Source: Patescibacteria group bacterium (GTDB lineage Bacteria > Patescibacteriota > UBA1384 > XYA2-FULL-43-10 > 1-14-0-10-43-13). From it: a stretch of 64,000 nucleotides of DNA. Where the stretch lies: the NCBI GenBank assembly GCA_041649155.1, contig JBAZNP010000001.1, positions 673,183-737,182 of the forward strand, given 5' to 3'. The notes beneath the pieces are model-generated. The model made no database searches, was not told where the DNA came from, and worked only from the letters and a program-made list of their open reading frames with translations. This document shows, piece after piece, positions 1 through 64,000 of this stretch (position 1 is its first letter; each line of letters opens with the position of its first letter). Position numbers and translations under genes: made by a program.

Positions 1-258
1 TTTGCTCTGATCTCGCCAACTTTGGACACGTTAAAAACTGGTGGCTACATTGCTGTTTTGCCGGTAGATCCAAATGGCGCCAGCGAATATAAATATAAAT
101 CAGATGGCAAGCAATATAAGGCTATCGCAACCACGCCGGAAAGCTTGGTTGGTGTGACTGATGATAATAAGGCGAAAGAAAAAGCAGATGAGTATTATGA
201 TCCCAATACCAAAACCCGTTTTCAGATTTCCTCAGATGGAACGGCAGCAGCGTGGTGA
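1..258 (+). CDS. 3' end of a gene continuing upstream of the window; possibly a pilin-like protein given the adjacent pilin cluster
   Basis: Frame is open from position 1 to the TGA at 256-258. No recognisable domain in the 85 visible residues. Confidence 0.3.
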   Translation, partial: FALISPTLDTLKTGGYIAVLPVDPNGASEYKYKSDGKQYKAIATTPESLVGVTDDNKAKEKADEYYDPNTKTRFQISSDGTAAAW

Positions 259-446
259 GTTGAAAGTGGAGAGTGGAAGGTGAAAAATATACAAATTATT
301 TTTTAAAAAAGATACAAGAGACAAGAAACAATGACCAAGCAATATTCAATAATCAAAGACCCAAACGTTTGAATATTTTGAATTTGGATATTTGAGGTTT
401 GTTTGTGATTTGTATCTTGTTGCTTGTTTCTTAAAAAAAGAATTTT

Positions 447-932
447 ATGCATAAAAAAGCATTTACATTGATTGAGCTTATGGTTACAGCTGCCATTATT
501 GTTGTTATGGCTGTGGTGGCTATTCCTGCTTTTAATAGTTATGGAGATAAAAACACCTTTAAATTACAGGTTACTGAAATACAATCATTGATAAATCAAA
601 CTAACGTTATGGCTAGAAATCCGGAGCAGGGAGTTACGAGGTATTTTATTAAAGTGAACTCCTCTGATATTTCATTGTATAAAACAAGCGAAAGTTCCGG
701 TAATTTAATAAAAAAAATAGCTGTCCCTGACACATACTCATTTACTTCCGTGTCCAGCGCATATCTTGTTTGTGACTCTCCTTCAAATTTTTGTTGTCCA
801 TTGACAGCGGTTGGTGCTTGTTCTTTGGCACCGACTTCCGGTACTGATTTTTTAACAGTAAGCGATACTAATTCAGGTGGTTCTGCAGTTATTGAGATTT
901 TTTCAAATCCATTCAAAGCGGAATTACAATGA
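447..932 (+). CDS. type IV pilin-like protein with prepilin N-terminal methylation motif
   Basis: N-terminus MHKKAFTLIELMVTAAIIVV: short basic leader, F at +1, E at +5, then a hydrophobic helix, as in class III signal peptides. Confidence 0.7.
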   Translation: MHKKAFTLIELMVTAAIIVVMAVVAIPAFNSYGDKNTFKLQVTEIQSLINQTNVMARNPEQGVTRYFIKVNSSDISLYKTSESSGNLIKKIAVPDTYSFTSVSSAYLVCDSPSNFCCPLTAVGACSLAPTSGTDFLTVSDTNSGGSAVIEIFSNPFKAELQ

Positions 933-1525
933 AAAAAGTGATTATAATGACTAAGAACGTAAATATTGAAAAATATAAACAGGGTTTTGGCATTTTGGAA
1001 GTGCTGGTTTCTGCTGTGATTATTATTACTATTTTGTCGGTACTTGTATTTATAGGGAGATCAGCTTTAGCTAACAGTCTATATGCTCAAGGGAAAGCAC
1101 AAGCTATATATATAGCTCAAGAAGGGATTGAGCAAGTGAGACAGGCTAGAGATACCAACTGGATTGATGGAGATAATACGACGCAATTTGATGATGTCGC
1201 TTGGAATACAGCTATTAACGATTTAGTGCAACCAACAGCAGGAACGGTCTATGCTCCTAACTATGCACTAAATAGATGGGGGTTAAAAGCCACTACAACC
1301 GGAAGTAGTGATACAAATATTTTGATCCTGGGCCAGACATACAGAAGAGAAGTAAGAATAAGCACATTGGGTTCCTCGACAATTATGGCTGGTTCTGGCA
1401 GTAACGATGTAAATAAAAGCACCCAAAGTTTTAAGGTAACTGTTAAGGTGATGTGGGATCTCAACGGTCAAACAAAAAATGTGGAAGTTAGTGAAATCTT
1501 AACTAACTGGCGACCAAATTTTTAG
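929..1525 (+). CDS. minor pilin/pseudopilin-like protein
   Basis: KQGFGILEVLVSAVIIITIL prepilin-type motif (G-F...E) near the N-terminus. Start overlaps the upstream stop (ATGA), suggesting translational coupling. Confidence 0.55.
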   Translation: MKKVIIMTKNVNIEKYKQGFGILEVLVSAVIIITILSVLVFIGRSALANSLYAQGKAQAIYIAQEGIEQVRQARDTNWIDGDNTTQFDDVAWNTAINDLVQPTAGTVYAPNYALNRWGLKATTTGSSDTNILILGQTYRREVRISTLGSSTIMAGSGSNDVNKSTQSFKVTVKVMWDLNGQTKNVEVSEILTNWRPNF

Positions 1526-1550
1526 AATCATGAATCAAGAATTATAAATT

Positions 1551-2291
1551 ATGGTAAATAAGAATTTAAAAACTAAAAGAGGGTTTACTTTACTCGAGAT
1601 TTTAATTGCTTCGGCTTTATTCGCTATGGTAATGCTTATGACAACTGGAACGATTGCTAGTAGTAGTTCTTATCAATCCAAACTAAAAACAATGCGGGAA
1701 ACAGGAGAAGAGACCCGAAGAATTGCGGATATGATGACTCAGGATATCAGGGAAGCAGATGGTGAAATGGTTGTCCAAGGGGGAACAGCTAGCGTGCCTG
1801 TTTTGAAATCATTTAGTACTGGGATTGCCTTACTGCAGTTTAATGAAAGTGTAACCAATTCCTTTTCTTTTTTTGCTTTTACGAATCCTGTTAATTTAAA
1901 TGCCGCGGATTCTTTTAGTAGAGCCGATGTATTGGTTTTGGCAAGTAAAGATAAATATAAGGTATATTTATTTTCAGAAAAATATGGCAAGGTTGACTAC
2001 AAAGAATTTGATAGGTTTGATAGTTCTGGAAATGTTAAAACATTAACATTTACTAATATGCAATCCATGAGTTTCGGCGCTGGTGAATGTCCTTTGTCTA
2101 CAAAGGTGGATTTAGAAGCTTATTTTGGAGGCTTCGCGCCAGAAAAAAATTCATTTTCTGCAAGTAAACAGCAGCCTTTCATTCAATTTAATATCAAAGC
2201 GAAAACTTTGGGTTACGCTACCAGCAATGTCTCATCCAGATATCAGACAGCAATTCAGTCTATGGTCACATCGCGTAATTATAATAAATAA
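1551..2291 (+). CDS. minor pilin/pseudopilin-like protein
   Basis: KRGFTLLEILIASALFAMVM prepilin N-terminal motif. Confidence 0.6.
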   Translation: MVNKNLKTKRGFTLLEILIASALFAMVMLMTTGTIASSSSYQSKLKTMRETGEETRRIADMMTQDIREADGEMVVQGGTASVPVLKSFSTGIALLQFNESVTNSFSFFAFTNPVNLNAADSFSRADVLVLASKDKYKVYLFSEKYGKVDYKEFDRFDSSGNVKTLTFTNMQSMSFGAGECPLSTKVDLEAYFGGFAPEKNSFSASKQQPFIQFNIKAKTLGYATSNVSSRYQTAIQSMVTSRNYNK

Positions 2292-2354
2292 ATCTTGCTC
2301 TCATTTAAATTTTTATATATGGTTAAATTGTTGGAGGATGAGATTATTTTCATT

Positions 2355-2423
2355 CGTCATTCCAGACTTGATCTGGAATCTATATAAATAGTAACTGGAT
2401 CCCGTATCAAGTACGGGATGACA
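2355..2423. repeat. palindromic mini-element E1 (GTCATTCC...GGGATGACA family)
   Basis: cgtcattccagacttgatctggaatc...ggatcccgtatcaagtacgggatgaca forms two stem-loops and shares termini with the other copies. Ends about 20 nt before the trpS ATG. Confidence 0.7.
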
Positions 2424-2443
2424 AAGATGTGGAATATAAAAAT

Positions 2444-3433
2444 ATGAAAAGAATTTTTTCAGGCATTCAGCCTTCAGGTATTATCCATTTAGGAAATTAT
2501 CTTGGTGCCATAAAACAATGGGTAGAACTTCAAAAAGATGTTGACGAAGCGATTTTTTGTGTTGTTGATCTTCACGCAATCACAATTCCACAAGATCCGA
2601 AAGAACTGCAAAAAAATATTCTTGCAACCGCTGCATTGTACCTTGCTTCAGGCATCGATCTAAACAAGTCAACAATTTTTGTTCAATCATCTAGGCCGGA
2701 ACATGCAGAACTTGCCTGGATTTTAAACTGCCAGGCCAAAATGGGGGAGTTGTACAGAATGACGCAGTTTAAGGAGAAGTCAGTTAAAGGTGATGCCGAT
2801 ATGTCTGGTGTTGGTCTTTTTGATTATCCTGTTTTGATGGCATCTGACATTTTACTTTATCAAACAAATTTAGTTCCGGTTGGCGAAGATCAGAAGCAAC
2901 ATGTCGAGTTAACTCGTGATTTAGCGCAAAGATTTAACAAAAATTTTGGAGAGACTTTTATAGTACCAGAGCCAATTATTAAAAAAGAAACAGCAAGAAT
3001 AATGGGACTTGATGATCCAACCAAAAAGATGAGCAAGTCTGCTTCTTCTCCCTACAATTATATTGCGATGACTGACAATGCTGATACAATCAGGCAGAAG
3101 ATAAAACGTGCGGTTACGGACTCAGGCTCGGAAATTAAATCAGGACAAGACAAGCCTGCTATTACAAATCTCCTCGCTATTTATTCAGAAGTTACGGGTA
3201 AAGTGGTGGGGGAAATTGAGAAAGAATTTAATGGCAAAGGTTATGGTGAATTTAAAAATGCGCTTGCCGAAGCAGTTGTCGAATACTTGAAACCAATTCA
3301 AACTAAATATAATGAAATTATTCGTGACGAAAAATCGCTTAGAGATATTTTAAAAAAGGGAAGTGAAAAAATTGCACCTCTAGCTCAAAAAACTATTGCT
3401 GAAGTCAAAGAAAAAGTTGGACTGGGACTATGA
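2444..3433 (+). CDS. trpS: tryptophanyl-tRNA synthetase
   Basis: MKRIFSGIQPSGIIHLGNYLG class I HIGH-type motif typical of TrpRS, and KMSKS present. Start chosen at the ATG matching the TrpRS N-terminus; the ORF-track start is an upstream GTG. Confidence 0.9.
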   Translation: MKRIFSGIQPSGIIHLGNYLGAIKQWVELQKDVDEAIFCVVDLHAITIPQDPKELQKNILATAALYLASGIDLNKSTIFVQSSRPEHAELAWILNCQAKMGELYRMTQFKEKSVKGDADMSGVGLFDYPVLMASDILLYQTNLVPVGEDQKQHVELTRDLAQRFNKNFGETFIVPEPIIKKETARIMGLDDPTKKMSKSASSPYNYIAMTDNADTIRQKIKRAVTDSGSEIKSGQDKPAITNLLAIYSEVTGKVVGEIEKEFNGKGYGEFKNALAEAVVEYLKPIQTKYNEIIRDEKSLRDILKKGSEKIAPLAQKTIAEVKEKVGLGL

Positions 3434-3873
3434 AACAAATTTTTATCAATACAGACGGAGGGTCCAGAGGAAACCCTGGGCCGGCGGCAATAGGGATTGT
3501 TTTCTCTGATTCGGAAGGAAAATTAATTCATAACCATAAAGAATGTATTGGCAAGGCTACCAACAATGAAGCTGAGTATGGAGCAATAATCAAGGGTCTG
3601 GAGATATTAGTTAAAAGCAAATGGTTTTTGGAGAATAACACTCCCGAAAGCAAAGTTATTTGTCGGTTGGACAGCAAATTGGTGGTTGAACAAATCAACG
3701 GCAATTTTAAAATAAAACAACCTCATATTCAGAGATTCATTAATCAAATTAAAACTATTTTGAGTGATTTTCATTTAAATATACAATTTATTCATATCCC
3801 GAGAGAAGAAAATAAGGAAGCTGATAAATTGGTGAATGAAGCGTTGGATGAAAAGGTGGAGAGTAGAAAGTAG
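3430..3873 (+). CDS. rnhA: ribonuclease HI
   Basis: INTDGGSRGNPGPAAIGIV...NNEAEYGAIIKGLE catalytic motifs of RNase H. Start overlaps the trpS stop (ATGA). Confidence 0.85.
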   Translation: MKQIFINTDGGSRGNPGPAAIGIVFSDSEGKLIHNHKECIGKATNNEAEYGAIIKGLEILVKSKWFLENNTPESKVICRLDSKLVVEQINGNFKIKQPHIQRFINQIKTILSDFHLNIQFIHIPREENKEADKLVNEALDEKVESRK

Positions 3874-3893
3874 AGAATGGAAAGTTCTTTTTG

Positions 3894-3974
3894 CGTCATT
3901 CCGGACTGTGGCTTGAGATCCGGAATCTATACAATAGTCGTGCTTCTGGATCCCAGATCAAGTCTGGGATGACA
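3894..3974. repeat. palindromic mini-element E2
   Basis: cgtcattccggactgtggcttgagatccggaatc...ggatcccagatcaagtctgggatgacag. Lies 14 nt upstream of the next ATG. Confidence 0.7.
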
Positions 3975-3987
3975 GACTGTCAACATT

Positions 3988-4245
3988 ATGAAAAAAATTT
4001 CAGTAAAAGTTATTCCTGGAGCTAAAGTTGAGCAAATCCAAACAGTCCTTCCCCTATCATCCTCGGACTTGACCCGAGGATCTATGGAACATTCAAAAGT
4101 TTGGGTCAAGGGTAAACCTGTTGATGGAGAGGCTAATAAATGTGTAATAGAATTGCTTTCAAAACATTTCAGTGTTCCTAAAAGCAGTATTTTTATAGTA
4201 AGAGGGTTGACGTCGAGAAATAAGATAATACAAATTGAGAACTAA
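3988..4245 (+). CDS. DUF167/YggU-family protein
   Basis: KVIPGAKVE...[40 protein letters not shown] matches the conserved DUF167 core. Carries an in-frame half-element at 4058-4082. Confidence 0.55.
4058..4082. repeat. half palindromic element inside the DUF167 CDS
   Basis: atcctcggacttgacccgaggatc repeats the hairpin arm seen in E3 (ggatcctcggatcaagtccgaggatgac). It is in frame, encoding SSSDLTRGS. Confidence 0.5.
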
Positions 4246-4264
4246 ACTATATTTATGGAGGGGT

Positions 4265-4843
4265 ATGAACGAAAGAAAAAGGAGTTGTAATCTTGAGCGA
4301 AATCGAAAAGGGTTTACACTTATAGAATTGCTGGTTGTAATCACGATTATTGGTATCCTGGCAACTGTTATTATTATTAATGTGTCTAAGGCTCGGGCAA
4401 AGGCTTCAGACGCACGAAGAAAGAGCGATATTTCACAGATAGCTAAAGCAATAAAAATGTTTTATACAGAGAAAGGTGAATATCCACATAATCCCAGCCA
4501 GGATACTGTACATCTTGGTAGAGATAATTCTGCAAGTGCTTCTTCTAACTGGGGGTGGCTTGGTGGTGATAATTATCTTAAGCCATATCTCAATATTTTG
4601 CCTACAGACCCGATAAATAAGTCCTCGCCACCACCACAACATATTTATTATTATAATGCTAGAGATACAAAGAACACCACACTACTAGGGGGTCCATATA
4701 ATTGGTTCTCTATTTATGCTACTAGTTTAGAGAATACCGGCGACAGCCAAACTTGTAGTGGAGGAAATCGATTTACTGTAGGCTACAGTCAGCCTTGTGC
4801 CTCAAATTATAGCAACGGATTTGGCATTAGTAGCGATAAATAA
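4265..4843 (+). CDS. type IV pilin/pseudopilin (PulG/PilA-like)
   Basis: RKGFTLIELLVVITIIGILATVIIINVSKARAKASDARRKSDISQIAKA: canonical prepilin cleavage and methylation motif followed by a PulG-like helix. RBS ggagggg precedes the ATG at 4265. Confidence 0.8.
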   Translation: MNERKRSCNLERNRKGFTLIELLVVITIIGILATVIIINVSKARAKASDARRKSDISQIAKAIKMFYTEKGEYPHNPSQDTVHLGRDNSASASSNWGWLGGDNYLKPYLNILPTDPINKSSPPPQHIYYYNARDTKNTTLLGGPYNWFSIYATSLENTGDSQTCSGGNRFTVGYSQPCASNYSNGFGISSDK

Positions 4844-5147
4844 AACCTCCTTATTGAAAAAAACGTAATCATACTGTATTCTAATGCCTAGAAGCGTTTA
4901 TTAGTCTGAAATCAACAGACAAGTATCACTATGTGAATACGCTAAGGGAAGAAAGCGATTTTTCGTGATTAGAACCCTTCGGCTGGCAATCGTAATTGCT
5001 AAAATCAAGCATTTTTTTGGCTGGTACCTCACTTTTGTTAGAATTATGAAGTTAGAATTATGAATTATGGTTCATAATTCAATATTTTCATTATTCAAAT
5101 CATGGTGGCCTTAAGTTATAATATAACGAGAGGCTTTTTTTATAATC

Positions 5148-5217
5148 CGTCATTCCAGACTTGATCTGGAATCTATATAAAATAATTGGATCCTCGGATC
5201 AAGTCCGAGGATGACAC
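5148..5217. repeat. palindromic mini-element E3
   Basis: cgtcattccagacttgatctggaatc...ggatcctcggatcaagtccgaggatgacac. Lies 19 nt upstream of the ileS ATG. Confidence 0.7.
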
Positions 5218-5235
5218 AACACAAAAGGATGTATT

Positions 5236-8124
5236 ATGTTTAAAAAAATTGACCCTAAATTAAATTTACCGCTTGAGGAAGAAAAAGTTTTAAAGTTTTG
5301 GCGCGAAAATGACATTTTTAAAGAAACACTCAGGAAAGAAAGTCCAAAAGGTAATTTTGTTTTCTATGAAGGTCCTCCCACTGCAAATGGTCAGCCTGGC
5401 ATTCATCATGTAGAGGCACGTTCATTTAAAGACCTGTTTTGTCGTTACAAAACAATGCAGGGTTATCATGTTGAGAGAAAAGCAGGTTGGGATACTCATG
5501 GTCTTCCAGTGGAACTTCAGGTTGAAAAAGAGCTAGGTATTTCAGGCAAGTCGCAAATCGAAGATATCGTTTCCGGAGACAAAATAAAGTCAATTGAAAA
5601 ATTTAACGACTTATGCAAGCAATCAGTCTGGAAATACAAGGAAGAATGGGAAAAAATGACCGAGCGAATGGCATATTGGGTCGACATGGATGATCCATAT
5701 GTTACATATGAGCCAAAATACATTGAAAGCGTTTGGAATATCATCTCTGAGATTGATAAAAAAGGACTTTTATATAAAGGACATAAAGTAGTGCCTTACT
5801 GCCCTCGTTGCGGCACTGCTCTTTCATCTCATGAAGTAGCGCAGGGATATAAAAAAGTGACCGAAGAATCAGTTTACGTTAAAGTAAAATCCATGAAAGA
5901 TGAGGTTTGTTTCTTGGTCTGGACAACAACGCCTTGGACCTTGGCGGGAAATGCTGCGTTAGCTTTTAATTCAAACATTAAGTACGTTGTGGCCAAGAAA
6001 GACGGACAAAAACTTATTTTGGCAAAAAACAGGCTTTCAGATGTGTTAAAAGGTAATGATTATGAAGTTATTGAAGAATTAACAGGCAATGAATTAGTTG
6101 AGAAATATTCTACAAAAGAACTTGATTATGAACCAATTTATCCTGATGGTGAAAAATATTCCGAAGCAGGGGATAGAGCTTATAAATTAATTATAGCTGA
6201 CTATGTTTCTGATGCAGATGGCACTGGTATAGTCCATATCGCGCCAGCTTTTGGCGAAGATGACTATACATTCGGTTTTCAAAAAAATGGCATAAAAGTC
6301 TTGAAAACGGTTGACGAAAAAGGAATGGAGTTAGCCGGTGCCGGTGCTGGAAAGTTCGTAAAAAAGGCTGATTCTGATATAAAAATTGATCTGGAAGAGC
6401 GAAATATTTTATTTAAAAAAGAAGATGTCACTCACGATTATCCGTTTTGTTGGAGATGTGAGTCACCATTGCTATATTTTGCCAAAGACTCATGGTACAT
6501 TGCCATGAGCAAGGTGCGGGAAGATTTATTGAAAAACAATGAAGGAATCAATTGGAACCCCGCATATTTAAAACAGGGACGTTTTGGTAATTGGCTCAAA
6601 GAAATCAAAGATTGGGCCATTTCACGTGATCGTTACTGGGGAACTCCGCTTCCGATTTGGGAATGCGAGAAATGCAATAAATACAAAGTCGTTTCTACAT
6701 TAAAAGAAGTTGGCGATATTGATCCACATAAACCTTTTATCGATGAAGTGGAATTTGATTGCGAATGTGGCGGTAAAATGAAAAGAACATCGGAGGTAAT
6801 GGATGTCTGGCTCGATTCTGGAACTATGCCATTTTCGCAATATCACTGGCCATTTGAAAACAAAGAAACATTTGAAAAACAATTTCCAGCTGAGTTTATT
6901 TGTGAAGCTGTTGATCAAACACGAGGCTGGTTCTATACAATGCTTGCGGTTTCAACATTAATTAAAAACGAAACTCCTTATAAAAATGTTATTTCGGTCG
7001 GTCATGTTTTAGATGAAAAAGGCAAGAAAATGTCTAAGTCATTGGGAAACATTGTTAAACCTGAAGAAGCATTTCAAAAATTTGGTGCCGATGTTGTTCG
7101 CTATTATTTTTATGCGGTTAATCAGCCGGGTGAACCAAAACTATTTTCTGAAAAAGAGGTGGTTTCGTTGTCAAGAAATCTGTTTTTAACTCTATGGAAT
7201 GTTTTTTCTTTCTTTATGACCTATGCTTCAATCGATGATTTTAAACCAACAGGAAAAGTAAAAATTGATAATATTTTAGACAAGTGGATAATGGCCAAAT
7301 ATCAAAAACTTGTAAATGACGTCACAAAGTCGTTGGATCAATACGATCCATATCATGCAAGCAACTCTTTGATTGAATTTACAACGGAGCTTTCAACTTG
7401 GTATGTTCGTCGTTCTCGCAGAAGATTTTGGAAAAGCGAAAATGACTCTGACAAATTATCCGCATATGAAACTCTCTATCAAGTTTTGAATGGGATGACC
7501 AAACTTCTGTCTCCATTTGCACCAATGTTTGCAGATTTGTTGCACAGTCATTTAAAATCTAATTCAGATCCAATTTCTGTTCATTTGACAGAATATCCGG
7601 AAGTTTCAGAGCATGACAAAAAGGTTATTTTAGATATGGAACGTGCAAGAAAAATAGTCGAAGCCGGATTATCTGCTAGAGCTGAAGCAAAAATTAAAGT
7701 TCGTCAGCCTTTGCAATCCATTGGCTACTACGGAGAAAAATTAAGTCCTGATCTAGAAGAGATACTAGCAGATGAAATAAATGTTAAGGAAGTAAAAAAT
7801 CTTACAGAAAAATCAGAAAATGTTGTTAAACTTGATTTAAATATTACACCAGAATTAGAGAGAGAGGGTCAGGCCAGAGAGTTGGTGCGAAATATTCAGT
7901 CTTTGCGAAAAAAATCAGGTTTTGAAGTTGAGGACAGAATTGAACTATATTTTCAAACAGAATCTACTGTGCTTATTGAAATGATGAAAAAAATGCAAGA
8001 AATAATTGCAAAAGAGATTTTGGCGGAGAAAATTGAGAATATAAAAGCAGAAACTGAGGGCGAAGAAGAATTCTCTATTAGCGGCGAAAAAATCTGGATT
8101 GGTGTTTCAAGGGTAAAAAAGTAA
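5236..8124 (+). CDS. ileS: isoleucyl-tRNA synthetase
   Basis: 962 aa. PPTANGQPGIHHVEARSFKD (HIGH-region), KMSKSLGN, and the editing-domain region WTTTPWTL. Confidence 0.95.
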   Translation: MFKKIDPKLNLPLEEEKVLKFWRENDIFKETLRKESPKGNFVFYEGPPTANGQPGIHHVEARSFKDLFCRYKTMQGYHVERKAGWDTHGLPVELQVEKELGISGKSQIEDIVSGDKIKSIEKFNDLCKQSVWKYKEEWEKMTERMAYWVDMDDPYVTYEPKYIESVWNIISEIDKKGLLYKGHKVVPYCPRCGTALSSHEVAQGYKKVTEESVYVKVKSMKDEVCFLVWTTTPWTLAGNAALAFNSNIKYVVAKKDGQKLILAKNRLSDVLKGNDYEVIEELTGNELVEKYSTKELDYEPIYPDGEKYSEAGDRAYKLIIADYVSDADGTGIVHIAPAFGEDDYTFGFQKNGIKVLKTVDEKGMELAGAGAGKFVKKADSDIKIDLEERNILFKKEDVTHDYPFCWRCESPLLYFAKDSWYIAMSKVREDLLKNNEGINWNPAYLKQGRFGNWLKEIKDWAISRDRYWGTPLPIWECEKCNKYKVVSTLKEVGDIDPHKPFIDEVEFDCECGGKMKRTSEVMDVWLDSGTMPFSQYHWPFENKETFEKQFPAEFICEAVDQTRGWFYTMLAVSTLIKNETPYKNVISVGHVLDEKGKKMSKSLGNIVKPEEAFQKFGADVVRYYFYAVNQPGEPKLFSEKEVVSLSRNLFLTLWNVFSFFMTYASIDDFKPTGKVKIDNILDKWIMAKYQKLVNDVTKSLDQYDPYHASNSLIEFTTELSTWYVRRSRRRFWKSENDSDKLSAYETLYQVLNGMTKLLSPFAPMFADLLHSHLKSNSDPISVHLTEYPEVSEHDKKVILDMERARKIVEAGLSARAEAKIKVRQPLQSIGYYGEKLSPDLEEILADEINVKEVKNLTEKSENVVKLDLNITPELEREGQARELVRNIQSLRKKSGFEVEDRIELYFQTESTVLIEMMKKMQEIIAKEILAEKIENIKAETEGEEEFSISGEKIWIGVSRVKK

Positions 8125-8234
8125 TAAAATATGTTCATTCATTGGTCACTGCGAAAAGCGAAGAGATGAGGTAATCTGTAAGAGCATTAGATCGCCACGT
8201 CTCGCTTACGCTCGACTCGTGATAACTATCAAAT

Positions 8235-9350
8235 ATGTCAATAAAAATTAAAACTTTTGATATAGTTTTGCCAGTTATTCCCATAATGATCTTGGCCATC
8301 AGTACAGCTGTAATATACAGTTTGGTTTTTAATACTGCAGATTCTTATCTGGTCTTTCGGCAGGGCTTGTTTATATTGGTCGGAATTGCGCTAATGGCGA
8401 TCGTCTCATTTATCGATTACAGGATGTTTCGGGGGATTAACTGGATACTCTACATTATAGGAATTTTGTTGTTATTATACGTCGATTTTTTTGGGAAAGC
8501 AGCTGGTGGGGCAATGCGATGGATCAATCTAGGTTTTTTTCAACTTCAACCGTCTGAATTGGCAAAGATTTTTTTAATTTTTTCTTTTTCCGCTTTTTTT
8601 TCCAAAAAAATAGGTAAATTACAATGGCGTGATATATGCATTTCAGTATTAATATTGCTTCCGCCGCTTTTCTTAGTTCTTAAAGAGCCTGATTTAGGCA
8701 CAGCCCTTGTCTTGTGTTTCATTTATGTAATAATTCTTTTTCTCTCTAAGCCGACAAAAACTCAATCGTTGGTTATTTCAATGCTTTTAATTATTCTTGC
8801 AGGGTCTTTGTTACTATCAACTTTTAAAGTCAAGCCATTTGATAAATTAATGCATGATTATCAAAGAAATCGGATTTTAACCTTTATCGATCCAAGTTTG
8901 GATCCGTATGGCAATGGATACAACGTCAGACAGGCTCAAATTACCATTGGATCCGGAGGATTATCAGGTAAAGGATTGGGCCGAGGTTCTCAAAGCCAAC
9001 TCCGTTTTTTGCCTGAGCCATATACTGATTTTATTTTTTCTGGTATCGCAGAATCATTCGGATTTTTTGGAAGTTTTGTACTTGTTAGCTTGTATGCTCT
9101 TCTTATAATTAAGATAATAAATATTGGTAATTTAGCGAGAGATAATTTTGGAATGCTCATATGTATCGGTACGTCTGCTATGTTTTTGTTTCAGATTTTA
9201 GTGAATATAGGCATGAATTTAGGACTTGCTCCAGTTACGGGAATTCCACTTCCTTTCGCGAGTTGCGGCGGTACTTCGCTGGTTGTCTATTTATTTTTGA
9301 TCGGTCTGGTTCAGAGTGTGTTCATTCGGCATAAAAAAATATCATTTTAA
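8235..9350 (+). CDS. SEDS-family cell-wall polymerase (FtsW/RodA)
   Basis: Multi-TM protein with AMRWINLGFFQLQPSELAKI and the C-terminal GGTSLVVYL motifs typical of FtsW/RodA. Confidence 0.85.
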   Translation: MSIKIKTFDIVLPVIPIMILAISTAVIYSLVFNTADSYLVFRQGLFILVGIALMAIVSFIDYRMFRGINWILYIIGILLLLYVDFFGKAAGGAMRWINLGFFQLQPSELAKIFLIFSFSAFFSKKIGKLQWRDICISVLILLPPLFLVLKEPDLGTALVLCFIYVIILFLSKPTKTQSLVISMLLIILAGSLLLSTFKVKPFDKLMHDYQRNRILTFIDPSLDPYGNGYNVRQAQITIGSGGLSGKGLGRGSQSQLRFLPEPYTDFIFSGIAESFGFFGSFVLVSLYALLIIKIINIGNLARDNFGMLICIGTSAMFLFQILVNIGMNLGLAPVTGIPLPFASCGGTSLVVYLFLIGLVQSVFIRHKKISF

Positions 9351-9495
9351 GCAACAGATAGATATAAACAGAAAGACGCTATTGACTTTTTTGAGAATAT
9401 TATGTTAAATTATAAACAGTAAGGCCGTCGGTCTTTTTTAGATTTACTTAGGTTAATGGTTATTGAACGATAATGAATTTAAGGTTAAGGAGATT

Positions 9496-9825
9496 ATGTT
9501 TGCAGTAATTTCTCACAAAGGAAATCAGTATAAAGTGGCTCTTAACAAAGAGTACAAAATAGACTTAACTGATGAATTGGGCGAAGATCAAAAGAAAATT
9601 GTTTTTTCTGATGTTTTGTTGATCAACGATGGTAAAAAGAATGTTGTCGGCACACCTGTTATTAAAGATGCTAAGGTGGAGGCTGATTTCGTAAAAAACA
9701 TTTCAGACGAAAAAGCTTTGGTTTTTAAGTTCAAGGCCAAGAAAAGATATAAAAGGACTCAAGGGCATAGACAGTCATATAGTGTTATAAAAGTGACTAA
9801 TATCTCATTGAAAAATGAAAAATAA
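9496..9825 (+). CDS. rplU: 50S ribosomal protein L21
   Basis: MFAVISHKGNQYKV...KRYKRTQGHRQSY matches the bL21 signature (GHRQ). RBS aaggag lies before the ATG at 9496. Confidence 0.8.
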   Translation: MFAVISHKGNQYKVALNKEYKIDLTDELGEDQKKIVFSDVLLINDGKKNVVGTPVIKDAKVEADFVKNISDEKALVFKFKAKKRYKRTQGHRQSYSVIKVTNISLKNEK

Positions 9826-10012
9826 TATAATAATAAATTACTTTGTTAGTTCATGGGCCGAATTGAAAAAAGTTACCTGGCCTACTAAAAAAGAAGTTTT
9901 AAACCATACCGTAATTGTTGTTGTTTCCGCTACTTTGGCGATTGGAATAACCGGAGCGGTGGACTATGGGCTTACTTATTTAGTTCAATATCTTGTTCAA
10001 ATAAAGGGATAA
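9815..10012 (+). CDS. secE: preprotein translocase subunit SecE
   Basis: ELKKVTWPTKKEVLNHTVIVVVSATLAIGI: classic SecE motif plus a single TM helix. Confidence 0.8.
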   Translation: MKNNIIINYFVSSWAELKKVTWPTKKEVLNHTVIVVVSATLAIGITGAVDYGLTYLVQYLVQIKG

Positions 10013-10013
10013 T

Positions 10014-10688
10014 ATGACAAAAGATAAGACAAAAGAAACTGATGTTACTCAACCAGAAGTTGGGAATACAGAGTCTGAAAAAAACGAAAAAATTGAAAAC
10101 GAAGTTGCCGCTGAGGCCGTTCCAGCTTCTCCAAAGAAGAAACTTCTTACTTTAAAGCAGTCAGGTGAAAGAAACTGGTACGTTATACATACTTATGCCG
10201 GCTATGAAGAGCAAGTTGCTGATTCTTTGAAACAAAGAATTGAATCTTTGAGTATGCAGGACAAAATTTTCGATGTAATTGTCCCTAAAGAAAAACAAAT
10301 TGAAATAAAAAATGGTAAGAGAACCACTATCGAGAAAAGAATTTTTCCTGGATATGTTTTGGTTGATATGATCGTTACGGATGATTCTTGGTATGTTGTT
10401 CGAAATACACCTAATGTAACAGGCTTCATTGGCTTTGGCGTGAGGCCAACTCCAATGTCTAAGGAAGAAATCGATAGAATTAAAAAACGCATGGGTGTTG
10501 AAGAACCTAAGTTCAAAGTTGACTTTAAAGAAGGTGACCTAGTGAAAATAACAGACGGTGCTTTGAAAGGTTTTGAAGGAAAAATCGAAGAAGTTGATCA
10601 AGATAAAGGTAAGGTAAAGGTTCTTGTGAATATGTTTGGTAGAGAAACACCTGTAACACTAGATTTCTTACAAGCAAAGAAAGTATAA
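10014..10688 (+). CDS. nusG: transcription termination/antitermination factor NusG, with N-terminal extension
   Basis: WYVIHTYAGYEEQV (NGN domain), FPGYVLVDM, and KOW motif GDLVKITDGALKGFEGKIEEV. Confidence 0.9.
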   Translation: MTKDKTKETDVTQPEVGNTESEKNEKIENEVAAEAVPASPKKKLLTLKQSGERNWYVIHTYAGYEEQVADSLKQRIESLSMQDKIFDVIVPKEKQIEIKNGKRTTIEKRIFPGYVLVDMIVTDDSWYVVRNTPNVTGFIGFGVRPTPMSKEEIDRIKKRMGVEEPKFKVDFKEGDLVKITDGALKGFEGKIEEVDQDKGKVKVLVNMFGRETPVTLDFLQAKKV

Positions 10689-10737
10689 CATTAATACAAG
10701 TTACAAATATACAAATTATTACAAATAAGGAAACGTT

Positions 10738-11163
10738 ATGGCTAAACCGATAAAAACAATTATTAAACTTCAATGTGCTGCAGGCAAGGCTAACCCAGCA
10801 CCACCTGTTGGACCTGCTTTGGGTCAACATGGTGTAAATATTATGGAATTTTGCCAATCTTTTAATGAGCAAACAAGAGATAAAGGCGATACAATAATTC
10901 CTGTTGAAATTACTGTTTATGAAGACAGAACTTTTAGCTTTATTTTAAAAACTCCTCCGGCTGCTGTTTTAATTAAAAAAGCTTTAGGGCTAAAATCTGC
11001 TTCTGATAATTCCAAGAAAAACAAAGTTGGAAAATTAACTCAAGCCCAACTAGAGGAAATTGCAACTACTAAATTACCTGATTTAAATGCAAATGACGTT
11101 GAAGCCGCCAAGAAAGTGATCGCAGGTACTGCACGTAGTATGGGTGTTGAAATAGAAAAATGA
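10738..11163 (+). CDS. rplK: 50S ribosomal protein L11
   Basis: [39 protein letters not shown] is near-identical to the uL11 consensus. Confidence 0.95.
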
Positions 11164-11171
11164 CACGTAGT

Positions 11172-11211
11172 GTCATCCTGAGCGAATCGCTAAGCGATGA
11201 GTCGAAGGATC
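11172..11211. repeat. short member of the palindromic element family (E4)
   Basis: gtcatcctgagcgaatcgctaagcgatgagtcgaaggatc. Its reverse complement resembles E5 (gatccctcgacttcgctcgggatgac). Confidence 0.5.
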
Positions 11212-11230
11212 TAAAATAACTTTATATATA

Positions 11231-11257
11231 AAAAAATTCCTTGATAGGAATTTTTTT
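11231..11257 (+). terminator. Rho-independent terminator after rplK
   Basis: aaaaaattccttgataggaattttttt: perfect hairpin with flanking A-run and T-run. Confidence 0.7.
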
Positions 11258-11344
11258 GTTTGTGATGAATACGCTATCCACGGAGGCAAAAACCAAAGGA
11301 GGGGCAAAGGTTTTTTCGCAGATAGCATGCTCATCACAAAGCTC

Positions 11345-11374
11345 TTACTAAATCATACTATTTTATGCTATAAT
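11345..11374 (+). promoter_or_regulatory. sigma70-like promoter with extended -10 (tgcTATAAT) upstream of mfd
   Basis: ttacta, an 18-nt spacer, then tgctataat, about 20 nt before the ATG. Confidence 0.4.
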
Positions 11375-11393
11375 TTGTCAATAAAAAACTAAG

Positions 11394-13262
11394 ATGAGTA
11401 ATACAAATTTAAAAATTTCCATTGGGAGTCATAAAAAGATTTCCGATACAATAAAAATCCTGACTGAACTTGGATATATTCGTGAAGTGGTTCCAAACGA
11501 TCCTGGTACCTTTTCTGTTTCAGGCGGCAACCTGTCGATACATGCTGCCAACCATACAAATATTTTTATGGTTGAGTTTTTCGGTGATGAGATAGATCGA
11601 ATATTTGATTATGACAATGCAAGCAACAAGATACTAAAAAAGTATGAAGAAATCATAGTTTGCTCAAATTTCTTAGAGCTGGAAAATAACGTTAGAGTTT
11701 CGCCGGATGATTATGTCGTTCATGAAGATCATGGAATCGGAAGATTTTCATCAATTGAAACAAAAAATATAAATGGCGAAGATACTAAATATATATTAAT
11801 TGAATATTTGAATGGAGATGTACTTAACTTGCCATATGAATTTAAGAATAAATTATCTTCATATGTAGGAGTCGGCAGAAAAAAACCAAAATTAAGTAAA
11901 CTTGGCAGTGCAACTTGGCAAAGAACATATAAGAAAACGTATGAAAATATATTACTTTTAGCTAAGGAACTATTAAACATTTATGCCAAGCGAGAATTAA
12001 TAAATAGAGAAAAGTGGAAGATTAATAAAGACTGGAAAAAGGAAATTGAGAATACTTTTGGATATAGAGAAACGGAAGATCAGAAAAAAGCTTTGGATGA
12101 TATTTTTATTGATTTAGAAGGAGATAAGCCAATTGATCGTTTAGTTTGCGGTGATGTTGGATACGGAAAAACTGAAATTGCCATAAGAACCATAGCTCAA
12201 GCAGTCGCCAATGGCTATCAAGTTGCCATGCTTGTTCCGACTACAATTCTAGCTGAGCAGCATTATATAACTCTGAAAAACCGTTTTTGTAATCTACCAG
12301 TTTCAATAGAGCACCTGAGCCGTTTTATAAAAACTGAAGAGGAAAAAAAGATTTTAAATTCTTTAAAGAATGGCACAACGGATATAATTATAGGTACTCA
12401 TCGGTTATTTGGTGCAGATATTAAATTTAAGGAACTTGGCCTTCTGGTGATTGACGAAGAGCAAAAATTTGGCGTAAAGCATAAAGAAAAGTTGAAAAAG
12501 CTAAAACTCAATCTTAATATTTTATCTCTAACAGCGACACCAATTCCGCGCACTCTTTTCATGTCCTTGTCCGGCTTAAGGGATATTTCGCAAATTAGTT
12601 CTCCGCCTGCCGGAAGGCAAGAGGTTGGCACTAAGGTGGTTGTGTATAATGAAGAAGATATCATGAAATATGTGAATAGAGAAGTGGAGCGAAAAGGTCA
12701 GATTTACTATTTGCATAATGAAGTGAGAACGATTGAACCCAAGCGAAAAATATTACAAAAACTTTTTCCAAAGTTAAATATTGGCGTGGCACATGGGCAA
12801 ATGGGAGAGGTAGCGTTGGCAAAAGTTATGACAGACTTTGCTGAGAAAAAAATTGATTTGCTCGTTTGTTCTACGATTATCGAAAACGGTCTGGATTTGC
12901 CAAATGTTAATACGCTTATTGCCGACGACTCTGATAAGTTTGGTCTTTCCCAGCTTTATCAGATTAGGGGTAGAATTGGCCGAAGCAAAAAGAAAGCTTA
13001 CGCGCTATTCACTTTTCGGGACAAGAAAATTATCACAACCAATGCATACAAGCGTTTGAAGGCGATAGTTGAAAACACAAGATTAGGATCGGGCTATAGT
13101 ATCGCTTTGTCGGATTTAGAAATCCGTGGTGGAGGGAATATTCTAGGGAAAGAACAGCACGGCAATATGGAAGCAGTCGGTCTAGTTCTCTACACTAAGC
13201 TTTTAAATAAAGCGGTAGAAAACCTAAGAAAGAAGCAATCTAATAACAAAGTCATTAGATAA
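11394..13262 (+). CDS. mfd: transcription-repair coupling factor, short form lacking the UvrB-homology N-terminal domains
   Basis: RNAP-interacting motif DYVVHEDHGIGRF, helicase motifs GDVGYGKTE, LLVIDEEQKFG and QIRGRIGRS, and TRCF motif DLEIRGGGNILGKEQHG. Only 622 aa against about 1150 for full-length Mfd. Confidence 0.8.
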   Translation: MSNTNLKISIGSHKKISDTIKILTELGYIREVVPNDPGTFSVSGGNLSIHAANHTNIFMVEFFGDEIDRIFDYDNASNKILKKYEEIIVCSNFLELENNVRVSPDDYVVHEDHGIGRFSSIETKNINGEDTKYILIEYLNGDVLNLPYEFKNKLSSYVGVGRKKPKLSKLGSATWQRTYKKTYENILLLAKELLNIYAKRELINREKWKINKDWKKEIENTFGYRETEDQKKALDDIFIDLEGDKPIDRLVCGDVGYGKTEIAIRTIAQAVANGYQVAMLVPTTILAEQHYITLKNRFCNLPVSIEHLSRFIKTEEEKKILNSLKNGTTDIIIGTHRLFGADIKFKELGLLVIDEEQKFGVKHKEKLKKLKLNLNILSLTATPIPRTLFMSLSGLRDISQISSPPAGRQEVGTKVVVYNEEDIMKYVNREVERKGQIYYLHNEVRTIEPKRKILQKLFPKLNIGVAHGQMGEVALAKVMTDFAEKKIDLLVCSTIIENGLDLPNVNTLIADDSDKFGLSQLYQIRGRIGRSKKKAYALFTFRDKKIITTNAYKRLKAIVENTRLGSGYSIALSDLEIRGGGNILGKEQHGNMEAVGLVLYTKLLNKAVENLRKKQSNNKVIR

Positions 13263-13324
13263 ATTCTAGTTAAATTCTAGTCAAGTCATTTGGTCCTTAA
13301 GGTGCTCACGTCTATATTTTTTCC

Positions 13325-13363
13325 CGTTGTGGCAAATATCGTCGATCGTGAGTTTTCAGCATA
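13325..13363. repeat. 40-nt conserved hairpin repeat R1 (core AAATATCGTCGATCGTGAGTTTTCAGCATAA)
   Basis: One of three near-identical copies (13325, 13953, 22752). The 24-nt core is identical and is flanked by the imperfect inverted repeat gttatgg.../...agcataa. Confidence 0.6.
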
Positions 13364-13388
13364 ATAAAAATTAACATATAATATAAAT

Positions 13389-13952
13389 ATGAGCAGTGAG
13401 ATAAAAAGACAAATTCAGCAACAAAAGGTTGGCAAGGTAGCTAAAACTGTTATGGAAGGTTTTCTAGAGGGAGTTTATTTTGCTATGGAAACCCTAGGGA
13501 GATTAAATGTTAATAGATATAGCATATATGGTTCTTTAAGAAAAGGAGCTTTTTCTGATTGGAGTGATACACAGCTTTCAATAAAAATAAAAGATGCAGT
13601 TAGAACAGGCTATTTAAAAATTGATTCAAATAATTCTATCGAGTTTACCGATAAAGCCAAGTTGCGAATAGTGGATGTTGTTACTTCTAATAATCTAAAG
13701 GATGGTAAGAATCGTTTTATTTCGTTTGATATTCCTGAAGAAAAAAGGTCTCAGAGAGACGGTTTTAGAAGAACTATTAAAAAAATGGGGTTTAGACAGA
13801 TACAAAAAAGTCTTTGGGTTTGCGACAGGAATATTGGTGATTTTATTGAGATTGCGAAAAAAGAATATGATGTTGAGAAATACGTCGCATACATTGTTTC
13901 GGAAAAATCAGACATCGATGATCACATCAAAACTATTATGAGTATGCGTTAG
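13389..13952 (+). CDS. hypothetical protein with C-terminal Cas2-like/VapD-like motif and a putative N-terminal winged-helix region
   Basis: C-terminal half FISFDIPEEKRSQRDGFRRTIKKMGFRQIQKSLWVC follows the Cas2 pattern (YDIsdd..rR..v.k.l..yG.RvQ.SVFeC). No CRISPR array is present in the window. TATAAT lies 8-13 nt upstream of the ATG (leaderless-type start). Confidence 0.4.
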   Translation: MSSEIKRQIQQQKVGKVAKTVMEGFLEGVYFAMETLGRLNVNRYSIYGSLRKGAFSDWSDTQLSIKIKDAVRTGYLKIDSNNSIEFTDKAKLRIVDVVTSNNLKDGKNRFISFDIPEEKRSQRDGFRRTIKKMGFRQIQKSLWVCDRNIGDFIEIAKKEYDVEKYVAYIVSEKSDIDDHIKTIMSMR

Positions 13953-13993
13953 TGTTATGGCAAATATCGTCGATCGTGAGTTTTTAGCACAAT
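13953..13993. repeat. hairpin repeat R2
   Basis: gttatggcaaatatcgtcgatcgtgagtttttagcacaat, starting 1 nt after the stop codon of the Cas2-like ORF. Confidence 0.6.
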
Positions 13994-14143
13994 GATAAGT
14001 GGAAGATGTGTTGCGCGTAAAGAGTGTCTTTGGTGGCGGTGTCTTTGTTTTTATTGTTGTGAAATAATGGATCTGGTATACTGAAAACAAGCTGATAATC
14101 ATTATCACTTATTATTTATTGATCTCTAAGAGGAGGGAGTGAT

Positions 14144-15349
14144 ATGGGTTTTTTAAAGAAGGAAATTAAATCAAGCACGGCTTGGATAATTATTGCTGCT
14201 GCAGTTGTTCTATTGTTTGGCGGGGCATTAAGCTGGGCCTATTATAATGAACCAAATGATTATGATTACTCAAATGGCGGAACTCTAACTCAACAAAAAA
14301 CAGAAGTTGACGAAACCGCTGATTGGAAAACTTATACAAATGATACATATGGGTTTAGCTTTAAATATCCGAAAGATTGGGAAAATACAAAGACAGAAGC
14401 AACTTCAGAGCCAGCTTTGGGCGACCTAGCAACAGATTTGGTTTTCAAAGTAAAATTTTATGATCTATTAAATCAAAAACAGATTGATTGTGCAAACAAT
14501 GAACTTCAAAACTGGACCAGTAAAACACCAACAAAAACAGAATGCGAACCTATTCTGAGCGAGCTGACGAAAGTGCAAAAGGAAAATCTAACTGGCCCAA
14601 AATCTCCGCAGAATATTTATATTAGAATTTGGAAGAAGAATGACGCTGTAGCTTTGAAAGATTGGCTTTATAATAAATTCCATAAATCAAACACTGAACT
14701 TGAGAAATATCAGGTTGGCAAAGAAATTAACATTGCTAGTCTTAGTGGATACTATTCCTCAATTGGATGCTGCGCACAGTCAGATCGAAATTATGTAGTT
14801 GAAAAAAACGGTTATGTATACAGTCTAGGCACAAATTATTTTAAAGATAGTATAACTGATACAGAGATGCCTGCAATTTTTACTTTAATTAGTAAGACAT
14901 TAAAATTAACAACTCCAGCAAGCACTACTGCTGCTACCGTTTCTAACACCACAACTACCACTGCTGTTGCTTGGAAAACGTATGAAAATACTGATTATGG
15001 TTTTGGGTTGACTTTTACTGATGCGTGGGAAGGGTACAAGATGAAAGCTGTCGATTTAGAGGGGACTGTCAAAACATTTTATGTGAATGTTCCGACTTCT
15101 GATCCGCTTTATGTCTCCGAGACGAGTACGGCTTATGCCGGTTACGCTGCCCCTTTTGCTATAAGTGTGATCGAAAAATCAAAATGGCAGGACGATGAAT
15201 TATTTGCCAGAGATTTTGGTTCTAAAGTTGGGGAAAAGGGTGATTATGTTTTTACATCAAGCCAAGGGCAAGCTTGTGCAACCGACTTATGTGGCGGCGA
15301 CATTATGAGCTCTGTAAAAACCGTAATGGATTCATTCACCGTTTTGTAA
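14144..15349 (+). CDS. hypothetical membrane-anchored/secreted protein with an internally duplicated domain and a Thr-rich linker
   Basis: N-terminal TM STAWIIIAAAVVLLFGGALSWAYY. Two copies of a W-K-T-Y-x-N-x-x-Y-G-F...DWE module separated by TTPASTTAATVSNTTTTTA. Confidence 0.45.
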   Translation: MGFLKKEIKSSTAWIIIAAAVVLLFGGALSWAYYNEPNDYDYSNGGTLTQQKTEVDETADWKTYTNDTYGFSFKYPKDWENTKTEATSEPALGDLATDLVFKVKFYDLLNQKQIDCANNELQNWTSKTPTKTECEPILSELTKVQKENLTGPKSPQNIYIRIWKKNDAVALKDWLYNKFHKSNTELEKYQVGKEINIASLSGYYSSIGCCAQSDRNYVVEKNGYVYSLGTNYFKDSITDTEMPAIFTLISKTLKLTTPASTTAATVSNTTTTTAVAWKTYENTDYGFGLTFTDAWEGYKMKAVDLEGTVKTFYVNVPTSDPLYVSETSTAYAGYAAPFAISVIEKSKWQDDELFARDFGSKVGEKGDYVFTSSQGQACATDLCGGDIMSSVKTVMDSFTVL

Positions 15350-15353
15350 TTTA

Positions 15354-16430
15354 ATGTCTCAATACCTACTTGCACTAAATGCACATGAGAAAATTGGGAG
15401 TCAGACTATCAAAAAAGCTCTGGCTCCTTTTGGTGATAATGCTGAAAAATTGTGGAAAGTAGGGGATAGTGAAATTAGAAAAAAGTTGGATAGTCGGATT
15501 GCAGAATTAATTATTGAAGCGAAAAACCAATTTGATCCTTTGGCTGAAATTAAAAAATTACAAAAACTCAATATTGGTTATATGACAATGTATGATAAAG
15601 AATATCCGAAACTTTTAGCAGAAACGTCGGATGGGCCAGTCGTCTTATATATTCGGGGAGACATTAACGCCTTAAAAGTTCCAAGTATTGGCGTTGTTGG
15701 TAGTCGGAAATTTACCCACTATGGGCAAAAAGTCGCCTATCAATTATCCAAATCTTGTAGTGAGGCCGGTTTGAGTATCGTGTCAGGACTTGCCCTTGGG
15801 ATTGACACAGTGGCTCACAGGGCTGCGCTTGATGTTGGCGGGATTACGGTTGGGGTTTTGGGTTGTGGGCTGGATCGGATTTATCCTGCCAGTAATTTAA
15901 TGCTTGGCAAAGAAATAATCGAAAAAGGCGGGGCGGTTGTTTCGGAATTTCCGCCCGGAACTCCGCCGTTAAAATATAATTTTCCTGCTCGTAATCGAAT
16001 TATTGCCGGATTAACATTGGGTACACTTGTGATTGAAGCGGCCGAACAATCTGGAGCTTTGATAACGGCTTATCAGGCCTTGGAGTATAACCGTGAAGTT
16101 TTTGCTGTACCCGGCAACATTGACTCTGAAACCTCAAAAGGTACAAATTTACTAATTCAAAAAGGAGCAAAAACGGTAACTAAGCCGGAAGATATTTTAG
16201 AGGAATTTAATATTGAGGCGAGAAAAATTGAACAGAAAAATAGGGATTTATTGCCGGAAAATGTCAATGAAAAATTGATTTTTAATATCTTATCTTCGGG
16301 AGAAAAATTGGTCGATATCATTGTGTCTGAAAGTAAGTTAAACATCATAACTGTTAATACTTGTCTGACAATGATGGAGATGAAAGGAATAATCGAAAAT
16401 ATTGGGGGTGGTCGTTATAAATTGCGATGA
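15354..16430 (+). CDS. dprA: DNA processing protein DprA (Smf)
   Basis: GVVGSRKFTHYGQKVA...IVSGLALGIDTVAHRAAL...FPARNRIIAGL: Rossmann-like DprA core motifs. Confidence 0.9.
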   Translation: MSQYLLALNAHEKIGSQTIKKALAPFGDNAEKLWKVGDSEIRKKLDSRIAELIIEAKNQFDPLAEIKKLQKLNIGYMTMYDKEYPKLLAETSDGPVVLYIRGDINALKVPSIGVVGSRKFTHYGQKVAYQLSKSCSEAGLSIVSGLALGIDTVAHRAALDVGGITVGVLGCGLDRIYPASNLMLGKEIIEKGGAVVSEFPPGTPPLKYNFPARNRIIAGLTLGTLVIEAAEQSGALITAYQALEYNREVFAVPGNIDSETSKGTNLLIQKGAKTVTKPEDILEEFNIEARKIEQKNRDLLPENVNEKLIFNILSSGEKLVDIIVSESKLNIITVNTCLTMMEMKGIIENIGGGRYKLR

Positions 16431-16514
16431 TTTAATGCAGAGACGATTTGATTTTTGATTTTCGATATTATATGGTAGGATTTTAATGTTTAAAACAAAA
16501 ATATATAACAGAAA

Positions 16515-16543
16515 GATCCCTCGACTTCGCTCGGGATGACAAG
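16515..16543. repeat. short palindromic element E5
   Basis: gatccctcgacttcgctcgggatgacaag, 22 nt upstream of the topA ATG. Confidence 0.5.
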
Positions 16544-16564
16544 GGGGAGAAGAAAAGGACAAAA

Positions 16565-18745
16565 ATGAATCTTGTAATCGTTGAGTCGCCGGCAAAGGCA
16601 AAAACAATTGAAAAGTATTTGGGCAAAGATTTTAAAGTTTTGGCCTCTTTTGGTCATGTTCGAGATTTGCCACAAAAAAAATTGGGCGTAGATGTTAAAA
16701 AAGATTTTTTGCCGGAATATGAAATTCCAGCTAAAGCAAAAAAGATTATTTCTGAAATCAAGAAAGCTGAGAAGGGCGCCAAAATTCTATATCTCGCAAC
16801 TGACTTGGATCGGGAAGGCGAGGCTATCTCCTGGCATATCCTAAAAGCCTTAAATATTAAGGAAAATGATCAGAACGTTAAAAGAATTGTTTTTAATGAA
16901 ATAACTAAGTCAGCATTGGAAAACGCGGTAAAAAATCCACGTGGTCTTGATATGAATTTAGTTGATGCGCAGCAGGCAAGACGAGTTTTGGATCGGCTGG
17001 TTGGTTATAAGCTTTCTCCATTACTGTGGAGAAAAGTAAAATCTGGCTTGTCGGCAGGTAGGGTTCAATCTGTCGCAGTGCGGCTGGTTGTTGAAAGAGA
17101 AAGAGAGATCGAAGCTTTCAAACCGGAAGAATTCTGGCTTTTGGGCGCAAATTTGTCAAAATTACAAGATGACAAGTTGTTCAAATCATTTTTAACAGAG
17201 ATTGACGGAAAACCGGTTAAAAAATTTGATATAAATAGTAAGGAACTCGCGGATCAAGTAGAAAAAGGTTTGACGGGTGCTGATTACAAAGTATTAAATA
17301 TTTCCAAAAAAGAATCAACGAGAAAGCCATCTGCTCCGTTTACAACTTCTACTTTGCAGATGGAAGCTTCAAGAAAGTTGGGGTATTCAGCAAAACAAAC
17401 AATGATGTTGGCTCAAAAGCTGTATGAAGCGGGACGCATTACCTACATGAGAACTGACTCAACTAATCTTTCTGAAGAGGCGGTTGGTGCAATCAGAAAA
17501 ACCATTAAGAACGAATTTGGCGATAAATATTTACCGGAAGGTGCGCAGAAATATCAAACGAAAACAAAACGCGCTCAAGAGGCTCATGAGGCAATCAGAC
17601 CGTCTCATATTGACCGTAAAGATGCTTCTGAAGATGCTAGAGAGCAAAAACTCTATGAAATGATCTGGAAACGAACCGTGGCATCTCAAATGAAAGAAGC
17701 AATATTTGATATCACTACAGTTTCAATTGAGGCAAATGCCAAACAAAAATTTTTGTTTGTGGCAAAAGGAGAAGGTCTTCGGTTTGATGGTTTTATAAGA
17801 GCATATGTTGAAAGCCAGGATGAAGAAACGGATGAAATTGAAAACAACATTCCAGCTCTTAAAGTTGGTGAAGTATTACAATTTCATAACTTAATTAAAG
17901 AACAAAAATTTACTGAACCGCCAAAGAGATATTCAGAAGCAATGCTGGTTAAAAAACTAGAATCTCTTGGAATTGGGCGTCCATCAACCTATGCTCCAAC
18001 CCTAGCAACAATTCAAGACAGGGGATATGTCGAACTGACTGATAAGAGATTTTTTCCGACAGATATTGCTAAAATTGTAAATGACCTTTTGGTCAAGCAT
18101 TTCTCTAATATTGTTGATTATGAATTTACAGCAAAAATGGAAGATCAGTTTGATGATATTGCTGCAGGAGAGAAAAAATGGGTTCCGGTGATTGAAGAAT
18201 TTTATACGCCTTTTGCCAAAAATCTTTCTGAAAAATCAAAAGAAATTGAGAAGGACGATATTATTAAACCTGAAATGACAGATGAAAAATGTCCTGAATG
18301 CGGAAAACCACTTTTGATTAGACTTGGCCGATATGGTAAATTTATGGCTTGTTCTGGTTATCCGGAGTGTAAATTTTCCAAGCCTCTGGAAGAAAAAGGT
18401 GAGAGCGGGGAAGTGGCCAATAAAAAAGGCGAAATGGAATCAATAGCGGAGGCAACTGCGGAAAAATGTGAAAAATGCGGTGGAAAGATGGTTTTGAAAG
18501 AGGGAAGATTCGGAAAGTTTTTAGCATGCGAGAATTATCCGAAATGTAAAAATACAAAAACAGTTGTTCAATCTTCGGGAATTAAATGTCCGGAATGTGG
18601 AGAAGGGGAGTTAGTTCAGAAGAGGACTAAAAAAGGCAGAATGTTTTGGGGTTGCTCACGATATCCGGGTTGCAAGTATGCCAGTTGGAACGATCCGAAG
18701 CAGGAACGGACAGCGAACAAAACAGACGGCGAAAATGAAAATTAA
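16565..18745 (+). CDS. topA: DNA topoisomerase I with C-terminal zinc ribbons
   Basis: TOPRIM N-terminus MNLVIVESPAKAKTI, active-site region ITYMRTDS, and three CxxC...CxxC ribbons (CPECGKPL...CSGYPEC etc.). Confidence 0.95.
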   Translation: MNLVIVESPAKAKTIEKYLGKDFKVLASFGHVRDLPQKKLGVDVKKDFLPEYEIPAKAKKIISEIKKAEKGAKILYLATDLDREGEAISWHILKALNIKENDQNVKRIVFNEITKSALENAVKNPRGLDMNLVDAQQARRVLDRLVGYKLSPLLWRKVKSGLSAGRVQSVAVRLVVEREREIEAFKPEEFWLLGANLSKLQDDKLFKSFLTEIDGKPVKKFDINSKELADQVEKGLTGADYKVLNISKKESTRKPSAPFTTSTLQMEASRKLGYSAKQTMMLAQKLYEAGRITYMRTDSTNLSEEAVGAIRKTIKNEFGDKYLPEGAQKYQTKTKRAQEAHEAIRPSHIDRKDASEDAREQKLYEMIWKRTVASQMKEAIFDITTVSIEANAKQKFLFVAKGEGLRFDGFIRAYVESQDEETDEIENNIPALKVGEVLQFHNLIKEQKFTEPPKRYSEAMLVKKLESLGIGRPSTYAPTLATIQDRGYVELTDKRFFPTDIAKIVNDLLVKHFSNIVDYEFTAKMEDQFDDIAAGEKKWVPVIEEFYTPFAKNLSEKSKEIEKDDIIKPEMTDEKCPECGKPLLIRLGRYGKFMACSGYPECKFSKPLEEKGESGEVANKKGEMESIAEATAEKCEKCGGKMVLKEGRFGKFLACENYPKCKNTKTVVQSSGIKCPECGEGELVQKRTKKGRMFWGCSRYPGCKYASWNDPKQERTANKTDGENEN

Positions 18746-18799
18746 AGAACCGCCGGCCTACGAGATGTAGACAGGCGGTCAAAGGGTATTTTGTGCCAC

Positions 18800-18973
18800 T
18801 CACTTTAGTAGTGATGCGGCGATTGATGTGAGGAGCATTATGCCTCCAGTAGTGCTCCAGCAATATGCGGCATCTAAGAGAGCTTTGTTGTTGGTGAAAG
18901 TCCACAATGCGCAACCGCATATTCCCATAGCCAATCCGATCAAGAACGAAATCTTTGCTATATCTGAATACAT
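18800..18973 (-). CDS. candidate 57-aa small hydrophobic protein (below the ORF-track length cutoff)
   Basis: Minus strand: RBS aggggg, 6 nt, then ATG; translation MYSDIAKISFLIGLAMGICGCALWTFTNNKALLDAAYCWSTTGGIMLLTSIAASLLK. Lies in a locally GC-richer patch. Speculative. Confidence 0.25.
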   Translation of the reverse strand: MYSDIAKISFLIGLAMGICGCALWTFTNNKALLDAAYCWSTTGGIMLLTSIAASLLK

Positions 18974-19036
18974 ATTTAACCCCCTGGAACAGTCATAACG
19001 TTGTTAACTATACCATATAACTCAATAAAAGTCAAT

Positions 19037-19633
19037 ATGCTACCAAGAAGTGTTCAAAATTTAATTGATGAGTTTGCTAAACTTCCTGGTGTTGGGCCAA
19101 AAACTGCGGCAAGGCTGGTTTTTTATTTGCTTTCCAAACCAAAGCAGGACGTTTCTAACTTGGGAAATGCCGTTTCTGGATTGACTGAGAATTTAAGTTA
19201 TTGCAAAGAATGCTTCAATATTGCCGAATCGGAGTTGTGTCCAATTTGTTCAAGCGAAAAAAGAGATCACTCCATTATTGCTGTTGTGGAGGAACCGCTA
19301 GATGTCATTGCCCTAGAGAAGTCATTATTTTTTAGCGGGGTTTATCATGTTTTAGGTGGGTCTATTTCGCCGATCAATGGTATCGGCCCCGAGGATTTGA
19401 GAATTAATCAACTGATTGAAAGATTAGGCGGTGGTGTTCAGGAAATAATTTTGGCGACTAATCCTGATTTGGAAGGTGAAGCTACGGCATCGTACATAAA
19501 AGACAGGGTACATAATAGTTCTAGCGAAATAAAAATAACTAGAATTGCCAGAGGATTACCTGTCGGTGGCGATTTGGAATATGCCGATGAAGTTACTTTG
19601 AAGCGGTCTTTGGAGGGACGGCGGGAGTACTAG
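19037..19633 (+). CDS. recR: recombination protein RecR
   Basis: LIDEFAKLPGVGPKTAARL (HhH), C4 zinc finger CKECFNIAESELCPICS, and Toprim region. Start set at the ATG matching the RecR N-terminus. Confidence 0.9.
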   Translation: MLPRSVQNLIDEFAKLPGVGPKTAARLVFYLLSKPKQDVSNLGNAVSGLTENLSYCKECFNIAESELCPICSSEKRDHSIIAVVEEPLDVIALEKSLFFSGVYHVLGGSISPINGIGPEDLRINQLIERLGGGVQEIILATNPDLEGEATASYIKDRVHNSSSEIKITRIARGLPVGGDLEYADEVTLKRSLEGRREY

Positions 19634-19944
19634 AAATTACAATGTAATTGTAATTTCTAGATAACAGCTAACAGCTGAACAGATAACAGAAATTAGAAAA
19701 TAATTTTTATGAGTCTTTAAATAACTGTTATCTGTCTGTATTCTGTGATCTGTCAGTTGTCATAATTTGTCATAAAACATTTATAGGACTATATAATTTT
19801 GCCTAAATCTAAATTAGGTGGACAACTTTGTTGACACGAAAAATATTTTATCGATAAAATCCAGTAAGTATCAGCCAAAGGCTGATCGGCCTCTGGCCGA
19901 AAATATAAAAATTAATCGCTGTAAGCGAAAAAAACGAGGGTTAC

Positions 19945-20154
19945 ATGGCAGAAGAATTTGTATGTAGTGAATGCGGTCAGGTGTCGGAAAATGATTATTG
20001 TCCGATTTGTGAGAGCAAAATGGTCAAGCTTGGCGATTTTGACGACATGTCATATGAATCAGATGAAAATGACGAAGATGAAGACGAATTTGACACTATG
20101 AATGGAGATTTTGATGCCGACGATCTAGAGGAGGGTCTGCCAAACTTCGCTTAA
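19945..20154 (+). CDS. small acidic zinc-ribbon protein
   Basis: CSECGQ...CPICES CxxC-x12-CxxC motif followed by a D/E-rich tail. A hairpin terminator follows. Confidence 0.4.
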   Translation: MAEEFVCSECGQVSENDYCPICESKMVKLGDFDDMSYESDENDEDEDEFDTMNGDFDADDLEEGLPNFA

Positions 20155-20170
20155 AAAGATAAAACAAGAT

Positions 20171-20197
20171 CCCGGGAAGTATTAGCTCGGGTTTTTT
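20171..20197 (+). terminator. Rho-independent terminator
   Basis: tcccgggaagtattagctcggg then tttttt. Confidence 0.5.
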
Positions 20198-20263
20198 GTA
20201 TGGGTTATCGAAATTGTAAGATAAATATGATATCCTGAGGCTAAATTAAGATGAGGATTCAAA

Positions 20264-21616
20264 ATGAAACTTTTTAATACAATGGCAAGAGAAAAAGAGG
20301 AATTAATATCAATTGAAGATAAAAAAATACGATTATACACTTGTGGTCCGACTGTCTACGACGCTGTCCATATTGGCAATTTGCGCGCATATGTTGTAAA
20401 CGATTTATTAAAACGAACTTTAACTGAAAACGGATACAATGTTACTCATGTCATAAATATCACAGATGTTGATGACAAAACCATAAGGCGATCTGAAGGA
20501 AAAAAAGCTGCCTTTGAAAAACTTGTGAAAAAGTATGAAGAAAAGTTTTGGTCTGACATGGATGAGCTGAATAATCTGCGACCAACTAACGTAACTCGAG
20601 CGACTCAGTATATTGATAAAATAGTTTCTTTTATTGAAGATTTGGTAAAAAAAAGTTTTGCCTATAAGTCTTCAGACGGATCAGTTTATTTTTCAATAGA
20701 AAAATTTAAAGATTATGGAAAATTATCCCGACTTGATAAGAGCGGTATAAAATCGGGAGCGAGAGTTTCTCAGGATGAATACGACAAACAAAATCCAAGC
20801 GATTTTGCGTTGTGGAAAGCGTGGACAGAAGAAGATGGTGAAATTTACTGGGAAACAAGTTTGGGAAAAGGGAGACCTGGCTGGTCGATTGAATGTTCGG
20901 CAATGTCAATGGATGTGTTGGGAGAAACTTTAGATATTCATACTGGAGGAGTCGACTTGATTTTTCCTCACCATGAAAATGAAATTGCCCAGTCAGAAGC
21001 AAAAACAGGTAAAAAATTTGTGAACTACTGGGTTCACAACGAGCATTTATTGGTCGACAATACTAAAATGGCGAAAAGTCTGGGAAATTTTTTTACATTA
21101 GATGATATAAAGCAGAAGGGTTTTTCTTCATTGGATTTCCGCTATTTGGTCTTGGGCGCTCACTATCGATCGAAATTAAATTTCACTTGGAAATCTTTAA
21201 CTGCTGCCAAGAATTCACGTGAGCGACTTAATAATATTGTCGATAATTTTAAAGATGGGTCAAATGGCAATATCGATAAAAAATATTATGATGATTTTAT
21301 AGAAGAAATATCTGACGATATAGATGTACCTGGTGCCTTAGCTGTTTTGTGGAACATGCTTCGCGACGAGAACATTGGTCGGGCGGATAAGTATAAAACA
21401 GCACTTTTAATGGACAAAGTTTTTGGCTTAGACCTTGGCCAAATAAAAGAAGAGAATATTCCTCAGGAAATCACAAAACTTGCAGAAGAGCGAAAAGGAG
21501 CTAAGGCTAATAAAGATTTTCAGTTAGCGGATGAAATTCGAGAGAAAATCAAACAAGAGGGATGGTCGATTGAGGATCTGGAAAATAATGAATATAAATT
21601 AGCAAAAAGCCTCTAA
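20264..21616 (+). CDS. cysS: cysteinyl-tRNA synthetase
   Basis: YTCGPTVYDAVHIGNLRAYV (HIGH-region), KMAKSLGN, and C-terminal DALR-like region. Confidence 0.95.
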   Translation: MKLFNTMAREKEELISIEDKKIRLYTCGPTVYDAVHIGNLRAYVVNDLLKRTLTENGYNVTHVINITDVDDKTIRRSEGKKAAFEKLVKKYEEKFWSDMDELNNLRPTNVTRATQYIDKIVSFIEDLVKKSFAYKSSDGSVYFSIEKFKDYGKLSRLDKSGIKSGARVSQDEYDKQNPSDFALWKAWTEEDGEIYWETSLGKGRPGWSIECSAMSMDVLGETLDIHTGGVDLIFPHHENEIAQSEAKTGKKFVNYWVHNEHLLVDNTKMAKSLGNFFTLDDIKQKGFSSLDFRYLVLGAHYRSKLNFTWKSLTAAKNSRERLNNIVDNFKDGSNGNIDKKYYDDFIEEISDDIDVPGALAVLWNMLRDENIGRADKYKTALLMDKVFGLDLGQIKEENIPQEITKLAEERKGAKANKDFQLADEIREKIKQEGWSIEDLENNEYKLAKSL

Positions 21617-21730
21617 GGATAAAAAAGTGGACGGACACAAATGATGCGCCGTCCGAGTAAAGAGGGTGGGAAGGTCTGATTTTTTTAGCTAATAAATCAA
21701 CCAAATGGATTTTAACCCAATATAATAAAT

Positions 21731-22744
21731 ATGTCAATATCTGATAAATCGTTTTGGCGAGAAGTCAAGCGTCCAATTAAAGTTCTCGCACCAATGGCCG
21801 GATACACCGACTCAGCTTTTCGCATAATTTGCCGGCAATTTGGTGCTGACGTTGTAATGACTGAGCTTGTTTCGGCAGATGCGATTGCTTTTAGTAAATT
21901 TAAAGTCGAAAAAAGTGATGGCAAAACTAAAGCAATCTCGACTAAAAATAAAACTACAGCTGAAATGTTGTCTTTTTCTGACGAGGAACGACCTTTGGTT
22001 ATCCAGCTTTTTGGTAAGTATCCGGAAAAATTTGCTTTGGCTGCCAAATGGATTTCGGATAATTTAAAGCCTGATGGGATTGATATTAATATGGGTTGTC
22101 CTGCTAGAAAGGTGGTTGGCAGCGATCACGGTGCTGCACTATTGAAAAATCCTGATCTTGCTTGTGAAATCGTTCGAGCAGTTAAAGAAAATACGAACCT
22201 GCCAATCTCGGTTAAAACCAGACTTGGTTGGGACTCCGATGATCAAATTCTGGAATTTGGACCAAAAATGATATCAGCGGGGGCAGAGGTTCTAATTATT
22301 CATGGTCGGACTTATAAACACGGTTTTTCCGGCGAGGCACGTTGGGAAAATATTTATAAATTAAAAGAAATAGTCGGGGACAATATTGTAATTGGAAACG
22401 GCGATATTAAGAGCATCTTTGATCTTGAACGCCGCATAAACGGCGTTATTGACGGCCGGAATATTACGCTCGACGGAGCAGCAATTGGCAGGGCAACTTT
22501 TGGAAAACCATGGATATTCACTCAGAATACAGATAACAGAATACAGATAACAGCTTTGAAAAAAACTATTTTAGACCATGCAAGATTAGCTTTTGAAGAC
22601 AAGGGGGATAAAGGAATAATTGAATTCAGAAAGCACTTGCTTGCATATTTAAAAGGTTTTCCAGGCTCGAAAGCTTTACGCATTGTAGCGACTAAGATTG
22701 AGAATTTAAATGACATCGAACAAATTTTGTCCCATATTGTATAA
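21731..22744 (+). CDS. tRNA-dihydrouridine synthase
   Basis: LAPMAGYTDSAFRIICRQFGADVVMTELVSA...INMGCPARKVV: Dus family TIM-barrel motifs. Confidence 0.9.
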   Translation: MSISDKSFWREVKRPIKVLAPMAGYTDSAFRIICRQFGADVVMTELVSADAIAFSKFKVEKSDGKTKAISTKNKTTAEMLSFSDEERPLVIQLFGKYPEKFALAAKWISDNLKPDGIDINMGCPARKVVGSDHGAALLKNPDLACEIVRAVKENTNLPISVKTRLGWDSDDQILEFGPKMISAGAEVLIIHGRTYKHGFSGEARWENIYKLKEIVGDNIVIGNGDIKSIFDLERRINGVIDGRNITLDGAAIGRATFGKPWIFTQNTDNRIQITALKKTILDHARLAFEDKGDKGIIEFRKHLLAYLKGFPGSKALRIVATKIENLNDIEQILSHIV

Positions 22745-22751
22745 ATAATGC

Positions 22752-22791
22752 GTTATGCTAAATATCGTCGATCGTGAATTTTCAGCATAAC
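22752..22791. repeat. hairpin repeat R3
   Basis: gttatgctaaatatcgtcgatcgtgaattttcagcataac has a perfect 8-bp inverted repeat around the conserved core. Starts 8 nt after the dus stop. Confidence 0.6.
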
Positions 22792-23341
22792 AATTGGGTA
22801 AGTTAGCTCTCAAATTGGTCTACTCGATACTGCTCATTGTTAGAATGGGGTGGTTTTTTTAATTTTGATATTGACAAAAATTTATAAATGTGATAAAGTA
22901 TGCAGTCGGTTAGTTAAAGCTAACTGGGCAAGCAATTTGAAAATTTTAAATTGAAAACTGGCTGGGATCTGGGGAAATTATGAGTGGCGGTTTTATTCGG
23001 TTGGTCGGCATTGTTGACCCCTTAAAAAATGTGGGTCTGGCCACGCCAACTTCCGACCACTTCTCACCCTTTTCTTGGCTAGTTTTCAACTTAAAATTAG
23101 AAGATTTTACAATAATCTTTGTTGGCAATAGTCAAAATTGTATGAAAGATTAGCGTAAAGGTTTTGATAAAAAAATAAAATGGTTTAGCGGGAGATGTAG
23201 TGATTTAAATCATTCATTTCTCGCTAAAGTAAAAAAATACTTTAGTGAGTTATATAAATGACCCATGGACACAGTGCCTCCCGATCCATGGGTGGCACTT
23301 TGATATAAAACGAATCAAAACGAAAAAATACATAGGAGGCT

Positions 23342-24355
23342 ATGATGAAAAGATTTGGATTCGTAATTATAGTTGTAATGATGTTATCACTCGTTCCGAC
23401 GTTTGTCGGAGCACAGGTTGGTGCTGTTGTTGCAACAAACGGCAACGGCTTTGGCTGGTATGCTGGTGGGGAGTTCATCACGAACACCACAACGGCAAGG
23501 GCGACTGCAGTTCTCGGCATCGATCAGATGTACGAGGACTCATTCTCGTACGGTTGGCGCAACAACGCCGATGCTAAGGTCATCGATGTTGTAACTGGAC
23601 TTTTCAATGCATGTCCCACGGCTTATGCCGGGCCATTCACGACCGGTCCAGATGGACAACTGCTCAAACTCTCTGGAGTCTGGGTGTCAAACTTTCCGCT
23701 TAATTCAGCGGTAAAGAAAGTACCAGAAGGGTGTTTTTTAATTCAACTTGATTGTAATCCTTGTGGCGGCTTAACTGGTTCGTTTACTCCCCCATGTGGA
23801 TGCGCTAAAGGCGAATTGTTCTTTTACGGTCAAGTAGAGGCTGGAAAGAGAACGGTTTATGGAATTAAGATACCAGTCATTTCTTGGTTTTTCCCGAACG
23901 CTTTTGATTGGACAAAGAGGTCTGATTTATTTCAGCCGCTTGGAGTAGTTCCATACAACCTTGTTCGATGGGTGGGCGACAAGCCCTCTAATGCGACAGA
24001 GTTGGCTGATGTAATGATCAACCAGTTGGGTTCAGGTGGATCGTCTCCGGATATCATGGCGATGAGGGCTAATCACGCTATGGAAGAGGGTATGTTAAGG
24101 TCGACAAATGGCTTTAAGATAGCTCTCATGTCAGCAGACGGAACTCCGTTTACAGGAACGCTTAACTTTCGACTGAAGTCAATGTTTGACAACAGCGAAT
24201 ACACTCCCAGCCAGCTTTTTAGAGGACCAGTGTTAAGCTTTGGTCCGACGACTCCTGGTAAATATCAACTTTCCCTTTGGTGGGGAGCTGGTAAAACGAA
24301 GTCTTGGGATGTCGCTGTTGCGAATGACACTGTTATACCGATTCAATTGCCGTAA
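23342..24355 (+). CDS. secreted hypothetical protein (Cys-containing) in a GC-rich island
   Basis: Signal peptide MMKRFGFVIIVVMMLSLVPTFVGAQ and RBS aggagg. Local GC is visibly higher than the flanks. Confidence 0.5.
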   Translation: MMKRFGFVIIVVMMLSLVPTFVGAQVGAVVATNGNGFGWYAGGEFITNTTTARATAVLGIDQMYEDSFSYGWRNNADAKVIDVVTGLFNACPTAYAGPFTTGPDGQLLKLSGVWVSNFPLNSAVKKVPEGCFLIQLDCNPCGGLTGSFTPPCGCAKGELFFYGQVEAGKRTVYGIKIPVISWFFPNAFDWTKRSDLFQPLGVVPYNLVRWVGDKPSNATELADVMINQLGSGGSSPDIMAMRANHAMEEGMLRSTNGFKIALMSADGTPFTGTLNFRLKSMFDNSEYTPSQLFRGPVLSFGPTTPGKYQLSLWWGAGKTKSWDVAVANDTVIPIQLP

Positions 24356-24367
24356 GGAGGATGGGCA

Positions 24368-25036
24368 ATGCGAAAAATAGTGATTCTATGTTTAATGATG
24401 TTTCTTTTGCCAACCATAGCATTGGCAGCTATTGATTTGTCAAAGAAGGAATGGTATCCATGGCCGGTTTCGGCTCAAAAATATCGTCCTGCATTAGGGC
24501 CAAGAACATTGCAGGTGAATGTTCCTCCAGGTTATCTGACAAGTGTTGCGCGTTGGAACGGCGGTCGAGTAAAAAATGTCGAAGGATATAATAGCAAATA
24601 TGCACCTTCGATTGTTGACATTGTCAGCGAAACGGCCACTTATTGGACAGTTAATCCCAGAAGGCTACTGGTTTGTGGAAATCCAGAAACAGGGAGGTGC
24701 TTCAACGTTATGAAGCCTTGCCCACCGCCATGTCCAACGGTATCAAAACCGCCATGTGAACCGCCATGTCCACCTTTACCACCACCTTGTGCCATAATTG
24801 GTACAGCAGAAGGATCATGCGCAGTGTATACGAGAGGAGAGTCACAGTATTCTCCGACCACACCTCGAGAAAGCGTTGATAATGGTGGTTGGTCAATACC
24901 ATTCGGAGTATTCGGCTATAAGCCGAATGAAACGACAATTACTCAATCTCCAGATTGCCATTTGACGCCTGAACAGGCGGCGGCAATTGTTAAGCCGACT
25001 ATTGGGCAGGTAACTAATGGTGTTATCTTGTATTAA
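24368..25036 (+). CDS. secreted hypothetical protein with Cys/Pro-rich segment
   Basis: Signal peptide MRKIVILCLMMFLLPTIALAA, and CPPPCPTVSKPPCEPPCPPLPPPC. RBS aaggagg. Confidence 0.5.
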   Translation: MRKIVILCLMMFLLPTIALAAIDLSKKEWYPWPVSAQKYRPALGPRTLQVNVPPGYLTSVARWNGGRVKNVEGYNSKYAPSIVDIVSETATYWTVNPRRLLVCGNPETGRCFNVMKPCPPPCPTVSKPPCEPPCPPLPPPCAIIGTAEGSCAVYTRGESQYSPTTPRESVDNGGWSIPFGVFGYKPNETTITQSPDCHLTPEQAAAIVKPTIGQVTNGVILY

Positions 25037-25238
25037 TACTTGATGACACAATGAAAACCAGCGAATGCTGGTATCTGCGGGAGTGGCGCTAAAGCGCCAC
25101 TCCCGACATTCTTCCAAATCAATAATAATTATTTATTGATTTAGATAGAGTGATATTGAATAAAGTGATTAATTGAGGTATAAGAAAGCGTTAGTCAATA
25201 ATATTAACAAGCTTTCTTGTTATAATCGAAAGGAAAAA

Positions 25239-26411
25239 ATGAAAGTAATTAAGAGTTTCTTGGAGAATTTCAAAAAACTGTTTTGTATAACAGTTATTTT
25301 GTCGTTCTTTTTATCAATGTTCCTGCCTTCTCTGACGCAAGCTTCAGAAGGGCCTCATTTTGCGGCAGAATTGCCACTATTTGAGGGTGCTAACATAACA
25401 AAAAACCAACAGGGTTATTCTGACCCTGTAACGGGAGATCCTGGTGACAACATCGCTGGTCTGATCTACATTCACAATGATGTTAAAGGCACGACCGCGA
25501 CTAATTCCAAGGTAAAAGTAGATCTTCCATCTACGACTACTAATAAATCAGCTGTTCTAAAAGAGACGTTATCCGCTGATAATGCAGCTTCTATCTCAGA
25601 CACATTAACAGCAAATCTTAGCGCCGATGCTAACATTAATTATGTTGCTGGAAGTGCAAAATTTTACCATGTAGTAAACAACCAATCGGTTGAGATTCCT
25701 TTTCCAAATGGTGATGGGAACAATTTGACCACCACAGGCGTAAATCTTGGAAACCTACAAGGTTGTACCGAATTTATCTATTTTATTTCATTCATTTTCA
25801 AAACTACTCCAAAAGATGTTCCAGCTGCTAACTTTACAGTTGCAAAAACTGTGAGAAATATTTCTTGCGGTGAAAGTAATTTCGTTAAAAGCAATTATGC
25901 TAATCCTGGTGAGACTTTGGAATATAAGATTGATTTCCAAAATACTGGAAAAGCTGCCGCGGACATCTTTGTTGTAGATAAAATTCCTGCAAAAACCACT
26001 TTTGTTCCTGGTTCTGTTGTATTGGTTAGAAACGGTAAAGAAGAAAAATTAAGTGATGCTTTTGTCGGCGAGGGAGTATCTATCTCAAACGTTACTGCTG
26101 GTGAAAAAGGTACTATTAAGTTTAAAGTAAAAGTTAATGCTGACGCGAAAGACAAGGAAGTGCTTGTTAATACTGTAACTTTGTATTTTAATAAGATTTC
26201 AATCTGTGATACTGCTCAGACTACAGTTAAAGTTGCTGTAACTCCTACACCTCCAGTTCCAACTACTCCGGCTCTTCCTGTTTCTGGTCCAGTTGAAACT
26301 GCCAGCGCATTGGTTTCTTTGTCTGGAATGGGTATCTTCGGTTTTATGAGGTATCGAAAGTTTATGGCTCTTAAAGAAACTAAGATTATTGGCGAGCTAC
26401 TTAGCAAATAA
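25239..26411 (+). CDS. cell-surface protein with signal peptide and LPXTG-like (LPVSG) C-terminal sorting signal
   Basis: N-terminal signal MKVIKSFLENFKKLFCITVILSFFLSMFLPSLTQA. C-terminus PALPVSGPVETASALVSLSGMGIFGFMRYRKF (motif, hydrophobic stretch, basic tail). TATAAT lies 12 nt upstream of the ATG. Confidence 0.5.
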   Translation: MKVIKSFLENFKKLFCITVILSFFLSMFLPSLTQASEGPHFAAELPLFEGANITKNQQGYSDPVTGDPGDNIAGLIYIHNDVKGTTATNSKVKVDLPSTTTNKSAVLKETLSADNAASISDTLTANLSADANINYVAGSAKFYHVVNNQSVEIPFPNGDGNNLTTTGVNLGNLQGCTEFIYFISFIFKTTPKDVPAANFTVAKTVRNISCGESNFVKSNYANPGETLEYKIDFQNTGKAAADIFVVDKIPAKTTFVPGSVVLVRNGKEEKLSDAFVGEGVSISNVTAGEKGTIKFKVKVNADAKDKEVLVNTVTLYFNKISICDTAQTTVKVAVTPTPPVPTTPALPVSGPVETASALVSLSGMGIFGFMRYRKFMALKETKIIGELLSK

Positions 26412-26583
26412 GTAAATCTGTTGTCAGTAAATCAGTTATACAAAATTCCTCCGATGTAATGTTGGGGGAATTTTGTATATAGAATATCAAATACGAATTT
26501 GATACAATCAGGAGGAGAGGCTGCGGAACTCGCTTTGCTCTAACAGTCCTCGCCAATAAAACAAACAAGGCAAATAAATAACC

Positions 26584-27606
26584 ATGGATGCAAAACAACG
26601 TCTCTCTGAATTGAGACAAATTCTAAAAATTGACGAGAAAAGAGCGAAAGCTAAGGAAATTGAAGAAGAAATGAATTCTCCTGAATTTTGGCTTGATGAA
26701 AAAATGGCTCAGCAGAAATCGAAAGAAATTAAAGTCTTGAAAGAAGAAATTAAAAAATTTGATGATATAAATGAAATTGCTGAAATTGCAACTGAAGACG
26801 AAGAAGACTTCATTAAAAAAGAAATTGATAAGCTTGAAATTTACGCTCTTTTTAAAGGCAAATATGATATTAAAAACGCAATCATAAATTTCTATGCCGG
26901 TGCTGGTGGAGTGGACGCTCAAGATTGGACAGAAATGCTACTTCGGATGTATCTGAAGTGGGCGGAGAGCAATGAAGCGACTGCTGTTATTTTAAATGAA
27001 TCAAGAGGCGGGGAAGCAGGAATAAAGAGTGCAACGGTGGAAATTTCCGGTTCATATATTTTTGGTAAGTTAAGAGGTGAAAATGGGGTTCATAGGCTTG
27101 TTAGGCAGTCTCCTTTCAATGCAAAAAGCTTAAGGCAAACTTCCTTTGCATTGGTCGAAGTAATGCCGGAGATTGAGACAGACACTGAAATAGGCATTGA
27201 CGCCAAGGATATTAGAGTTGATACATTTCATTCCAGTGGTGCCGGCGGTCAATCTGTTAATACGACCAATTCGGCAATCCGCATAAAGCATTTACCAACT
27301 GGCATTATTGTTTCCTGTCAAAATGAAAGAAGCCAGCTGCAAAATAAGGAAATGGCAATGAAAATTTTAAGGTCCAGATTAGCTCAATTGATGCTTGATC
27401 AGCATAAAGAAAAAGTCGAGGAAATTCGGGGTGACTTTTCTGCACCGGAATGGGGCAACCAAATCAGATCTTACGTGTTGCATCCATATAAACAAGTAAA
27501 AGATCATCGTACGAACTATGAATCAAAAGATCCCGATAAAGTACTTTTGGGCGATCTAAATGGTTTTATTGAAGCGGAACTAAAACAAGTGGAAGGTAGG
27601 GAGTAG
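26584..27606 (+). CDS. prfB: peptide chain release factor 2 (single ORF, no programmed frameshift)
   Basis: SPF tripeptide (RQSPFNAKS) and GGQ (HSSGAGGQSVN). The N-terminus aligns past the position of the classical +1 frameshift site. Confidence 0.85.
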   Translation: MDAKQRLSELRQILKIDEKRAKAKEIEEEMNSPEFWLDEKMAQQKSKEIKVLKEEIKKFDDINEIAEIATEDEEDFIKKEIDKLEIYALFKGKYDIKNAIINFYAGAGGVDAQDWTEMLLRMYLKWAESNEATAVILNESRGGEAGIKSATVEISGSYIFGKLRGENGVHRLVRQSPFNAKSLRQTSFALVEVMPEIETDTEIGIDAKDIRVDTFHSSGAGGQSVNTTNSAIRIKHLPTGIIVSCQNERSQLQNKEMAMKILRSRLAQLMLDQHKEKVEEIRGDFSAPEWGNQIRSYVLHPYKQVKDHRTNYESKDPDKVLLGDLNGFIEAELKQVEGRE

Positions 27607-27646
27607 AAGGCGGAAAGAAGAGGGTAGAAAATGAAAAGGAGGGGAA

Positions 27647-28402
27647 ATGCAATTGCCGAAAATTAATGTTGATTGGGGTAAAGTGGGGGATTTGAATATC
27701 CAGAATTTTGATTTTCATTCTCCTTTTGGGAAGCTAATCTTATTGATTTCCGCTATATTATTGCTTTCTTTTGTAACAAATTACCTTTTATCTAGGTCAA
27801 TATTTGGTAGGGGCTACCGGATTTTTGTTGCCCCTGGTGTTATTGTCCACGAATTTTCGCATGCTCTAATGTGTCTTGTAACCGGAGCAAAAATTTCCAA
27901 AATGTCACTCTTTGATAAAGAGGGCGGTAAAGTTGAACATACGTCTCCTAAAATACCGATTATCGGCCAGATTGTTATCTCTTTGGCCCCGATATTTTTT
28001 GGAGCGGTTGTAATATATTTCTTATCAAGAAGATTGGGAATAAATAGTGTGGATTTTGCTACTATCCATTTAACCAAAGAAGGGATAGCGGAACTTTTTA
28101 AATCAGTGTTCTCTAATCTCAATTTTCGGATTGCCAGCACTTGGATAATTCTTTATCTAGTCTTGTCTATCACTGCTACTTTAACACCAAGCTTTCAGGA
28201 TTTGAGAAACATTGTAGCCTCGCTTGGTTTTATTGGAATAATAATATTTTTGGTTTATAGATTTTCCGCATTTCGTTTTAATTTTAATCTGTTGGCACCG
28301 GATCAAATTGTTGTTTTATTGTCGACTGTATCTTTGTTATTGATTTTGGGCCTCATATTAAGTATCATACTTTATATTACATCTAAGCTAATAAGCAGAT
28401 AA
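27647..28402 (+). CDS. putative membrane zinc metallopeptidase (M50B-like, HExxH)
   Basis: Polytopic membrane protein with VHEFSHALMCLVTGAKI in a TM helix. Family assignment is tentative. Confidence 0.4.
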   Translation: MQLPKINVDWGKVGDLNIQNFDFHSPFGKLILLISAILLLSFVTNYLLSRSIFGRGYRIFVAPGVIVHEFSHALMCLVTGAKISKMSLFDKEGGKVEHTSPKIPIIGQIVISLAPIFFGAVVIYFLSRRLGINSVDFATIHLTKEGIAELFKSVFSNLNFRIASTWIILYLVLSITATLTPSFQDLRNIVASLGFIGIIIFLVYRFSAFRFNFNLLAPDQIVVLLSTVSLLLILGLILSIILYITSKLISR

Positions 28403-28416
28403 GTAAAAGGAGAATT

Positions 28417-28722
28417 ATGGTAGATTTTTCAAAAGCGCGTGAATTGTATGATTTACAAAAAAAAGCAAGAAAAATTCAAAAAGAATTAAAAGACACAGAA
28501 ATTGAAGCAAAAAGCAATGACGGTTGGGTTAAGGTTGTGTTTAATGGTGAACAACATTTAACTGATATCGATATTGCCGAAGAAGCATTGAAAGTTGAAA
28601 ATAAGAGAGAGCTAGAAAAGGATTTAAAAAACACTATTTCTCAGGCAATTGCCAGAGCTCAAGCTCATGCAGCAGAGAAAATGAAAGAAATTGCTGGAAA
28701 TCTCAATATTCCAGGGATGTGA
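28417..28722 (+). CDS. ybaB: nucleoid-associated protein YbaB/EbfC
   Basis: About 100 aa, with K/E-rich N-terminus, core GWVKVVFNGEQHLTDIDI and C-terminal helix, typical of YbaB. Confidence 0.8.
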   Translation: MVDFSKARELYDLQKKARKIQKELKDTEIEAKSNDGWVKVVFNGEQHLTDIDIAEEALKVENKRELEKDLKNTISQAIARAQAHAAEKMKEIAGNLNIPGM

Positions 28723-28799
28723 GAAAACAACAGATTACTAATTATACAAATAATACAGATTATACAAATTAAGAATATTATAAAGAGTAAAGAAGCGAG

Positions 28800-29423
28800 A
28801 TGAAAATTATTGTTGGCTTGGGAAATCCGGGGGAAAAATATGAAGGCACGCGTCACAATGCGGGTTTTATGTTTGTTGATGCCTTGTCTGAATGTGAGGC
28901 TGTAAAGCCGGTTGATAGCAAAGTGGTTTTTAATTTTGATAAAAAGTTTGAAGCGGAAGTTGCTACTGTTAATTATAAAGCCGAGAAAATCATATTGGTA
29001 AAACCTCAAACTTTCATGAATTTATCAGGCAGAGCAGTTTCTAAAATTCTTTCTTTTTATAAGGCGTCGCCAGAAGATTTGATTGTGATAAATGATGATA
29101 TTGATTTGCCAATTGGTACTATTCGAATTAGAAAAGAGGGTTCAGGTGGAGGGCAAAAAGGGCTTGAAAACATTATTTCTGAATTGAAAACCGACAATTT
29201 TACCAGAATCAGAGTTGGTATATCTAGTTCTGGCGAGAAAGTAAATCAAATTGAAACGGTCAATTATGTTTTGGGTAAGATCGACAAGAGAGAACTTCCA
29301 ATAATCCAAAAAGCAATATCGCAGGGTATTAATTATATCTTGGAATTCATTGGCACTAATAATGAGATCCCTTGCCATACTATTGAAGTTGTCGGCAAGG
29401 AAGAGGGACCGAGTAAGGTCTAG
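28800..29423 (+). CDS. pth: peptidyl-tRNA hydrolase
   Basis: MKIIVGLGNPGEKYEGTRHNAGFMFVDAL is the canonical Pth N-terminus. Confidence 0.95.
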   Translation: MKIIVGLGNPGEKYEGTRHNAGFMFVDALSECEAVKPVDSKVVFNFDKKFEAEVATVNYKAEKIILVKPQTFMNLSGRAVSKILSFYKASPEDLIVINDDIDLPIGTIRIRKEGSGGGQKGLENIISELKTDNFTRIRVGISSSGEKVNQIETVNYVLGKIDKRELPIIQKAISQGINYILEFIGTNNEIPCHTIEVVGKEEGPSKV

Positions 29424-29830
29424 AAAGTAGAAGGTGGATTGTAGAAAGTGGAGAGCGAGCATTCATTCAAACTGTAATTCATGATGTCGAAAAATCCCCG
29501 AGTCGATCCAATAGAAAAAGAGACGGCCAGTGGCGCGGGCCGTCTCTTTGTTGTCTTGGTGCCGAACCAAGAGTAGATGGGGCAGTGGAGTGCCCAACCA
29601 TCAAGATCATCTACTTGCGGTTTGTAAGTGCTATCATCATAGGCAACCTCCGGAAGGGTCCCCATAAAATAGCGGGTAGTTTTATTGTATACAAATATTT
29701 TATATGCGCAAGTGGACAACTTGAAAAAAGAGCATAAAAGTAGTATTATATGATTTGTTAAATTAATTATGTGGGAGTTGGGAGACGTTTGCACCACAAA
29801 CCGCTAAGTTAATAGCGGGCTAGGAAAAAA

Positions 29831-30622
29831 ATGACAGCGAAAAAAGTTGTAGAGATGGCCAACGAAGAAGTCATCGACGAGAAGAAAATTCTCAAAGAAG
29901 CAGAGGAAAGAGAAAAAGAGAGAAAAGCTGAGGAAGAAGTAGCAAAAGAAGAAGAAAAAAAGGCTGAAAAGGAAGAGAAGAAAGAAGAGAAGAAAAAAGT
30001 AGAGCAGAAGAAAAGAAAGCCTTTGCATGGTAAAAAATACAGGGAATTGGCCAAGCAGATTGAGAAAGACACGGAATATCCAATTGCAGAAGCGATTGAA
30101 TTAGCACTTAAGACTTCTCCTGTAAAATTTGACGCTACAATCGAAGCTCATTTTAAGATCAATCCTAAAGAAAAAAATATTCGAGGCATGATCACTCTTG
30201 CCGGCGGTCTTGTTAAAGAGAAGAAAGTGAAGGAAGTTACCGAAGGTAATGTTGACGAAGTGATCGCAGAGGTTAAGGCTGGTAAAGTTGATTTTGATGT
30301 GATGATCGCCGAACTAAAGGCCATGCCTAAACTAGCTCAGCTTGCAAAAGTACTAGGTCCTAAGGGCCTTATGCCTTCGCCAAAGGCTGGAACTGCTGTT
30401 GAAGATGTAGCTAAAGCAGTAGAAGAATTAAAGAGCGGCAAAGTTGAATACAGAGCAGATAAATTCAATATCGTTCATTTGGCACTAGGTAAAATATCTT
30501 TCGGTTCCGAAAGAGTTAAACAGAATTATGATGCAATTTTAAATGCTTTGCCATTTAAGAAGATTGAAACTATATTCTTGACTTCTACAATGGGTCCAAG
30601 CGTTAAGGTGGCCAGAAAGTAG
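29831..30622 (+). CDS. rplA: 50S ribosomal protein L1 with Lys/Glu-rich N-terminal extension
   Basis: ...[44 protein letters not shown]...[24 protein letters not shown] matches uL1. About 70 aa of extra charged N-terminal sequence. Confidence 0.9.
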
Positions 30623-30670
30623 AGGGTAGAAAGTGGAAGGGGAACATAGAAAGCTGAATTGTGCTAAAGG

Positions 30671-30717
30671 AAAAATCGCCTTGAATTCGATAATGTCGGA
30701 TCAAGGCGATTTTTTTG
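30671..30717 (+). terminator. Rho-independent terminator after rplA
   Basis: aaaaatcgccttgaattcgataatgtcggatcaaggcgattttttt. Confidence 0.7.
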
Positions 30718-30746
30718 TTGACTTATGCTTGTGTTTTTGTTATATT
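30718..30746 (+). promoter_or_regulatory. sigma70-like promoter for rplJ-rplL (TTGACT-N17-TATATT), followed by about 150 nt leader
   Basis: ttgact, 17 nt, tatatt. The leader before rplJ contains hairpins (ctgtcgctgacag, gcacagtagttgcag), consistent with an L10-type autoregulatory leader. Confidence 0.5.
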
Positions 30747-30894
30747 AATTTTGTTCCAAAGACCACAAGTTCCGTCTGTCGCTGACAGCCGAGATTAAAT
30801 ATCTTGTGCAGGGATGAATTTAAATCATAATAAATTGATTTATTATTTATTTCTGCACAGTAGTTGCAGATTTTTTTATAAAATGGAGTGCATT

Positions 30895-31416
30895 ATGGCA
30901 AAGACAAAAGAAGCAAAATCAAAACTTTTAGAAAACCTTGACAGCAAAATCGAAAGAATGAAATCTGCTGTGATTGTTGACTACAAAGGTTTGAAAGTAA
31001 AAGACACTGAGGCATTGAGAAATGCCCTGAGAGAAAAAGGTGTTGAGTTTAACGTTTCAAAGAATTCATTAACAAAGATCGCTTTGAAAAAAGGTGGTAT
31101 TGAATTTGATGAAAGCGTTTTTACAAAACCGGTTGCAATCGCTTTCGCAATGGAAGATGAAGTTGCACCTGCTAAAGAAATCACTCTTTTCGCGAAAAAG
31201 AATGAAGCGATTGAGATTTTGGGTGGAATTCTGGAGCGAAAGTTCATTGATGATGCCATGGTAAAGCGGCTAGCAGCTCTTCCTTCAAAAGAACAATTGC
31301 ATGCCAAAGTTGTTGGCACAATTGCAGCTCCATTATCTGGCTTGGTCAATGTTTTTGCTGGAAATATGCGCGGCTTGGTCAATGTTTTAAATGCTCACAA
31401 GGAAAAAGTTAGTTAA
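30895..31416 (+). CDS. rplJ: 50S ribosomal protein L10
   Basis: MAKTKEAKSKLLENLDSKIERMKSAVIVDYKGLKVKDTEALRNALREKGVEFNVSKNSL is the uL10 N-terminal consensus. RBS ggag before the ATG at 30895. Confidence 0.9.
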   Translation: MAKTKEAKSKLLENLDSKIERMKSAVIVDYKGLKVKDTEALRNALREKGVEFNVSKNSLTKIALKKGGIEFDESVFTKPVAIAFAMEDEVAPAKEITLFAKKNEAIEILGGILERKFIDDAMVKRLAALPSKEQLHAKVVGTIAAPLSGLVNVFAGNMRGLVNVLNAHKEKVS

Positions 31417-31496
31417 ATAATTAATATTAATAAATAATTTATAAGAATTTGACCCCAGTTAGATAGCTATCGCATCTAACGGGGTAAAGGAGAAAA

Positions 31497-31952
31497 ATGG
31501 CAGAAGAAGAAAAAGTAGAAACAACTGAGGCAGTTGCCGAAGTAAAAGAAGAAACAAAAGCAGAAGTTCCTGCAAAATTTGAGAAGATCGTTGCTGAGAT
31601 TGATAAAATGTCAGTTTTGGATCTTTCAGAATTTGTTAAGGTTCTTGAAGATCACTATGGCGTATCGGCTGCAGCTCCTATGGCTATGGTTGGTGCTGTT
31701 GCTCCAGCTGCTGGCGAAGCAGAAGCTGCTGAAGAAAAAACATCATTTGATGTTATCCTAGCAGGTGCTGGCGCACAAAAGATTGCTGTTATTAAGGCTG
31801 TTAGAGAAATCAAACCGGAATTAGGTTTGAAAGAAGCTAAAGACTTAGTTGATGGTGCTCCAAAAGATCTTCTAAAAGGTGTTAAGAAAGAAGACGCTGA
31901 AGCTGCAAAAGCAAAGCTAGAAGCTGCTGGTGCTACTGTTGAAATGAAATAG
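31497..31952 (+). CDS. rplL: 50S ribosomal protein L7/L12
   Basis: Ala-rich hinge followed by the C-terminal domain [19 protein letters not shown]...[14 protein letters not shown]...[10 protein letters not shown]. Confidence 0.95.
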
Positions 31953-32001
31953 GCTGATTAGATAACAGCTAAACAGAATAAAGATAACAGATAGATATGT
32001 A

Positions 32002-32032
32002 CAAAAAAGCCCCGATTAATCGGGGCTTTTTT
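32002..32032 (+). terminator. Rho-independent terminator after rplL
   Basis: aaaaaagccccgattaatcggggctttttt. Confidence 0.75.
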
Positions 32033-32244
32033 GTATTTTGTGGTATAATTTTAATGTTAATATTTATACCGGAAGGGGGGTGGGCTGATTGGCAAAGCGG
32101 TGGCGCGAAAGACTCAGAAAGAGGCTGCGCGATTTGCTCGGATTGCGTCAGCCAATGTGGGCATGATTTTTTCTCTTTGGGCCGACACTGTCTTTTAGTG
32201 CCGGCTCTTTTCATTCTTATGGTTTTCTAGTATAATATTTTGTT

Positions 32245-33480
32245 ATGGCATTTGAATTAATCAAAAAATTAGATAACGGAGTTCGGGTTGGAAAACTAAC
32301 AACGCCTCATGGAGAAATTGAGACGCCTTTTTTTATGCCGGTGGGCACAGTCGGTAGTGTTAAGGGTGTATCGCCAAATGAATTAAACGAATTGGGTGCT
32401 CAAATAGTTCTGTCTAATACTTATCATCTGTATTTGCGTCCAGGAGAAAAACTAATTAAAAAACTTGGTGGACTGCATCAGTTTATGAATTGGAATAGGC
32501 CAATACTTACCGACTCTGGCGGATACCAAGTCTTTTCTTTGGGAAAAGACAATTCTAAATTTCTAATTTCTAATGACAAATCAAATTACAAAACCCAAAT
32601 AACAAATGTCCAAACATCTTTGGTTAAAATTACTGAGGATGGGGTTGAATTTAAGTCGCATTTAGACGGAAGTAAGCATTTTTTTACTCCTGAGAAAGTA
32701 ATCCAAATTCAACTTGATTTAGGGGTGGATATCTTGATGCCGCTCGATGTTTGTCCCAGCGGGAAGGCAACTCGGGAGGAGATTGAAGAAGCTTGCAAGT
32801 TAACAATATCTTGGGCAAAGCGTTCCAGAAAATATTTTCTGGAACAAGTAGAAAGTAGAAAGCTGAAAGATAACAGGCCACTTCTTCACGGAATAGTCCA
32901 AGGGGGATTGTATGAAGATTTACGCAGATATTGCGCTAAAGAGCTTATTAACCTTGATTTTGATGGATACTCAGTCGGAGGGTTGGCAGTTGATTTTGAA
33001 ACTCGTGATATGTGGAAGACTGTAAAATTGATGGGAGAAATTCTTCCCGAAAACAAGCAGAGATATTTAATGGGGGTTGGAACTCCTGACGACATTATTA
33101 AAGCAACGAAATTAGGCATGGACATGTTTGATTGTGTTTTGCCGACAAGATTAGCTCGTCACGGATCGGTTTATGTTAAAAATTGTCATTCCCACAACAA
33201 CCTTTGTCATTCCCGCGAAGGCGGGAATCCAGAGCCTGGATCCCAGATCGAGTCTGGGATGACAGACCATTATAAACTTATCAATCTTTTAAATTCCAAA
33301 TACAAAGAGGACGGGGGAGTGATCGATGAAGAATGCGCCTGTCCGGCTTGTAAAGGGGGATTTAGCCGTGCTTACATTTCGCACCTTCTAAGATCCAAAG
33401 AAATATTGGGACTGCGTTTAGCAACACTGCATAATCTACATCAGTATTTAGAACTGATGAGGGAATTAAAAAGTGAATAA
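32245..33480 (+). CDS. tgt: queuine tRNA-ribosyltransferase carrying an in-frame palindromic-element insertion
   Basis: TPHGEIETPFFMPVGTVGSVKG, LTDSGGYQVFSL, and zinc site CACPACKGG...SHL. About 30 extra residues (KNCHSHNNLCHSREGGNPEPGSQIESGMTDH) sit where other TGTs are contiguous; these are encoded by element E6. TATAAT lies 11 nt upstream of the ATG. Confidence 0.9.
   Translation: MAFELIKKLDNGVRVGKLTTPHGEIETPFFMPVGTVGSVKGVSPNELNELGAQIVLSNTYHLYLRPGEKLIKKLGGLHQFMNWNRPILTDSGGYQVFSLGKDNSKFLISNDKSNYKTQITNVQTSLVKITEDGVEFKSHLDGSKHFFTPEKVIQIQLDLGVDILMPLDVCPSGKATREEIEEACKLTISWAKRSRKYFLEQVESRKLKDNRPLLHGIVQGGLYEDLRRYCAKELINLDFDGYSVGGLAVDFETRDMWKTVKLMGEILPENKQRYLMGVGTPDDIIKATKLGMDMFDCVLPTRLARHGSVYVKNCHSHNNLCHSREGGNPEPGSQIESGMTDHYKLINLLNSKYKEDGGVIDEECACPACKGGFSRAYISHLLRSKEILGLRLATLHNLHQYLELMRELKSE
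33185..33265. repeat. palindromic mini-element E6 inserted in-frame in tgt
   Basis: gtcattcccacaacaacctttgtcattcccgcgaaggcgggaatccagagcctggatcccagatcgagtctgggatgacag: same termini and the same second hairpin as E2. Confidence 0.7.
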
Positions 33481-33652
33481 CAAAAATTGTTGTGGATAAG
33501 CAAATAATTTATTAATATTTTGAATTGACATTCGTTTTTCCGTCGAGGATAATAGAGCTAGACCCTGCAGGTCCATAGCGGTGCGTTTCGTGGGGATATT
33601 TTGCAACTTAGGGTTGCTGTTTAATTAGATTAGTAGGAAAGAGGAGGACGTT

Positions 33653-33856
33653 ATGAGTGATGATTACCAGGATGACCAAACAACCAAGGAAGAGGAAGCT
33701 GTAGAAGAAACAGATGATTCAGACGAGGAAACTGAAGGAGAAGAGACAGAAGCTGCTGAAGCACCTGTAGAAGAGAAAGAAGAAGATGAAACCGAAGAAG
33801 CTGAAACTCCAGAAGAAGAAGACGAAGACGAAGACGAAGATAAAGAAGAAGAGTAA
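33653..33856 (+). CDS. small highly acidic protein (67 aa, D/E-rich)
   Basis: Strong RBS aggaaagaggagg; sequence composed mostly of E/D/T. A terminator follows. Confidence 0.4.
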   Translation: MSDDYQDDQTTKEEEAVEETDDSDEETEGEETEAAEAPVEEKEEDETEEAETPEEEDEDEDEDKEEE

Positions 33857-33884
33857 ACTTGGCTGGATAATATCCAATTTTAAT

Positions 33885-33928
33885 AAAAAAGCTCCGATCG
33901 ATATAGTATTGTAATCGGGGCTTTTTTC
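33885..33928 (+). terminator. Rho-independent terminator
   Basis: aaaaaagctccgatcgatatagtattgtaatcggggctttttt. Confidence 0.6.
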
Positions 33929-33966
33929 TTTGTTCTGGCTTTGATTGCTGTTTTTTATTAAAGCTC

Positions 33967-33995
33967 TTGACAAATAAAATTTGGTATGCTATAAT
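33967..33995 (+). promoter_or_regulatory. near-consensus sigma70 promoter (TTGACA-N17-tgcTATAAT) driving a 400-nt structured leader/ncRNA and the downstream module
   Basis: ttgaca, 17 nt, tataat, with extended -10 TG. Followed by about 400 nt of GC-elevated sequence full of short hairpins before the first ATG at 34403. Confidence 0.6.
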
Positions 33996-34402
33996 CCAAT
34001 GTTCTTAAGGTGAGGGGATTCACAGCGAGAACCCAGTTACCTCAAGAAAATACATTACAATTTAGTGCGATAGTGTGCTGCATAATTCATTTCTTGGCCT
34101 CGTGCCAAGACGTAGGTTCCCCCTCCGCCTGCGGAATTATGTGGCACAGTATTGCACTTTTTTTAAACCTTTGGTTTAAAACCCAGCGTAGCTTTAGCGA
34201 AGTTGGGTAGATGCAATTGCATTTTGACAACTAAATATCCTTCAGAGCAAGTTGCGCTCCGTGCAACTAGTAGAAAGTGAAAGGCGGTAAGTAGAAAGTT
34301 TTACGCCCAGCTTGCTCTGAGGGAATAACACCCTCAAAAGGGCCGCCAAAACGGCGTTTAATTACGCCGCTTACGCGGCACTACATTTGGAGGGATCGTA
34401 GA

Positions 34403-35068
34403 ATGAGAACACTTGTAACTTTGGTCGTTATTATAACGACGCTGTTTCTTTTCTCGCCTAATTCCTACTGCGCCATTGGCGTTGTAGTGGAAGACGGTAA
34501 CGGACCTGTCGCACAGGGTCAGGAAGCTCAAACTAGTATTCAGGAATCTCCTCAAGATAGTGGTGAGCAGGTTGCACAAATGCCAGCTGAGGAACGGGTT
34601 GAAGAGATGGGGACCTTAGTTGACTCTCAAGTTTCGTGTGTCAATTCTGATATTTCGAAATTTAGAGAAGCTCGAGCTAATCTGGCTCGAAGGAATGAGA
34701 GTGTAGCAGTCCACGTTCTTGAACGGAAGGTTGCCAGTCTTCAGTCGAGACTGAGAATATTTAAATCTATGAAGGTTGAAATAAAAGATCTTCGTGAGAG
34801 AATGTTCACTCTCGATGACAAGAAAGATATTGAGGCGCTCAAGAAGCTCGTTGATTCATGGACGAGCAAGTTCGTTGATGATGAGGAATTCACAAAAAAG
34901 CTCCAATCTTATGTCACAAAAGAAGACTTGGAGCAGCAGTTGTCTTCTTATGCCACTAAAACAGAAGTGAATCACATCGGAAATCGAGCGAGAAATTCTT
35001 ATGTGCTTTCATGGTTAGCAATTGTGGGAGTGATTCTTCCTCCGATTTACAAGAAAGTGCGTGGGTAG
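34403..35068 (+). CDS. hypothetical secreted/membrane protein with coiled-coil region
   Basis: Signal-like N-terminus MRTLVTLVVIITTLFLFSPNSYCA, central heptad-like charged region, C-terminal TM YVLSWLAIVGVILPPIY. Confidence 0.45.
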   Translation: MRTLVTLVVIITTLFLFSPNSYCAIGVVVEDGNGPVAQGQEAQTSIQESPQDSGEQVAQMPAEERVEEMGTLVDSQVSCVNSDISKFREARANLARRNESVAVHVLERKVASLQSRLRIFKSMKVEIKDLRERMFTLDDKKDIEALKKLVDSWTSKFVDDEEFTKKLQSYVTKEDLEQQLSSYATKTEVNHIGNRARNSYVLSWLAIVGVILPPIYKKVRG

Positions 35069-35115
35069 ATAAAAAATAAGAATTAAGATAGTTATTGCGA
35101 CGTTGTCGCAAGAGT

Positions 35116-35148
35116 CGGGGCGGCCCATATGGGCCGCCCTCTTTGTGT
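35116..35148 (+). terminator. hairpin terminator/attenuator
   Basis: ggggcggcccatatgggccgcccc-like 9-bp GC stem followed by tctttgtg (weak U-tract). Confidence 0.45.
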
Positions 35149-35217
35149 CCAATAAACTAAACTGTTGTGCAAATAGTTGATTTGTTTTATTATAAATATA
35201 TACAAGCTAGGAGGGAG

Positions 35218-38200
35218 ATGGTCGAATCGGGACAACAGCCACCACAAGAACTCGAAGGATTACGAGGTGATCTTGTTAATTTAAAGCACGAAGAAATTTC
35301 TAGTGAAGAAGATGAAATTTTGGCGGAAATTTCCAAGGCTAGACAAGAGATCGAAAATAATCCTGAAAAATTTGAGGAAATTTTGGCGTCTTTAGATGCT
35401 GATGCACTTCTTTTAAAAAGGATTTTAGAAGAAAAAAAGAAGTTTTGGGGACTTGGTGAAAAAATATCAAATATTACTGTTGATAAAATACAAAATGAAA
35501 AATGGAAAAAAGTACTAAAAATCGGCGCTAAACTTGGCGGGGGAATCATTGCATCAAGGTTGATATCAATAGGTGTTAAGAGTGCTTTTAACGTTTCTAA
35601 TCCGGTAACTGGAGCAATCTCCGGCGCTGCTATGGGGGGGTTCTGGGGCTATGTCAGGGGGAAAGACAAGACTGAATCGGCAAACGCATGGATGAAAGAG
35701 CTGAATATTGAAGAGCTGGAAACTGAAACTGTTGATGAATATTCTAACGAAGATTTAGGAAAAGTTATTGGTATTTTAAAAAATGCAATTGAAGATGGTA
35801 AAAATGGAAGGATGAGAGGCAATGCTGTTTCTAAAATTAATCTAGCTAGGAAGTATCGAGTAGCAAACAAAGAGCTTGTAAGGCGTACTAATGAGATAGA
35901 ACAGGATGAAAGTGGTTCAGTAATCGATCGAATCGATGAATTGAGCCAGGACGCAGAGGTTGAGGGAAAAGCCATATCGGAGTTATCTGGTAGGGAGCAT
36001 GAAGAACTTTATAAAATTCTCACTGAGCGTAATAAATATACGGTTGTTAAAGAAGGAATCAAAGGAGCTCTTGTCGGTGCTGGAGTTGGCTATGTGGCAA
36101 ACTGGGCTATGGATAAGATTTTTCACGTTGATGGTAATTCAGCTAAAGATGCAGCGTTGGAAGCAAAGAAGGAATCAATTAGACAAGCACATGATGCTAA
36201 AATTGATCAATTTGGGAATAATGATCTTCATAGCTTTAATACAGATCAAACTACCCACTTGCAATTAGTTGAAACAAAGGGAGACCTGCATGGGTTTAAT
36301 GACACTGAACTATCAAGCTTTACAGAGTCAGTAAATAAATCCGGTAATGTCTGGGAATTAATAAGGGATAGCCATTCCGATCTTCATAACATTGATTTAC
36401 AGGCTCCAATTGATGGAGAAACGGGCAAAAACATCGGTCAATTCATACTTGAGCATAAGGAAGCATTTTCTAACCTCGATCCGAATATACAAAGAGAAAT
36501 GTTGTCATTTCCAAGCTTAGCAGAAGATATTTTTAAAGCAGCAACTGAAAATTCATCAGCATCTGCGAGCGCAATTTCGGGTAACGCATTAGGGACTTTG
36601 GGTTTGGCTGCAATTGGCAGTGGTGGCATTTATGCTCTCGCGGCTAAAAAAGAAAAAGTGGCTAATGAAAAAATCGAAGCTTACGAGCCTAGACAACAAT
36701 CAGCATCTGGTGGAGGTGATTCTGGTCCTGACGGGACTCCATCTCCTGATGCTGGTGGAACTAGTGAGCAGAAGCCTCGAATTGTAGCGCCTAAAGGCAG
36801 ATTTGACGACAGTAATCTTGGAGAAGGCGGGCTGGCAGAAAACAACGGAGTTAATCCGGTCGGACTGGTTGAAAGCAAACCTGTTGATGTTGAAAAATAC
36901 AATCCGACCAAAGAAGATTACAAAAATGCAGAAGAGTTTTGGAAAATAAATGCGGGCAAAAAAGAAGTTAAAGAACATCTGGACGAATGGTTGTCTATAT
37001 TTATCAATCAAGGCAAATTCAATCTTAGAATTAACGGTGATGAAATTAGCGAAGTCGAAGCTTTAGAAGTTGCTGCATATAAGATTATGATTTTCGAAAA
37101 AGGTTGTGGAATTGGTGAAATTAAGATCGAAAGAAATAATGGTGTGTATTCTGCAGAGGCTGAGATCGTCGCTTTAAATGGTGGTGCTTCTGAAAAACCA
37201 GAATTGTCGCCTCAAGCTGCCGGAGTTGCAAGCGAGGGAGTAAACGCTGAAGCGGAAGACTATGGAAATAAAGAATGGATTTCTCGTGAAGCAGGAGTTG
37301 TTTTGCATGGCGCTCATGGATCAATAGCTGTCAATGCTGGCGATGTAGTGACGGAAAAATTAGGCAATCGTTTTACTATACGTGAATTATATGTCGATGA
37401 AAATCAAGATAATATTAAGATTGTTTGGGAAGATGGAAGTGATAATGTAAACACATCCGATAAATGGTATGAGTTTTTTTGGGAGGCAAAGCAAAGAGAA
37501 GAAGTGGGAGGAGGCACTGGCTTGAGTAACGAAGGCGAAGATGAGCCGGAAGTTTTTGTCCCAAGAAAATTAAATCCTGATAGGGCAGAGGGTTTAATTA
37601 AATCAGCTTCTGAAAATAACACAAATTTAAATATTCCAGAACTTGGTTTACAGAAATTTAATGTTAATAATAGTGATCAAGTTGTTTTGCTTGGCGATTT
37701 AGGAGATAATCTTGACTATTTAAAACAAGACATAGACTTTGGGTTTGTGCGGATAAATGAAATACAGGGAGAGTTAAGGGAAAAGGGTGTACAGACACCG
37801 GATTATAAGTTTTCTATAGAAAATGGTGAAAATTTCATTGAGTCTTATCTTGAGCCATTGAATGTGTTTATGGAAAAAATTTACAATCATTTGCCTCATA
37901 ATAAAGTTGAATTACCGCCAAATATTGAAAGCCAGGATTTAAGTGAAGCAATTGAGCGATTTGAAAGCGGATTCGAGAAGGTTAAAGCAAAATTAGAATT
38001 TTTTGGAGAATCGGCCAAAATTGAAAAGGTTCAAAATTTTTTAAGTCTTGCAAGAGCAATTAGGGATAATGATATCCAAAAGATTAATCCAAAATCAATT
38101 TCAAATGTGATTATGCAAACGTGGCATCCTTATAACAGCAACAAAGAGACTAATTGGATATATAAAAATGCCGAGGTTCTTAACCAACTATTGAAGGAAA

Positions 38201-38712
38201 AACTAAAAGGCTTTGATTACGAGATCATAGATGAAGAAGATTTAATTGGACATGAATTTATTCCATCAATTTGTAGGAGTATTGCATTGGAAGTTCAAAA
38301 TAAAGAGAATAAAGGCAAGATAATAGCGTTAAAGGGAGATAAAATAACAGGGGCAGGCCCTGGGGCATTAATATTCAAAGGAAAATTAGAGTATCCTGCC
38401 TTAACTGTTCTTGGGGTTGATGGTTTCAAGATAGATTTGGGCAAAGGAAAAGAGATATCTTTAGACTTAAATTCTGTTTACCGGATTAAAGACGGAGATA
38501 AGGAAGAATTCATTAAGTTTCATTGGCTGCGCGAAATTCATGGTGAGTATTTAGTAAACCTAGAAGTATCTGATTATGGTGTGCCCTTAAGTAAAGAGGG
38601 ATTAATTAGATTTATTAACAGGTATTCGATTGAGAAGATAGAAGGAGAAGTCGATCTAGGTAAGACCGAGAAAGCATATGCCAATCAATTACTTGAGGAA
38701 TTTCGTAAATAA
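35218..38712 (+). CDS. large hypothetical protein (1164 aa from the ATG at 35218) with three glycine-zipper-like amphipathic/TM segments
   Basis: RBS gagggag then ATG. Segments GGGIIASRLISIGVKSAFNVSNPVTGAISGAAMGGFWGYV, GIKGALVGAGVGYVANWAM and GNALGTLGLAAIGSGGIYALAA. A Gly/Ser/Pro-rich linker. No recognisable enzymatic motif. Confidence 0.5.
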   Translation: MVESGQQPPQELEGLRGDLVNLKHEEISSEEDEILAEISKARQEIENNPEKFEEILASLDADALLLKRILEEKKKFWGLGEKISNITVDKIQNEKWKKVLKIGAKLGGGIIASRLISIGVKSAFNVSNPVTGAISGAAMGGFWGYVRGKDKTESANAWMKELNIEELETETVDEYSNEDLGKVIGILKNAIEDGKNGRMRGNAVSKINLARKYRVANKELVRRTNEIEQDESGSVIDRIDELSQDAEVEGKAISELSGREHEELYKILTERNKYTVVKEGIKGALVGAGVGYVANWAMDKIFHVDGNSAKDAALEAKKESIRQAHDAKIDQFGNNDLHSFNTDQTTHLQLVETKGDLHGFNDTELSSFTESVNKSGNVWELIRDSHSDLHNIDLQAPIDGETGKNIGQFILEHKEAFSNLDPNIQREMLSFPSLAEDIFKAATENSSASASAISGNALGTLGLAAIGSGGIYALAAKKEKVANEKIEAYEPRQQSASGGGDSGPDGTPSPDAGGTSEQKPRIVAPKGRFDDSNLGEGGLAENNGVNPVGLVESKPVDVEKYNPTKEDYKNAEEFWKINAGKKEVKEHLDEWLSIFINQGKFNLRINGDEISEVEALEVAAYKIMIFEKGCGIGEIKIERNNGVYSAEAEIVALNGGASEKPELSPQAAGVASEGVNAEAEDYGNKEWISREAGVVLHGAHGSIAVNAGDVVTEKLGNRFTIRELYVDENQDNIKIVWEDGSDNVNTSDKWYEFFWEAKQREEVGGGTGLSNEGEDEPEVFVPRKLNPDRAEGLIKSASENNTNLNIPELGLQKFNVNNSDQVVLLGDLGDNLDYLKQDIDFGFVRINEIQGELREKGVQTPDYKFSIENGENFIESYLEPLNVFMEKIYNHLPHNKVELPPNIESQDLSEAIERFESGFEKVKAKLEFFGESAKIEKVQNFLSLARAIRDNDIQKINPKSISNVIMQTWHPYNSNKETNWIYKNAEVLNQLLKEKLKGFDYEIIDEEDLIGHEFIPSICRSIALEVQNKENKGKIIALKGDKITGAGPGALIFKGKLEYPALTVLGVDGFKIDLGKGKEISLDLNSVYRIKDGDKEEFIKFHWLREIHGEYLVNLEVSDYGVPLSKEGLIRFINRYSIEKIEGEVDLGKTEKAYANQLLEEFRK

Positions 38713-38745
38713 TTACATTAAGATAAATAAAGTCGGAGGGGAAAA

Positions 38746-39096
38746 ATGAATAACGATGATATGAACAAAGCGGACAATATTGAGGAAACTAATGATATAA
38801 TATTGCTGTATCAGAAAAAAATCATGGAAGAACTAGGGCTTGATAAGCTTTCCGAAAAAGAAAAAGAGGAAGCTGAAGCAAAAATTGCCAACCTTGTTAA
38901 TAACAGGGTGGTGAATATTATTTTGGCGTATTTACCGGAAGAGAAAGCCGAAGAATTTAAAGTTTTGATTGAGCAAGAAAAACTGGATGAAATAATTAAA
39001 TTTTTAAAAACAACAGTGCCTGATATTGAAGTTAAAATTGCAAATGATCTAATGCTGTTAAGAAAAGAATTAATAAGCAAATTGGCGAAAAAATAA
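38746..39096 (+). CDS. hypothetical protein (116 aa, K/E-rich)
   Basis: ORF with RBS ggagggg. Stop overlaps the next start (ATAATG). Confidence 0.4.
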   Translation: MNNDDMNKADNIEETNDIILLYQKKIMEELGLDKLSEKEKEEAEAKIANLVNNRVVNIILAYLPEEKAEEFKVLIEQEKLDEIIKFLKTTVPDIEVKIANDLMLLRKELISKLAKK

Positions 39097-40886
39097 TGTT
39101 ACAAAATACGGAAACAAAATCTAAGTCAGGATTACTGATGGACGCATCTGCTCATTTTAGTGAATCAGGAACTTCTGATAACTTTTTGGAGCTTCAAAAG
39201 GCTCTTAGCGCTGCTTCTGAGGCGGATAAAAATAAACTACGTGCAAGATATGCAGGTAAAGAAGGTTCTGCGGTCGAAGCGTCTCAAGAAAAAGGTATTG
39301 AGACCAGTGAGCAGGAAAAATTTGATGAATTGATGGAGGCTGTGAATAAGTTTGAGGAATTGGCCAAAGAGACTAAGAACATTGAAAAAGAACTTCAGGA
39401 AGCCGAAAGGGCTCATGATGAACATTATAGTAGCTATGCTGGGAAGATTACTTTGGCTGATCAAAATAGAGAGAGGGGATTGGTTACACTTAGAGCTGAA
39501 GTCGGACAAAAGCTCGAAGAAATGATTGTATTAAAGGGTGATATTCTAGACAAATTATCAGATATTAAATCTCATGAACTGAGGGCGAAAACATATGAGC
39601 GATTTGAAAGAAAGAAACCTGATGAAGTAGGAATGTCCAGTGAAGTAAAGTTGGAAACAAAATCCGACAAACATACAGATGATTTAAAGCATCGAACACT
39701 TAATCATAAGGCTAGGGAAATAGTTAAGTCTAATCTTGAAAAAATAGCAAAAAAGAAAACAGAAGCGGAAAAAATTGTCGTAGAAGTGGCCCCTGAAAAT
39801 GTTGAGCCTTCTGTACAGGAAGAAACCGCTGTCGCAAATGATTTGAAAGAAGAAGAAATTAGAAATAATTCAGAAGATCATCTTGCGCCTGGGATTCAAA
39901 TTGGCCGAGAAGAGGAGAGTGAAACACCTAAACCAGAAGAAGTTCAGACTAAGTCTCCAAAGGATATTATTGAACAAAAAGCGGTTATTGATATTCCTGA
40001 ACAAAAACCCCAGCCAGTTGCAGAAAATAAATCTGAAATTAAAGACAAACCATCCGAACCTCCGGTTGAAATCATGGAAATTGGACCAGATGGCGATCCT
40101 GTTAGCGTTACAGATAATGAAGGAGACTTTAGGGAAGACGAGATAACTTTTGTTGATGGTTCGGCTCAGCAGAACATTCCACAATCAAAAGTGGGGGAAA
40201 GTGAAAAGCAAAAAGTAGATTCTTCAGAATTTATCGATAAAATCAGAGAAAAACAATCCGAAATTGCAGAAAGAATGGGACTGGAACTTAAGAAACCAGT
40301 TGCCGAACCGATAAGGAAAATTGACGACTTTTTGCCGCCAACATCCAGAATTGAACAGGCAGCGGAAACAATAGAGCAAGATTTAAATAAACCAATCGCA
40401 GCTGCAAAAGCAGAACCAATTATTGATGAGAAGACTGTGAGTTCTATTCCTGTTATCCCCGAGAAGTCGGGGATCCAAGATAGTGATAGATTAGTAGATT
40501 CCCGCCTACGCGGGAATGACAATGTGGAGGGCGGGAATGACAATGCGAAAATGGCTGAATCGGACGATCAAATATTAACTCAAAATATTCAAACAGCAGA
40601 GCCCGTTGTCCCTGAGCAGAAAATCGAACCGGTTCAGCCGGTTACGGAAGAAGTGGGTAATAATGATGCAGGCAATATGATAGATATCAAGCCGGCAATC
40701 GAGGCAAAAGAAATTCAATTAGAGCAGCCTTTGCCAGAGCAAAAGAGGGGATTCTTCGGGAGAATTTTTGGCGGGAATAACGCTGATAGGCATGGTGCTG
40801 AAGTGATAGCTGGAAAGGGTGATGAATTAACCGCTGACCACATACATCAAATATTGGGTGCTAATGAAGAGAAAGAAGCGGCATAG
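39096..40886 (+). CDS. hypothetical charged/low-complexity protein (596 aa) with an in-frame palindromic-element insertion
   Basis: Coiled-coil-like E/K-rich sequence. Element E7 encodes ...IPEKSGIQDSDRLVDSRLRGNDNVEGGNDNAKM. Confidence 0.4.
   Translation: MLQNTETKSKSGLLMDASAHFSESGTSDNFLELQKALSAASEADKNKLRARYAGKEGSAVEASQEKGIETSEQEKFDELMEAVNKFEELAKETKNIEKELQEAERAHDEHYSSYAGKITLADQNRERGLVTLRAEVGQKLEEMIVLKGDILDKLSDIKSHELRAKTYERFERKKPDEVGMSSEVKLETKSDKHTDDLKHRTLNHKAREIVKSNLEKIAKKKTEAEKIVVEVAPENVEPSVQEETAVANDLKEEEIRNNSEDHLAPGIQIGREEESETPKPEEVQTKSPKDIIEQKAVIDIPEQKPQPVAENKSEIKDKPSEPPVEIMEIGPDGDPVSVTDNEGDFREDEITFVDGSAQQNIPQSKVGESEKQKVDSSEFIDKIREKQSEIAERMGLELKKPVAEPIRKIDDFLPPTSRIEQAAETIEQDLNKPIAAAKAEPIIDEKTVSSIPVIPEKSGIQDSDRLVDSRLRGNDNVEGGNDNAKMAESDDQILTQNIQTAEPVVPEQKIEPVQPVTEEVGNNDAGNMIDIKPAIEAKEIQLEQPLPEQKRGFFGRIFGGNNADRHGAEVIAGKGDELTADHIHQILGANEEKEAA
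40455..40545. repeat. palindromic mini-element E7, in-frame inside the CDS
   Basis: atccccgagaagtcggggatc ... attcccgcctacgcgggaatgacaatgtggagggcgggaatgacaatg has the same arms as E6 (cccgcgaaggcgggaat). Confidence 0.6.
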
Positions 40887-40963
40887 AATCTTATTAACCT
40901 CACCTAACCCTGCCTACCGGCAGGCAGGCTCTCCTTGAAAAGGAGAGGGAGCAAAAAAACAAA

Positions 40964-43501
40964 ATGACAGACGATTATTATAATGGATATGAAAGTTCAA
41001 GTGGATCAAATTGGTGGATTTGGTTGGTTGTTTTTGTTGTCGCAATTATTCTGATTTATATTATTTATCAGAAGATAAGAAAGTCAGTATTACGAAAAAA
41101 CCAAATTAATTTGACTAAAGACTGGACAATGTACAAGGTTCTAGTGCCAAGAGAAAGGCATGCAGGAGAAGATGATCAACGCAAAAATTTTCAGGAAATG
41201 TTGTCAGTTATTGAACCTTTTTATGCAAACTTGAATGCAATGTTTGATAACACTGTCTCAAAAAGACTTCAGGGGCAGGATCATATTTCGCTGGAATTAA
41301 TTGCTAAAGATAATTTAATAAGTTTCTACATCGGTTGCTCCAAGAAAATATCTAATAGTATTTTAAAAAATCTCCATGCCCAATATCCTTATGCAGAAAT
41401 TACTGAAGATAAAAACTATTCAGTTTTTCCAAATAAGCCGTTAAAAATTGATATTGCCAATTTGGGGCTAATAAAAAGATATATTTTTCCCCTAAAAACA
41501 TACAAAACATTGGAAGAGGATCCCCTTAATGCTTTATCTAATTCACTATCGAAGTTGTCCGAGGATGAGCTGGCAGGGGTGCAATTTTTACTAAGGCCAA
41601 CCACAGGTGTCTGGAGAACGGCGGGAGAGAGGGCGGCGTTCAATATTCAGCACGGAAAATCCCGTGTTTCTCATTCAAACTCAGCTACAGTTAGAGCAGG
41701 GGAGGCATTTTTTAATTTTCTAGGTTCCGCGACGCAAACTGCGCAGGGAAAAGGGGAAGGCGAGCACTCCGAGCTATATGATCCAAAGAACCCAATGAAG
41801 TTAACTCCAATGCAGGAAAGTCAAATAAAGCTTTTAGGAGAAAAAGTCTCCAAGCTTGGATTTGAGTGTCAAATAAGAATTGTGAGTGTTGCTCCCACTA
41901 TGGAAAAAGCTCGCCAAAATACTAAAGAAATCGCTTCAATATTCAATCAATTTAATTCTCCTGACTCCAATGGGCTGAATATCAAATATCCAAAAAAGAG
42001 ATCAGAAGACATAGCGAACTATGTTTTCAGGCTTTTCGGTAGGGGACCGAGATTAATTTTAAATACTGAGGAGTTATCTTCCCTATATCATTTACCAAAT
42101 CGTTTTATTGAAACCCCAAATATTGCGTGGCTGTTAGCTAAAAAAGAGCCACCTCCATCAAATTTGCCAAAAGAAGGGACAATAATCGGAAACAGTGTAT
42201 TTAGGGGGAGTGAACTTCCAATTAAAATCAAAGAGTTAGATCGGCTGAGGCACGTTTATATGATAGGTAAAACCGGTGTTGGTAAAACCGTGCTTTTCGA
42301 AAATATGATCCTTCAGGATATAAAAGAAGGAAAGGGTGTCTGCTACCTTGATCCAAATGGAGATGCGGCAGAATACATTTTAAGCCGGATACCAAAAGAA
42401 AGAGCCGACGATGTAATTTACTTCAATCCAGCTGATATAGAGAGGCCAATGGGATTGAATTTGCTTGAATGGAAGACTCCTGAGCAGAGAGATTTCTTAG
42501 TTCAGGAAGCTATTCAAATATTTTATAAACTTTTTGATCCGGGGCAGACTGGAATTGTTGGACCGCAGTTTGAACACTGGATGAGAAATGCAGCCTTAAC
42601 TTTGATGGCTCATCCAGAAGGTGGAACCCTTATTGATATTCCAAGATTGTTTACTGACCCTGATTTTGAAAAGGACCGTGTGAAATATGTGCAAGATCCA
42701 GTAGTGAAAAACTTTTGGGAGAAGCAAATGGCTAAAACTGCTGATTTCCATAAGTCAGAAATGTTAAATTATTTCACTTCAAAATTTGGTCGCTTTATGA
42801 CCAATGATATGATGAGAAATATTTTGGGTCAGACTAAGTCATCATTTGACTTCAGGGATGTGATGGATAACAAGAAAATTCTGATCTGCAATTTATCAAA
42901 AGGATTAATAGGGGAGATCAACGCTTTTCTTCTGGGTATGATAATCGTATCCAAGATAGCGATCGGCGCTTTTTCCCGTCAGGATTTAACAGAAGAAGAG
43001 AGAATTCCCTTTTATCTTTATGTTGATGAATTCCAGAACTTTATTACAGATGTTTTTGCAACTATTCTTTCTGAGTCGAGAAAATACAAATTATCTTTAA
43101 ATATCACAAACCAGTACATTGCGCAGCTGGATGAAAAAATACGTGATGCTGTTATTGGTAATGCCGGCACTTTGGTGTCATTCAGAATTGGTGCGGCGGA
43201 TGCGGACTTTTTGGTTAAAGAATTTGATCCTCTTAAGCCTGACGATATGACCAATATTGATAAGTATAATTTTTATATAAAAATGCTGATTGATGGCGCA
43301 CCGACAAAGCCGTTTAATGGTCAGAGTTTGGCTCCCGATCCCAATGCAAATAGTCAGCTTAGCGCAGCTATAAAAGAATTATCAAGACTGAAATATGGGA
43401 AGCCAAAAGATCAAGTTAATAATGAAATATTAGATAGAACTAAAGTTGACTCTATAGATTTACCAGGGATTAGTTCTACGGATGCAGTGAAAACAGCATA
43501 G
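40964..43501 (+). CDS. TraG/VirD4/TraD-like (type IV coupling protein-like) P-loop ATPase with N-terminal TM and a 400-aa N-terminal domain
   Basis: TM WWIWLVVFVVAIILIYIIY. Walker A IGKTGVGKT (near 42264). Walker B/TraG-D_C-like YLYVDEFQNF. Arginine-finger/Q motif SESRKYKLSLNITNQYIAQL. Ends with IGNAGTLVSFRIGAADADFL. Confidence 0.6.
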   Translation: MTDDYYNGYESSSGSNWWIWLVVFVVAIILIYIIYQKIRKSVLRKNQINLTKDWTMYKVLVPRERHAGEDDQRKNFQEMLSVIEPFYANLNAMFDNTVSKRLQGQDHISLELIAKDNLISFYIGCSKKISNSILKNLHAQYPYAEITEDKNYSVFPNKPLKIDIANLGLIKRYIFPLKTYKTLEEDPLNALSNSLSKLSEDELAGVQFLLRPTTGVWRTAGERAAFNIQHGKSRVSHSNSATVRAGEAFFNFLGSATQTAQGKGEGEHSELYDPKNPMKLTPMQESQIKLLGEKVSKLGFECQIRIVSVAPTMEKARQNTKEIASIFNQFNSPDSNGLNIKYPKKRSEDIANYVFRLFGRGPRLILNTEELSSLYHLPNRFIETPNIAWLLAKKEPPPSNLPKEGTIIGNSVFRGSELPIKIKELDRLRHVYMIGKTGVGKTVLFENMILQDIKEGKGVCYLDPNGDAAEYILSRIPKERADDVIYFNPADIERPMGLNLLEWKTPEQRDFLVQEAIQIFYKLFDPGQTGIVGPQFEHWMRNAALTLMAHPEGGTLIDIPRLFTDPDFEKDRVKYVQDPVVKNFWEKQMAKTADFHKSEMLNYFTSKFGRFMTNDMMRNILGQTKSSFDFRDVMDNKKILICNLSKGLIGEINAFLLGMIIVSKIAIGAFSRQDLTEEERIPFYLYVDEFQNFITDVFATILSESRKYKLSLNITNQYIAQLDEKIRDAVIGNAGTLVSFRIGAADADFLVKEFDPLKPDDMTNIDKYNFYIKMLIDGAPTKPFNGQSLAPDPNANSQLSAAIKELSRLKYGKPKDQVNNEILDRTKVDSIDLPGISSTDAVKTA

Positions 43502-43562
43502 ATAGTTAATAAATGATAGTCTAATGATAGTCTATAGTTAATGGACTTCATAGAAAAAATCG

Positions 43563-43596
43563 CCTGTTATTTCAAAGGCGGTTTTTTAATTAAAAA
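43563..43596 (+). terminator. Rho-independent terminator
   Basis: aaaaaatcgcctgttatttcaaaggcggtttttt. Confidence 0.55.
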
Positions 43597-43670
43597 ATGT
43601 TGACGTCTGATCAATTATGTGGTAGGATAATTGCGTAAAAGGGGATAAAAAAACAAACAATCGGAGCATT

Positions 43671-44177
43671 ATGCCTCAAGAAAAAGAATTACAAGCGATT
43701 AAACACTTACTTGATTCTGCTGAAAATAATATCAGGCAGGTAAAAAGTATACTATTTGCGTCTGAAATTACAAAAAAAGCTCAAGATCTTGAGGAAAGTG
43801 GAGATGGCACAGTGATAGAAGGCGTGTTCGATGGTGAGAATATGATCGGTCCTGATAAGACAAAGTATCCAACACCTCCAAACTATGCGTCAAAATCAAA
43901 ACTTATTCCCGGTGATGTATTAAAATTGACAATACTTCCAGACGGATCATTTCTTTTCAAGCAAATTGGCCCGATAAAAAGAAAGAAGATCATTGGTGAG
44001 CTTGAAGAAATATCAGAAGGAAAGTTTATTGTTAATGCAGAAGGCAGGAAATATAGAGTTCTCCTTGCATCTGTGACATATTTTAAGGCTAATAATGGGG
44101 ACAAATTAACCATTATAGTGCCAGAAAAAGATGAGTCAGAGTGGGCAGCAGTAGAAAATATATTAGAAGGTAAATAA
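43671..44177 (+). CDS. hypothetical protein (168 aa)
   Basis: ORF with RBS ggag. No recognisable motif. Confidence 0.35.
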   Translation: MPQEKELQAIKHLLDSAENNIRQVKSILFASEITKKAQDLEESGDGTVIEGVFDGENMIGPDKTKYPTPPNYASKSKLIPGDVLKLTILPDGSFLFKQIGPIKRKKIIGELEEISEGKFIVNAEGRKYRVLLASVTYFKANNGDKLTIIVPEKDESEWAAVENILEGK

Positions 44178-44178
44178 A

Positions 44179-45213
44179 ATGACAACAATAAAGAATTTTA
44201 GTCCCTACAAAATTGTTAAAAAGGCAATGGAAAGCTTAAAACCAAATGAGGTTAAAGTTATTGCAGGTCGTTTTGGTATTGATGAAGACAGAAAGACTCT
44301 TTCCTCTATTGGTAAAGAATTAAATCTTTCGAGAGAAAGAATTCGTCAAATTGAAAAAGAGGGACTTAAAAAGCTTGCATCTAAAATCGTCGATCGTAAA
44401 AATGAATATCTTGAATTAATCATTCAATCATTTAAGCAAAGCGGTGGAATTGCCAAGCATGAAAATATCGCAAATAAGTTTTTGGAAGAGAGTTTGAAAT
44501 CAAATAAAAATGAATTTAATGCTTTGCATTTGATTTTCTTTCTCATGCCGGAACTTAAGAAGATCGATAAGACTAGAGAACTGGAAGCAAGCTGGGTCAT
44601 TGCTTCTTTATCTAAAGATGAAGTTCTTGGAATTATTAATAATTGGGTTGATCATCTACAAAAAGTGAAAAAACCAACTACGATAGATATTCTCGTAAAA
44701 GAAAATCCTAGTCATAATAAATATGAAATGACCTTTTTGTCCGAATTACCTTACATCAGTAAAAAGCTGGTTAAAACAGAAAATGACTTTATTGGATTAG
44801 CATCTTGGCCTGAAGTAAATCCTAAAAATGTGCGCGATAAAATTTACTATATCCTAAAAAAAGAAGGTAAACCTGTTCACTTTGAAATAATTGCAAAGAA
44901 GATTAATGAAGAAAAATTTTCAAAGAAAAAAGTTGTAAAAGCCACTGTTCACAATGAATTAATTGCTGACGACAGATTTATTCTAGTAGGCAGAGGAATT
45001 TATGCACTTAGAGAATGGGGATACGAGCCCGGAACAGTGAGAGATATTATAAAAAATATTTTAGATATTCATAATCATTCTATGAAGGTTGATGAAATTG
45101 TTTCAGAAGTTCTAAAACAAAGAACTGTTAAGAAAAACACTATTTTGATTAACTTGCAAACAAAGTCGGATTTTAAAAAAGCCGGCAAAGATAGCTACGA
45201 ACTCGCTAAGTAA
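44179..45213 (+). CDS. sigma-70 region-4-like HTH protein with 270-aa C-terminal extension (not a canonical sigma factor)
   Basis: VKVIAGRFGIDEDRKTLSSIGKELNLSRERIRQIEKEGLKKLASKI matches the sigma70 region 4.2 HTH. No region 2. Start overlaps the upstream stop. Confidence 0.5.
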   Translation: MTTIKNFSPYKIVKKAMESLKPNEVKVIAGRFGIDEDRKTLSSIGKELNLSRERIRQIEKEGLKKLASKIVDRKNEYLELIIQSFKQSGGIAKHENIANKFLEESLKSNKNEFNALHLIFFLMPELKKIDKTRELEASWVIASLSKDEVLGIINNWVDHLQKVKKPTTIDILVKENPSHNKYEMTFLSELPYISKKLVKTENDFIGLASWPEVNPKNVRDKIYYILKKEGKPVHFEIIAKKINEEKFSKKKVVKATVHNELIADDRFILVGRGIYALREWGYEPGTVRDIIKNILDIHNHSMKVDEIVSEVLKQRTVKKNTILINLQTKSDFKKAGKDSYELAK

Positions 45214-45306
45214 TTAGCAAAAACATTGAGAATGATGTAAAATAGTGTTAGAAAGTAAACGCGATATAATTTGGCGTTTACTTGTAAAACAAAATGGGGG
45301 AGCTCT

Positions 45307-48300
45307 ATGCAGATTTTTTTATTTCTAATTTTAGTTGTAATTGTGTTAGCCGCAGGCTATCTTATTTTGATTTTAACTAAAATCAAAAATGCAAAAGCCA
45401 AGCAGGAGTGGATGGAGTCGCAAGAATATACGACCTTGCGAATTGATGTACCTAAAAATAATGACAAAAAACCACTTTCTGCCGAACAAATGTTTGCTTC
45501 CATTCATGGAATATATTCTGAAAATTCTCTTTTTCAGAACCATTTGAGTTTTGAAATAGTTGCCCGAGACAAATTCATTCAGTTTTATGTGTATGTGCCG
45601 AAACATATTAAGGACTTTGTTGAGGGCCAAATCTATGCTCAGTATCCAGCAGTCGAAATTCATGAAGTTCCTGATTATACGGAGTCTGTAAAGCCGACAG
45701 ATGGAATTAATTTTGCCGTTTGCGACTTAAACATGACAAAACCGGATGTCTATCCGGTGAAATTTTTTACTGATTTTGAGGTTGACCCATTGAGTGGTAT
45801 TACTTCTGTTATGACTAAGCTTAATCAGGGTGAAGAAGTATGGTTTCAATTGGTCATGAAGCCGGTAGGGGATGAGTGGCAAGAAAAAGGCAATAGCATC
45901 GTTTCGGCAGTCAGGGCCGGACGTAAACCAGGTGGGGTGGGCATTTCTAGCACTATATTAGGTCATTTAAAACAATTTTCAAAGGCTTTTATTCAGCAGG
46001 CGATTCAGCCTGGAGTCGAGACAGAAGAAAGCAAAAGCGAGGTTAAACTTCCAGCTACTGTGGAGGAGGCTCTTAAAGGGATTGAACAAAAAATAGTTAA
46101 ATTAGGGTTTGAGACAAAAATTCGTATTCTTTCAATCTCGAACGATCCCATTTCAGCTAAAGTGAGATGCCAAAGTGTCTCAGCTGCTTTTAAACAATTC
46201 AATACAACAAATTTAAATGGTTTTAAGGTCGGGGAAATAGTCACGAACAATTATGATACATGGAAAGACTTTTCTCAAAGGTCATTTGAAGATGCGGGTA
46301 ATATTCTTAATATCGCCGAGCTTGCTTCTATTTATCATCTTCCTCATGAAACTGTAGAAACACCAAACATTGTTTGGTCGGGCGCAAAAAAGGGTGAACC
46401 ACCGGCAAATTTGCCTTTCAGAGAAAATATATCCGAAGAGGTTTTGACCGTTATTGGCATGACTAATTTTAGAAGCACTTTTCATGAATTCGGTATAAAA
46501 AATGATGACAGAAGAAGGCATATCTATATTGTGGGTAAGTCTGGTACTGGTAAATCAACTCTGATTGAAAATATGGCTGTTGATGATGTAGTTAGGGGCA
46601 AAGGCGTAATAATTGTTGATCCTCATGGTGAATTGGCAGATAAAGTTATATCTTGTGTACCTGATTATCGAATTAATGATGTTATTGTTTTTGATCCTGC
46701 TGATCGAGCATACCCGATTGGTTTTAACCTGTTGGAACACGTAGAGGATGATTTTAAGGGCATGGTTGCTTCTGGATTTGTAGGGATATTTAAAAAAATC
46801 TTCGGTGATTCATGGGGCCCCCGTTTGGAGCATATCTTAAGAAATACTGTTTTGGCATTGCTTGATTTTACAGAATCGACAATGCTTGATATTCCACGAA
46901 TGCTTACGGATAACCGTTTTAGAGATCGTGTAGTTGAAAAAGTTAAGGATCCGGTAATCAGGGACTTCTGGGTAAATGAATTTGCTCAATATGATAGTAA
47001 GTTCAGAACTGAAGCAGTGTCTCCGATTTTGAATAAAGTCGGTCAATTTTTGGCGACTGCTACTATTCGAAATATTGTTGGCCAGTCAAAATCAAAAATC
47101 AATATCAGGGAAATTATGGATCAGAAGAAGATATTGATTGTAAATCTTTCCCGTGGAAAAATTGGCGAAGACAATTCCGCTTTGCTCGGTGCTATGATGA
47201 TTACCAAAATTCAGCTTGCAGCAATGAGTCGTGCTGATGTTACGGCAGATAAGAGAGCAGATTGTTTCTTATATGTTGACGAGTTTCAGAACTTTGCTAC
47301 AGAATCTTTTGCAACCATTTTGTCAGAAGCGAGAAAATATAATCTATGTTTGACGATGGCTAACCAGTACATTGAGCAGATGTCTGAAGAGGTAAGAAGT
47401 GCTGTGTTCGGTAATGCCGGCACTATTGCGGCATTTAGGGTTGGCGGAGCTGACGCTGATTTTCTGGTTAAGGAATTTGAGCCTGTATTTGATGCAAACG
47501 ATATGGTTAATCTTGATAAATATAACATCTATATTAAACTTTTGATTGACGGTATTTCTTCGCCGGCTTTTTCGGCTAAGACTTTACCGCCGGTTCAAAA
47601 ACTTACCGGTAATGTTGAGAAAATTGTCAATCAATCGCACGAAAAATACTCTTCTTTGCGTTCAGTGATAGAAGAAAAGATTATCAATAGGGACAAGGAA
47701 GAAGAAGCTCTTCTTAAAGCTGAAGCTGAAGCTTTTAAACAAGGTGGATTAGAAGCTTTATTAGTAAAAAAAGCTGATCATTCTACGGTTCATGTTGCGT
47801 CGCCGGAAAAGAAATCCGATGCGTTTGGTGAAGCGCCAAAGGAGACGGGGGATAGTCTTAAAAGAGAAAGTGTGCCAGAAAGAGTAACGTCAGAAAATAC
47901 AGAAAATACTGAGGACTATATCAAGAAGGAATCCAAGCCGCGTGTTTTTAGATATCAAAATATAATTGGCGATAAAATCTATAAAGAGCAAACCGCGAGA
48001 GGGGGAGTAAAGTGGTATGTTGGAGAGGAAATCGATCTTGCTAAGCAGAAAGAGCTTGGTGTGGAAGTTTTGAAAGATGGCGAAAAAATGATTGAATTGG
48101 CAAACAAGGTCAAAAAATCTGCCGTTAACGTAAGCCATGAGAGAACGGAGGATCCAAAAGATACAGATTTAAACAAAACCGATTCTACTATTAAAGATCG
48201 CGAAACAGGATCAAAGGAAACTAAAAAAGTAGAAGATGAAAAATCTTTAACACCTTCTAAAGAACCTGATGTGATCATTCAGGAAGAAAAAGGCGAGAAA

Positions 48301-48393
48301 GCAAAAGAAACTACTACCAAAGATAATAAAACCAATATTGTTAATCATGCCGATGCGAAACACCTAACAGAAGGTGAAGAAACAGTTTTGTAA
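45307..48393 (+). CDS. second TraG/VirD4/TraD-like ATPase (paralog) with C-terminal 330-aa charged extension
   Basis: RBS gggggag then ATG. TM IFLFLILVVIVLAAGYLILIL. Walker A VGKSGTGKS (near 46535). FLYVDEFQNF. SEARKYNLCLTMANQYIEQM. FGNAGTIAAFRVGGADADFL. N-domain shares YAQYP(A/Y)(V/A)EI with the first copy. Confidence 0.6.
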   Translation: MQIFLFLILVVIVLAAGYLILILTKIKNAKAKQEWMESQEYTTLRIDVPKNNDKKPLSAEQMFASIHGIYSENSLFQNHLSFEIVARDKFIQFYVYVPKHIKDFVEGQIYAQYPAVEIHEVPDYTESVKPTDGINFAVCDLNMTKPDVYPVKFFTDFEVDPLSGITSVMTKLNQGEEVWFQLVMKPVGDEWQEKGNSIVSAVRAGRKPGGVGISSTILGHLKQFSKAFIQQAIQPGVETEESKSEVKLPATVEEALKGIEQKIVKLGFETKIRILSISNDPISAKVRCQSVSAAFKQFNTTNLNGFKVGEIVTNNYDTWKDFSQRSFEDAGNILNIAELASIYHLPHETVETPNIVWSGAKKGEPPANLPFRENISEEVLTVIGMTNFRSTFHEFGIKNDDRRRHIYIVGKSGTGKSTLIENMAVDDVVRGKGVIIVDPHGELADKVISCVPDYRINDVIVFDPADRAYPIGFNLLEHVEDDFKGMVASGFVGIFKKIFGDSWGPRLEHILRNTVLALLDFTESTMLDIPRMLTDNRFRDRVVEKVKDPVIRDFWVNEFAQYDSKFRTEAVSPILNKVGQFLATATIRNIVGQSKSKINIREIMDQKKILIVNLSRGKIGEDNSALLGAMMITKIQLAAMSRADVTADKRADCFLYVDEFQNFATESFATILSEARKYNLCLTMANQYIEQMSEEVRSAVFGNAGTIAAFRVGGADADFLVKEFEPVFDANDMVNLDKYNIYIKLLIDGISSPAFSAKTLPPVQKLTGNVEKIVNQSHEKYSSLRSVIEEKIINRDKEEEALLKAEAEAFKQGGLEALLVKKADHSTVHVASPEKKSDAFGEAPKETGDSLKRESVPERVTSENTENTEDYIKKESKPRVFRYQNIIGDKIYKEQTARGGVKWYVGEEIDLAKQKELGVEVLKDGEKMIELANKVKKSAVNVSHERTEDPKDTDLNKTDSTIKDRETGSKETKKVEDEKSLTPSKEPDVIIQEEKGEKAKETTTKDNKTNIVNHADAKHLTEGEETVL

Positions 48394-48617
48394 AACTGAG
48401 AGCTTAGATTTTAATTTAAGGGATTTTTTCGATTTTTCGGCAGGGGATAATGAAATCGGGGGAGTGCCTTATTTTTCATTTTATTCTATTTTTTATTTCT
48501 CAACAAAAAGTACCCCCTCTTTCTTTTCTGAAATCATTAAAATAAAATGAAAAATAGAATAAAAAAAAGAGGCTTATTTTATTTTATAATTTTATTATTT
48601 TAATGTAATTATTATTG

Positions 48618-48704
48618 TCATTTCGACCCCGTGCCCGTGAAACGGTTGGAGAAATCTTAATTAAGATGGGTTGAAAGATCCCTCCACGTTGGTTGGGATG
48701 ACAA
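48618..48704. repeat. palindromic mini-element E8
   Basis: tgtcatttcgaccccgtgcccgtgaaacggttgg...gatccctccacgttggttgggatgacaa. The terminal part is the reverse complement of E9. Confidence 0.6.
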
Positions 48705-48847
48705 TAGTGAGTTATATTGACCAAGAGGACTGGTTCGGAGAGCTGAGAAAGGCTTCTAGGGGGCTTTGCATGAGTCTGATATGAGAACTATTATGTGTCC
48801 TCGGTACAATAAATACTGGATTGCGTCGTGGCGATTTTGCATGAATA

Positions 48848-48875
48848 ATGTCGCATAACATGCATTATGCGACAT
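48848..48875. promoter_or_regulatory. dif-like 28-bp site (11-6-11) in the convergent intergenic region
   Basis: ATGTCGCATAA-CATGCA-TTATGCGACAT: perfectly palindromic 11-bp arms whose inner ends match dif/XerCD arms (…CGCATAA / TTATG…). Located exactly where gene orientation switches from + to -. Confidence 0.4.
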
Positions 48876-48993
48876 AAACATTTACTAAATATGACTTTTC
48901 TATCAAATCGGTTGTATTTTAACTAAGTAAACAGGATTATTGAGCACAAAAAACCCTACAATCGATTTTAAGCGATTTTTATTGTTTGAGTGA

Positions 48994-49368
48994 CTATTTC
49001 CCCATCTCGTCTTTAGATTCTATGTTGATTTGTTTCCAAATTTTACCGAATGCGGTGGTTTTTATAATTCCGATGTTGGCAAAGATCCTAATGACGAAAG
49101 CTACTAGTATGGCTAGATATAGATCCAGGTTCAATTTATCTCCAATAAAGGTAATCAGTACTGCGATGATCATATTGAAGGCAAGTCCTGAGAGAAATAT
49201 GGTTGTTGAATATTTTTTTTCGATCGATGCACGAATGGCGCCAAATAGGGAATCGAGAACTCCGACGATTGCAACTGCAGTGTAGCGGGCAAGTTCTGGC
49301 GGAATATTAATTTGAAGAAAAGCCCCCATGATCAATCCTAGTGAAAGACCCAATATTATAAGATACAT
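48994..49368 (-). CDS. small polytopic membrane protein (DUF1290/Sbp-like?)
   Basis: 124 aa with three hydrophobic helices. Family call is tentative. Confidence 0.35.
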   Translation of the reverse strand: MYLIILGLSLGLIMGAFLQINIPPELARYTAVAIVGVLDSLFGAIRASIEKKYSTTIFLSGLAFNMIIAVLITFIGDKLNLDLYLAILVAFVIRIFANIGIIKTTAFGKIWKQINIESKDEMGK

Positions 49369-49551
49369 AATAACTCCTTCGGATAAATTTCTAAATCCTA
49401 ATTTCTAATGTCAAATAAAATAACAAATGCTCAAATGTTTAAAATAATTTATAAATTTGATTTTTAGATTTTTATTTGAAATTTGTAATTTAGGATTTGT
49501 CATTATGCTGATATTCTGGAAAATAAACTAATTTTTCTTTCTCGCGCTCCC

Positions 49552-50463
49552 CTACTTTGCAATAGCAGTAGAAGGGATTTTCTTTTCCTGCCATTTAACC
49601 AGAATTGCCGTGGCAACAAATATTGAGGAGTAAGTACCAAAGAATATACCAATGATCAAAGTTAGTACGAAATGTCTTATGGAAGTTCCGCCTAGGACAA
49701 ATAATGAGATTAATACAATAATCACTGTTAAGGAAGTATTTATTGATCGCGCAAGTGTTTGATTAACACTTTCTTCTGCTATTATTGTAACGCCTTTATG
49801 CGGGTTTTTAATAAAGTTTTCACGCAATCGGTCATAAACGACGATTGTATCATGAACGGAAAAACCCATTATAGTAAGAAGCGCAGTAATAAATAAAGCA
49901 TCTACTTCCACCCATGGAACAAAATGGGATATCACAGCAATCGCACCGGTTGTTATTAATAGGTCGTGAATTATGGCAACAACCGCTGATATACCGAATT
50001 TCCATGATGAAAGTGGTTTGGGTATCTTGCGAAAAGCAAAAGCAATATAAATTATGATTGCGATTGAAGCTAAAATCACAGCAATTATTGATTTAGTTGT
50101 TAGATCCTTGCTAATAGAAGGCCCGACGCTATCGTATAAACTTTCTTTGTAATCCCCTCCTAATGCGTTGGTGAGGTTTTCTGTTAATTTTGTGTGATCT
50201 TCATTTGAAAGGACTGGCAAGCGCAGGTTGATCTGATTATTGGCACCTTCTTTTATTTGATAGCCTGAGCTGAATTGTTGCTTAACTGTATTCTCAACAA
50301 TTGTAAGCTTGTTGGAATTATTTGAGTGCGCTTCAATAACCGTACCTCCTTTGTAGTCAATTCCGAGTCTTAAACCGAATACGGCGATTGCTACTATGGA
50401 CAAGACCATGAGAGATCCTGAAAATACAAACCAATAGTTTGAATTTTTAATAATTTTAAACAT
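49552..50463 (-). CDS. secF: protein-export membrane protein SecF
   Basis: MFKIIKNSNYWFVFSGSLMVLSIVAIAVFGL... has SecF topology with conserved C-terminal TM bundle. Overlaps the secD stop by 8 nt. Confidence 0.85.
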   Translation of the reverse strand: MFKIIKNSNYWFVFSGSLMVLSIVAIAVFGLRLGIDYKGGTVIEAHSNNSNKLTIVENTVKQQFSSGYQIKEGANNQINLRLPVLSNEDHTKLTENLTNALGGDYKESLYDSVGPSISKDLTTKSIIAVILASIAIIIYIAFAFRKIPKPLSSWKFGISAVVAIIHDLLITTGAIAVISHFVPWVEVDALFITALLTIMGFSVHDTIVVYDRLRENFIKNPHKGVTIIAEESVNQTLARSINTSLTVIIVLISLFVLGGTSIRHFVLTLIIGIFFGTYSSIFVATAILVKWQEKKIPSTAIAK

Positions 50464-51751
50464 GAATAAGTCCTTTTGCTCTGCTGCCGGCAATTAATAG
50501 TAGGATGGTTCTTGTTACGGTTATAGCCGTAAACAAACTGATAGCAATACCAATGCCCAGTGTTAAGGCAAATCCCCGAACTGGTCCTGATCCAGCAGTG
50601 AAATAGAGAATTAAACAAGTGATGATCGAAGATAGGTTTGAGTCTTTAACGGAACTCCATGCTCTCTTGAAACCATCAATTATTGATAAATTTAATGTTT
50701 TACCTAGCGCCATTTCCTCTCTCATTCGTTCAAAGATTAGAATATTGGCATCAATTGCCATTCCGATAGAAAGGACGAAACCGGCGATACCAGCTAAAGA
50801 TAGTGTAACTGGAATTAATTTATATAGAGCAAAACTGATTATCGAGTAAAAAACCAAAGCTATCATCGCAATCAGTCCTGAGGTTTTGTAATAAGAAACC
50901 ATAAATATTCCAACTAAGAGAAGGCCGACTATGCCGGCGACAGCACTTTTTTGCAGTGAATCTTTGCCGAGTGTAGCTCCAACGTTCTGTTGCCCGATTA
51001 AAGTGGCTGGAACTGGCAGCATGCCCTCATTGAGGCGCTGAGCCAGCTCTTGTGCTTCTTTAATATTGTTTGATCCAGTTATAATGGCTTCGCCATTGGT
51101 TAATTCTGTTTGAACAGTTGGCGCAGTAACTATTTTATTATCTAAAACGACAGCTATTTGTTTTTGGACATTCCTTTTTGTTAATTCGGCAAATTTTTCC
51201 TTGCCGACATTATCAAATTTAATTGTTACGACTGGTTCTGACTGTAAATTACTCTGGCTGCTGTTTTGGAAAGTGTATTCGGCTGATTTTAATTGCCGTC
51301 CATTTAGATCGGTCTTTTTCCAGTAACCAGGATATGTGAAGCTGGGATCATAATAGTCATTTAGCTGCACCCCGTCTTCTGCTGTTCCTGTTTCCATAAA
51401 TACGAGTTCGTATGTTGCTCCGATCTTATCAACAGCCTGATTTATGTCTTTGACGCCTGGCAGTTCAACAATAATCTTACTAGTGCCGGAGGTTTGAATG
51501 GTTGGTTCAGCTACGCCAAGCTCATCTATTCTATTCCTAAAAACGTTTGCAAGGTTATTTAGATCCTTTATTTTGTCGGTTGATGCCGATAAATCGGCCT
51601 GATAAACAAGTTCGGTTCCGCCAACTAGATCAAGACCCAAAACAGCCTTAATTTTTTGCCCGGCAATCGGACTTTTAGGCACGTCAATTAGTACACCGAA
51701 AGTGACAATGACTATAATCACAGCAAACATTATCCAAAGATTTCTTTTCAT
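50456..51751 (-). CDS. secD: protein-export membrane protein SecD
   Basis: N-terminal TM, large periplasmic domain, C-terminal six-TM SecD/SecF core (LAGIAGFVLSIGMAIDANILIFERMREE). Confidence 0.85.
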   Translation of the reverse strand: MKRNLWIMFAVIIVIVTFGVLIDVPKSPIAGQKIKAVLGLDLVGGTELVYQADLSASTDKIKDLNNLANVFRNRIDELGVAEPTIQTSGTSKIIVELPGVKDINQAVDKIGATYELVFMETGTAEDGVQLNDYYDPSFTYPGYWKKTDLNGRQLKSAEYTFQNSSQSNLQSEPVVTIKFDNVGKEKFAELTKRNVQKQIAVVLDNKIVTAPTVQTELTNGEAIITGSNNIKEAQELAQRLNEGMLPVPATLIGQQNVGATLGKDSLQKSAVAGIVGLLLVGIFMVSYYKTSGLIAMIALVFYSIISFALYKLIPVTLSLAGIAGFVLSIGMAIDANILIFERMREEMALGKTLNLSIIDGFKRAWSSVKDSNLSSIITCLILYFTAGSGPVRGFALTLGIGIAISLFTAITVTRTILLLIAGSRAKGLIHV

Positions 51752-51804
51752 AAATTTCTCCGTTTCTATCTAATATGATAGTTCATTTGACCACTGTCAG
51801 TCAA

Positions 51805-52434
51805 TCATATCATTGGATAAATGGCGATTTCCTCTTCTTTTAAGAGCTTAGGAAAAATATCGCTTTCAAGCATGGAGAAACCGTTCGGTAAGTGATTGAA
51901 AATTTCTGATTCTAAGATATAAGCTCCTTCTAGTGCTGACAAATTATTTGTGGCTATTGTGGCGGTATTTTTTTGTTTTCTATGAAAAGAGATCAATTTT
52001 TCCAAGTTAATTTTTAAGACTTCATCTGTATTAACTACTATAAAAGTTTTGTTAAAGGTCTTTTTGAGTTGTTTTATTGCTCCTCCTGAGCCTTCGCCTT
52101 CAATATATTTTATCTCTAATCCGAGGTCTTTTCCGTCGCCTAGTTTTTGAATTATTTTATCTCCCAAATATCCAATTGCGACATGCACCACAGTGCAGCC
52201 ATATTTTTTAAGGAGCTTTAAATTTTCTTTTGCTGTGGGTATTAACTTGAGAGCGTCCTTACCTCCCAGCAATAAAATAGCATTTCTGGTTTCACCTGAG
52301 TTTAGGGCTGTAGTGGTGAGTGTCTCAATCGCATGTGAGCGATTTCTGATATTCATTCCGTCTATCGTACCATCAATTTCTTTTAGCAGGTTTTTTTTAA
52401 TTGAGATCGTTATTCTTTCGCGTTCCATGCTCAC
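51805..52434 (-). CDS. ribbon-helix-helix domain fused to a degenerate sugar-nucleotidyltransferase-like domain
   Basis: N-terminus ERITISIKKNLLKEIDGTIDGMNIRNRSHAIETL (CopG/Arc-like). Followed by NAILLLGGKDALKLIP...IGYLGDKIIQKLGDGKDLGLEIKYIEGEGSGGAIKQL...FIVVNTDEV resembling a GlmU/RmlA-type NTP-transferase with a degenerate G-loop. Confidence 0.4.
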   Translation of the reverse strand: MSMERERITISIKKNLLKEIDGTIDGMNIRNRSHAIETLTTTALNSGETRNAILLLGGKDALKLIPTAKENLKLLKKYGCTVVHVAIGYLGDKIIQKLGDGKDLGLEIKYIEGEGSGGAIKQLKKTFNKTFIVVNTDEVLKINLEKLISFHRKQKNTATIATNNLSALEGAYILESEIFNHLPNGFSMLESDIFPKLLKEEEIAIYPMI

Positions 52435-52539
52435 CTTTCTTTAATGTTGATAAAATAATTTTGTTATTAATACTAAAATTACCGTACCATATACTTTTTT
52501 TGAGTGCAAATATTAATATGAATTTGTATGATTAAGGCG

Positions 52540-53505
52540 TTAAATTGACTTTAAATTATCGAGAACTGATTCCATGTCTTTGGGAATTGGTGCCTCAAAT
52601 GTTGAGTGTTTGACATCTCCTGGTAATGAAATCTCCAGAGTTCTGGCATGCAATAATTGCCTTTCAATTCCCATTTTTTGGGATAGGTTGTCACAATGTT
52701 TGTTGCCATAAAATTGATCGCCTAAAACAGGAATTCCAATCAGACTCGCCTGTACTCTGATCTGATGCGTTCTTCCTGTTTTGATATTAAATTCAACCAG
52801 TGAAATTCTATTATGTTGGCTATCTTCAAAACATTGTAATACTTTGTAATCAGATATTGCTTCTCTCCCCTTCTCTTTTCCAATATCTGCTATCATTTTT
52901 CTATTTTTCGGGTGTCTTCCTAGATAATTAATTAATCTTCCTTCGGATTTTTTGGGCCAGCCACAACAAAGAGCAATATAAATCTTTTTAACAGTGCGGT
53001 TTTGTATCTGCTTTGACAATGAGTGCATTGTCCTTTCATTTTTTGCGATGATTATTACTCCTGATGTATCTTTATCTAAACGATGAACTAAGCCAGGTCT
53101 TTGCTCGGAGACAATATTGCCTTTTTCATATACGGCCTCCCGTATTTTAGGGAAATAATCTAAAAGCGCATTCACTAGCGTTCCACTGCTATTTCCGGCA
53201 GCAGGATGGACTACAATTCCTGGTTGTTTGTTTACGACAATAACGTTCTCATCTTCGTAAATAATATCCAGGTTAATTTTTTCAGGAACAACCTCCTTTT
53301 TTAATCTTGGAGCAATATTTATTTCGATTAAATCTAGTGAGTTAATTTTATAGCTGGGTTTAGTGCTATTTTTGTTTACAGTTACCATATCTTTCTTGAT
53401 CAAACTAGAAAGTTGAGACCTAGAAAATTCCGGCAATTTCGCAACTAAAAAAGAATCTAGACGCTTCCCTACTTCATTTGATTTTGCTTCAATTTTTTTT
53501 ATCAT
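52540..53505 (-). CDS. rluD: RluA/RluD-family 23S rRNA pseudouridine synthase
   Basis: S4 domain N-terminus, catalytic HRLDKDTSGVIIIAKN, C-terminal GRTHQIRVQ. Confidence 0.9.
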   Translation of the reverse strand: MIKKIEAKSNEVGKRLDSFLVAKLPEFSRSQLSSLIKKDMVTVNKNSTKPSYKINSLDLIEINIAPRLKKEVVPEKINLDIIYEDENVIVVNKQPGIVVHPAAGNSSGTLVNALLDYFPKIREAVYEKGNIVSEQRPGLVHRLDKDTSGVIIIAKNERTMHSLSKQIQNRTVKKIYIALCCGWPKKSEGRLINYLGRHPKNRKMIADIGKEKGREAISDYKVLQCFEDSQHNRISLVEFNIKTGRTHQIRVQASLIGIPVLGDQFYGNKHCDNLSQKMGIERQLLHARTLEISLPGDVKHSTFEAPIPKDMESVLDNLKSI

Positions 53506-54353
53506 TTTAAAAAACCGGATATGCTAGTATCGCTGTTAACCCTATATCGATTAAGCTCAAATAAATTCTCAAAAGTTGTTAACTTGCTTTTTGTGGTTAC
53601 GGCATATTTATAGCCAGTCTCTTTGACGATTTGAGCCGTTTCTTCGGAAAATTTCCCCGAAGGATAGCAGAAAGAAATTACATTGTTGCCGATAAGCGAT
53701 TCAAGAGCTTTCTTGCTGCTTGAAATTTCTTCCTGTGCTCTACTGGAGGACGATGTGCTTAAATCCGGATGTGATAAAGTGTGAGAGCCTATTTCTATTC
53801 CATTTGAATTTATCTCTTTTATCTCTTTTTCGCTTAAGTAATCATTCTTGCCAATATCATTTACAATAACGAAAACCGTGCCGATCATTCCTCTTTTTTT
53901 AAGCTCGGGATAGGCATTTTGATAAAAGTTTTCATATCCATCGTCAAAAGTTAGTATTATTGGTTTTGTTGGAGTATTACCAGTACTTAAATCATTAAAA
54001 GTAATTGTTGTATATCCTTCGTTTTTAATTAGATCAAGTTGCTTGGCAAATTTTTCCGGCGAAACTGATAAATTAGTTCCTATTTTGTCATTTGGATCAC
54101 TAAAATCACGAATGTGATGATACATTAAAACTGGCATCGACAGGTTTTGTAGATTTGCTTCATTTGTTGATGTGGATGTGGTGTTATCTTCAGTCTTATC
54201 TTCAATTGAAGATATTTTCACAATCTCCGAGTCGTTATTATTCTGTGTGGACGGAGAAATAACTTTTTCATTTTTAATGAAAATAATTCCGCAAAAAATT
54301 AATGCAGAAGCAACTGTTAATATTATAATTTTTTTTGATTTGCGTTTTTTCAT
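53502..54353 (-). CDS. polysaccharide deacetylase (NodB/PgdA family), membrane-anchored
   Basis: TM IIILTVASALIFCGIIFI. NodB motifs LTFDDGYENFY and HTLSHPDLS. Confidence 0.85.
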   Translation of the reverse strand: MKKRKSKKIIILTVASALIFCGIIFIKNEKVISPSTQNNNDSEIVKISSIEDKTEDNTTSTSTNEANLQNLSMPVLMYHHIRDFSDPNDKIGTNLSVSPEKFAKQLDLIKNEGYTTITFNDLSTGNTPTKPIILTFDDGYENFYQNAYPELKKRGMIGTVFVIVNDIGKNDYLSEKEIKEINSNGIEIGSHTLSHPDLSTSSSSRAQEEISSSKKALESLIGNNVISFCYPSGKFSEETAQIVKETGYKYAVTTKSKLTTFENLFELNRYRVNSDTSISGFLK

Positions 54354-55483
54354 TACTCTATTAAATCATTTGTTTTTTGTTCTAGAATGTTTTGACTTTT
54401 AATTTTATCCACAACTGAAGTTAATTGTCTATTTCTAGTATTTGCTACTACATCGAATTGTTTGCCAGCTGAAGATATTCGATCACCCAAAGTATCAACT
54501 GCAGCACAATATTTTTGATATTCAGTATCAAATTTTTGAATTAAGCCGATAATGTGGTGAAGATTTTCCTGATATCGGAAGTTTGTGTATGCCTGCTTGA
54601 CCATTCGCAAAATAGCAGTGAAACTAAATGGTCCTGCTAAAATTACTTTTTTTTGCATCGCTTCTTCCCAAATATCATTCATTTTATCGTAAATGAAGCT
54701 GAAAATCATCTCATTTGGAATAAAAAGTATGACAAAATCAACTGTTTTTTCTTCAGGGTTAATATAATCTCTGGTGCAAACCTGTTTAATCTTATTCTTT
54801 ACGTCCTGTTTAAAATCTCTCAAATAACGCTCTTTTGTGGTTTTGTCATTTGATTCAACATATTTTACTAATGAAGAATAAGGAAACTTAACATCAATGT
54901 TGATTTTAGTTTGATCTGGTAAGAAGATCGTAAAATCCGGCCTAGTGTCTCGTGTTTGCTGAGTTTCATTCTTTGAGTAGTCTTGTCCAATTACTAAACC
55001 TGCCATTTGCAGTAAATTTTCAGCTACCTGTTCGCCAAATGCTCCTCGCATTTGGTTGTTGGAAAGAAGTTCCTTTAGCTTATCAGTACTTAGCTTTAAG
55101 TCGCCAGTTATTTCTTTATAGCTTTTCAATTCGTTTTGTAGTGCTGAAAAAGATTTTACCCTGTCTTCATCGCTTTTAGTAATTCGTTCTTCGTTTTTTC
55201 TTATGTCTTTTCTTATCTCGTTTATTAGCTCTCCGATTGCAGATTTCTTGCCGTCTAAATCTGTTTTGATCTCATTTTTCTGTGAATTCAGAACTTCTTT
55301 CGCCAGTGTTAAAAATTGTTCTGTGTTATTTTTTAAGGCGTCGTTTGAAATTCTGGCGATCTTGTCTTCCAAATTCATGTCATCAACATTTTTTGTATTC
55401 TTTTTCTTAATTAAAATATTGGCGGCAATTGTTCCAATTATGGCTGCCAAAAATACTGAGATAATAATAAGTATGTTGTTCAT
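54353..55483 (-). CDS. rmuC: DNA recombination protein RmuC
   Basis: N-terminal TM, long coiled-coil, C-terminal RmuC core (DFVILFIPNE...FTAILRMVKQ). Confidence 0.85.
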   Translation of the reverse strand: MNNILIIISVFLAAIIGTIAANILIKKKNTKNVDDMNLEDKIARISNDALKNNTEQFLTLAKEVLNSQKNEIKTDLDGKKSAIGELINEIRKDIRKNEERITKSDEDRVKSFSALQNELKSYKEITGDLKLSTDKLKELLSNNQMRGAFGEQVAENLLQMAGLVIGQDYSKNETQQTRDTRPDFTIFLPDQTKINIDVKFPYSSLVKYVESNDKTTKERYLRDFKQDVKNKIKQVCTRDYINPEEKTVDFVILFIPNEMIFSFIYDKMNDIWEEAMQKKVILAGPFSFTAILRMVKQAYTNFRYQENLHHIIGLIQKFDTEYQKYCAAVDTLGDRISSAGKQFDVVANTRNRQLTSVVDKIKSQNILEQKTNDLIE

Positions 55484-55533
55484 TTCGATTCCCTCTTTTA
55501 TTAATTAGGCGCGACTGTTCAATACTCTCCTGT

Positions 55534-55559
55534 GTCATCCCGACCAACGTGGAGGGATC
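55534..55559. repeat. short palindromic element E9
   Basis: gtcatcccgaccaacgtggagggatc is the reverse complement of the E8 terminal half. Lies about 50 nt upstream of the rmuC start on the - strand, followed by the GC palindrome cctgcctgccggcaggcagg, which also occurs at 40905-40930. Confidence 0.55.
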
Positions 55560-55847
55560 TGTTAACAGTTAATTCTTTTTATTTGTAAGATTTCCCTGCC
55601 TGCCGGCAGGCAGGTCCGCCCCTCAGACAAGGCCGAGGAGTCGAAATGACAGCGGCGAGTGAGCATTGCAATTAAATATAGCATTATTGTAGCATAAATA
55701 TTTAACCGAACAAATGCTGAACATAACAACACAGATTTCTTACACAGATCGAACACTGATACAGGGTGGTCAATAGGACGTTTTACTAATAAAATCGCTG
55801 GCAATATGCCAGTGATTTTATTAGTCTTTCTATTCCCTTTTCTTTCT

Positions 55848-58800
55848 CTACAACTTCACAAATCCGAATATCCTCTGTAGTGATTCCAGTATTACTTCAA
55901 GTGGTCCTTTGTCTTTTTGCGCTGTTGGAGTGGTGAAGGTAAAGTCTCCTGAGACTGCGGTGTTGCCATTGGCATCTTTTGAGGTTGTTCTAAAGTGGTA
56001 GGCTGTGTCAGGAGCTAAATCTTCCAGTGTTACGGAGTGACCCATATTCAGAGATTCTTCTTCTCTTGTCTTTTGTCCATAGTTTCCGCTTGTGCCAAAT
56101 TCAACCTGACTGCTTGCTCCTCTGTTTGTATCCCATGATACAGTTAATTGTACTTTATCTTTAGCTACCAACACTGATTCTTCTATCACCTTGCTATTTG
56201 TAACTTCCAGTGTTGAGTCGTCTCCGACTATCGGCTTTCTCACTACAGGGAGCCCGTCATTTATGCGGTATCTAAAGGTTGTGTTTAGACTCAAGCCTTT
56301 GTCTATGAAGTAGCCATTACTATCAGTGTTAATGCTAGAGTAACTGCTATCATCATTGCTCTTTTCTACCTTTGATCCTTTTGGAAAGGTCAGAACATTT
56401 TGATAGAATCCCTTTTCTTTAAACGATACATCTGTAACTAGAAGATTGTTGGAAAATCCCTGAAGCGACTCCAATGAGTTAGTATCTGAAGACGTGGTGT
56501 CAGCCGCTTTTGTGTTGGTTGTTGTTAATACCCTGAACAGCCCTTGTAATGTATCAATGATGATCTTGAGAATTGATTTGTCTTCCGGTGCAGGTTTCGT
56601 TGTAAATGAAATATCTTCACTTACAAGTTCTTTACCATAAATGTCCTTGCTTGTTACTTTTGCATGATAAGTGGTCGCTGGTTTTAGATCCTTAAGAAGA
56701 ACATTGTGTCCTTGGTTTAAGCTTTCATCTAATTCTGTTTTGTTTCCATAACTGGTAGAGGCTCCATATTCAACTAAGCTTGTTGCTGGATAGACAGTTT
56801 TCCATGAAACAGTAACGGTGGTTTTGTCCTTAGCTACTACAGAAGAAGCAGTGCCTTTTGGATCAGAGATGACATCTGTTTCAATTGCTTTTCCTGTCGT
56901 ATTAACTTTAACTACTCCTGTTTCTGAGCTATTGCCGGCATTGTCAACTGCTTTCACTTTGTAGACATAATCTCCGGAAGTAACATCTGCGTCTAATAGA
57001 TAATATGGCTGGCTCTCATTTCCAGTGTAATTAGTATTAGTATTTTCTTTCTTCGGATTGATATCCCCTATCTTGGCATCTCCCTTAAAGACCTCGTAAT
57101 TTTTAATTAAAGAAGTGTCATCATTTGATCCAGCAAAGTCTAGATAAATGGCATAAACAGAAGCAGCAGTATTGGAAACATTGAATACCCTAAGATCAGA
57201 TGGAATAGTTGGGGCAATGCTATCAACTATTACGGAAAATGTAGAAGTAGCCTTTTCGTTGCCGGCATTATCTAAAGCACGAGCTACAATTGTGTGATTG
57301 CCTTCTGTATAATCTTTCCATTCATAATTCCAGGAATTAGAACTTAGATCTTCGCTCTGAGAACTTAGGGTAGTAGTATTCCAGTCACCATTATCTATTT
57401 GGATTTCTACTTTATTTAGTCCGACTATTGGTTTGGAGGCAGTACCAGAAAGAGCGATTGATTTAGAATTAACGTATTGGCCGGAAGTTAAGTTATCTAA
57501 TGTAATCACAGGACTGGTTTGATCGATCAATACACTCCCCTCAAGAGAGAAGCTGCTTATATGACCAACATTGTCAACTGCCTTAATCCTAATGTAGTAT
57601 GTGCCGACAGAAGCAAAGGTTTTTGATATTGAGTTAGTAGTTACAGTTGTGCCATTTACTATGTCAGTGCCACCAGAGATTGATCCAATGTAGACTAAGT
57701 ATTCCTTAATTCCTGAACCATTACCGTCAGAAGCGGCATTCCAGTTAAAGCTAACCGTTAAATTATTAGTAGGATTGGCAGAAGCTGCAGGAGTAATACT
57801 GCTCAAATCAGGAGTGATAGTGTCGACTTTAACCTCTCTTGACCCAGGAGACAATGAATTAGAATTTCCGGCGTTATCAACGGCATAATATGTTAGAATA
57901 TTATTTCCTTCAGGGGCAGTAATAGCAGAAGAGTAATCAGCCCAGTCCCCGTTCCCCCATCTATACTTGATACCGGATACACCACTGCTATCGACATCCG
58001 TAGCTGACAAAGTCACAGTCGGAGCGGAAGTGTAATATCCGTTTGTATCAGGAGATGCGGGGTTGATGGATGAGGATGATGAAGGATTAACAGTATCCAA
58101 TTTAATCTCTCGATTAAAGGTGGATGAGACATTTCCTGCTATATCGACACCATAGTAGTAAACAGTATTTACTCTTTCTGGTGCAGTTAAAGCGGTAGAG
58201 TATGTGCTAAAGTCGCCACTACTACCCCATCTGTAATATATCGAACCGGCACCACTCAAAGCATCTGTCTCTGAGAATGTAACAGAAGGAGCTGTTCCTT
58301 TGTAGTATCCGTTAATACCATTTACCTCAGAAGGAGAAACAGAGATATCTACAGCAGACGGAGCAGCAGTGTCTACTTTGTATTCTGTAATTGAAGGATC
58401 ATCAAGACCAGAATTATTGGCTTCATCTGTAGCATATGCATAAAGAGAATTCGTTCCTTCTGGAGCAGTAACTGGAGTAGAATAAGTCAAGTAATCTCCA
58501 GAGCTTCCCCATCTGTAATATATTCCTGTCACAACCGGCCCGATTGACTCGGCCGATAAAGTAATGGTCGGAGCAGTTGTCTTAAACCAATTATTTGATC
58601 CGTTCGGAGATACGGGATTAGAAACAGAAATTACAATCGGTGCTGTATAAACAAAATTCCAACCGTTGTTATTGCCGCTATCAATAACATTACTATAATT
58701 TCCAGGAGTGATTATTCCTCCTGTAATGTTTGAATTAGCAACTTGAATATATTGATCAGACGTAAATGAAGCAGGGATAGCAATTGTATATTGATCTGAC

Positions 58801-61472
58801 CCTGACCCGCCATTACGATTTAAGGTTAAAACCTTGCCTGATGCTCCAGCCAAAGTTAACGAGTTTGAGATTGTCTGAGTGGAACCAGAAGTGAAAGAAA
58901 CGGTTTTGCCTGAAGTCGATCCCGAAGAATTAATAGCCAATTTATTAAATGTGCTACTACCTGAGATAACAGAAGCGCCATCATTAACAATACTGACTGT
59001 TTGGGTTGTGGCACCTCCTCCAACCTTTGAATTAAACGAACCGCCGGATATACTCCAATTACCGCTGACATTCACATCCTGATTATTCGCGTCAAAGACA
59101 CCATTGCTATTGGTAATGTTACCTGAAACAGCCAAAGCATTGGTTACAAGTTGCAGTGTTCCGGCTCCGGAATGAGTAAGATTATTAAATATTTGAGATG
59201 CACCGGTGCCACCGCTGTTCAATGTCTGTGTGCCTGATGTTTTAGTAAAGTTGACGGTGGAAGTGCCGGCGGTAAAAGTGCCATTGTTTGTCCAGTTACC
59301 GGAGACAGTAAATGTTGACGTACCAACGCTGCCATTCGTACCAGCATAAAGCACTCCGCCTGTATTTACTGTCGTATTTACGCAAGAAATATTGTAGCTA
59401 GTTGTGCCAACATATGTATTTAGAGTCGCGTTAGTGTCAACTGTAAGACTACCGCTCATGGCATTACTAGAAGTAAGGCTGCCAGTTAAGTTATAACTTT
59501 CAGCTGATGCGGGAGCAAATTGAAGATTATTGTAAGCCAATGTGGCAATATTAACATTGCCGCCAGAATTAAGTGCAGTATATTTGACTGTAGAATTACT
59601 GCCTGGATCTAGACTGCCATTAACAGTCAATACATCGGCGGCAGAGCCGGTACCAGCCAGAGTCAAAGTATAACCAGAAGAGCTAAGATTAAAAAAATTC
59701 ATACCAGATATATTTACACTATCTGCTGTAATACTTGAAGCAAGAGCGACTATATTAAACTCGGGAAAATTATTAGTTTTGCTAATAGTAACTGAACCCA
59801 AATTTTGAGGCGTAGCATTGGAATCGGTATAGGTTGTTGTAGTAGTAGAGCCATCAAAAGTAACACCAGCTCCTTTAGTAAAAGTAGTACCGTTAGACAA
59901 TGAAAAATTACCGGCAACTGTCATAGCCAAATTGTTTGTTCCAGCATCAAATGTGCCGGCAGAGTTGGTAAAAACACCGTTAACATCAAGGGCACTAGTG
60001 TTTAACTGCAAAGTTCCAGCACCTGAATGAGTCAGGTTGTTAAAGAACTTTCCTGTCCCTGTTCCACCGCTATTTAATGTTTGGGCGTCGGAAGATTTAA
60101 TGAAATTAACAGTCGAAGTTCCGGCAGTGAAGGTATCAGAGTTTGTCCAGTTTCCGGAAACATTCATATTAATAGTTTTTGTATCATTGGCAATAATTTT
60201 ATTATGTCCTCCTCCATCGTAGATAGTAATATTGTTTGTTGTAATAAGTGATTCTGAAGCACCTGAATTGACTATTTGACCGTTACGTGCTGTATCGCCG
60301 CTATTACCTATATTTAAATTTCCACCTGTACTAGTTAGACTGTGGCCTTTAAGATCTAGGGATCCTACTGCATTATTGCCATCAGAATAAACGTAAATGG
60401 TATCAGACGCAGTAACGTCTCCATTAAGCTCAAAAGTTGTGAGAGCACTGGCTTCGGTTCCACTATTAACCACAAGTCTGGCATAGAAAGTGCCAGCTGG
60501 GATTTTGTAGGTCTCTCCGTTTGCTCCATACCATTGTGCGTTTGATTTTCCGGTGAAATTAGCTCCATTGGATACTATGCATGGATCAGCTAACTGGTTG
60601 CCAGTAAACTGAACAGCAGAATAATCTCCCGCAAAATGCCCCGTGCTATCGCCTGCCAATGTAAATAAGTGAGAAACTTGAATGTTGCCGAGATTAGTAT
60701 TGGTTTGGCCAGTGTGGGCGACTTCTAGATCATAGAAATAGCTGCCGTTAGTAATACTACCTGATAACATCATTCTCACTGTCGAAGTGTTGTAATTAAA
60801 TGTTCCAGTTCTAGCCCAATCTCCATACACAATCAATGTCGATGATCCAGCTGTAACTACTCCACCGGTGTTAATGGTCATTGAACCAAAGGTAATATTG
60901 TTGTTGCTGGTGGTAAGAGTACCGGTGACAGAGATACTTCCTAGGATTGTATTGTCTGTGTTGTTTAGGTTTAGATCATTAACATCAAGCGTAACTGATC
61001 CACTTGGTATAGATACATCATAAGCTGTTGCTGCAGTTTGACCTGGATATTCTCCATTACAATTTGACCAGTTAGCGGTGCTTGACCAGTTGCCTGTTGT
61101 TCCATCCCAAGTACAAACATAGTCAGCTGCTTTGGCTAGATTGGGTCTACCTAAAAGAGGAAACGAGAAAAAGAGAGCACTTGATAATAGAATGACTAGC
61201 AATGCACCTGCATGCACTTTAGTAGCATAAGGTTTTGTGTGCCAGTTATAGTACCAACTGTATCTTACTCTGCAATAGTTATGCACAGGAGCAAAGAATG
61301 AGAAAGTAGTTCTGGTTGATTTCTGGATAGCAAGGAGCTCCTGATCGATCTTTTGGAGTTCTTTTAGTCGATCTTCTCCCTTTTCGACAAGTTCATCGAT
61401 CCTCTCTTTGTCTTGGGGAAGAAGACTTGCTTTACGCTTTATAAGTTTGAGTTTACGTAAAAAATTCCCCAT
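55848..61472 (-). CDS. giant cell-surface protein (1874 aa): N-terminal cytoplasmic coiled-coil, TM anchor, beta-helix-like repeats, three Ig-like repeats, two FN3-like domains
   Basis: TM HAGALLVILLSSALFFSFPLL. Duplicated block of about 400 aa (GTSTVNF(I/T)K(S/T)S...TLNSGGTG...FNNLTHSGAGTLQL...) rich in Gly/Thr/Asn. Three repeats YYRWGSSGD(Y/F)(L/S)TYSTP(V/L)TAPEG. Two ...VSWKT.../...VSWDT... FN3-like modules with conserved tyrosines (YHAK/YHFR). Confidence 0.55.
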   Translation of the reverse strand: MGNFLRKLKLIKRKASLLPQDKERIDELVEKGEDRLKELQKIDQELLAIQKSTRTTFSFFAPVHNYCRVRYSWYYNWHTKPYATKVHAGALLVILLSSALFFSFPLLGRPNLAKAADYVCTWDGTTGNWSSTANWSNCNGEYPGQTAATAYDVSIPSGSVTLDVNDLNLNNTDNTILGSISVTGTLTTSNNNITFGSMTINTGGVVTAGSSTLIVYGDWARTGTFNYNTSTVRMMLSGSITNGSYFYDLEVAHTGQTNTNLGNIQVSHLFTLAGDSTGHFAGDYSAVQFTGNQLADPCIVSNGANFTGKSNAQWYGANGETYKIPAGTFYARLVVNSGTEASALTTFELNGDVTASDTIYVYSDGNNAVGSLDLKGHSLTSTGGNLNIGNSGDTARNGQIVNSGASESLITTNNITIYDGGGHNKIIANDTKTINMNVSGNWTNSDTFTAGTSTVNFIKSSDAQTLNSGGTGTGKFFNNLTHSGAGTLQLNTSALDVNGVFTNSAGTFDAGTNNLAMTVAGNFSLSNGTTFTKGAGVTFDGSTTTTTYTDSNATPQNLGSVTISKTNNFPEFNIVALASSITADSVNISGMNFFNLSSSGYTLTLAGTGSAADVLTVNGSLDPGSNSTVKYTALNSGGNVNIATLAYNNLQFAPASAESYNLTGSLTSSNAMSGSLTVDTNATLNTYVGTTSYNISCVNTTVNTGGVLYAGTNGSVGTSTFTVSGNWTNNGTFTAGTSTVNFTKTSGTQTLNSGGTGASQIFNNLTHSGAGTLQLVTNALAVSGNITNSNGVFDANNQDVNVSGNWSISGGSFNSKVGGGATTQTVSIVNDGASVISGSSTFNKLAINSSGSTSGKTVSFTSGSTQTISNSLTLAGASGKVLTLNRNGGSGSDQYTIAIPASFTSDQYIQVANSNITGGIITPGNYSNVIDSGNNNGWNFVYTAPIVISVSNPVSPNGSNNWFKTTAPTITLSAESIGPVVTGIYYRWGSSGDYLTYSTPVTAPEGTNSLYAYATDEANNSGLDDPSITEYKVDTAAPSAVDISVSPSEVNGINGYYKGTAPSVTFSETDALSGAGSIYYRWGSSGDFSTYSTALTAPERVNTVYYYGVDIAGNVSSTFNREIKLDTVNPSSSSSINPASPDTNGYYTSAPTVTLSATDVDSSGVSGIKYRWGNGDWADYSSAITAPEGNNILTYYAVDNAGNSNSLSPGSREVKVDTITPDLSSITPAASANPTNNLTVSFNWNAASDGNGSGIKEYLVYIGSISGGTDIVNGTTVTTNSISKTFASVGTYYIRIKAVDNVGHISSFSLEGSVLIDQTSPVITLDNLTSGQYVNSKSIALSGTASKPIVGLNKVEIQIDNGDWNTTTLSSQSEDLSSNSWNYEWKDYTEGNHTIVARALDNAGNEKATSTFSVIVDSIAPTIPSDLRVFNVSNTAASVYAIYLDFAGSNDDTSLIKNYEVFKGDAKIGDINPKKENTNTNYTGNESQPYYLLDADVTSGDYVYKVKAVDNAGNSSETGVVKVNTTGKAIETDVISDPKGTASSVVAKDKTTVTVSWKTVYPATSLVEYGASTSYGNKTELDESLNQGHNVLLKDLKPATTYHAKVTSKDIYGKELVSEDISFTTKPAPEDKSILKIIIDTLQGLFRVLTTTNTKAADTTSSDTNSLESLQGFSNNLLVTDVSFKEKGFYQNVLTFPKGSKVEKSNDDSSYSSINTDSNGYFIDKGLSLNTTFRYRINDGLPVVRKPIVGDDSTLEVTNSKVIEESVLVAKDKVQLTVSWDTNRGASSQVEFGTSGNYGQKTREEESLNMGHSVTLEDLAPDTAYHFRTTSKDANGNTAVSGDFTFTTPTAQKDKGPLEVILESLQRIFGFVKL

Positions 61473-61562
61473 CCTGTGTCCCCCGCCAATTAAATAGTTA
61501 TAACAACATTATAATACACAAAAAGCAAAACACAAAATTTTCTATAGGATTCATGCGATCGA

Positions 61563-61662
61563 CGTCATTCCGACTCCTTGGCTTTGTCCAAGGATGGAGG
61601 AATCTTTTAATTAATTAAAACTACTATAAAAAGATCCCTTCATTTCAGTCGGGATGACAAAG
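61563..61662. repeat. palindromic mini-element E10 (two halves)
   Basis: cgtcattccgactccttggctttgtccaaggatggaggaatc ... gatcccttcatttcagtcgggatgacaaag. Lies 90 nt upstream of the giant gene start on the - strand. Confidence 0.6.
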
Positions 61663-61728
61663 TGAGAAGTCGGGCTAGCAGAAGATGGTAAAAATTGATT
61701 AAACGCGTAAGTCTCACAATTAAAATAA

Positions 61729-64000
61729 TCATTCGTTTTGGTTGTTGTGACAAATATTGTAGTATGCGCAAACACCGGAACTTTTCTTGCAAGCCTGTTC
61801 TTCGAGGTGAAATTCCAAATTTATGATTTTATCATACACCTTTTCCACGGTTGTTTTGAATTCTGAGTATTGCTTGTCATCAATCGGTAGCGACACCCTT
61901 TTAAATTTCTTATCAGCAGAAGACGCTTTGTCCGGAGAAATAAAATCAAATTCAATTTCTCCGACCTGCCATTGAAAGATTGGATCAACCTCAGAAAGAA
62001 GCTTATAGAAATAAGCCTGATACATTAACTTTGTATCCTTCTCCTTTGTATTACCAAGTATGAAGTTTAGTGATTTAGGCGAAGATGTTTTGTAATCAAT
62101 TATTCGAACGTTATTGGATAATTTATCAGCCAAGTCTATTCGATCAATTTTTCCGGTAACCGGAATATCCTTAAAATGTACGTCATGTTTAGAAAAGTCA
62201 TATTCACAAGACAAAGGAATACCTCTGCTTTGCCAGTCTTTATCGTAAAAATCGTAGTATTTTGAAAGAATTTCTTGCCCAAATTCAATGGCTCTTTTGC
62301 GTTCTTCTACGGTGAAAATTTCCTCTTCCAGTGCTCCAAGAAAATCACCGATAAATTCTTCCTTGCTTGGTAATTTAAAATCCCTTCGATACTTTTTAAA
62401 AAGTAATTCCAAAGCTTTGTGAACGGCTGTCCCATAACTCTGAGTAAAGTCTTTAGTTTTCGGCACACGTAGTATATTGTCATAGAAAAATCTCTGAGGA
62501 CATTCAAGGTAGCTATTTAATGCTGTCGGACTTAGTTTAAAATCGTGAATTAATTGTTCCAGGAAATGGGACAATGCTTCAGAGGGTTCCCACTTTTTTT
62601 TAGCGAAAGTTAGTTTGAGGCGTTCGTCGAATTCGTTTTCATACTTTATCACACTTATTCTGGAAATAAGATCGGAAGAAAGCTCTGTAATAAATTTAGA
62701 AGGAACTGTTAAACTAATACTGTCAGCTTCTCCATAGGCAGTGGCATGTGTCAAGAAAATTTGTTTCTTTGCTCGTGTCAAAGCGACATAAAAAAGACGT
62801 CTTTCTTCTTCATCTTGTGCTATGGTTTCAGAAGACGGGTCGTCATCTTGAGTTGATTTTAGGATAGATTTAGGCAGTTTAATCAGTTCTTTTTTAACCT
62901 TGTTACCCCAATGTTTATCTGTGCAATGGATTAGAAAAACATATTCAAATTCTAGCCCCTTTGATTTATGGGCTGTCATTAAGTGTACACCTTCATAGTT
63001 TGCGGAGAGTTCTTTTTGTTTGATCGATAAATTATTTTCCTGTAAGAGCCCAATATATTCCAAAAATCCATTTAACTTCAAGTTCTTGTTTTTAGTATTA
63101 ATTGTCTTTATTTCGTCAAAAAGAGTTTGAAGTCGATTTAAATGATGAACGGATTCACCTAATGACAAAAGATAATTTAAATAACCAGTGGCGTTTATGA
63201 TGTGCTCAAATGCATGAGCGAAAGCGGCAGTATTGGCAATGTGACGGCATTCCAAAAAAGTATTTACAAATTCTTTAACAGCATTTGGTTCATCTAATTC
63301 TAACTCCTCCAGAATTTTGGGTGACGAAACTATGTCAAATATGTTTTTTCTTTTTTTATTAGTTTCAACTACTATTTTGTAAATGTCCAATGGAGAAATT
63401 CCGAAGAATGAATAATGCATAACTTCCATTAAAAGCTGATTGTCCACTTGCTTGACGCCAAAATTCAAGGCTTTCAAGTAGGTTATTATTTTATCTATCT
63501 CAGGATCTTCCAAAATATTGCCTCCGACTTCAATAATATAAGGAATGTTTAATTTTGAGAGAAAGTCGATCAACTCTTCTGAATCTCTATGTTCTTTGTA
63601 AAGAATGGCTATTTCATTGGGAGAAACCTTATTCTTTATTAATTCCTCAATTTTTTTAGCCACAAAGTAAGACTCAACTGAGCCATTTGAAAATTCGGCC
63701 AATTCAATGTCACCAGTGACATTCTGAAGTTGGCTTTTCAGTTTCTTTTCAATATTTAAACGTCCGGCAATTTGATTTTTGTTATTCTGAATTAACGTTC
63801 GGGACACATCAAGAATTTTTTGAATAGACCGGTAGTTATTTTCCAGTACGATCATTTTAGCCTCCGGGTATAATTCTTTGAAAAAAATAATATTTTCAAG
63901 CGAAGCTCCTTGAAAGCGAAAAACCGACTGTTCGTCATCACCCACAACAAAAATATTTGGGTTTTCATAAAAAGATCCCAATAGTTGGACAATGCTGTTT
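61729..64000 (-). CDS. UvrD/PcrA-family helicase fused to C-terminal RecB-like PD-(D/E)xK nuclease (AddA-like); 5' end lies beyond the window
   Basis: Helicase motif II at the window edge (VVGDDEQS), motifs V-VI (TAHKSKGLEFEYVFL, ALTRAKKQIF), C-terminal nuclease motifs (DRIDL...IIDYKTS), and a terminal Cys cluster. Confidence 0.7.
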   Translation of the reverse strand, partial: NSIVQLLGSFYENPNIFVVGDDEQSVFRFQGASLENIIFFKELYPEAKMIVLENNYRSIQKILDVSRTLIQNNKNQIAGRLNIEKKLKSQLQNVTGDIELAEFSNGSVESYFVAKKIEELIKNKVSPNEIAILYKEHRDSEELIDFLSKLNIPYIIEVGGNILEDPEIDKIITYLKALNFGVKQVDNQLLMEVMHYSFFGISPLDIYKIVVETNKKRKNIFDIVSSPKILEELELDEPNAVKEFVNTFLECRHIANTAAFAHAFEHIINATGYLNYLLSLGESVHHLNRLQTLFDEIKTINTKNKNLKLNGFLEYIGLLQENNLSIKQKELSANYEGVHLMTAHKSKGLEFEYVFLIHCTDKHWGNKVKKELIKLPKSILKSTQDDDPSSETIAQDEEERRLFYVALTRAKKQIFLTHATAYGEADSISLTVPSKFITELSSDLISRISVIKYENEFDERLKLTFAKKKWEPSEALSHFLEQLIHDFKLSPTALNSYLECPQRFFYDNILRVPKTKDFTQSYGTAVHKALELLFKKYRRDFKLPSKEEFIGDFLGALEEEIFTVEERKRAIEFGQEILSKYYDFYDKDWQSRGIPLSCEYDFSKHDVHFKDIPVTGKIDRIDLADKLSNNVRIIDYKTSSPKSLNFILGNTKEKDTKLMYQAYFYKLLSEVDPIFQWQVGEIEFDFISPDKASSADKKFKRVSLPIDDKQYSEFKTTVEKVYDKIINLEFHLEEQACKKSSGVCAYYNICHNNQNE

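Follow-up and report, generated by a model that had tools for sequence, protein, structure and literature searches.

How do short palindromic elements come to lie, translated and in frame, inside three genes of a 64-kb stretch of Patescibacteria DNA (64,000 nt, here called the window)? A preliminary description had counted three in-frame insertions, naming those in a gene for a 596-aa charged protein and in a DUF167 gene, and offered two readings, namely that the element is selected to preserve the reading frame, or that it is tolerated only when it does so. The count stood, all three insertions, the remaining one in a TGT gene, being copies of one repeat family. The element in the 596-aa gene, termed E7, is composed of the following parts:

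39096..40886, plus strand: host gene of the 596-aa charged protein, lineage-restricted, with no Pfam domain
40452..40475, plus strand: E7 left hairpin unit GTTATCCCCGAGAAGTCGGGGATC, with an 8-bp stem and a GAAG loop
40476..40496, plus strand: E7 spacer CAAGATAGTGATAGATTAGTA, 21 nt, read QDSDRLV
40494..40521, minus strand: E7 right hairpin unit TGTCATTCCCGCGTAGGCGGGAATCTAC, a match to the published expression for Ssn-related motifs (SRM) and, with 3 mismatches, to the NTS of Neisseria
40522..40545, plus strand: partial duplicate of the tag end GGCGGGAATGACAAT, read VEGGNDN, at a 21-nt period after the first copy

The open reading frame reads ...SSIPV IPEKSGIQDSDRLVDSRLRGNDNVEGGNDNAKM AESDD..., the insert taking up aa 454-486, and the DNA from 40452 to 40545 holds two inverted hairpin units and a partial duplicate, translated IPEKSGIQ...GGNDNAKM. 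This bears out the in-frame element previously placed at 40455-40545, although that interval starts 3 nt late and the peptide quoted for it extends to 40553. In the left unit, the GTC of the tag has degenerated to GTT, a synonymous change; GTC (GTCAT) is kept in a more distant ortholog (L004), which also has the spacer, a segment not found in the other doublets of the window. On the minus strand, the right hairpin is GTCATTCCCGCGTAGGCGGGAATC with the tag TGTCAT, its other strand being translated DSRLRGND. A 48-nt module of E7, consisting of a half unit and a full unit, recurs inverted in the TGT element (33182-33229 against 40497-40544, 81% complementary).

The host gene sits upstream of a TraD/VirD4-like ATPase gene and belongs to a very small family, with 9 representatives in a profile search of 1.84 billion representative proteins; a metagenome scan with the family profile yielded 600 pattern matches, none of which was confirmed, and a scan with an E7-specific DNA pattern yielded no match. 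In the AlphaFold model of the protein, residues 411-578, with E7 inside, have a pLDDT <50 and are without secondary structure. E7 is present in the window, in L004 and in a third allele, P0161, which encodes the same peptide; it is absent from a closer relative and missing from P0002, P0004, P0005 and five more family members.

The two other genes carry these copies:

4051..4083, plus strand: in-frame insert of 33 nt in the DUF167 gene, one hairpin unit (4056-4082) with 5 nt before and 1 nt after it
33182..33267, plus strand: in-frame doublet in the TGT gene (half unit and two tail-to-tail units), coding CHSHNNLCHSREGGNPEPGSQIESGMT

The unit in the DUF167 reading frame (3988-4245; Pfam E 1.1e-19) is ATCATCCTCGGACTTGACCCGAGGATC and does code SSSDLTRGS at 4056-4082, as had been read earlier, and the label half-element was a fair one for a single unit with a few flanking bases. 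The insert is missing in 15 of 18 aligned homologs and, in the structural model, forms the low-pLDDT beta2-beta3 loop between strands 16-20 and 34-39. The unit is intact in L122; one stem pair and the G of the tag are gone from the window copy, and the copy in L125 has lost two stem pairs.

In the TGT gene (32245-33480; Pfam E 4.4e-135), the doublet amounts to a net gain of 66 nt over a close relative. It is absent from the close relatives L001 and L002 and from all TGTs in the PDB; in solved TGTs its place lies after chain residue 281 and before 285. The segment is missing from TGT homologs and probably forms a surface loop. A TGT of Daviesbacteria carries independent units in two other loops, and units were also found inside a DprA and a TPR membrane protein of other genomes. 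The comparison with insertion-free alleles proposed at the outset could be made for each of the three genes, all of which have relatives without the insert.

Between genes, the same repeat family occurs at these positions:

2355..2423, no strand assigned: intergenic doublet (site A), 67 nt counted from GTCAT through ATGAC; relative R1 (L122) has none at the orthologous site
3894..3974, no strand assigned: intergenic doublet (site B), 79 nt, just upstream of the DUF167 gene
5148..5216, no strand assigned: intergenic doublet (site D), 67 nt, upstream of ileS
16514..16542, minus strand: single variant unit of the GTCATCCCGA...GGGATCT subfamily, intergenic
48675..48704, minus strand: single variant unit, intergenic
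55530..55560, plus strand: single variant unit, intergenic
61630..61660, minus strand: single variant unit, intergenic

Altogether, the window holds at least 13 units across 10 sites. The unit plan consists of a (C/T)GTCAT tag, a covarying, AT-closed stem of 8-9 bp, a loop of 4-5 nt and an ATC tail, giving a size of 24-27 nt, and inverted pairs are the usual arrangement, with doublets of 58-92 nt. Ten units in the window display the GTCAT tag or a one-base variant of it, the palindrome ends ...AT-C in all strict units, and two units run on into CAG or TAC, comparable to the CYRG tail of NTS. The published SRM expression gave 3 unit matches in the window against 0.06 in shuffles; the Neisseria NTS consensus CGTCATTCCCGCGMAVGCGGGAATCYRG (PMC11893778), allowing up to 3 mismatches, gave 2 window sites against 0 in 100 shuffles, with 1 mismatch at 33205-33232 (in the TGT doublet) and 3 mismatches at 40494-40521. 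DNA folding revealed z-scores of -3.7, -4.9 and -2.2. In a covariation set of 31 distinct units, chosen by tag and loop alone, 96.8% of the stem cells are paired and two-sided changes occur in 6 of 8 pairs, a level reached by 0 of 500 shuffles. Where two units form a pair, the tags mostly face outward (57 vs 11). The same units are found in intergenic DNA and across many phyla. They are a real, structured, multi-copy family, and they are CGTC-tagged REPs, alias SRM, of the Neisseria dRS3/NTS kind, a known and widespread class.

Other identities were considered and rejected. Chance similarity fails on the SRM and NTS matches, which lie far above the shuffles, and on the negative folding z-scores; a GTAG-type REP is excluded by the tag, which is (C/T)GTCAT in all units; and a classical MITE is excluded, since filled and empty sites show no duplication and the ends are the hairpin tags themselves. 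Target-site duplications were sought at four filled/empty pairs, none being convincing. Over the whole window, Rfam at its gathering threshold and a tRNA scan gave no match.

With the family defined, the two readings of its frame can be told apart. That the element is selected or built to preserve the frame is unsupported, because its lengths are not tied to multiples of three, its intergenic copies contain stops, the genic copies use three phases, and genic sites are depleted. The intergenic doublets of 67, 79 and 67 nt are all 1 mod 3 and have stops in 5-6 of the six frames, leaving 0-1 open. The length check suggested in the preliminary description, made on 54 non-genic doublets from many genomes, gave 14/21/19 for length mod 3, with no excess of multiples of three, and these doublets have a mean of 1.35 open frames. 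All three unit phases are represented among the genic copies: the 596-aa gene reads GTT-ATC, DUF167 reads xTC-ATC and TGT reads xxC-ATT. Counted on a map of greedily chosen ORFs and not on curated annotation, only 3 of the 10 sites in 64 kb are genic in a window that is 90.5% coding, a strong depletion (binomial P = 6.5e-6) that implies a survival of genic relative to intergenic insertions of (3/7)/(0.905/0.095), or about 5%.

The alternative, toleration only when the frame is preserved, is supported. All three genic copies add multiples of three bases and are stop-free, the conserved domains downstream of them remain in frame, and the copies lie in a surface loop (DUF167), a segment that homologs lack (TGT) and a predicted disordered segment (596-aa protein). 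Frameshifted versions of these genes as the common state in relatives had been named as the finding that would count against the insertions; among the relatives checked, no element-associated frameshifted version was seen.

Units come and go among close relatives. R1, whose 845-aa protein is 95.7% identical, has neither the TGT element nor E7, and two intergenic doublets are missing from it as well; it does have the ileS doublet and the DUF167 unit, along with an element of its own. At site B (3894..3974), relatives keep the GTCATT anchor and differ in the hairpin bodies.

A candidate partner came from other genomes. An Ssn-like search, with a profile from 120 homologs run over 117 DNA stretches fetched with the hairpin, revealed 9 Ssn-like ORFs, 8 of which have a unit at a distance of 8-43 nt. 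The hairpin adjoins GIY-YIG (Ssn-like) genes in L011, L027, L048, L121 and others, and all four hairpin-adjacent ORFs that were scanned match Pfam GIY-YIG, with E-values of 1e-15 to 1e-18. The ORF at 4389-4673 of L011, a stretch from genome CAYIJI01, which shares the DUF167 insert, encodes 94 aa, and its Y6, Y17 and E64 correspond in position to the residues mutated in SsnA (PMC11893778). The putative assignment of the flanking nucleases to cd10448 (Ssn family) is supported by the 94-aa size, the Pfam match and these three residues; compared with the PDB, the flanking nuclease gave a weak UPF0213 match only, and NCBIfam gave nothing useful. In the window itself, motif and profile searches found no Ssn-like/GIY-YIG gene, and among the best 120 of at least 7965 homologs of a relative's Ssn, none came from the 798,787-bp source contig. 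For Ssn, cleavage and an effect on transformation have been shown, transposition not, and the cytosine/short tail after the palindrome is important for SsnA binding (PMC11893778); no dedicated transposase was found for CGTC-tagged REPs (PMC3733652).

Most probably, in our judgement, the genic copies are translated relics of a short non-autonomous CGTC-tagged REP, and their frame reflects the survivorship of rare in-frame insertions. To our knowledge, a copying mechanism has been shown nowhere for the CGTC-tagged class; the units would be propagated or kept up as hairpins of single-stranded DNA, and a small Ssn-family GIY-YIG nuclease encoded elsewhere in the genome would recognise these hairpins and nick them at the tag, a partner that we infer because the same hairpin directly flanks such genes in other genomes. 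Insertions would land anywhere, those that break the frame would be purged by selection, and the rare in-frame, stop-free ones in tolerant loops would persist as extra peptide, subsequently decaying as hairpins and being kept, or drifting, as protein.

The behaviour of E7 is not entirely that of such a relic. Between the window and L004, the E7 DNA is 74% identical and the flanks 43-47%; E7 DNA conserved above its host gene in distant orthologs is unlike the expectation for a neutral relic, and may reflect re-insertion, gene conversion or selection on DNA. It is conceivable, though in our view unlikely, that selection acting on the DNA (or RNA) hairpin as such retains the genic copies, which would serve as Ssn cleavage/recombination sites or as transformation barriers in or beside fast-evolving genes. 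A similar role has been proposed in Neisseria, where NTS/dRS3 clusters lie near variable surface genes. Besides the excess conservation of E7 and its shared peptide in P0161, this would fit the hypervariability seen in the 596-aa gene and its upstream neighbours (55% aa identity, the next gene having 95.7%) and the ileS doublet, which is almost base-for-base conserved in R1, as well as the natural competence of Saccharibacteria (PMC10187176) and the modulation of transformation by Ssn/NTS in Neisseria (PMC11893778). It fits poorly with the comparison of the window and its close relative L001, in which E7, considered as a recombination breakpoint, coincides with no identity step; with the left tag of E7, where the change from GTC to GTT affects a position important for SsnA cleavage; with the DUF167 hairpin, which is decaying in two lineages while its peptide is retained; and with the closest relative, whose genes are intact without E7 and the TGT copy.

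That the genic units are DNA-level Ssn recognition sites, controlling recombination of incoming or replicating single strands in a competent ultra-small bacterium, we likewise consider quite doubtful. If it were true, the sites would have a hand in how the block of the 596-aa gene, which lies beside DNA-translocase genes, diversifies so rapidly, and the conservation of E7 over its host gene, between orthologs of about 40% identity, would be a footprint of selection.

A coding module that is in frame by design and selected for the peptide it adds, as was once suggested for the RPEs of Rickettsia, we regard as highly improbable. Three in-frame copies in 64 kb would agree with it, and so would the peptides, since LPLSSSxLTxGS of DUF167 is retained in three orthologs of 65-80% identity and the E7 peptide in three alleles. 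However, the three different phases yield three unrelated peptides, the lengths of canonical copies are not divisible by three and almost none of their frames is open, the three hosts are not related proteins, the inserts fall into segments predicted to be low-confidence loops or disordered, and close relatives manage without them. It is barely credible that, instead of mobile-repeat insertions, we are looking at ancestral parts of the genes or at artefacts of assembly, the latter of which we rejected: repeats can be collapsed or wrongly joined in MAG assemblies, and for E7 the 11 family members are compatible with either polarity, gain or loss, but the same units stand in intergenic DNA and in many phyla, the inserts are missing from solved TGT structures and most DUF167 homologs, an identical DUF167 protein is recorded from four sources, the flanks are still collinear and in frame, and filled DUF167 and E7 alleles occur in independent assemblies.

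Read as translated relics of a CGTC-tagged REP, the copies have practical consequences. In CPR proteins, odd peptides of the kind of VIPEKSGIQ, DSRLRGND and HSREGGNP are marks of repeat insertion, not domains, and anyone aligning CPR enzymes (here TGT) or predicting their structure should expect to meet them in loops. Patescibacteria genomes are tiny and gene-dense, and such DNA is costly there. That Ssn-like genes of many phyla have the identical 25-nt hairpin next to them favours the idea of hairpin and nuclease travelling together. The Saccharibacteria, being naturally competent, provide a setting in which the part proposed for Ssn and its motif in transformation could be tested.

Among known systems, REP, BIME and REPIN elements are comparable in having a short hairpin with a tag beside the stem, inverted doublets, a mostly extragenic location and a dedicated single-domain enzyme acting on single-stranded hairpins; they differ in the tag, which is GTC(AT) here and not GTAG, and in the enzyme, which is elsewhere a GIY-YIG protein and not an IS200/IS605-type tyrosine transposase (RAYT). 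MITEs that fuse with ORFs (QMITE of Coxiella, ERIC, Correia; PMC10969869, PMC5896051) are likewise non-autonomous, with occasional in-frame fusions that add a peptide, but MITEs have terminal inverted repeats derived from insertion sequences and target-site duplications, neither of which is evident here. The RPEs of Rickettsia (Ogata et al. 2000; PMC10969869, PMC3733652) are also palindromic and in frame in unrelated, apparently functional genes, their hosts including tRNA-modification enzymes and the loop-like peptide being added at a tolerant site. The classic RPE-1 measures about 100-150 bp with a large genic fraction, whereas the units here measure 24-27 nt and are mostly intergenic, read in three phases instead of as one conserved peptide, and belong to a different phylum; the relation is at class level only, via RPE-4 and RPE-6, which are CGTC REPs (PMC3733652).

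The CGTC-tagged REPs themselves (Di Nocera et al. 2013, PMC3733652) have in common with the units here a CGTC-type end tag, a dimer organisation, a tail of 3 nt, and a stem (8-9 bp) and loop (4-5 nt) whose sizes fit Table 1 of that paper; intragenic dimers that encode 20-30 aa are described there too, and no transposase was found adjacent to the repeats. Differences lie in the tag, which is TGTC instead of CGTC in half of the units here, and in the host, CPR/Patescibacteria not being among the groups of that paper. Neisseria dRS3/NTS and SRM (PMC11893778) share the tag-hairpin-tail plan of (C/T)GTCAT, stem, short loop and ATC, the mostly intergenic, scattered occurrence in inverted pairs or mosaics, and the hairpin-ssn-hairpin arrangement around a 94-aa GIY-YIG gene, which is seen in related and unrelated genomes and not in this window. 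In N. meningitidis, 2% of NTS are genic, compared with 3 of the 10 sites here, and the Patescibacteria are a group unnamed in that study of RefSeq representative genomes. A known class, together with its known in-frame survival in genes, is thereby extended to the Patescibacteria.

Three genes of the window carry an in-frame copy of a hairpin repeat. The ORF at 39096-40886 stays open through the whole of 40452-40545, the element designated E7, and its 596-aa product is identical, start site aside, to NCBI entry WC536_03765 ("MAG: hypothetical protein", Patescibacteria group bacterium). The peptide IPEKSGIQDSDRLVDSRLRGNDNVEGGNDNAKM, quoted in the preliminary description, comprises amino acids 454-486 of this ORF. 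ORFs and translations confirmed the in-frame copies reported there for the genes of the 596-aa protein and a DUF167 protein, with boundaries shifted by a few bases, and placed the other copy in the gene of queuine tRNA-ribosyltransferase (TGT). The genic copies and the other sites are as follows:

40452-40545, E7, first part: left hairpin GTTATCCCCGAGAAGTCGGGGATC
40452-40545, E7, second part: spacer of 21 nt between left and right hairpins
40452-40545, E7, third part: right hairpin GTCATTCCCGCGTAGGCGGGAATC, other strand, with a partial copy of its own tag end 21 nt further on
3988-4245, DUF167 gene (Pfam E 1.1e-19)
4056-4082, hairpin unit ATCATCCTCGGACTTGACCCGAGGATC in the DUF167 gene, translated as SSSDLTRGS
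32245-33480, TGT gene (Pfam E 4.4e-135)
33182-33267, in-frame element copy in the TGT gene, the first copy alluded to in the preliminary description
2355-2423, intergenic inverted doublet
3894-3974, intergenic inverted doublet
5148-5216, intergenic inverted doublet
16514, single unit, variant subfamily
48675, single unit, variant subfamily
55530, single unit, variant subfamily
61630, single unit, variant subfamily

Units thus occupy ten sites: three intergenic inverted doublets, three genic copies and four single variant units. Each runs from a tag, (C/T)GTC, through a palindrome with AT at both ends (stem 8-9 bp, loop 4-5 nt) to a C. Folded as single-stranded DNA, the genic regions gave z-scores of -3.7, -4.9 and -2.2 against shuffles. 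For covariation, 31 distinct sequences from the window plus every locus retrieved were picked by tag and loop only, avoiding circularity; 96.8% of their stem cells were paired, with two-sided changes in six of eight pairs, and none of 500 shuffles was as good. The hairpin repeat is a structured, multi-copy element, mobile in evolution and depleted in genes, of the class of CGTC-tagged REPs (CGTC-REPs) and Ssn-related motifs (SRMs).

As judged from alignments, the copies in TGT and DUF167 are insertions. Two loci of the same sample (ERZ27250635), L001 and L122, were taken as a single close relative, R1; the 845-aa neighbour proteins of R1 and the window share 95.7% identity. In the TGT gene, R1 shows about 87% nucleotide identity before the element, lacks the element, and aligns again behind it, leaving the window with a net 66 additional nucleotides; at this site the window protein has 33 residues versus three in solved TGT structures. 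The additional 11 aa of DUF167 occur in three of 18 aligned homologs, and one of the 15 without them is 74% identical; by codons, the insert is a 33-nt block of CCTCT, the perfect unit GTCATCCTCGGGCTTGACCCGAGGATC and T, as in L122. The 596-aa family has nine representatives among 1.84 billion proteins. Within it, the window protein, P0003 (locus L004) and the fragment P0161 have E7, and P0002, P0004, P0005 and the remainder of P0160-P0165 lack it; the segment is clearly the repeat, which may have been gained once or several times. The TGT proteins showed further extra segments. Amino acids 101-126 of the window protein (32545-32622; KDNSKFLISNDKSNYKTQITNVQTSL) derive from AT-rich DNA with internal repeats and have no counterpart in any solved TGT; in a Daviesbacteria TGT (L115, 2510-3943) the matching loop is enlarged by some 80 aa, a hairpin doublet included, and R1 has its own 45-nt in-frame insertion beside the zinc-binding cysteine cluster (L001 ~330-375; CPAC[QSQNHEKAAGTSASSNK]GYS), not obviously a hairpin unit.

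The preliminary description had proposed that the element is either selected to preserve the reading frame or tolerated only when it does. The intergenic doublets of the window measure 67, 79 and 67 nt, with one, one and none of the six frames open. Across all loci, 54 non-genic doublets of 56-119 nt distribute 14/21/19 over length modulo 3 and have a mean of 1.35 open frames, and the three genic copies differ in phase and yield unrelated peptides. Only three of the ten sites are genic, against a coding density of 90.5% from a greedy ORF map (binomial P = 6.5e-6); if insertion is random, genic survival is about 5% of intergenic survival, which is roughly the level to be expected if a one-in-three length rule acts together with a shortage of open frames and the need for a tolerant position. 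By structural models and comparison with homologs, the inserts occupy tolerant places, loops or disordered segments: the DUF167 insert lies in a loop between strands 16-20 and 34-39 (pLDDT <50 at residues 24-27, the rest of the model being confident), the TGT insert is a segment missing from homologs, and E7 falls within the indel-rich residues 411-578, all with pLDDT <50 in a model from a shallow alignment. Genic hairpins also decay. R1 has a perfect DUF167 unit; the unit has lost the tag G and one stem pair in the window and two pairs in L125, its peptide still being recognisable, while the left tag of E7 reads GTT in the window versus GTC in L004. Doublet lengths, open frames, phases, gene depletion, tolerant sites and decay therefore support survival only when in frame, and speak against an element selected or built for being read: lengths of 0 modulo 3 are not in excess, open frames are few and all three phases differ.

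Turnover of the repeat was evident. The TGT element, E7 and two intergenic doublets are present in the window and missing from R1 (window gain or R1 loss); the DUF167 unit and the doublet at ileS occur in both. R1 carries an element of about 200 nt with an internal unit (L001 ~12046-12246), the window a 58-nt spacer (45213-45271); with its long terminal inverted repeats, the R1 element looks like a composite MITE-like element. In the spacer 5' of DUF167 (window 3894-3920; L122 ~5200-5260; L124 ~2370-2400), a GTCATT anchor is fixed and the hairpin bodies differ, which suggests their replacement in situ; P0007 and P0009 were called with longer N-termini (MNEGEKSLI...), which probably represent translation of this repeat. 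In-frame units are not confined to the source genome: in the Daviesbacteria TGT (L115; Pfam E 2.6e-122), a doublet occupies the loop that follows FSLG and a further unit sits in a different loop, and other carriers are a DprA (L021) and a TPR membrane protein (L110). Of 241 units across all loci, 17 passed a strict test for location within a long open frame; some of these 17, in GC-rich DNA, are probably spurious.

The conservation of E7 is puzzling. L004 is further from the window than R1, since the start of the neighbouring gene is 71% versus 86% identical. E7 nevertheless sits at one and the same codon in the window and L004, and its left hairpin, spacer and right end agree between the two; E7 is 74% identical versus 43-47% for its flanks. 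In L004 the middle of the right arm is replaced and an additional nested hairpin is present; the right arm of the window resembles the TGT copy (81% over 48 nt). This sharing could mean that selection on the DNA has kept the element, that the site was hit more than once, or that copies have converted one another. An identity test of the window against the close relative found no recombination step at E7, and metagenome scans yielded no further alleles. The 596-aa gene and its upstream genes form a hypervariable block of about 6.8 kb (~34181-40952 versus L001), in which the 596-aa proteins share 55% identity and a 743-aa gene in L001 takes the place of the genes for 1181 and 116 aa; the next downstream gene is 95.7% identical. 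Two paralogous TraD/VirD4-like coupling-ATPase genes (40964-43501 and 45271-48393) share a 213-nt stretch of 74% identity and enclose a sigma-70-region-4/HARE-HTH gene, an arrangement kept in the relative.

Other repeats and leaders were also seen. The 45-nt intergenic motif GTTRTGSYAAATATCGTCGATCGTGARTTTTYAGCAYAA has three copies (13326-13370, 13954-13998, 22752-22796), two right behind plus-strand gene stops and one about 60 nt behind; its outer arms GTTATGC/GCATAAC can pair, and Rfam gave no match. A purine-rich, GTAGAAAGTRGAG-like repeat lies at or near gene 3' ends (3851-3885, 27613-27639, 29429-29462, 30614-30647). The long ileS leader (4843-5236) is conserved with the relative, has a stem and T-run immediately before the hairpin doublet and could be T-box-like; Rfam returned no match at the gathering threshold.

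Motif and profile searches found no GIY-YIG gene within the 64-kb window. A scan with its commonest hairpin, GTCATYCCAGACTYGATCTGGRATC, in one genome per species retrieved at least 117 stretches from CPR lineages, Dependentiae, Bacteroidota, Alpha- and Gammaproteobacteria, Sulfurimonas, Dehalococcoidia, Nitrospirota and others. Searching these with a 120-homolog profile gave nine strong Ssn-like ORFs; eight of them have a unit at a distance of 8-43 nt, often on both flanks, and all four ORFs scanned matched Pfam GIY-YIG (E 1e-15 to 1e-18). That of L011 (94 aa) retains Y6, Y17 and E64, the positions mutated in SsnA (PMC11893778). As MAG CAYIJI01 contains both L011 and a DUF167 ortholog with the hairpin insert, the hairpin-nuclease pair is present in the lineage. 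Exact matches to the 25-nt GTCATYCCAGACTYGATCTGGRATC in more than 10 phyla among the matches listed (loci L005-L121) point to hairpin and nuclease gene having spread together horizontally.

From the published Ssn description (PMC11893778) and these neighbourhoods, we infer that a small GIY-YIG Ssn nuclease would bind the hairpin on single-stranded DNA and nick at the tag. Hairpin and nuclease would move together, the repeats spreading or being maintained via nuclease activity through a copying mechanism that is hypothetical. The three in-frame survivors lie in loops or disordered segments of host proteins. Because NTS (Neisseria Transformation Sequence) and Ssn limit integration of transforming DNA in Neisseria (PMC11893778) and Saccharibacteria are naturally competent (PMC10187176), a transformation-limiting role of the pair in Patescibacteria is conceivable, by analogy and as speculation.

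Searching the literature for the unit sequence pointed to the 2025 paper that describes Ssn nucleases (PMC11893778), in which NTS is CGTCATTCCCGCGMAVGCGGGAATCYRG, containing the old dRS3 repeat, and a degenerate SRM is also defined. The Neisseria-derived NTS consensus has one mismatch to the TGT unit and three to the right unit of E7, where none is expected by chance; the SRM expression matched three units versus 0.06 in shuffles. CGTC-REPs have 8-9 bp stems, 4-5 nt loops, a 3-nt tail and dimer organisation without adjacent transposase, and their intragenic dimers encode 20-30 aa (PMC3733652); the elements of the window match in all these features. Rickettsia RPEs and intragenic CGTC-REPs represent the same phenomenon as the in-frame copies, which are a further instance of it; in the literature searched, no earlier description for Patescibacteria was found.

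Follow-up and report, generated by a model that had tools for sequence, protein, structure and literature searches.

A dif-type candidate Xer recombination site between convergent gene blocks of a Patescibacteria genome

Background

Sites for the resolution of chromosome dimers are already known for most cultured phyla. Classical dif sites are located near the switch in strand skew; the tie to fork convergence is looser in systems that are independent of FtsK, and the dif site of Sulfolobus lies outside the fork-fusion zones. Xer recombination is also exploited by mobile DNA, as in the gonococcal genetic island, an IMEX with type IV secretion genes situated beside dif. Among the published sequences that served as references in the current analysis (Carnoy and Roten 2009, PMC2731167) are the dif sites of Escherichia coli, GGTGCGCATAA-TGTATA-TTATGTTAAAT, and Mesorhizobium loti, AAGTCGCATAA-GATAGA-TTATGGAACTT, and the published sites are found 0.3-100 kb from the extreme of the raw skew (PMC2731167). 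In the Thermococcales dif agrees with the bacterial consensus at just 14-18 of 28 positions, and GC skew cannot place the terminus precisely (PMC2958812). A search of the literature found no paper describing a dimer-resolution site for the Patescibacteria/CPR, and a dif-type site is apparently undescribed for these organisms. Here we present a 28-bp palindrome from a Patescibacteria genome that is probably such a site and compare it with the systems outlined above.

The spacer and its flanking genes

The window, by which we mean the whole 64,000-nt stretch of DNA that was analysed, encodes an ordinary housekeeping set of a reduced genome, comprising tRNA synthetases, ribosomal proteins, type IV pilins, SecDF, RmuC and others. 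A preliminary description of this DNA had pointed to a switch of the coding strand at a 600-bp gap. This organization is borne out by the long non-overlapping ORFs: the ~39 of them in 1-48393 are all on the plus strand, the 9 in 48994-64000 are all on the minus strand, and the gap measures exactly 600 bp from the stop of the plus-strand gene 45271-48393 to the stop of the minus-strand gene 48994-49368. The features of this region are as follows:

45271-48393, plus strand: left flanking gene, coding for a 1040-aa membrane-anchored type IV coupling-protein-like ATPase (DUF8128, TrwB/TraG-D_C; Pfam, NCBIfam)
48394-48993: spacer between the convergent genes, 600 bp, 33.3% GC
48470-48605, plus strand: A/T-rich imperfect inverted repeats (19-20 nt, 95%) and a CCTCTTTCTTTT/AAAAAAAAGAGG stem, then a T-rich tail
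48608-48712: 'E8', a long hairpin of REP-like type (folding energy -37.9 kcal/mol, z -4.45)
48848-48875: 28-bp dif-type site ATGTCGCATAA-CATGCA-TTATGCGACAT, with perfect inverted 11-nt arms and a 6-nt spacer
48859-48864: central hexamer CATGCA (TGCATG on the minus strand), the presumed strand-exchange region
48994-49368, minus strand: right flanking gene, coding for a 124-aa DUF1290 membrane protein (Pfam), which opens the minus-strand block and is followed by secF, secD and others

The spacer had been described as AT-rich, and it is mildly so, with a GC content of 33.3% against 37.3% for the window, but not as strongly as had been implied. Five independent assemblies of this organism carry the locus without a single base difference. 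No tRNAs were detected, and searches against Rfam recovered nothing meaningful either in the whole window (at gathering scores) or in the gap (E up to 10).

The 1040-aa ATPase belongs to the FtsK superfamily. Its identification as FtsK itself was rejected, because type IV coupling proteins match best in Pfam, NCBIfam and the PDB, the best PDB matches being DotL and TrwB. It is one of a pair of membrane-anchored type IV coupling-protein-like ATPases (DUF8128/TrwB/TraG-D_C) that occupies 40964-48393, with a protein combining sigma-70 region 4 and a HARE-HTH encoded between the two. Beyond the window, loci with such an ATPase pair are L016, L021, L022, L026, L027, L029, L056, L070, L075, L080 and L082, and an orthologue of the 1040-aa ATPase adjoins the site in 13 Patescibacteria loci from several classes. 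On the other side of the spacer, the DUF1290 gene has the same neighbors in relatives.

The spacer also harbors repeats distinct from the palindrome. Element E8, which had been noted in the gap, is indeed a strongly folding hairpin belonging to an interspersed repeat family. The family consists of short intergenic hairpin repeats (GTCATTCC...GGAATC / GATCCC...GGGATGAC) with copies at 2356-2426, 3946-3983, 5137-5214, 16499-16542, 33182-33267, 40497-40544, 48608-48712, 55524-55651 and 61617-61662, and E8 is unrelated to the dif-type site. A 22-bp inverted repeat also reported from the gap did not hold up, as its quoted second arm, aaaaaatagaataaaatgaaaa, is absent from the window; what the sequence does contain is a pair of imperfect inverted repeats that overlap each other, 19-20 nt long and 95% complementary, in low-complexity A/T sequence (48470-48498 / 48538-48566). 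The fold of the region 48470-48605 is marginal (z -1.9), and this region is possibly the terminator of the plus-strand gene. Elsewhere in the window, a 45-nt direct repeat (GTTRTGGCAAATATCGTCGATCGTGAGTTTTCAGCATAA...) is present in three intergenic copies (13326-13370, 13954-13998 and 22752-22796), two of which bracket a PaaX/Cas2-like gene at 13389-13952.

A palindrome unique in the window, with the architecture of a dif site

The 28-bp palindrome was recovered at 48848-48875 with the 11-6-11 architecture that had been reported for it, and its arms are perfect. It is flanked by AAACATTT and TATTCATG. With three mismatches tolerated it is the sole copy in the window, and there is no further copy in the 27 kb of the contig beyond the window, which dispels the earlier concern that it might be a generic repeat. 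Having one copy in 91 kb, it is likewise ruled out as a REP/MITE-like interspersed repeat. The matches listed from a genome scan (see below) show one site per contig, with a single assembly present twice.

Six loci of the window hold a perfect inverted repeat with arms of 11 nt and a loop of 3-10 nt, versus 0.3 per shuffled window. The five others, with arms of at least 11 nt (11230-11257, 19630-19660, 25078-25105, 29518-29548 and 32002-32033), carry A/T tracts and have the appearance of terminator hairpins; those at 11230 and 32002 are flanked by an A-run and a T-run and resemble bidirectional terminators. The 28-bp palindrome too is located between convergent genes and is predicted to fold with -14 to -17 kcal/mol on both strands (z ~ -3). 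This would be in keeping with a role solely as an RNA hairpin, i.e. a bidirectional terminator of the convergent transcripts, or alternatively as an operator for a dimeric regulator. We consider either role extremely improbable, given that a T-run after the stem is absent on both strands, that the palindrome is missing from the output of a terminator scan and that it is the other perfect palindromes of the window that have the A/T tracts. Moreover, this palindrome has kept its sequence across bacterial and archaeal phyla, which terminator stems do not, and the convergent 3' ends of two genes are an improbable location for an operator.

The inner-arm bases of XerC/XerD dif sites had been recognized in the palindrome, and comparison with the published sites agrees with this, yielding identities of 19/28 to the dif of E. 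coli, 20/28 to that of P. aeruginosa and 21/28 to those of M. loti and H. influenzae. As the window is AT-rich and its runner-up 28-mers reach up to 18/28 against E. coli dif, the identity to this particular site is by itself weak evidence. The sequence GTCGCATAA corresponds to the inner XerC arm of M. loti dif, and both arms of the window site are of that type. The sequence of the E. coli XerD arm, TTATGTTAAAT, occurs unaltered at 9383-9410 in the ftsW-rplU spacer, without a partner arm; ~0.2 such 11-mers are expected by chance, and this copy is probably fortuitous.

Conservation of the core across bacterial and archaeal genomes

A scan for GTCGCATAA-N6-TTATGCGAC across one genome per species (596 Gb) recovered this core in at least 119 genome stretches, versus ~9 expected according to our own estimate for 18 fixed bases; the palindrome is more than a chance occurrence. 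Counts by taxon refer to the matches listed, and are indicative rather than a census. The matches listed include ~24 loci from Patescibacteria (Saccharibacteria, Berkelbacteria, Moraniibacteriota, Minisyncoccota and Colwellbacteria), ~54 from Poseidoniales and related archaea, 10 from MAGs labeled 'uncultured Bdellovibrionales' and ~30 from scattered other taxa. One of the complete Patescibacteria genomes with the core is CP064994.1, where the site lies near 641 kb of 1,048,819 bp. In the 'Bdellovibrionales' MAGs (L011, L015, L049, L069, L094, L105, L107, L115, L120, L121) the gene families flanking the site are those seen in Minisyncoccota and Moraniibacteriota, and a contig of a 'Verrucomicrobiales' MAG (L041) displays the synteny of Poseidoniales; the taxonomic labels or the binning of these MAGs look doubtful.

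Across the 119 matches listed and the source locus (L001), 98 of the 120 sites are intergenic, and the flanking genes are convergent at 61 of the ~99 sites where both flanks could be called and divergent at 9. The gene order ATPase, site, DUF1290, SecF, SecD is common to 13 Patescibacteria loci, including Saccharibacteria, Berkelbacteria and others. When 200 bp around the site were aligned for 10 of the syntenic Patescibacteria spacers, mean column identity was 51% and the flanks proved essentially unalignable, and all of the ~21 invariant columns fell in the core: within the spacer, constraint is confined to the ~28 bp of the core. The consensus of 35 oriented Patescibacteria-type sites is ATGTCGCATAA-TGTAT[C/G]-TTATGCGACAT (with the center TGTATS), from which the hexamer of the window, TGCATG, shows a single-base departure. 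The orientation of the hexamer relative to the ATPase gene is also kept in the syntenic loci, where it reads CATGCA, CATACA, GATACA or CTATCA.

In the Poseidoniales / Marine Group II (~54 loci within L007-L124) the core takes the form TTGTCGCATAA-N6-TTATGCGAC and is found once per contig in a conserved archaeal neighborhood, often 3-30 bp off the 3' end of a gene for a ~110-aa protein. This core is likely to be the XerA-type dif of that uncultured group.

Association of the core with Xer-family recombinases

Clustering by family of the genes within 4 kb of the sites recovered tyrosine recombinase genes (~270-390 aa) positioned 0-400 bp from the core in 15 loci of other phyla; on two viral contigs such a gene lies at a like distance. 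The recombinase-adjacent loci include representatives of Bacteroidia, Chloroflexi, Thermacetogenium, Alkalibaculum, Omnitrophota, Nanohaloarchaea and Thermoplasmata. The encoded proteins possess a SAM-like N-terminal domain, and three of them score above the NCBIfam cut-offs, one for XerC (457 vs 371 bits) and two for XerA (274 and 223 vs 220 bits). It was a profile built from these site-adjacent recombinases that detected the two viral ones, among seven core-bearing viral contigs (IMG/VR contigs L127-L133, with L127 and L132 also encoding an Xer-like recombinase). In Alkalibaculum the core is surrounded by a cluster of two or three Xer-like recombinase genes (L042 2614-6800 and L071 853-3057), an arrangement that recalls the 'recombinase in trio' elements. 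The presence of Xer genes beside the core in such module-type loci implies that the core is a sequence that Xer-family enzymes keep alongside. Taken with the occurrence of the core in many genomes and the conserved island that it forms in the syntenic spacers, this upholds the original suggestion of a dif-like Xer site.

The recombinase profile matched nothing in the window or L125, nor in the loci of Patescibacteria and Poseidoniales, and no xer or integrase gene was found in the 91 kb, amounting to ~11% of the ~0.8-Mb genome, that were covered by Pfam, by the recombinase profile (window and L125) and by Pfam labels (L134 and L138). In the Patescibacteria and Poseidoniales the core is thus found alone, at a fixed chromosomal position, like a classical dif.

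These contextual data also bear on the possibility that the palindrome is an attachment or recombination site of a mobile element, for example with the coupling-protein cluster as an island at an Xer site, or with the site as part of a recombinase-site module. Two T4CP-like ATPase genes do lie directly to the left of the site, and the core beside Xer-like genes in scattered phyla, the three-recombinase cluster of Alkalibaculum (L042) and the seven viral contigs imply that mobile uses of the core exist. In the window and in L134 and L138, however, no second site reaches 16 of the 22 arm bases within -48/+42 kb, and matches at 15/22 arm bases number 3 against 2.2 expected. No integrase is located nearby, and the GC content and skew of the cluster are those of the rest of the plus-strand block. 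Further, Saccharibacteria, Berkelbacteria and other Patescibacteria have the order ATPase-site-DUF1290-SecF-SecD in common, as would fit a core locus of the chromosome rather than a recent insertion. On these grounds a mobile-element origin appears very unlikely for the window site.

Gene orientation, strand composition and the replication terminus

The gap had further been proposed to be the replication terminus, at which the two replichores would meet, with the palindrome as a dif at that terminus. To the right, the source contig was followed to the window-equivalent position 90.8 kb (L125/L134/L138). The minus-strand block extends for at least 42 kb right of the gap, with four exceptions, and holds secDF, ftsZ, ftsA, eno, clpB, hisS, lexA and others; it faces 48 kb of plus-strand genes. 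The raw GC skew drops from ~+0.19 before the gap to ~-0.02/-0.05 after it, and its cumulative curve peaks in the window at 49-52 kb. Both observations speak for a terminus, as does the support for the dif-type nature of the site, and given the raw-skew distances of published sites the window site would pass as a dif by that measure. The change in raw skew is, nevertheless, carried by codon position 1, which tracks gene orientation, the coding-strand skew at this position being +0.43 left of the gap and +0.41 right of it. The difference in skew between the two blocks climbs from 0.02 at codon position 1 through 0.10 at position 2 to 0.42 at position 3, as a mutational bias would, and this argues against a terminus. 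Since GC3 skew is confounded by amino-acid composition, the analysis was based on four-fold degenerate sites, for which the coding-strand values are:

Left block, plus-strand genes: GC4 +0.071 ± 0.025, AT4 -0.163
Right block, minus-strand genes in the window: GC4 -0.323 ± 0.038, AT4 -0.012
Right block, minus-strand genes in the extension: GC4 -0.357 ± 0.049, AT4 -0.038
Right block, the four plus-strand genes: GC4 +0.063 ± 0.089, AT4 -0.246

The four plus-strand genes inside the right block thus have the same four-fold composition as the plus-strand block on the left. Decomposition of the four-fold skew gives a codon term of ~-0.14 and a strand term of ~+0.21, with equal sign on either side of the site. 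In other words, four-fold skew tracks the strand and not the side, implying that the mutational strand bias is unreversed within -48/+42 kb of the site; a terminus needs strand terms of opposite sign on its two sides, and the observed pattern argues against one. The difference between the blocks also holds within expression classes. Taking averages of gene subsets, four-fold skew is ~-0.2 to -0.3 for ribosomal protein genes on the plus strand and ~-0.6 for ftsZ, trx and S21 on the minus strand, while for enzymes of low expression it is ~+0.08 on the plus versus ~-0.19 on the minus strand. Two surface proteins with matches to the Pfam Big_13 (bacterial Ig-like) domain, encoded on opposite strands, show +0.14 versus -0.41. 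Intergenic skew on the right side is based on 961 nt only and does not decide the matter.

The same asymmetry is seen throughout the syntenic relatives, all of which have a four-fold skew near 0 on the ATPase side and of -0.1 to -0.34 on the SecDF side; its presence in every one of them indicates that it is old and was not left behind by a recent inversion. Skew in the 8-kb loci is mostly noisy and is confounded by codon bias where gene orientation flips, so that two loci alone are informative: in L049 and L100, which are non-syntenic and have constant gene orientation across the site, four-fold skew flips in the sense expected of a terminus (+0.33 to -0.17 and +0.24 to -0.20, respectively). 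These flips, which favor the terminus proposal, imply that the relation of the site to the terminus may differ among lineages.

Thus, although gene convergence and a raw skew peak are present at the gap, the dif-type site of the window is apart from the skew-defined terminus, at least within -48/+42 kb, and the proposal that the replichores meet in this gap is an unlikely one. With published sites found 0.3-100 kb from the skew extreme, the lack of coincidence with a terminus lowers the probability that the palindrome is a dif without excluding it. As the link between dif and the forks is looser in FtsK-independent systems, the skew result is far more damaging to the terminus proposal than to the assignment of the site as a dif. 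The opposite four-fold skew of the minus-strand block, together with the resemblance of the plus-strand genes inside it to the plus-strand block, also means that transcription and replication appear to run in opposite directions in one of the two long blocks.

A proposed role for the site and its implications

The architectural, phyletic and contextual observations taken together suggest that the palindrome is a dif-type core site for an Xer-family tyrosine recombinase, and that it is most likely where chromosome dimers of this Patescibacteria (CPR) genome are resolved, a reading in which we place considerable though not full confidence. From the sequence and its comparisons we infer both the action of a host Xer protein on the site and dimer resolution as the reaction. 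Under the proposed mechanism, a recombinase encoded elsewhere in the genome would bind each of the identical 11-bp arms, and on a dimeric chromosome, which has the site twice, the two sites would then synapse. Strand exchanges, made in pairs where the 6-bp center (TGCATG) meets the arms, would convert the dimer to two monomers. The identity of the arms implies that a single recombinase specificity suffices, as in the XerA, XerH or XerS systems, and the direction of the site would be set only by the asymmetric central hexamer.

The consensus ATGTCGCATAA-TGTATS-TTATGCGACAT would offer a one-line marker for the dimer-resolution site in fragmentary genomes of the CPR (and the Poseidoniales). It would also hint at a single-specificity Xer system and provide a defined DNA substrate for biochemistry. 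More tentatively, and with doubts that outweigh our confidence, we raise the possibility that the dif-type site of many Patescibacteria is a conserved point at which gene orientation converges but replication forks do not. One long block would then be head-on to replication, and the chromosome might be organized around a site for dimer resolution or segregation, beside a conserved coupling-protein-like ATPase of the FtsK superfamily, rather than around the point where the forks meet. Were this true, and the G-rich strand the leading one, the head-on block would span at least 42 kb and include ftsZ, ftsA, secDF, eno and clpB. A block of essential genes of at least 42 kb that bears the composition of the opposite strand is a puzzle; should gene orientation and neutral-site skew disagree throughout the genome, this would bear on the layout of replication and transcription in reduced genomes.

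Comparison with known dif and Xer systems

The window site resembles the bacterial XerC/XerD dif sites in its 11-6-11 layout, in its inner arms CGCATAA / TTATG and in being intergenic, low in GC and present once per contig; the Patescibacteria consensus, furthermore, has a TGTAT-like center comparable to the TGTATA of E. coli dif. Unlike those sites, it is a perfect palindrome with XerC-type sequence in both arms and no XerD-type arm (TTATGTTAAAT), and it shows no switch of neutral-site skew. In having near-palindromic arms that imply one recombinase specificity it is closer to the single-recombinase systems, namely XerA/dif (PMC2958812), XerH/difH and XerS/difSL (PMC5357621). With the XerA systems there is the further likeness that the core is abundant in the Poseidoniales archaea and that some of the recombinases adjacent to it score above the cut-off of the NCBIfam XerA model. 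In archaea, dif and xerA do not lie next to each other (PMC2958812), and the same is apparently true of the window site and its recombinase gene. It is distinguished from XerH and XerS, the genes for which adjoin their own sites, in that no recombinase gene is present within 48 kb to the left or 42 kb to the right; difSL is also longer, at 31 bp, than the 28-mer of the window.

With the gonococcal genetic island and IMEX elements the locus shares the placement of type IV coupling-protein-like ATPase genes directly beside a dif-type site. It differs from an IMEX in that there is no second flanking site and no compositional break, and in that the gene order is kept across Patescibacteria classes.
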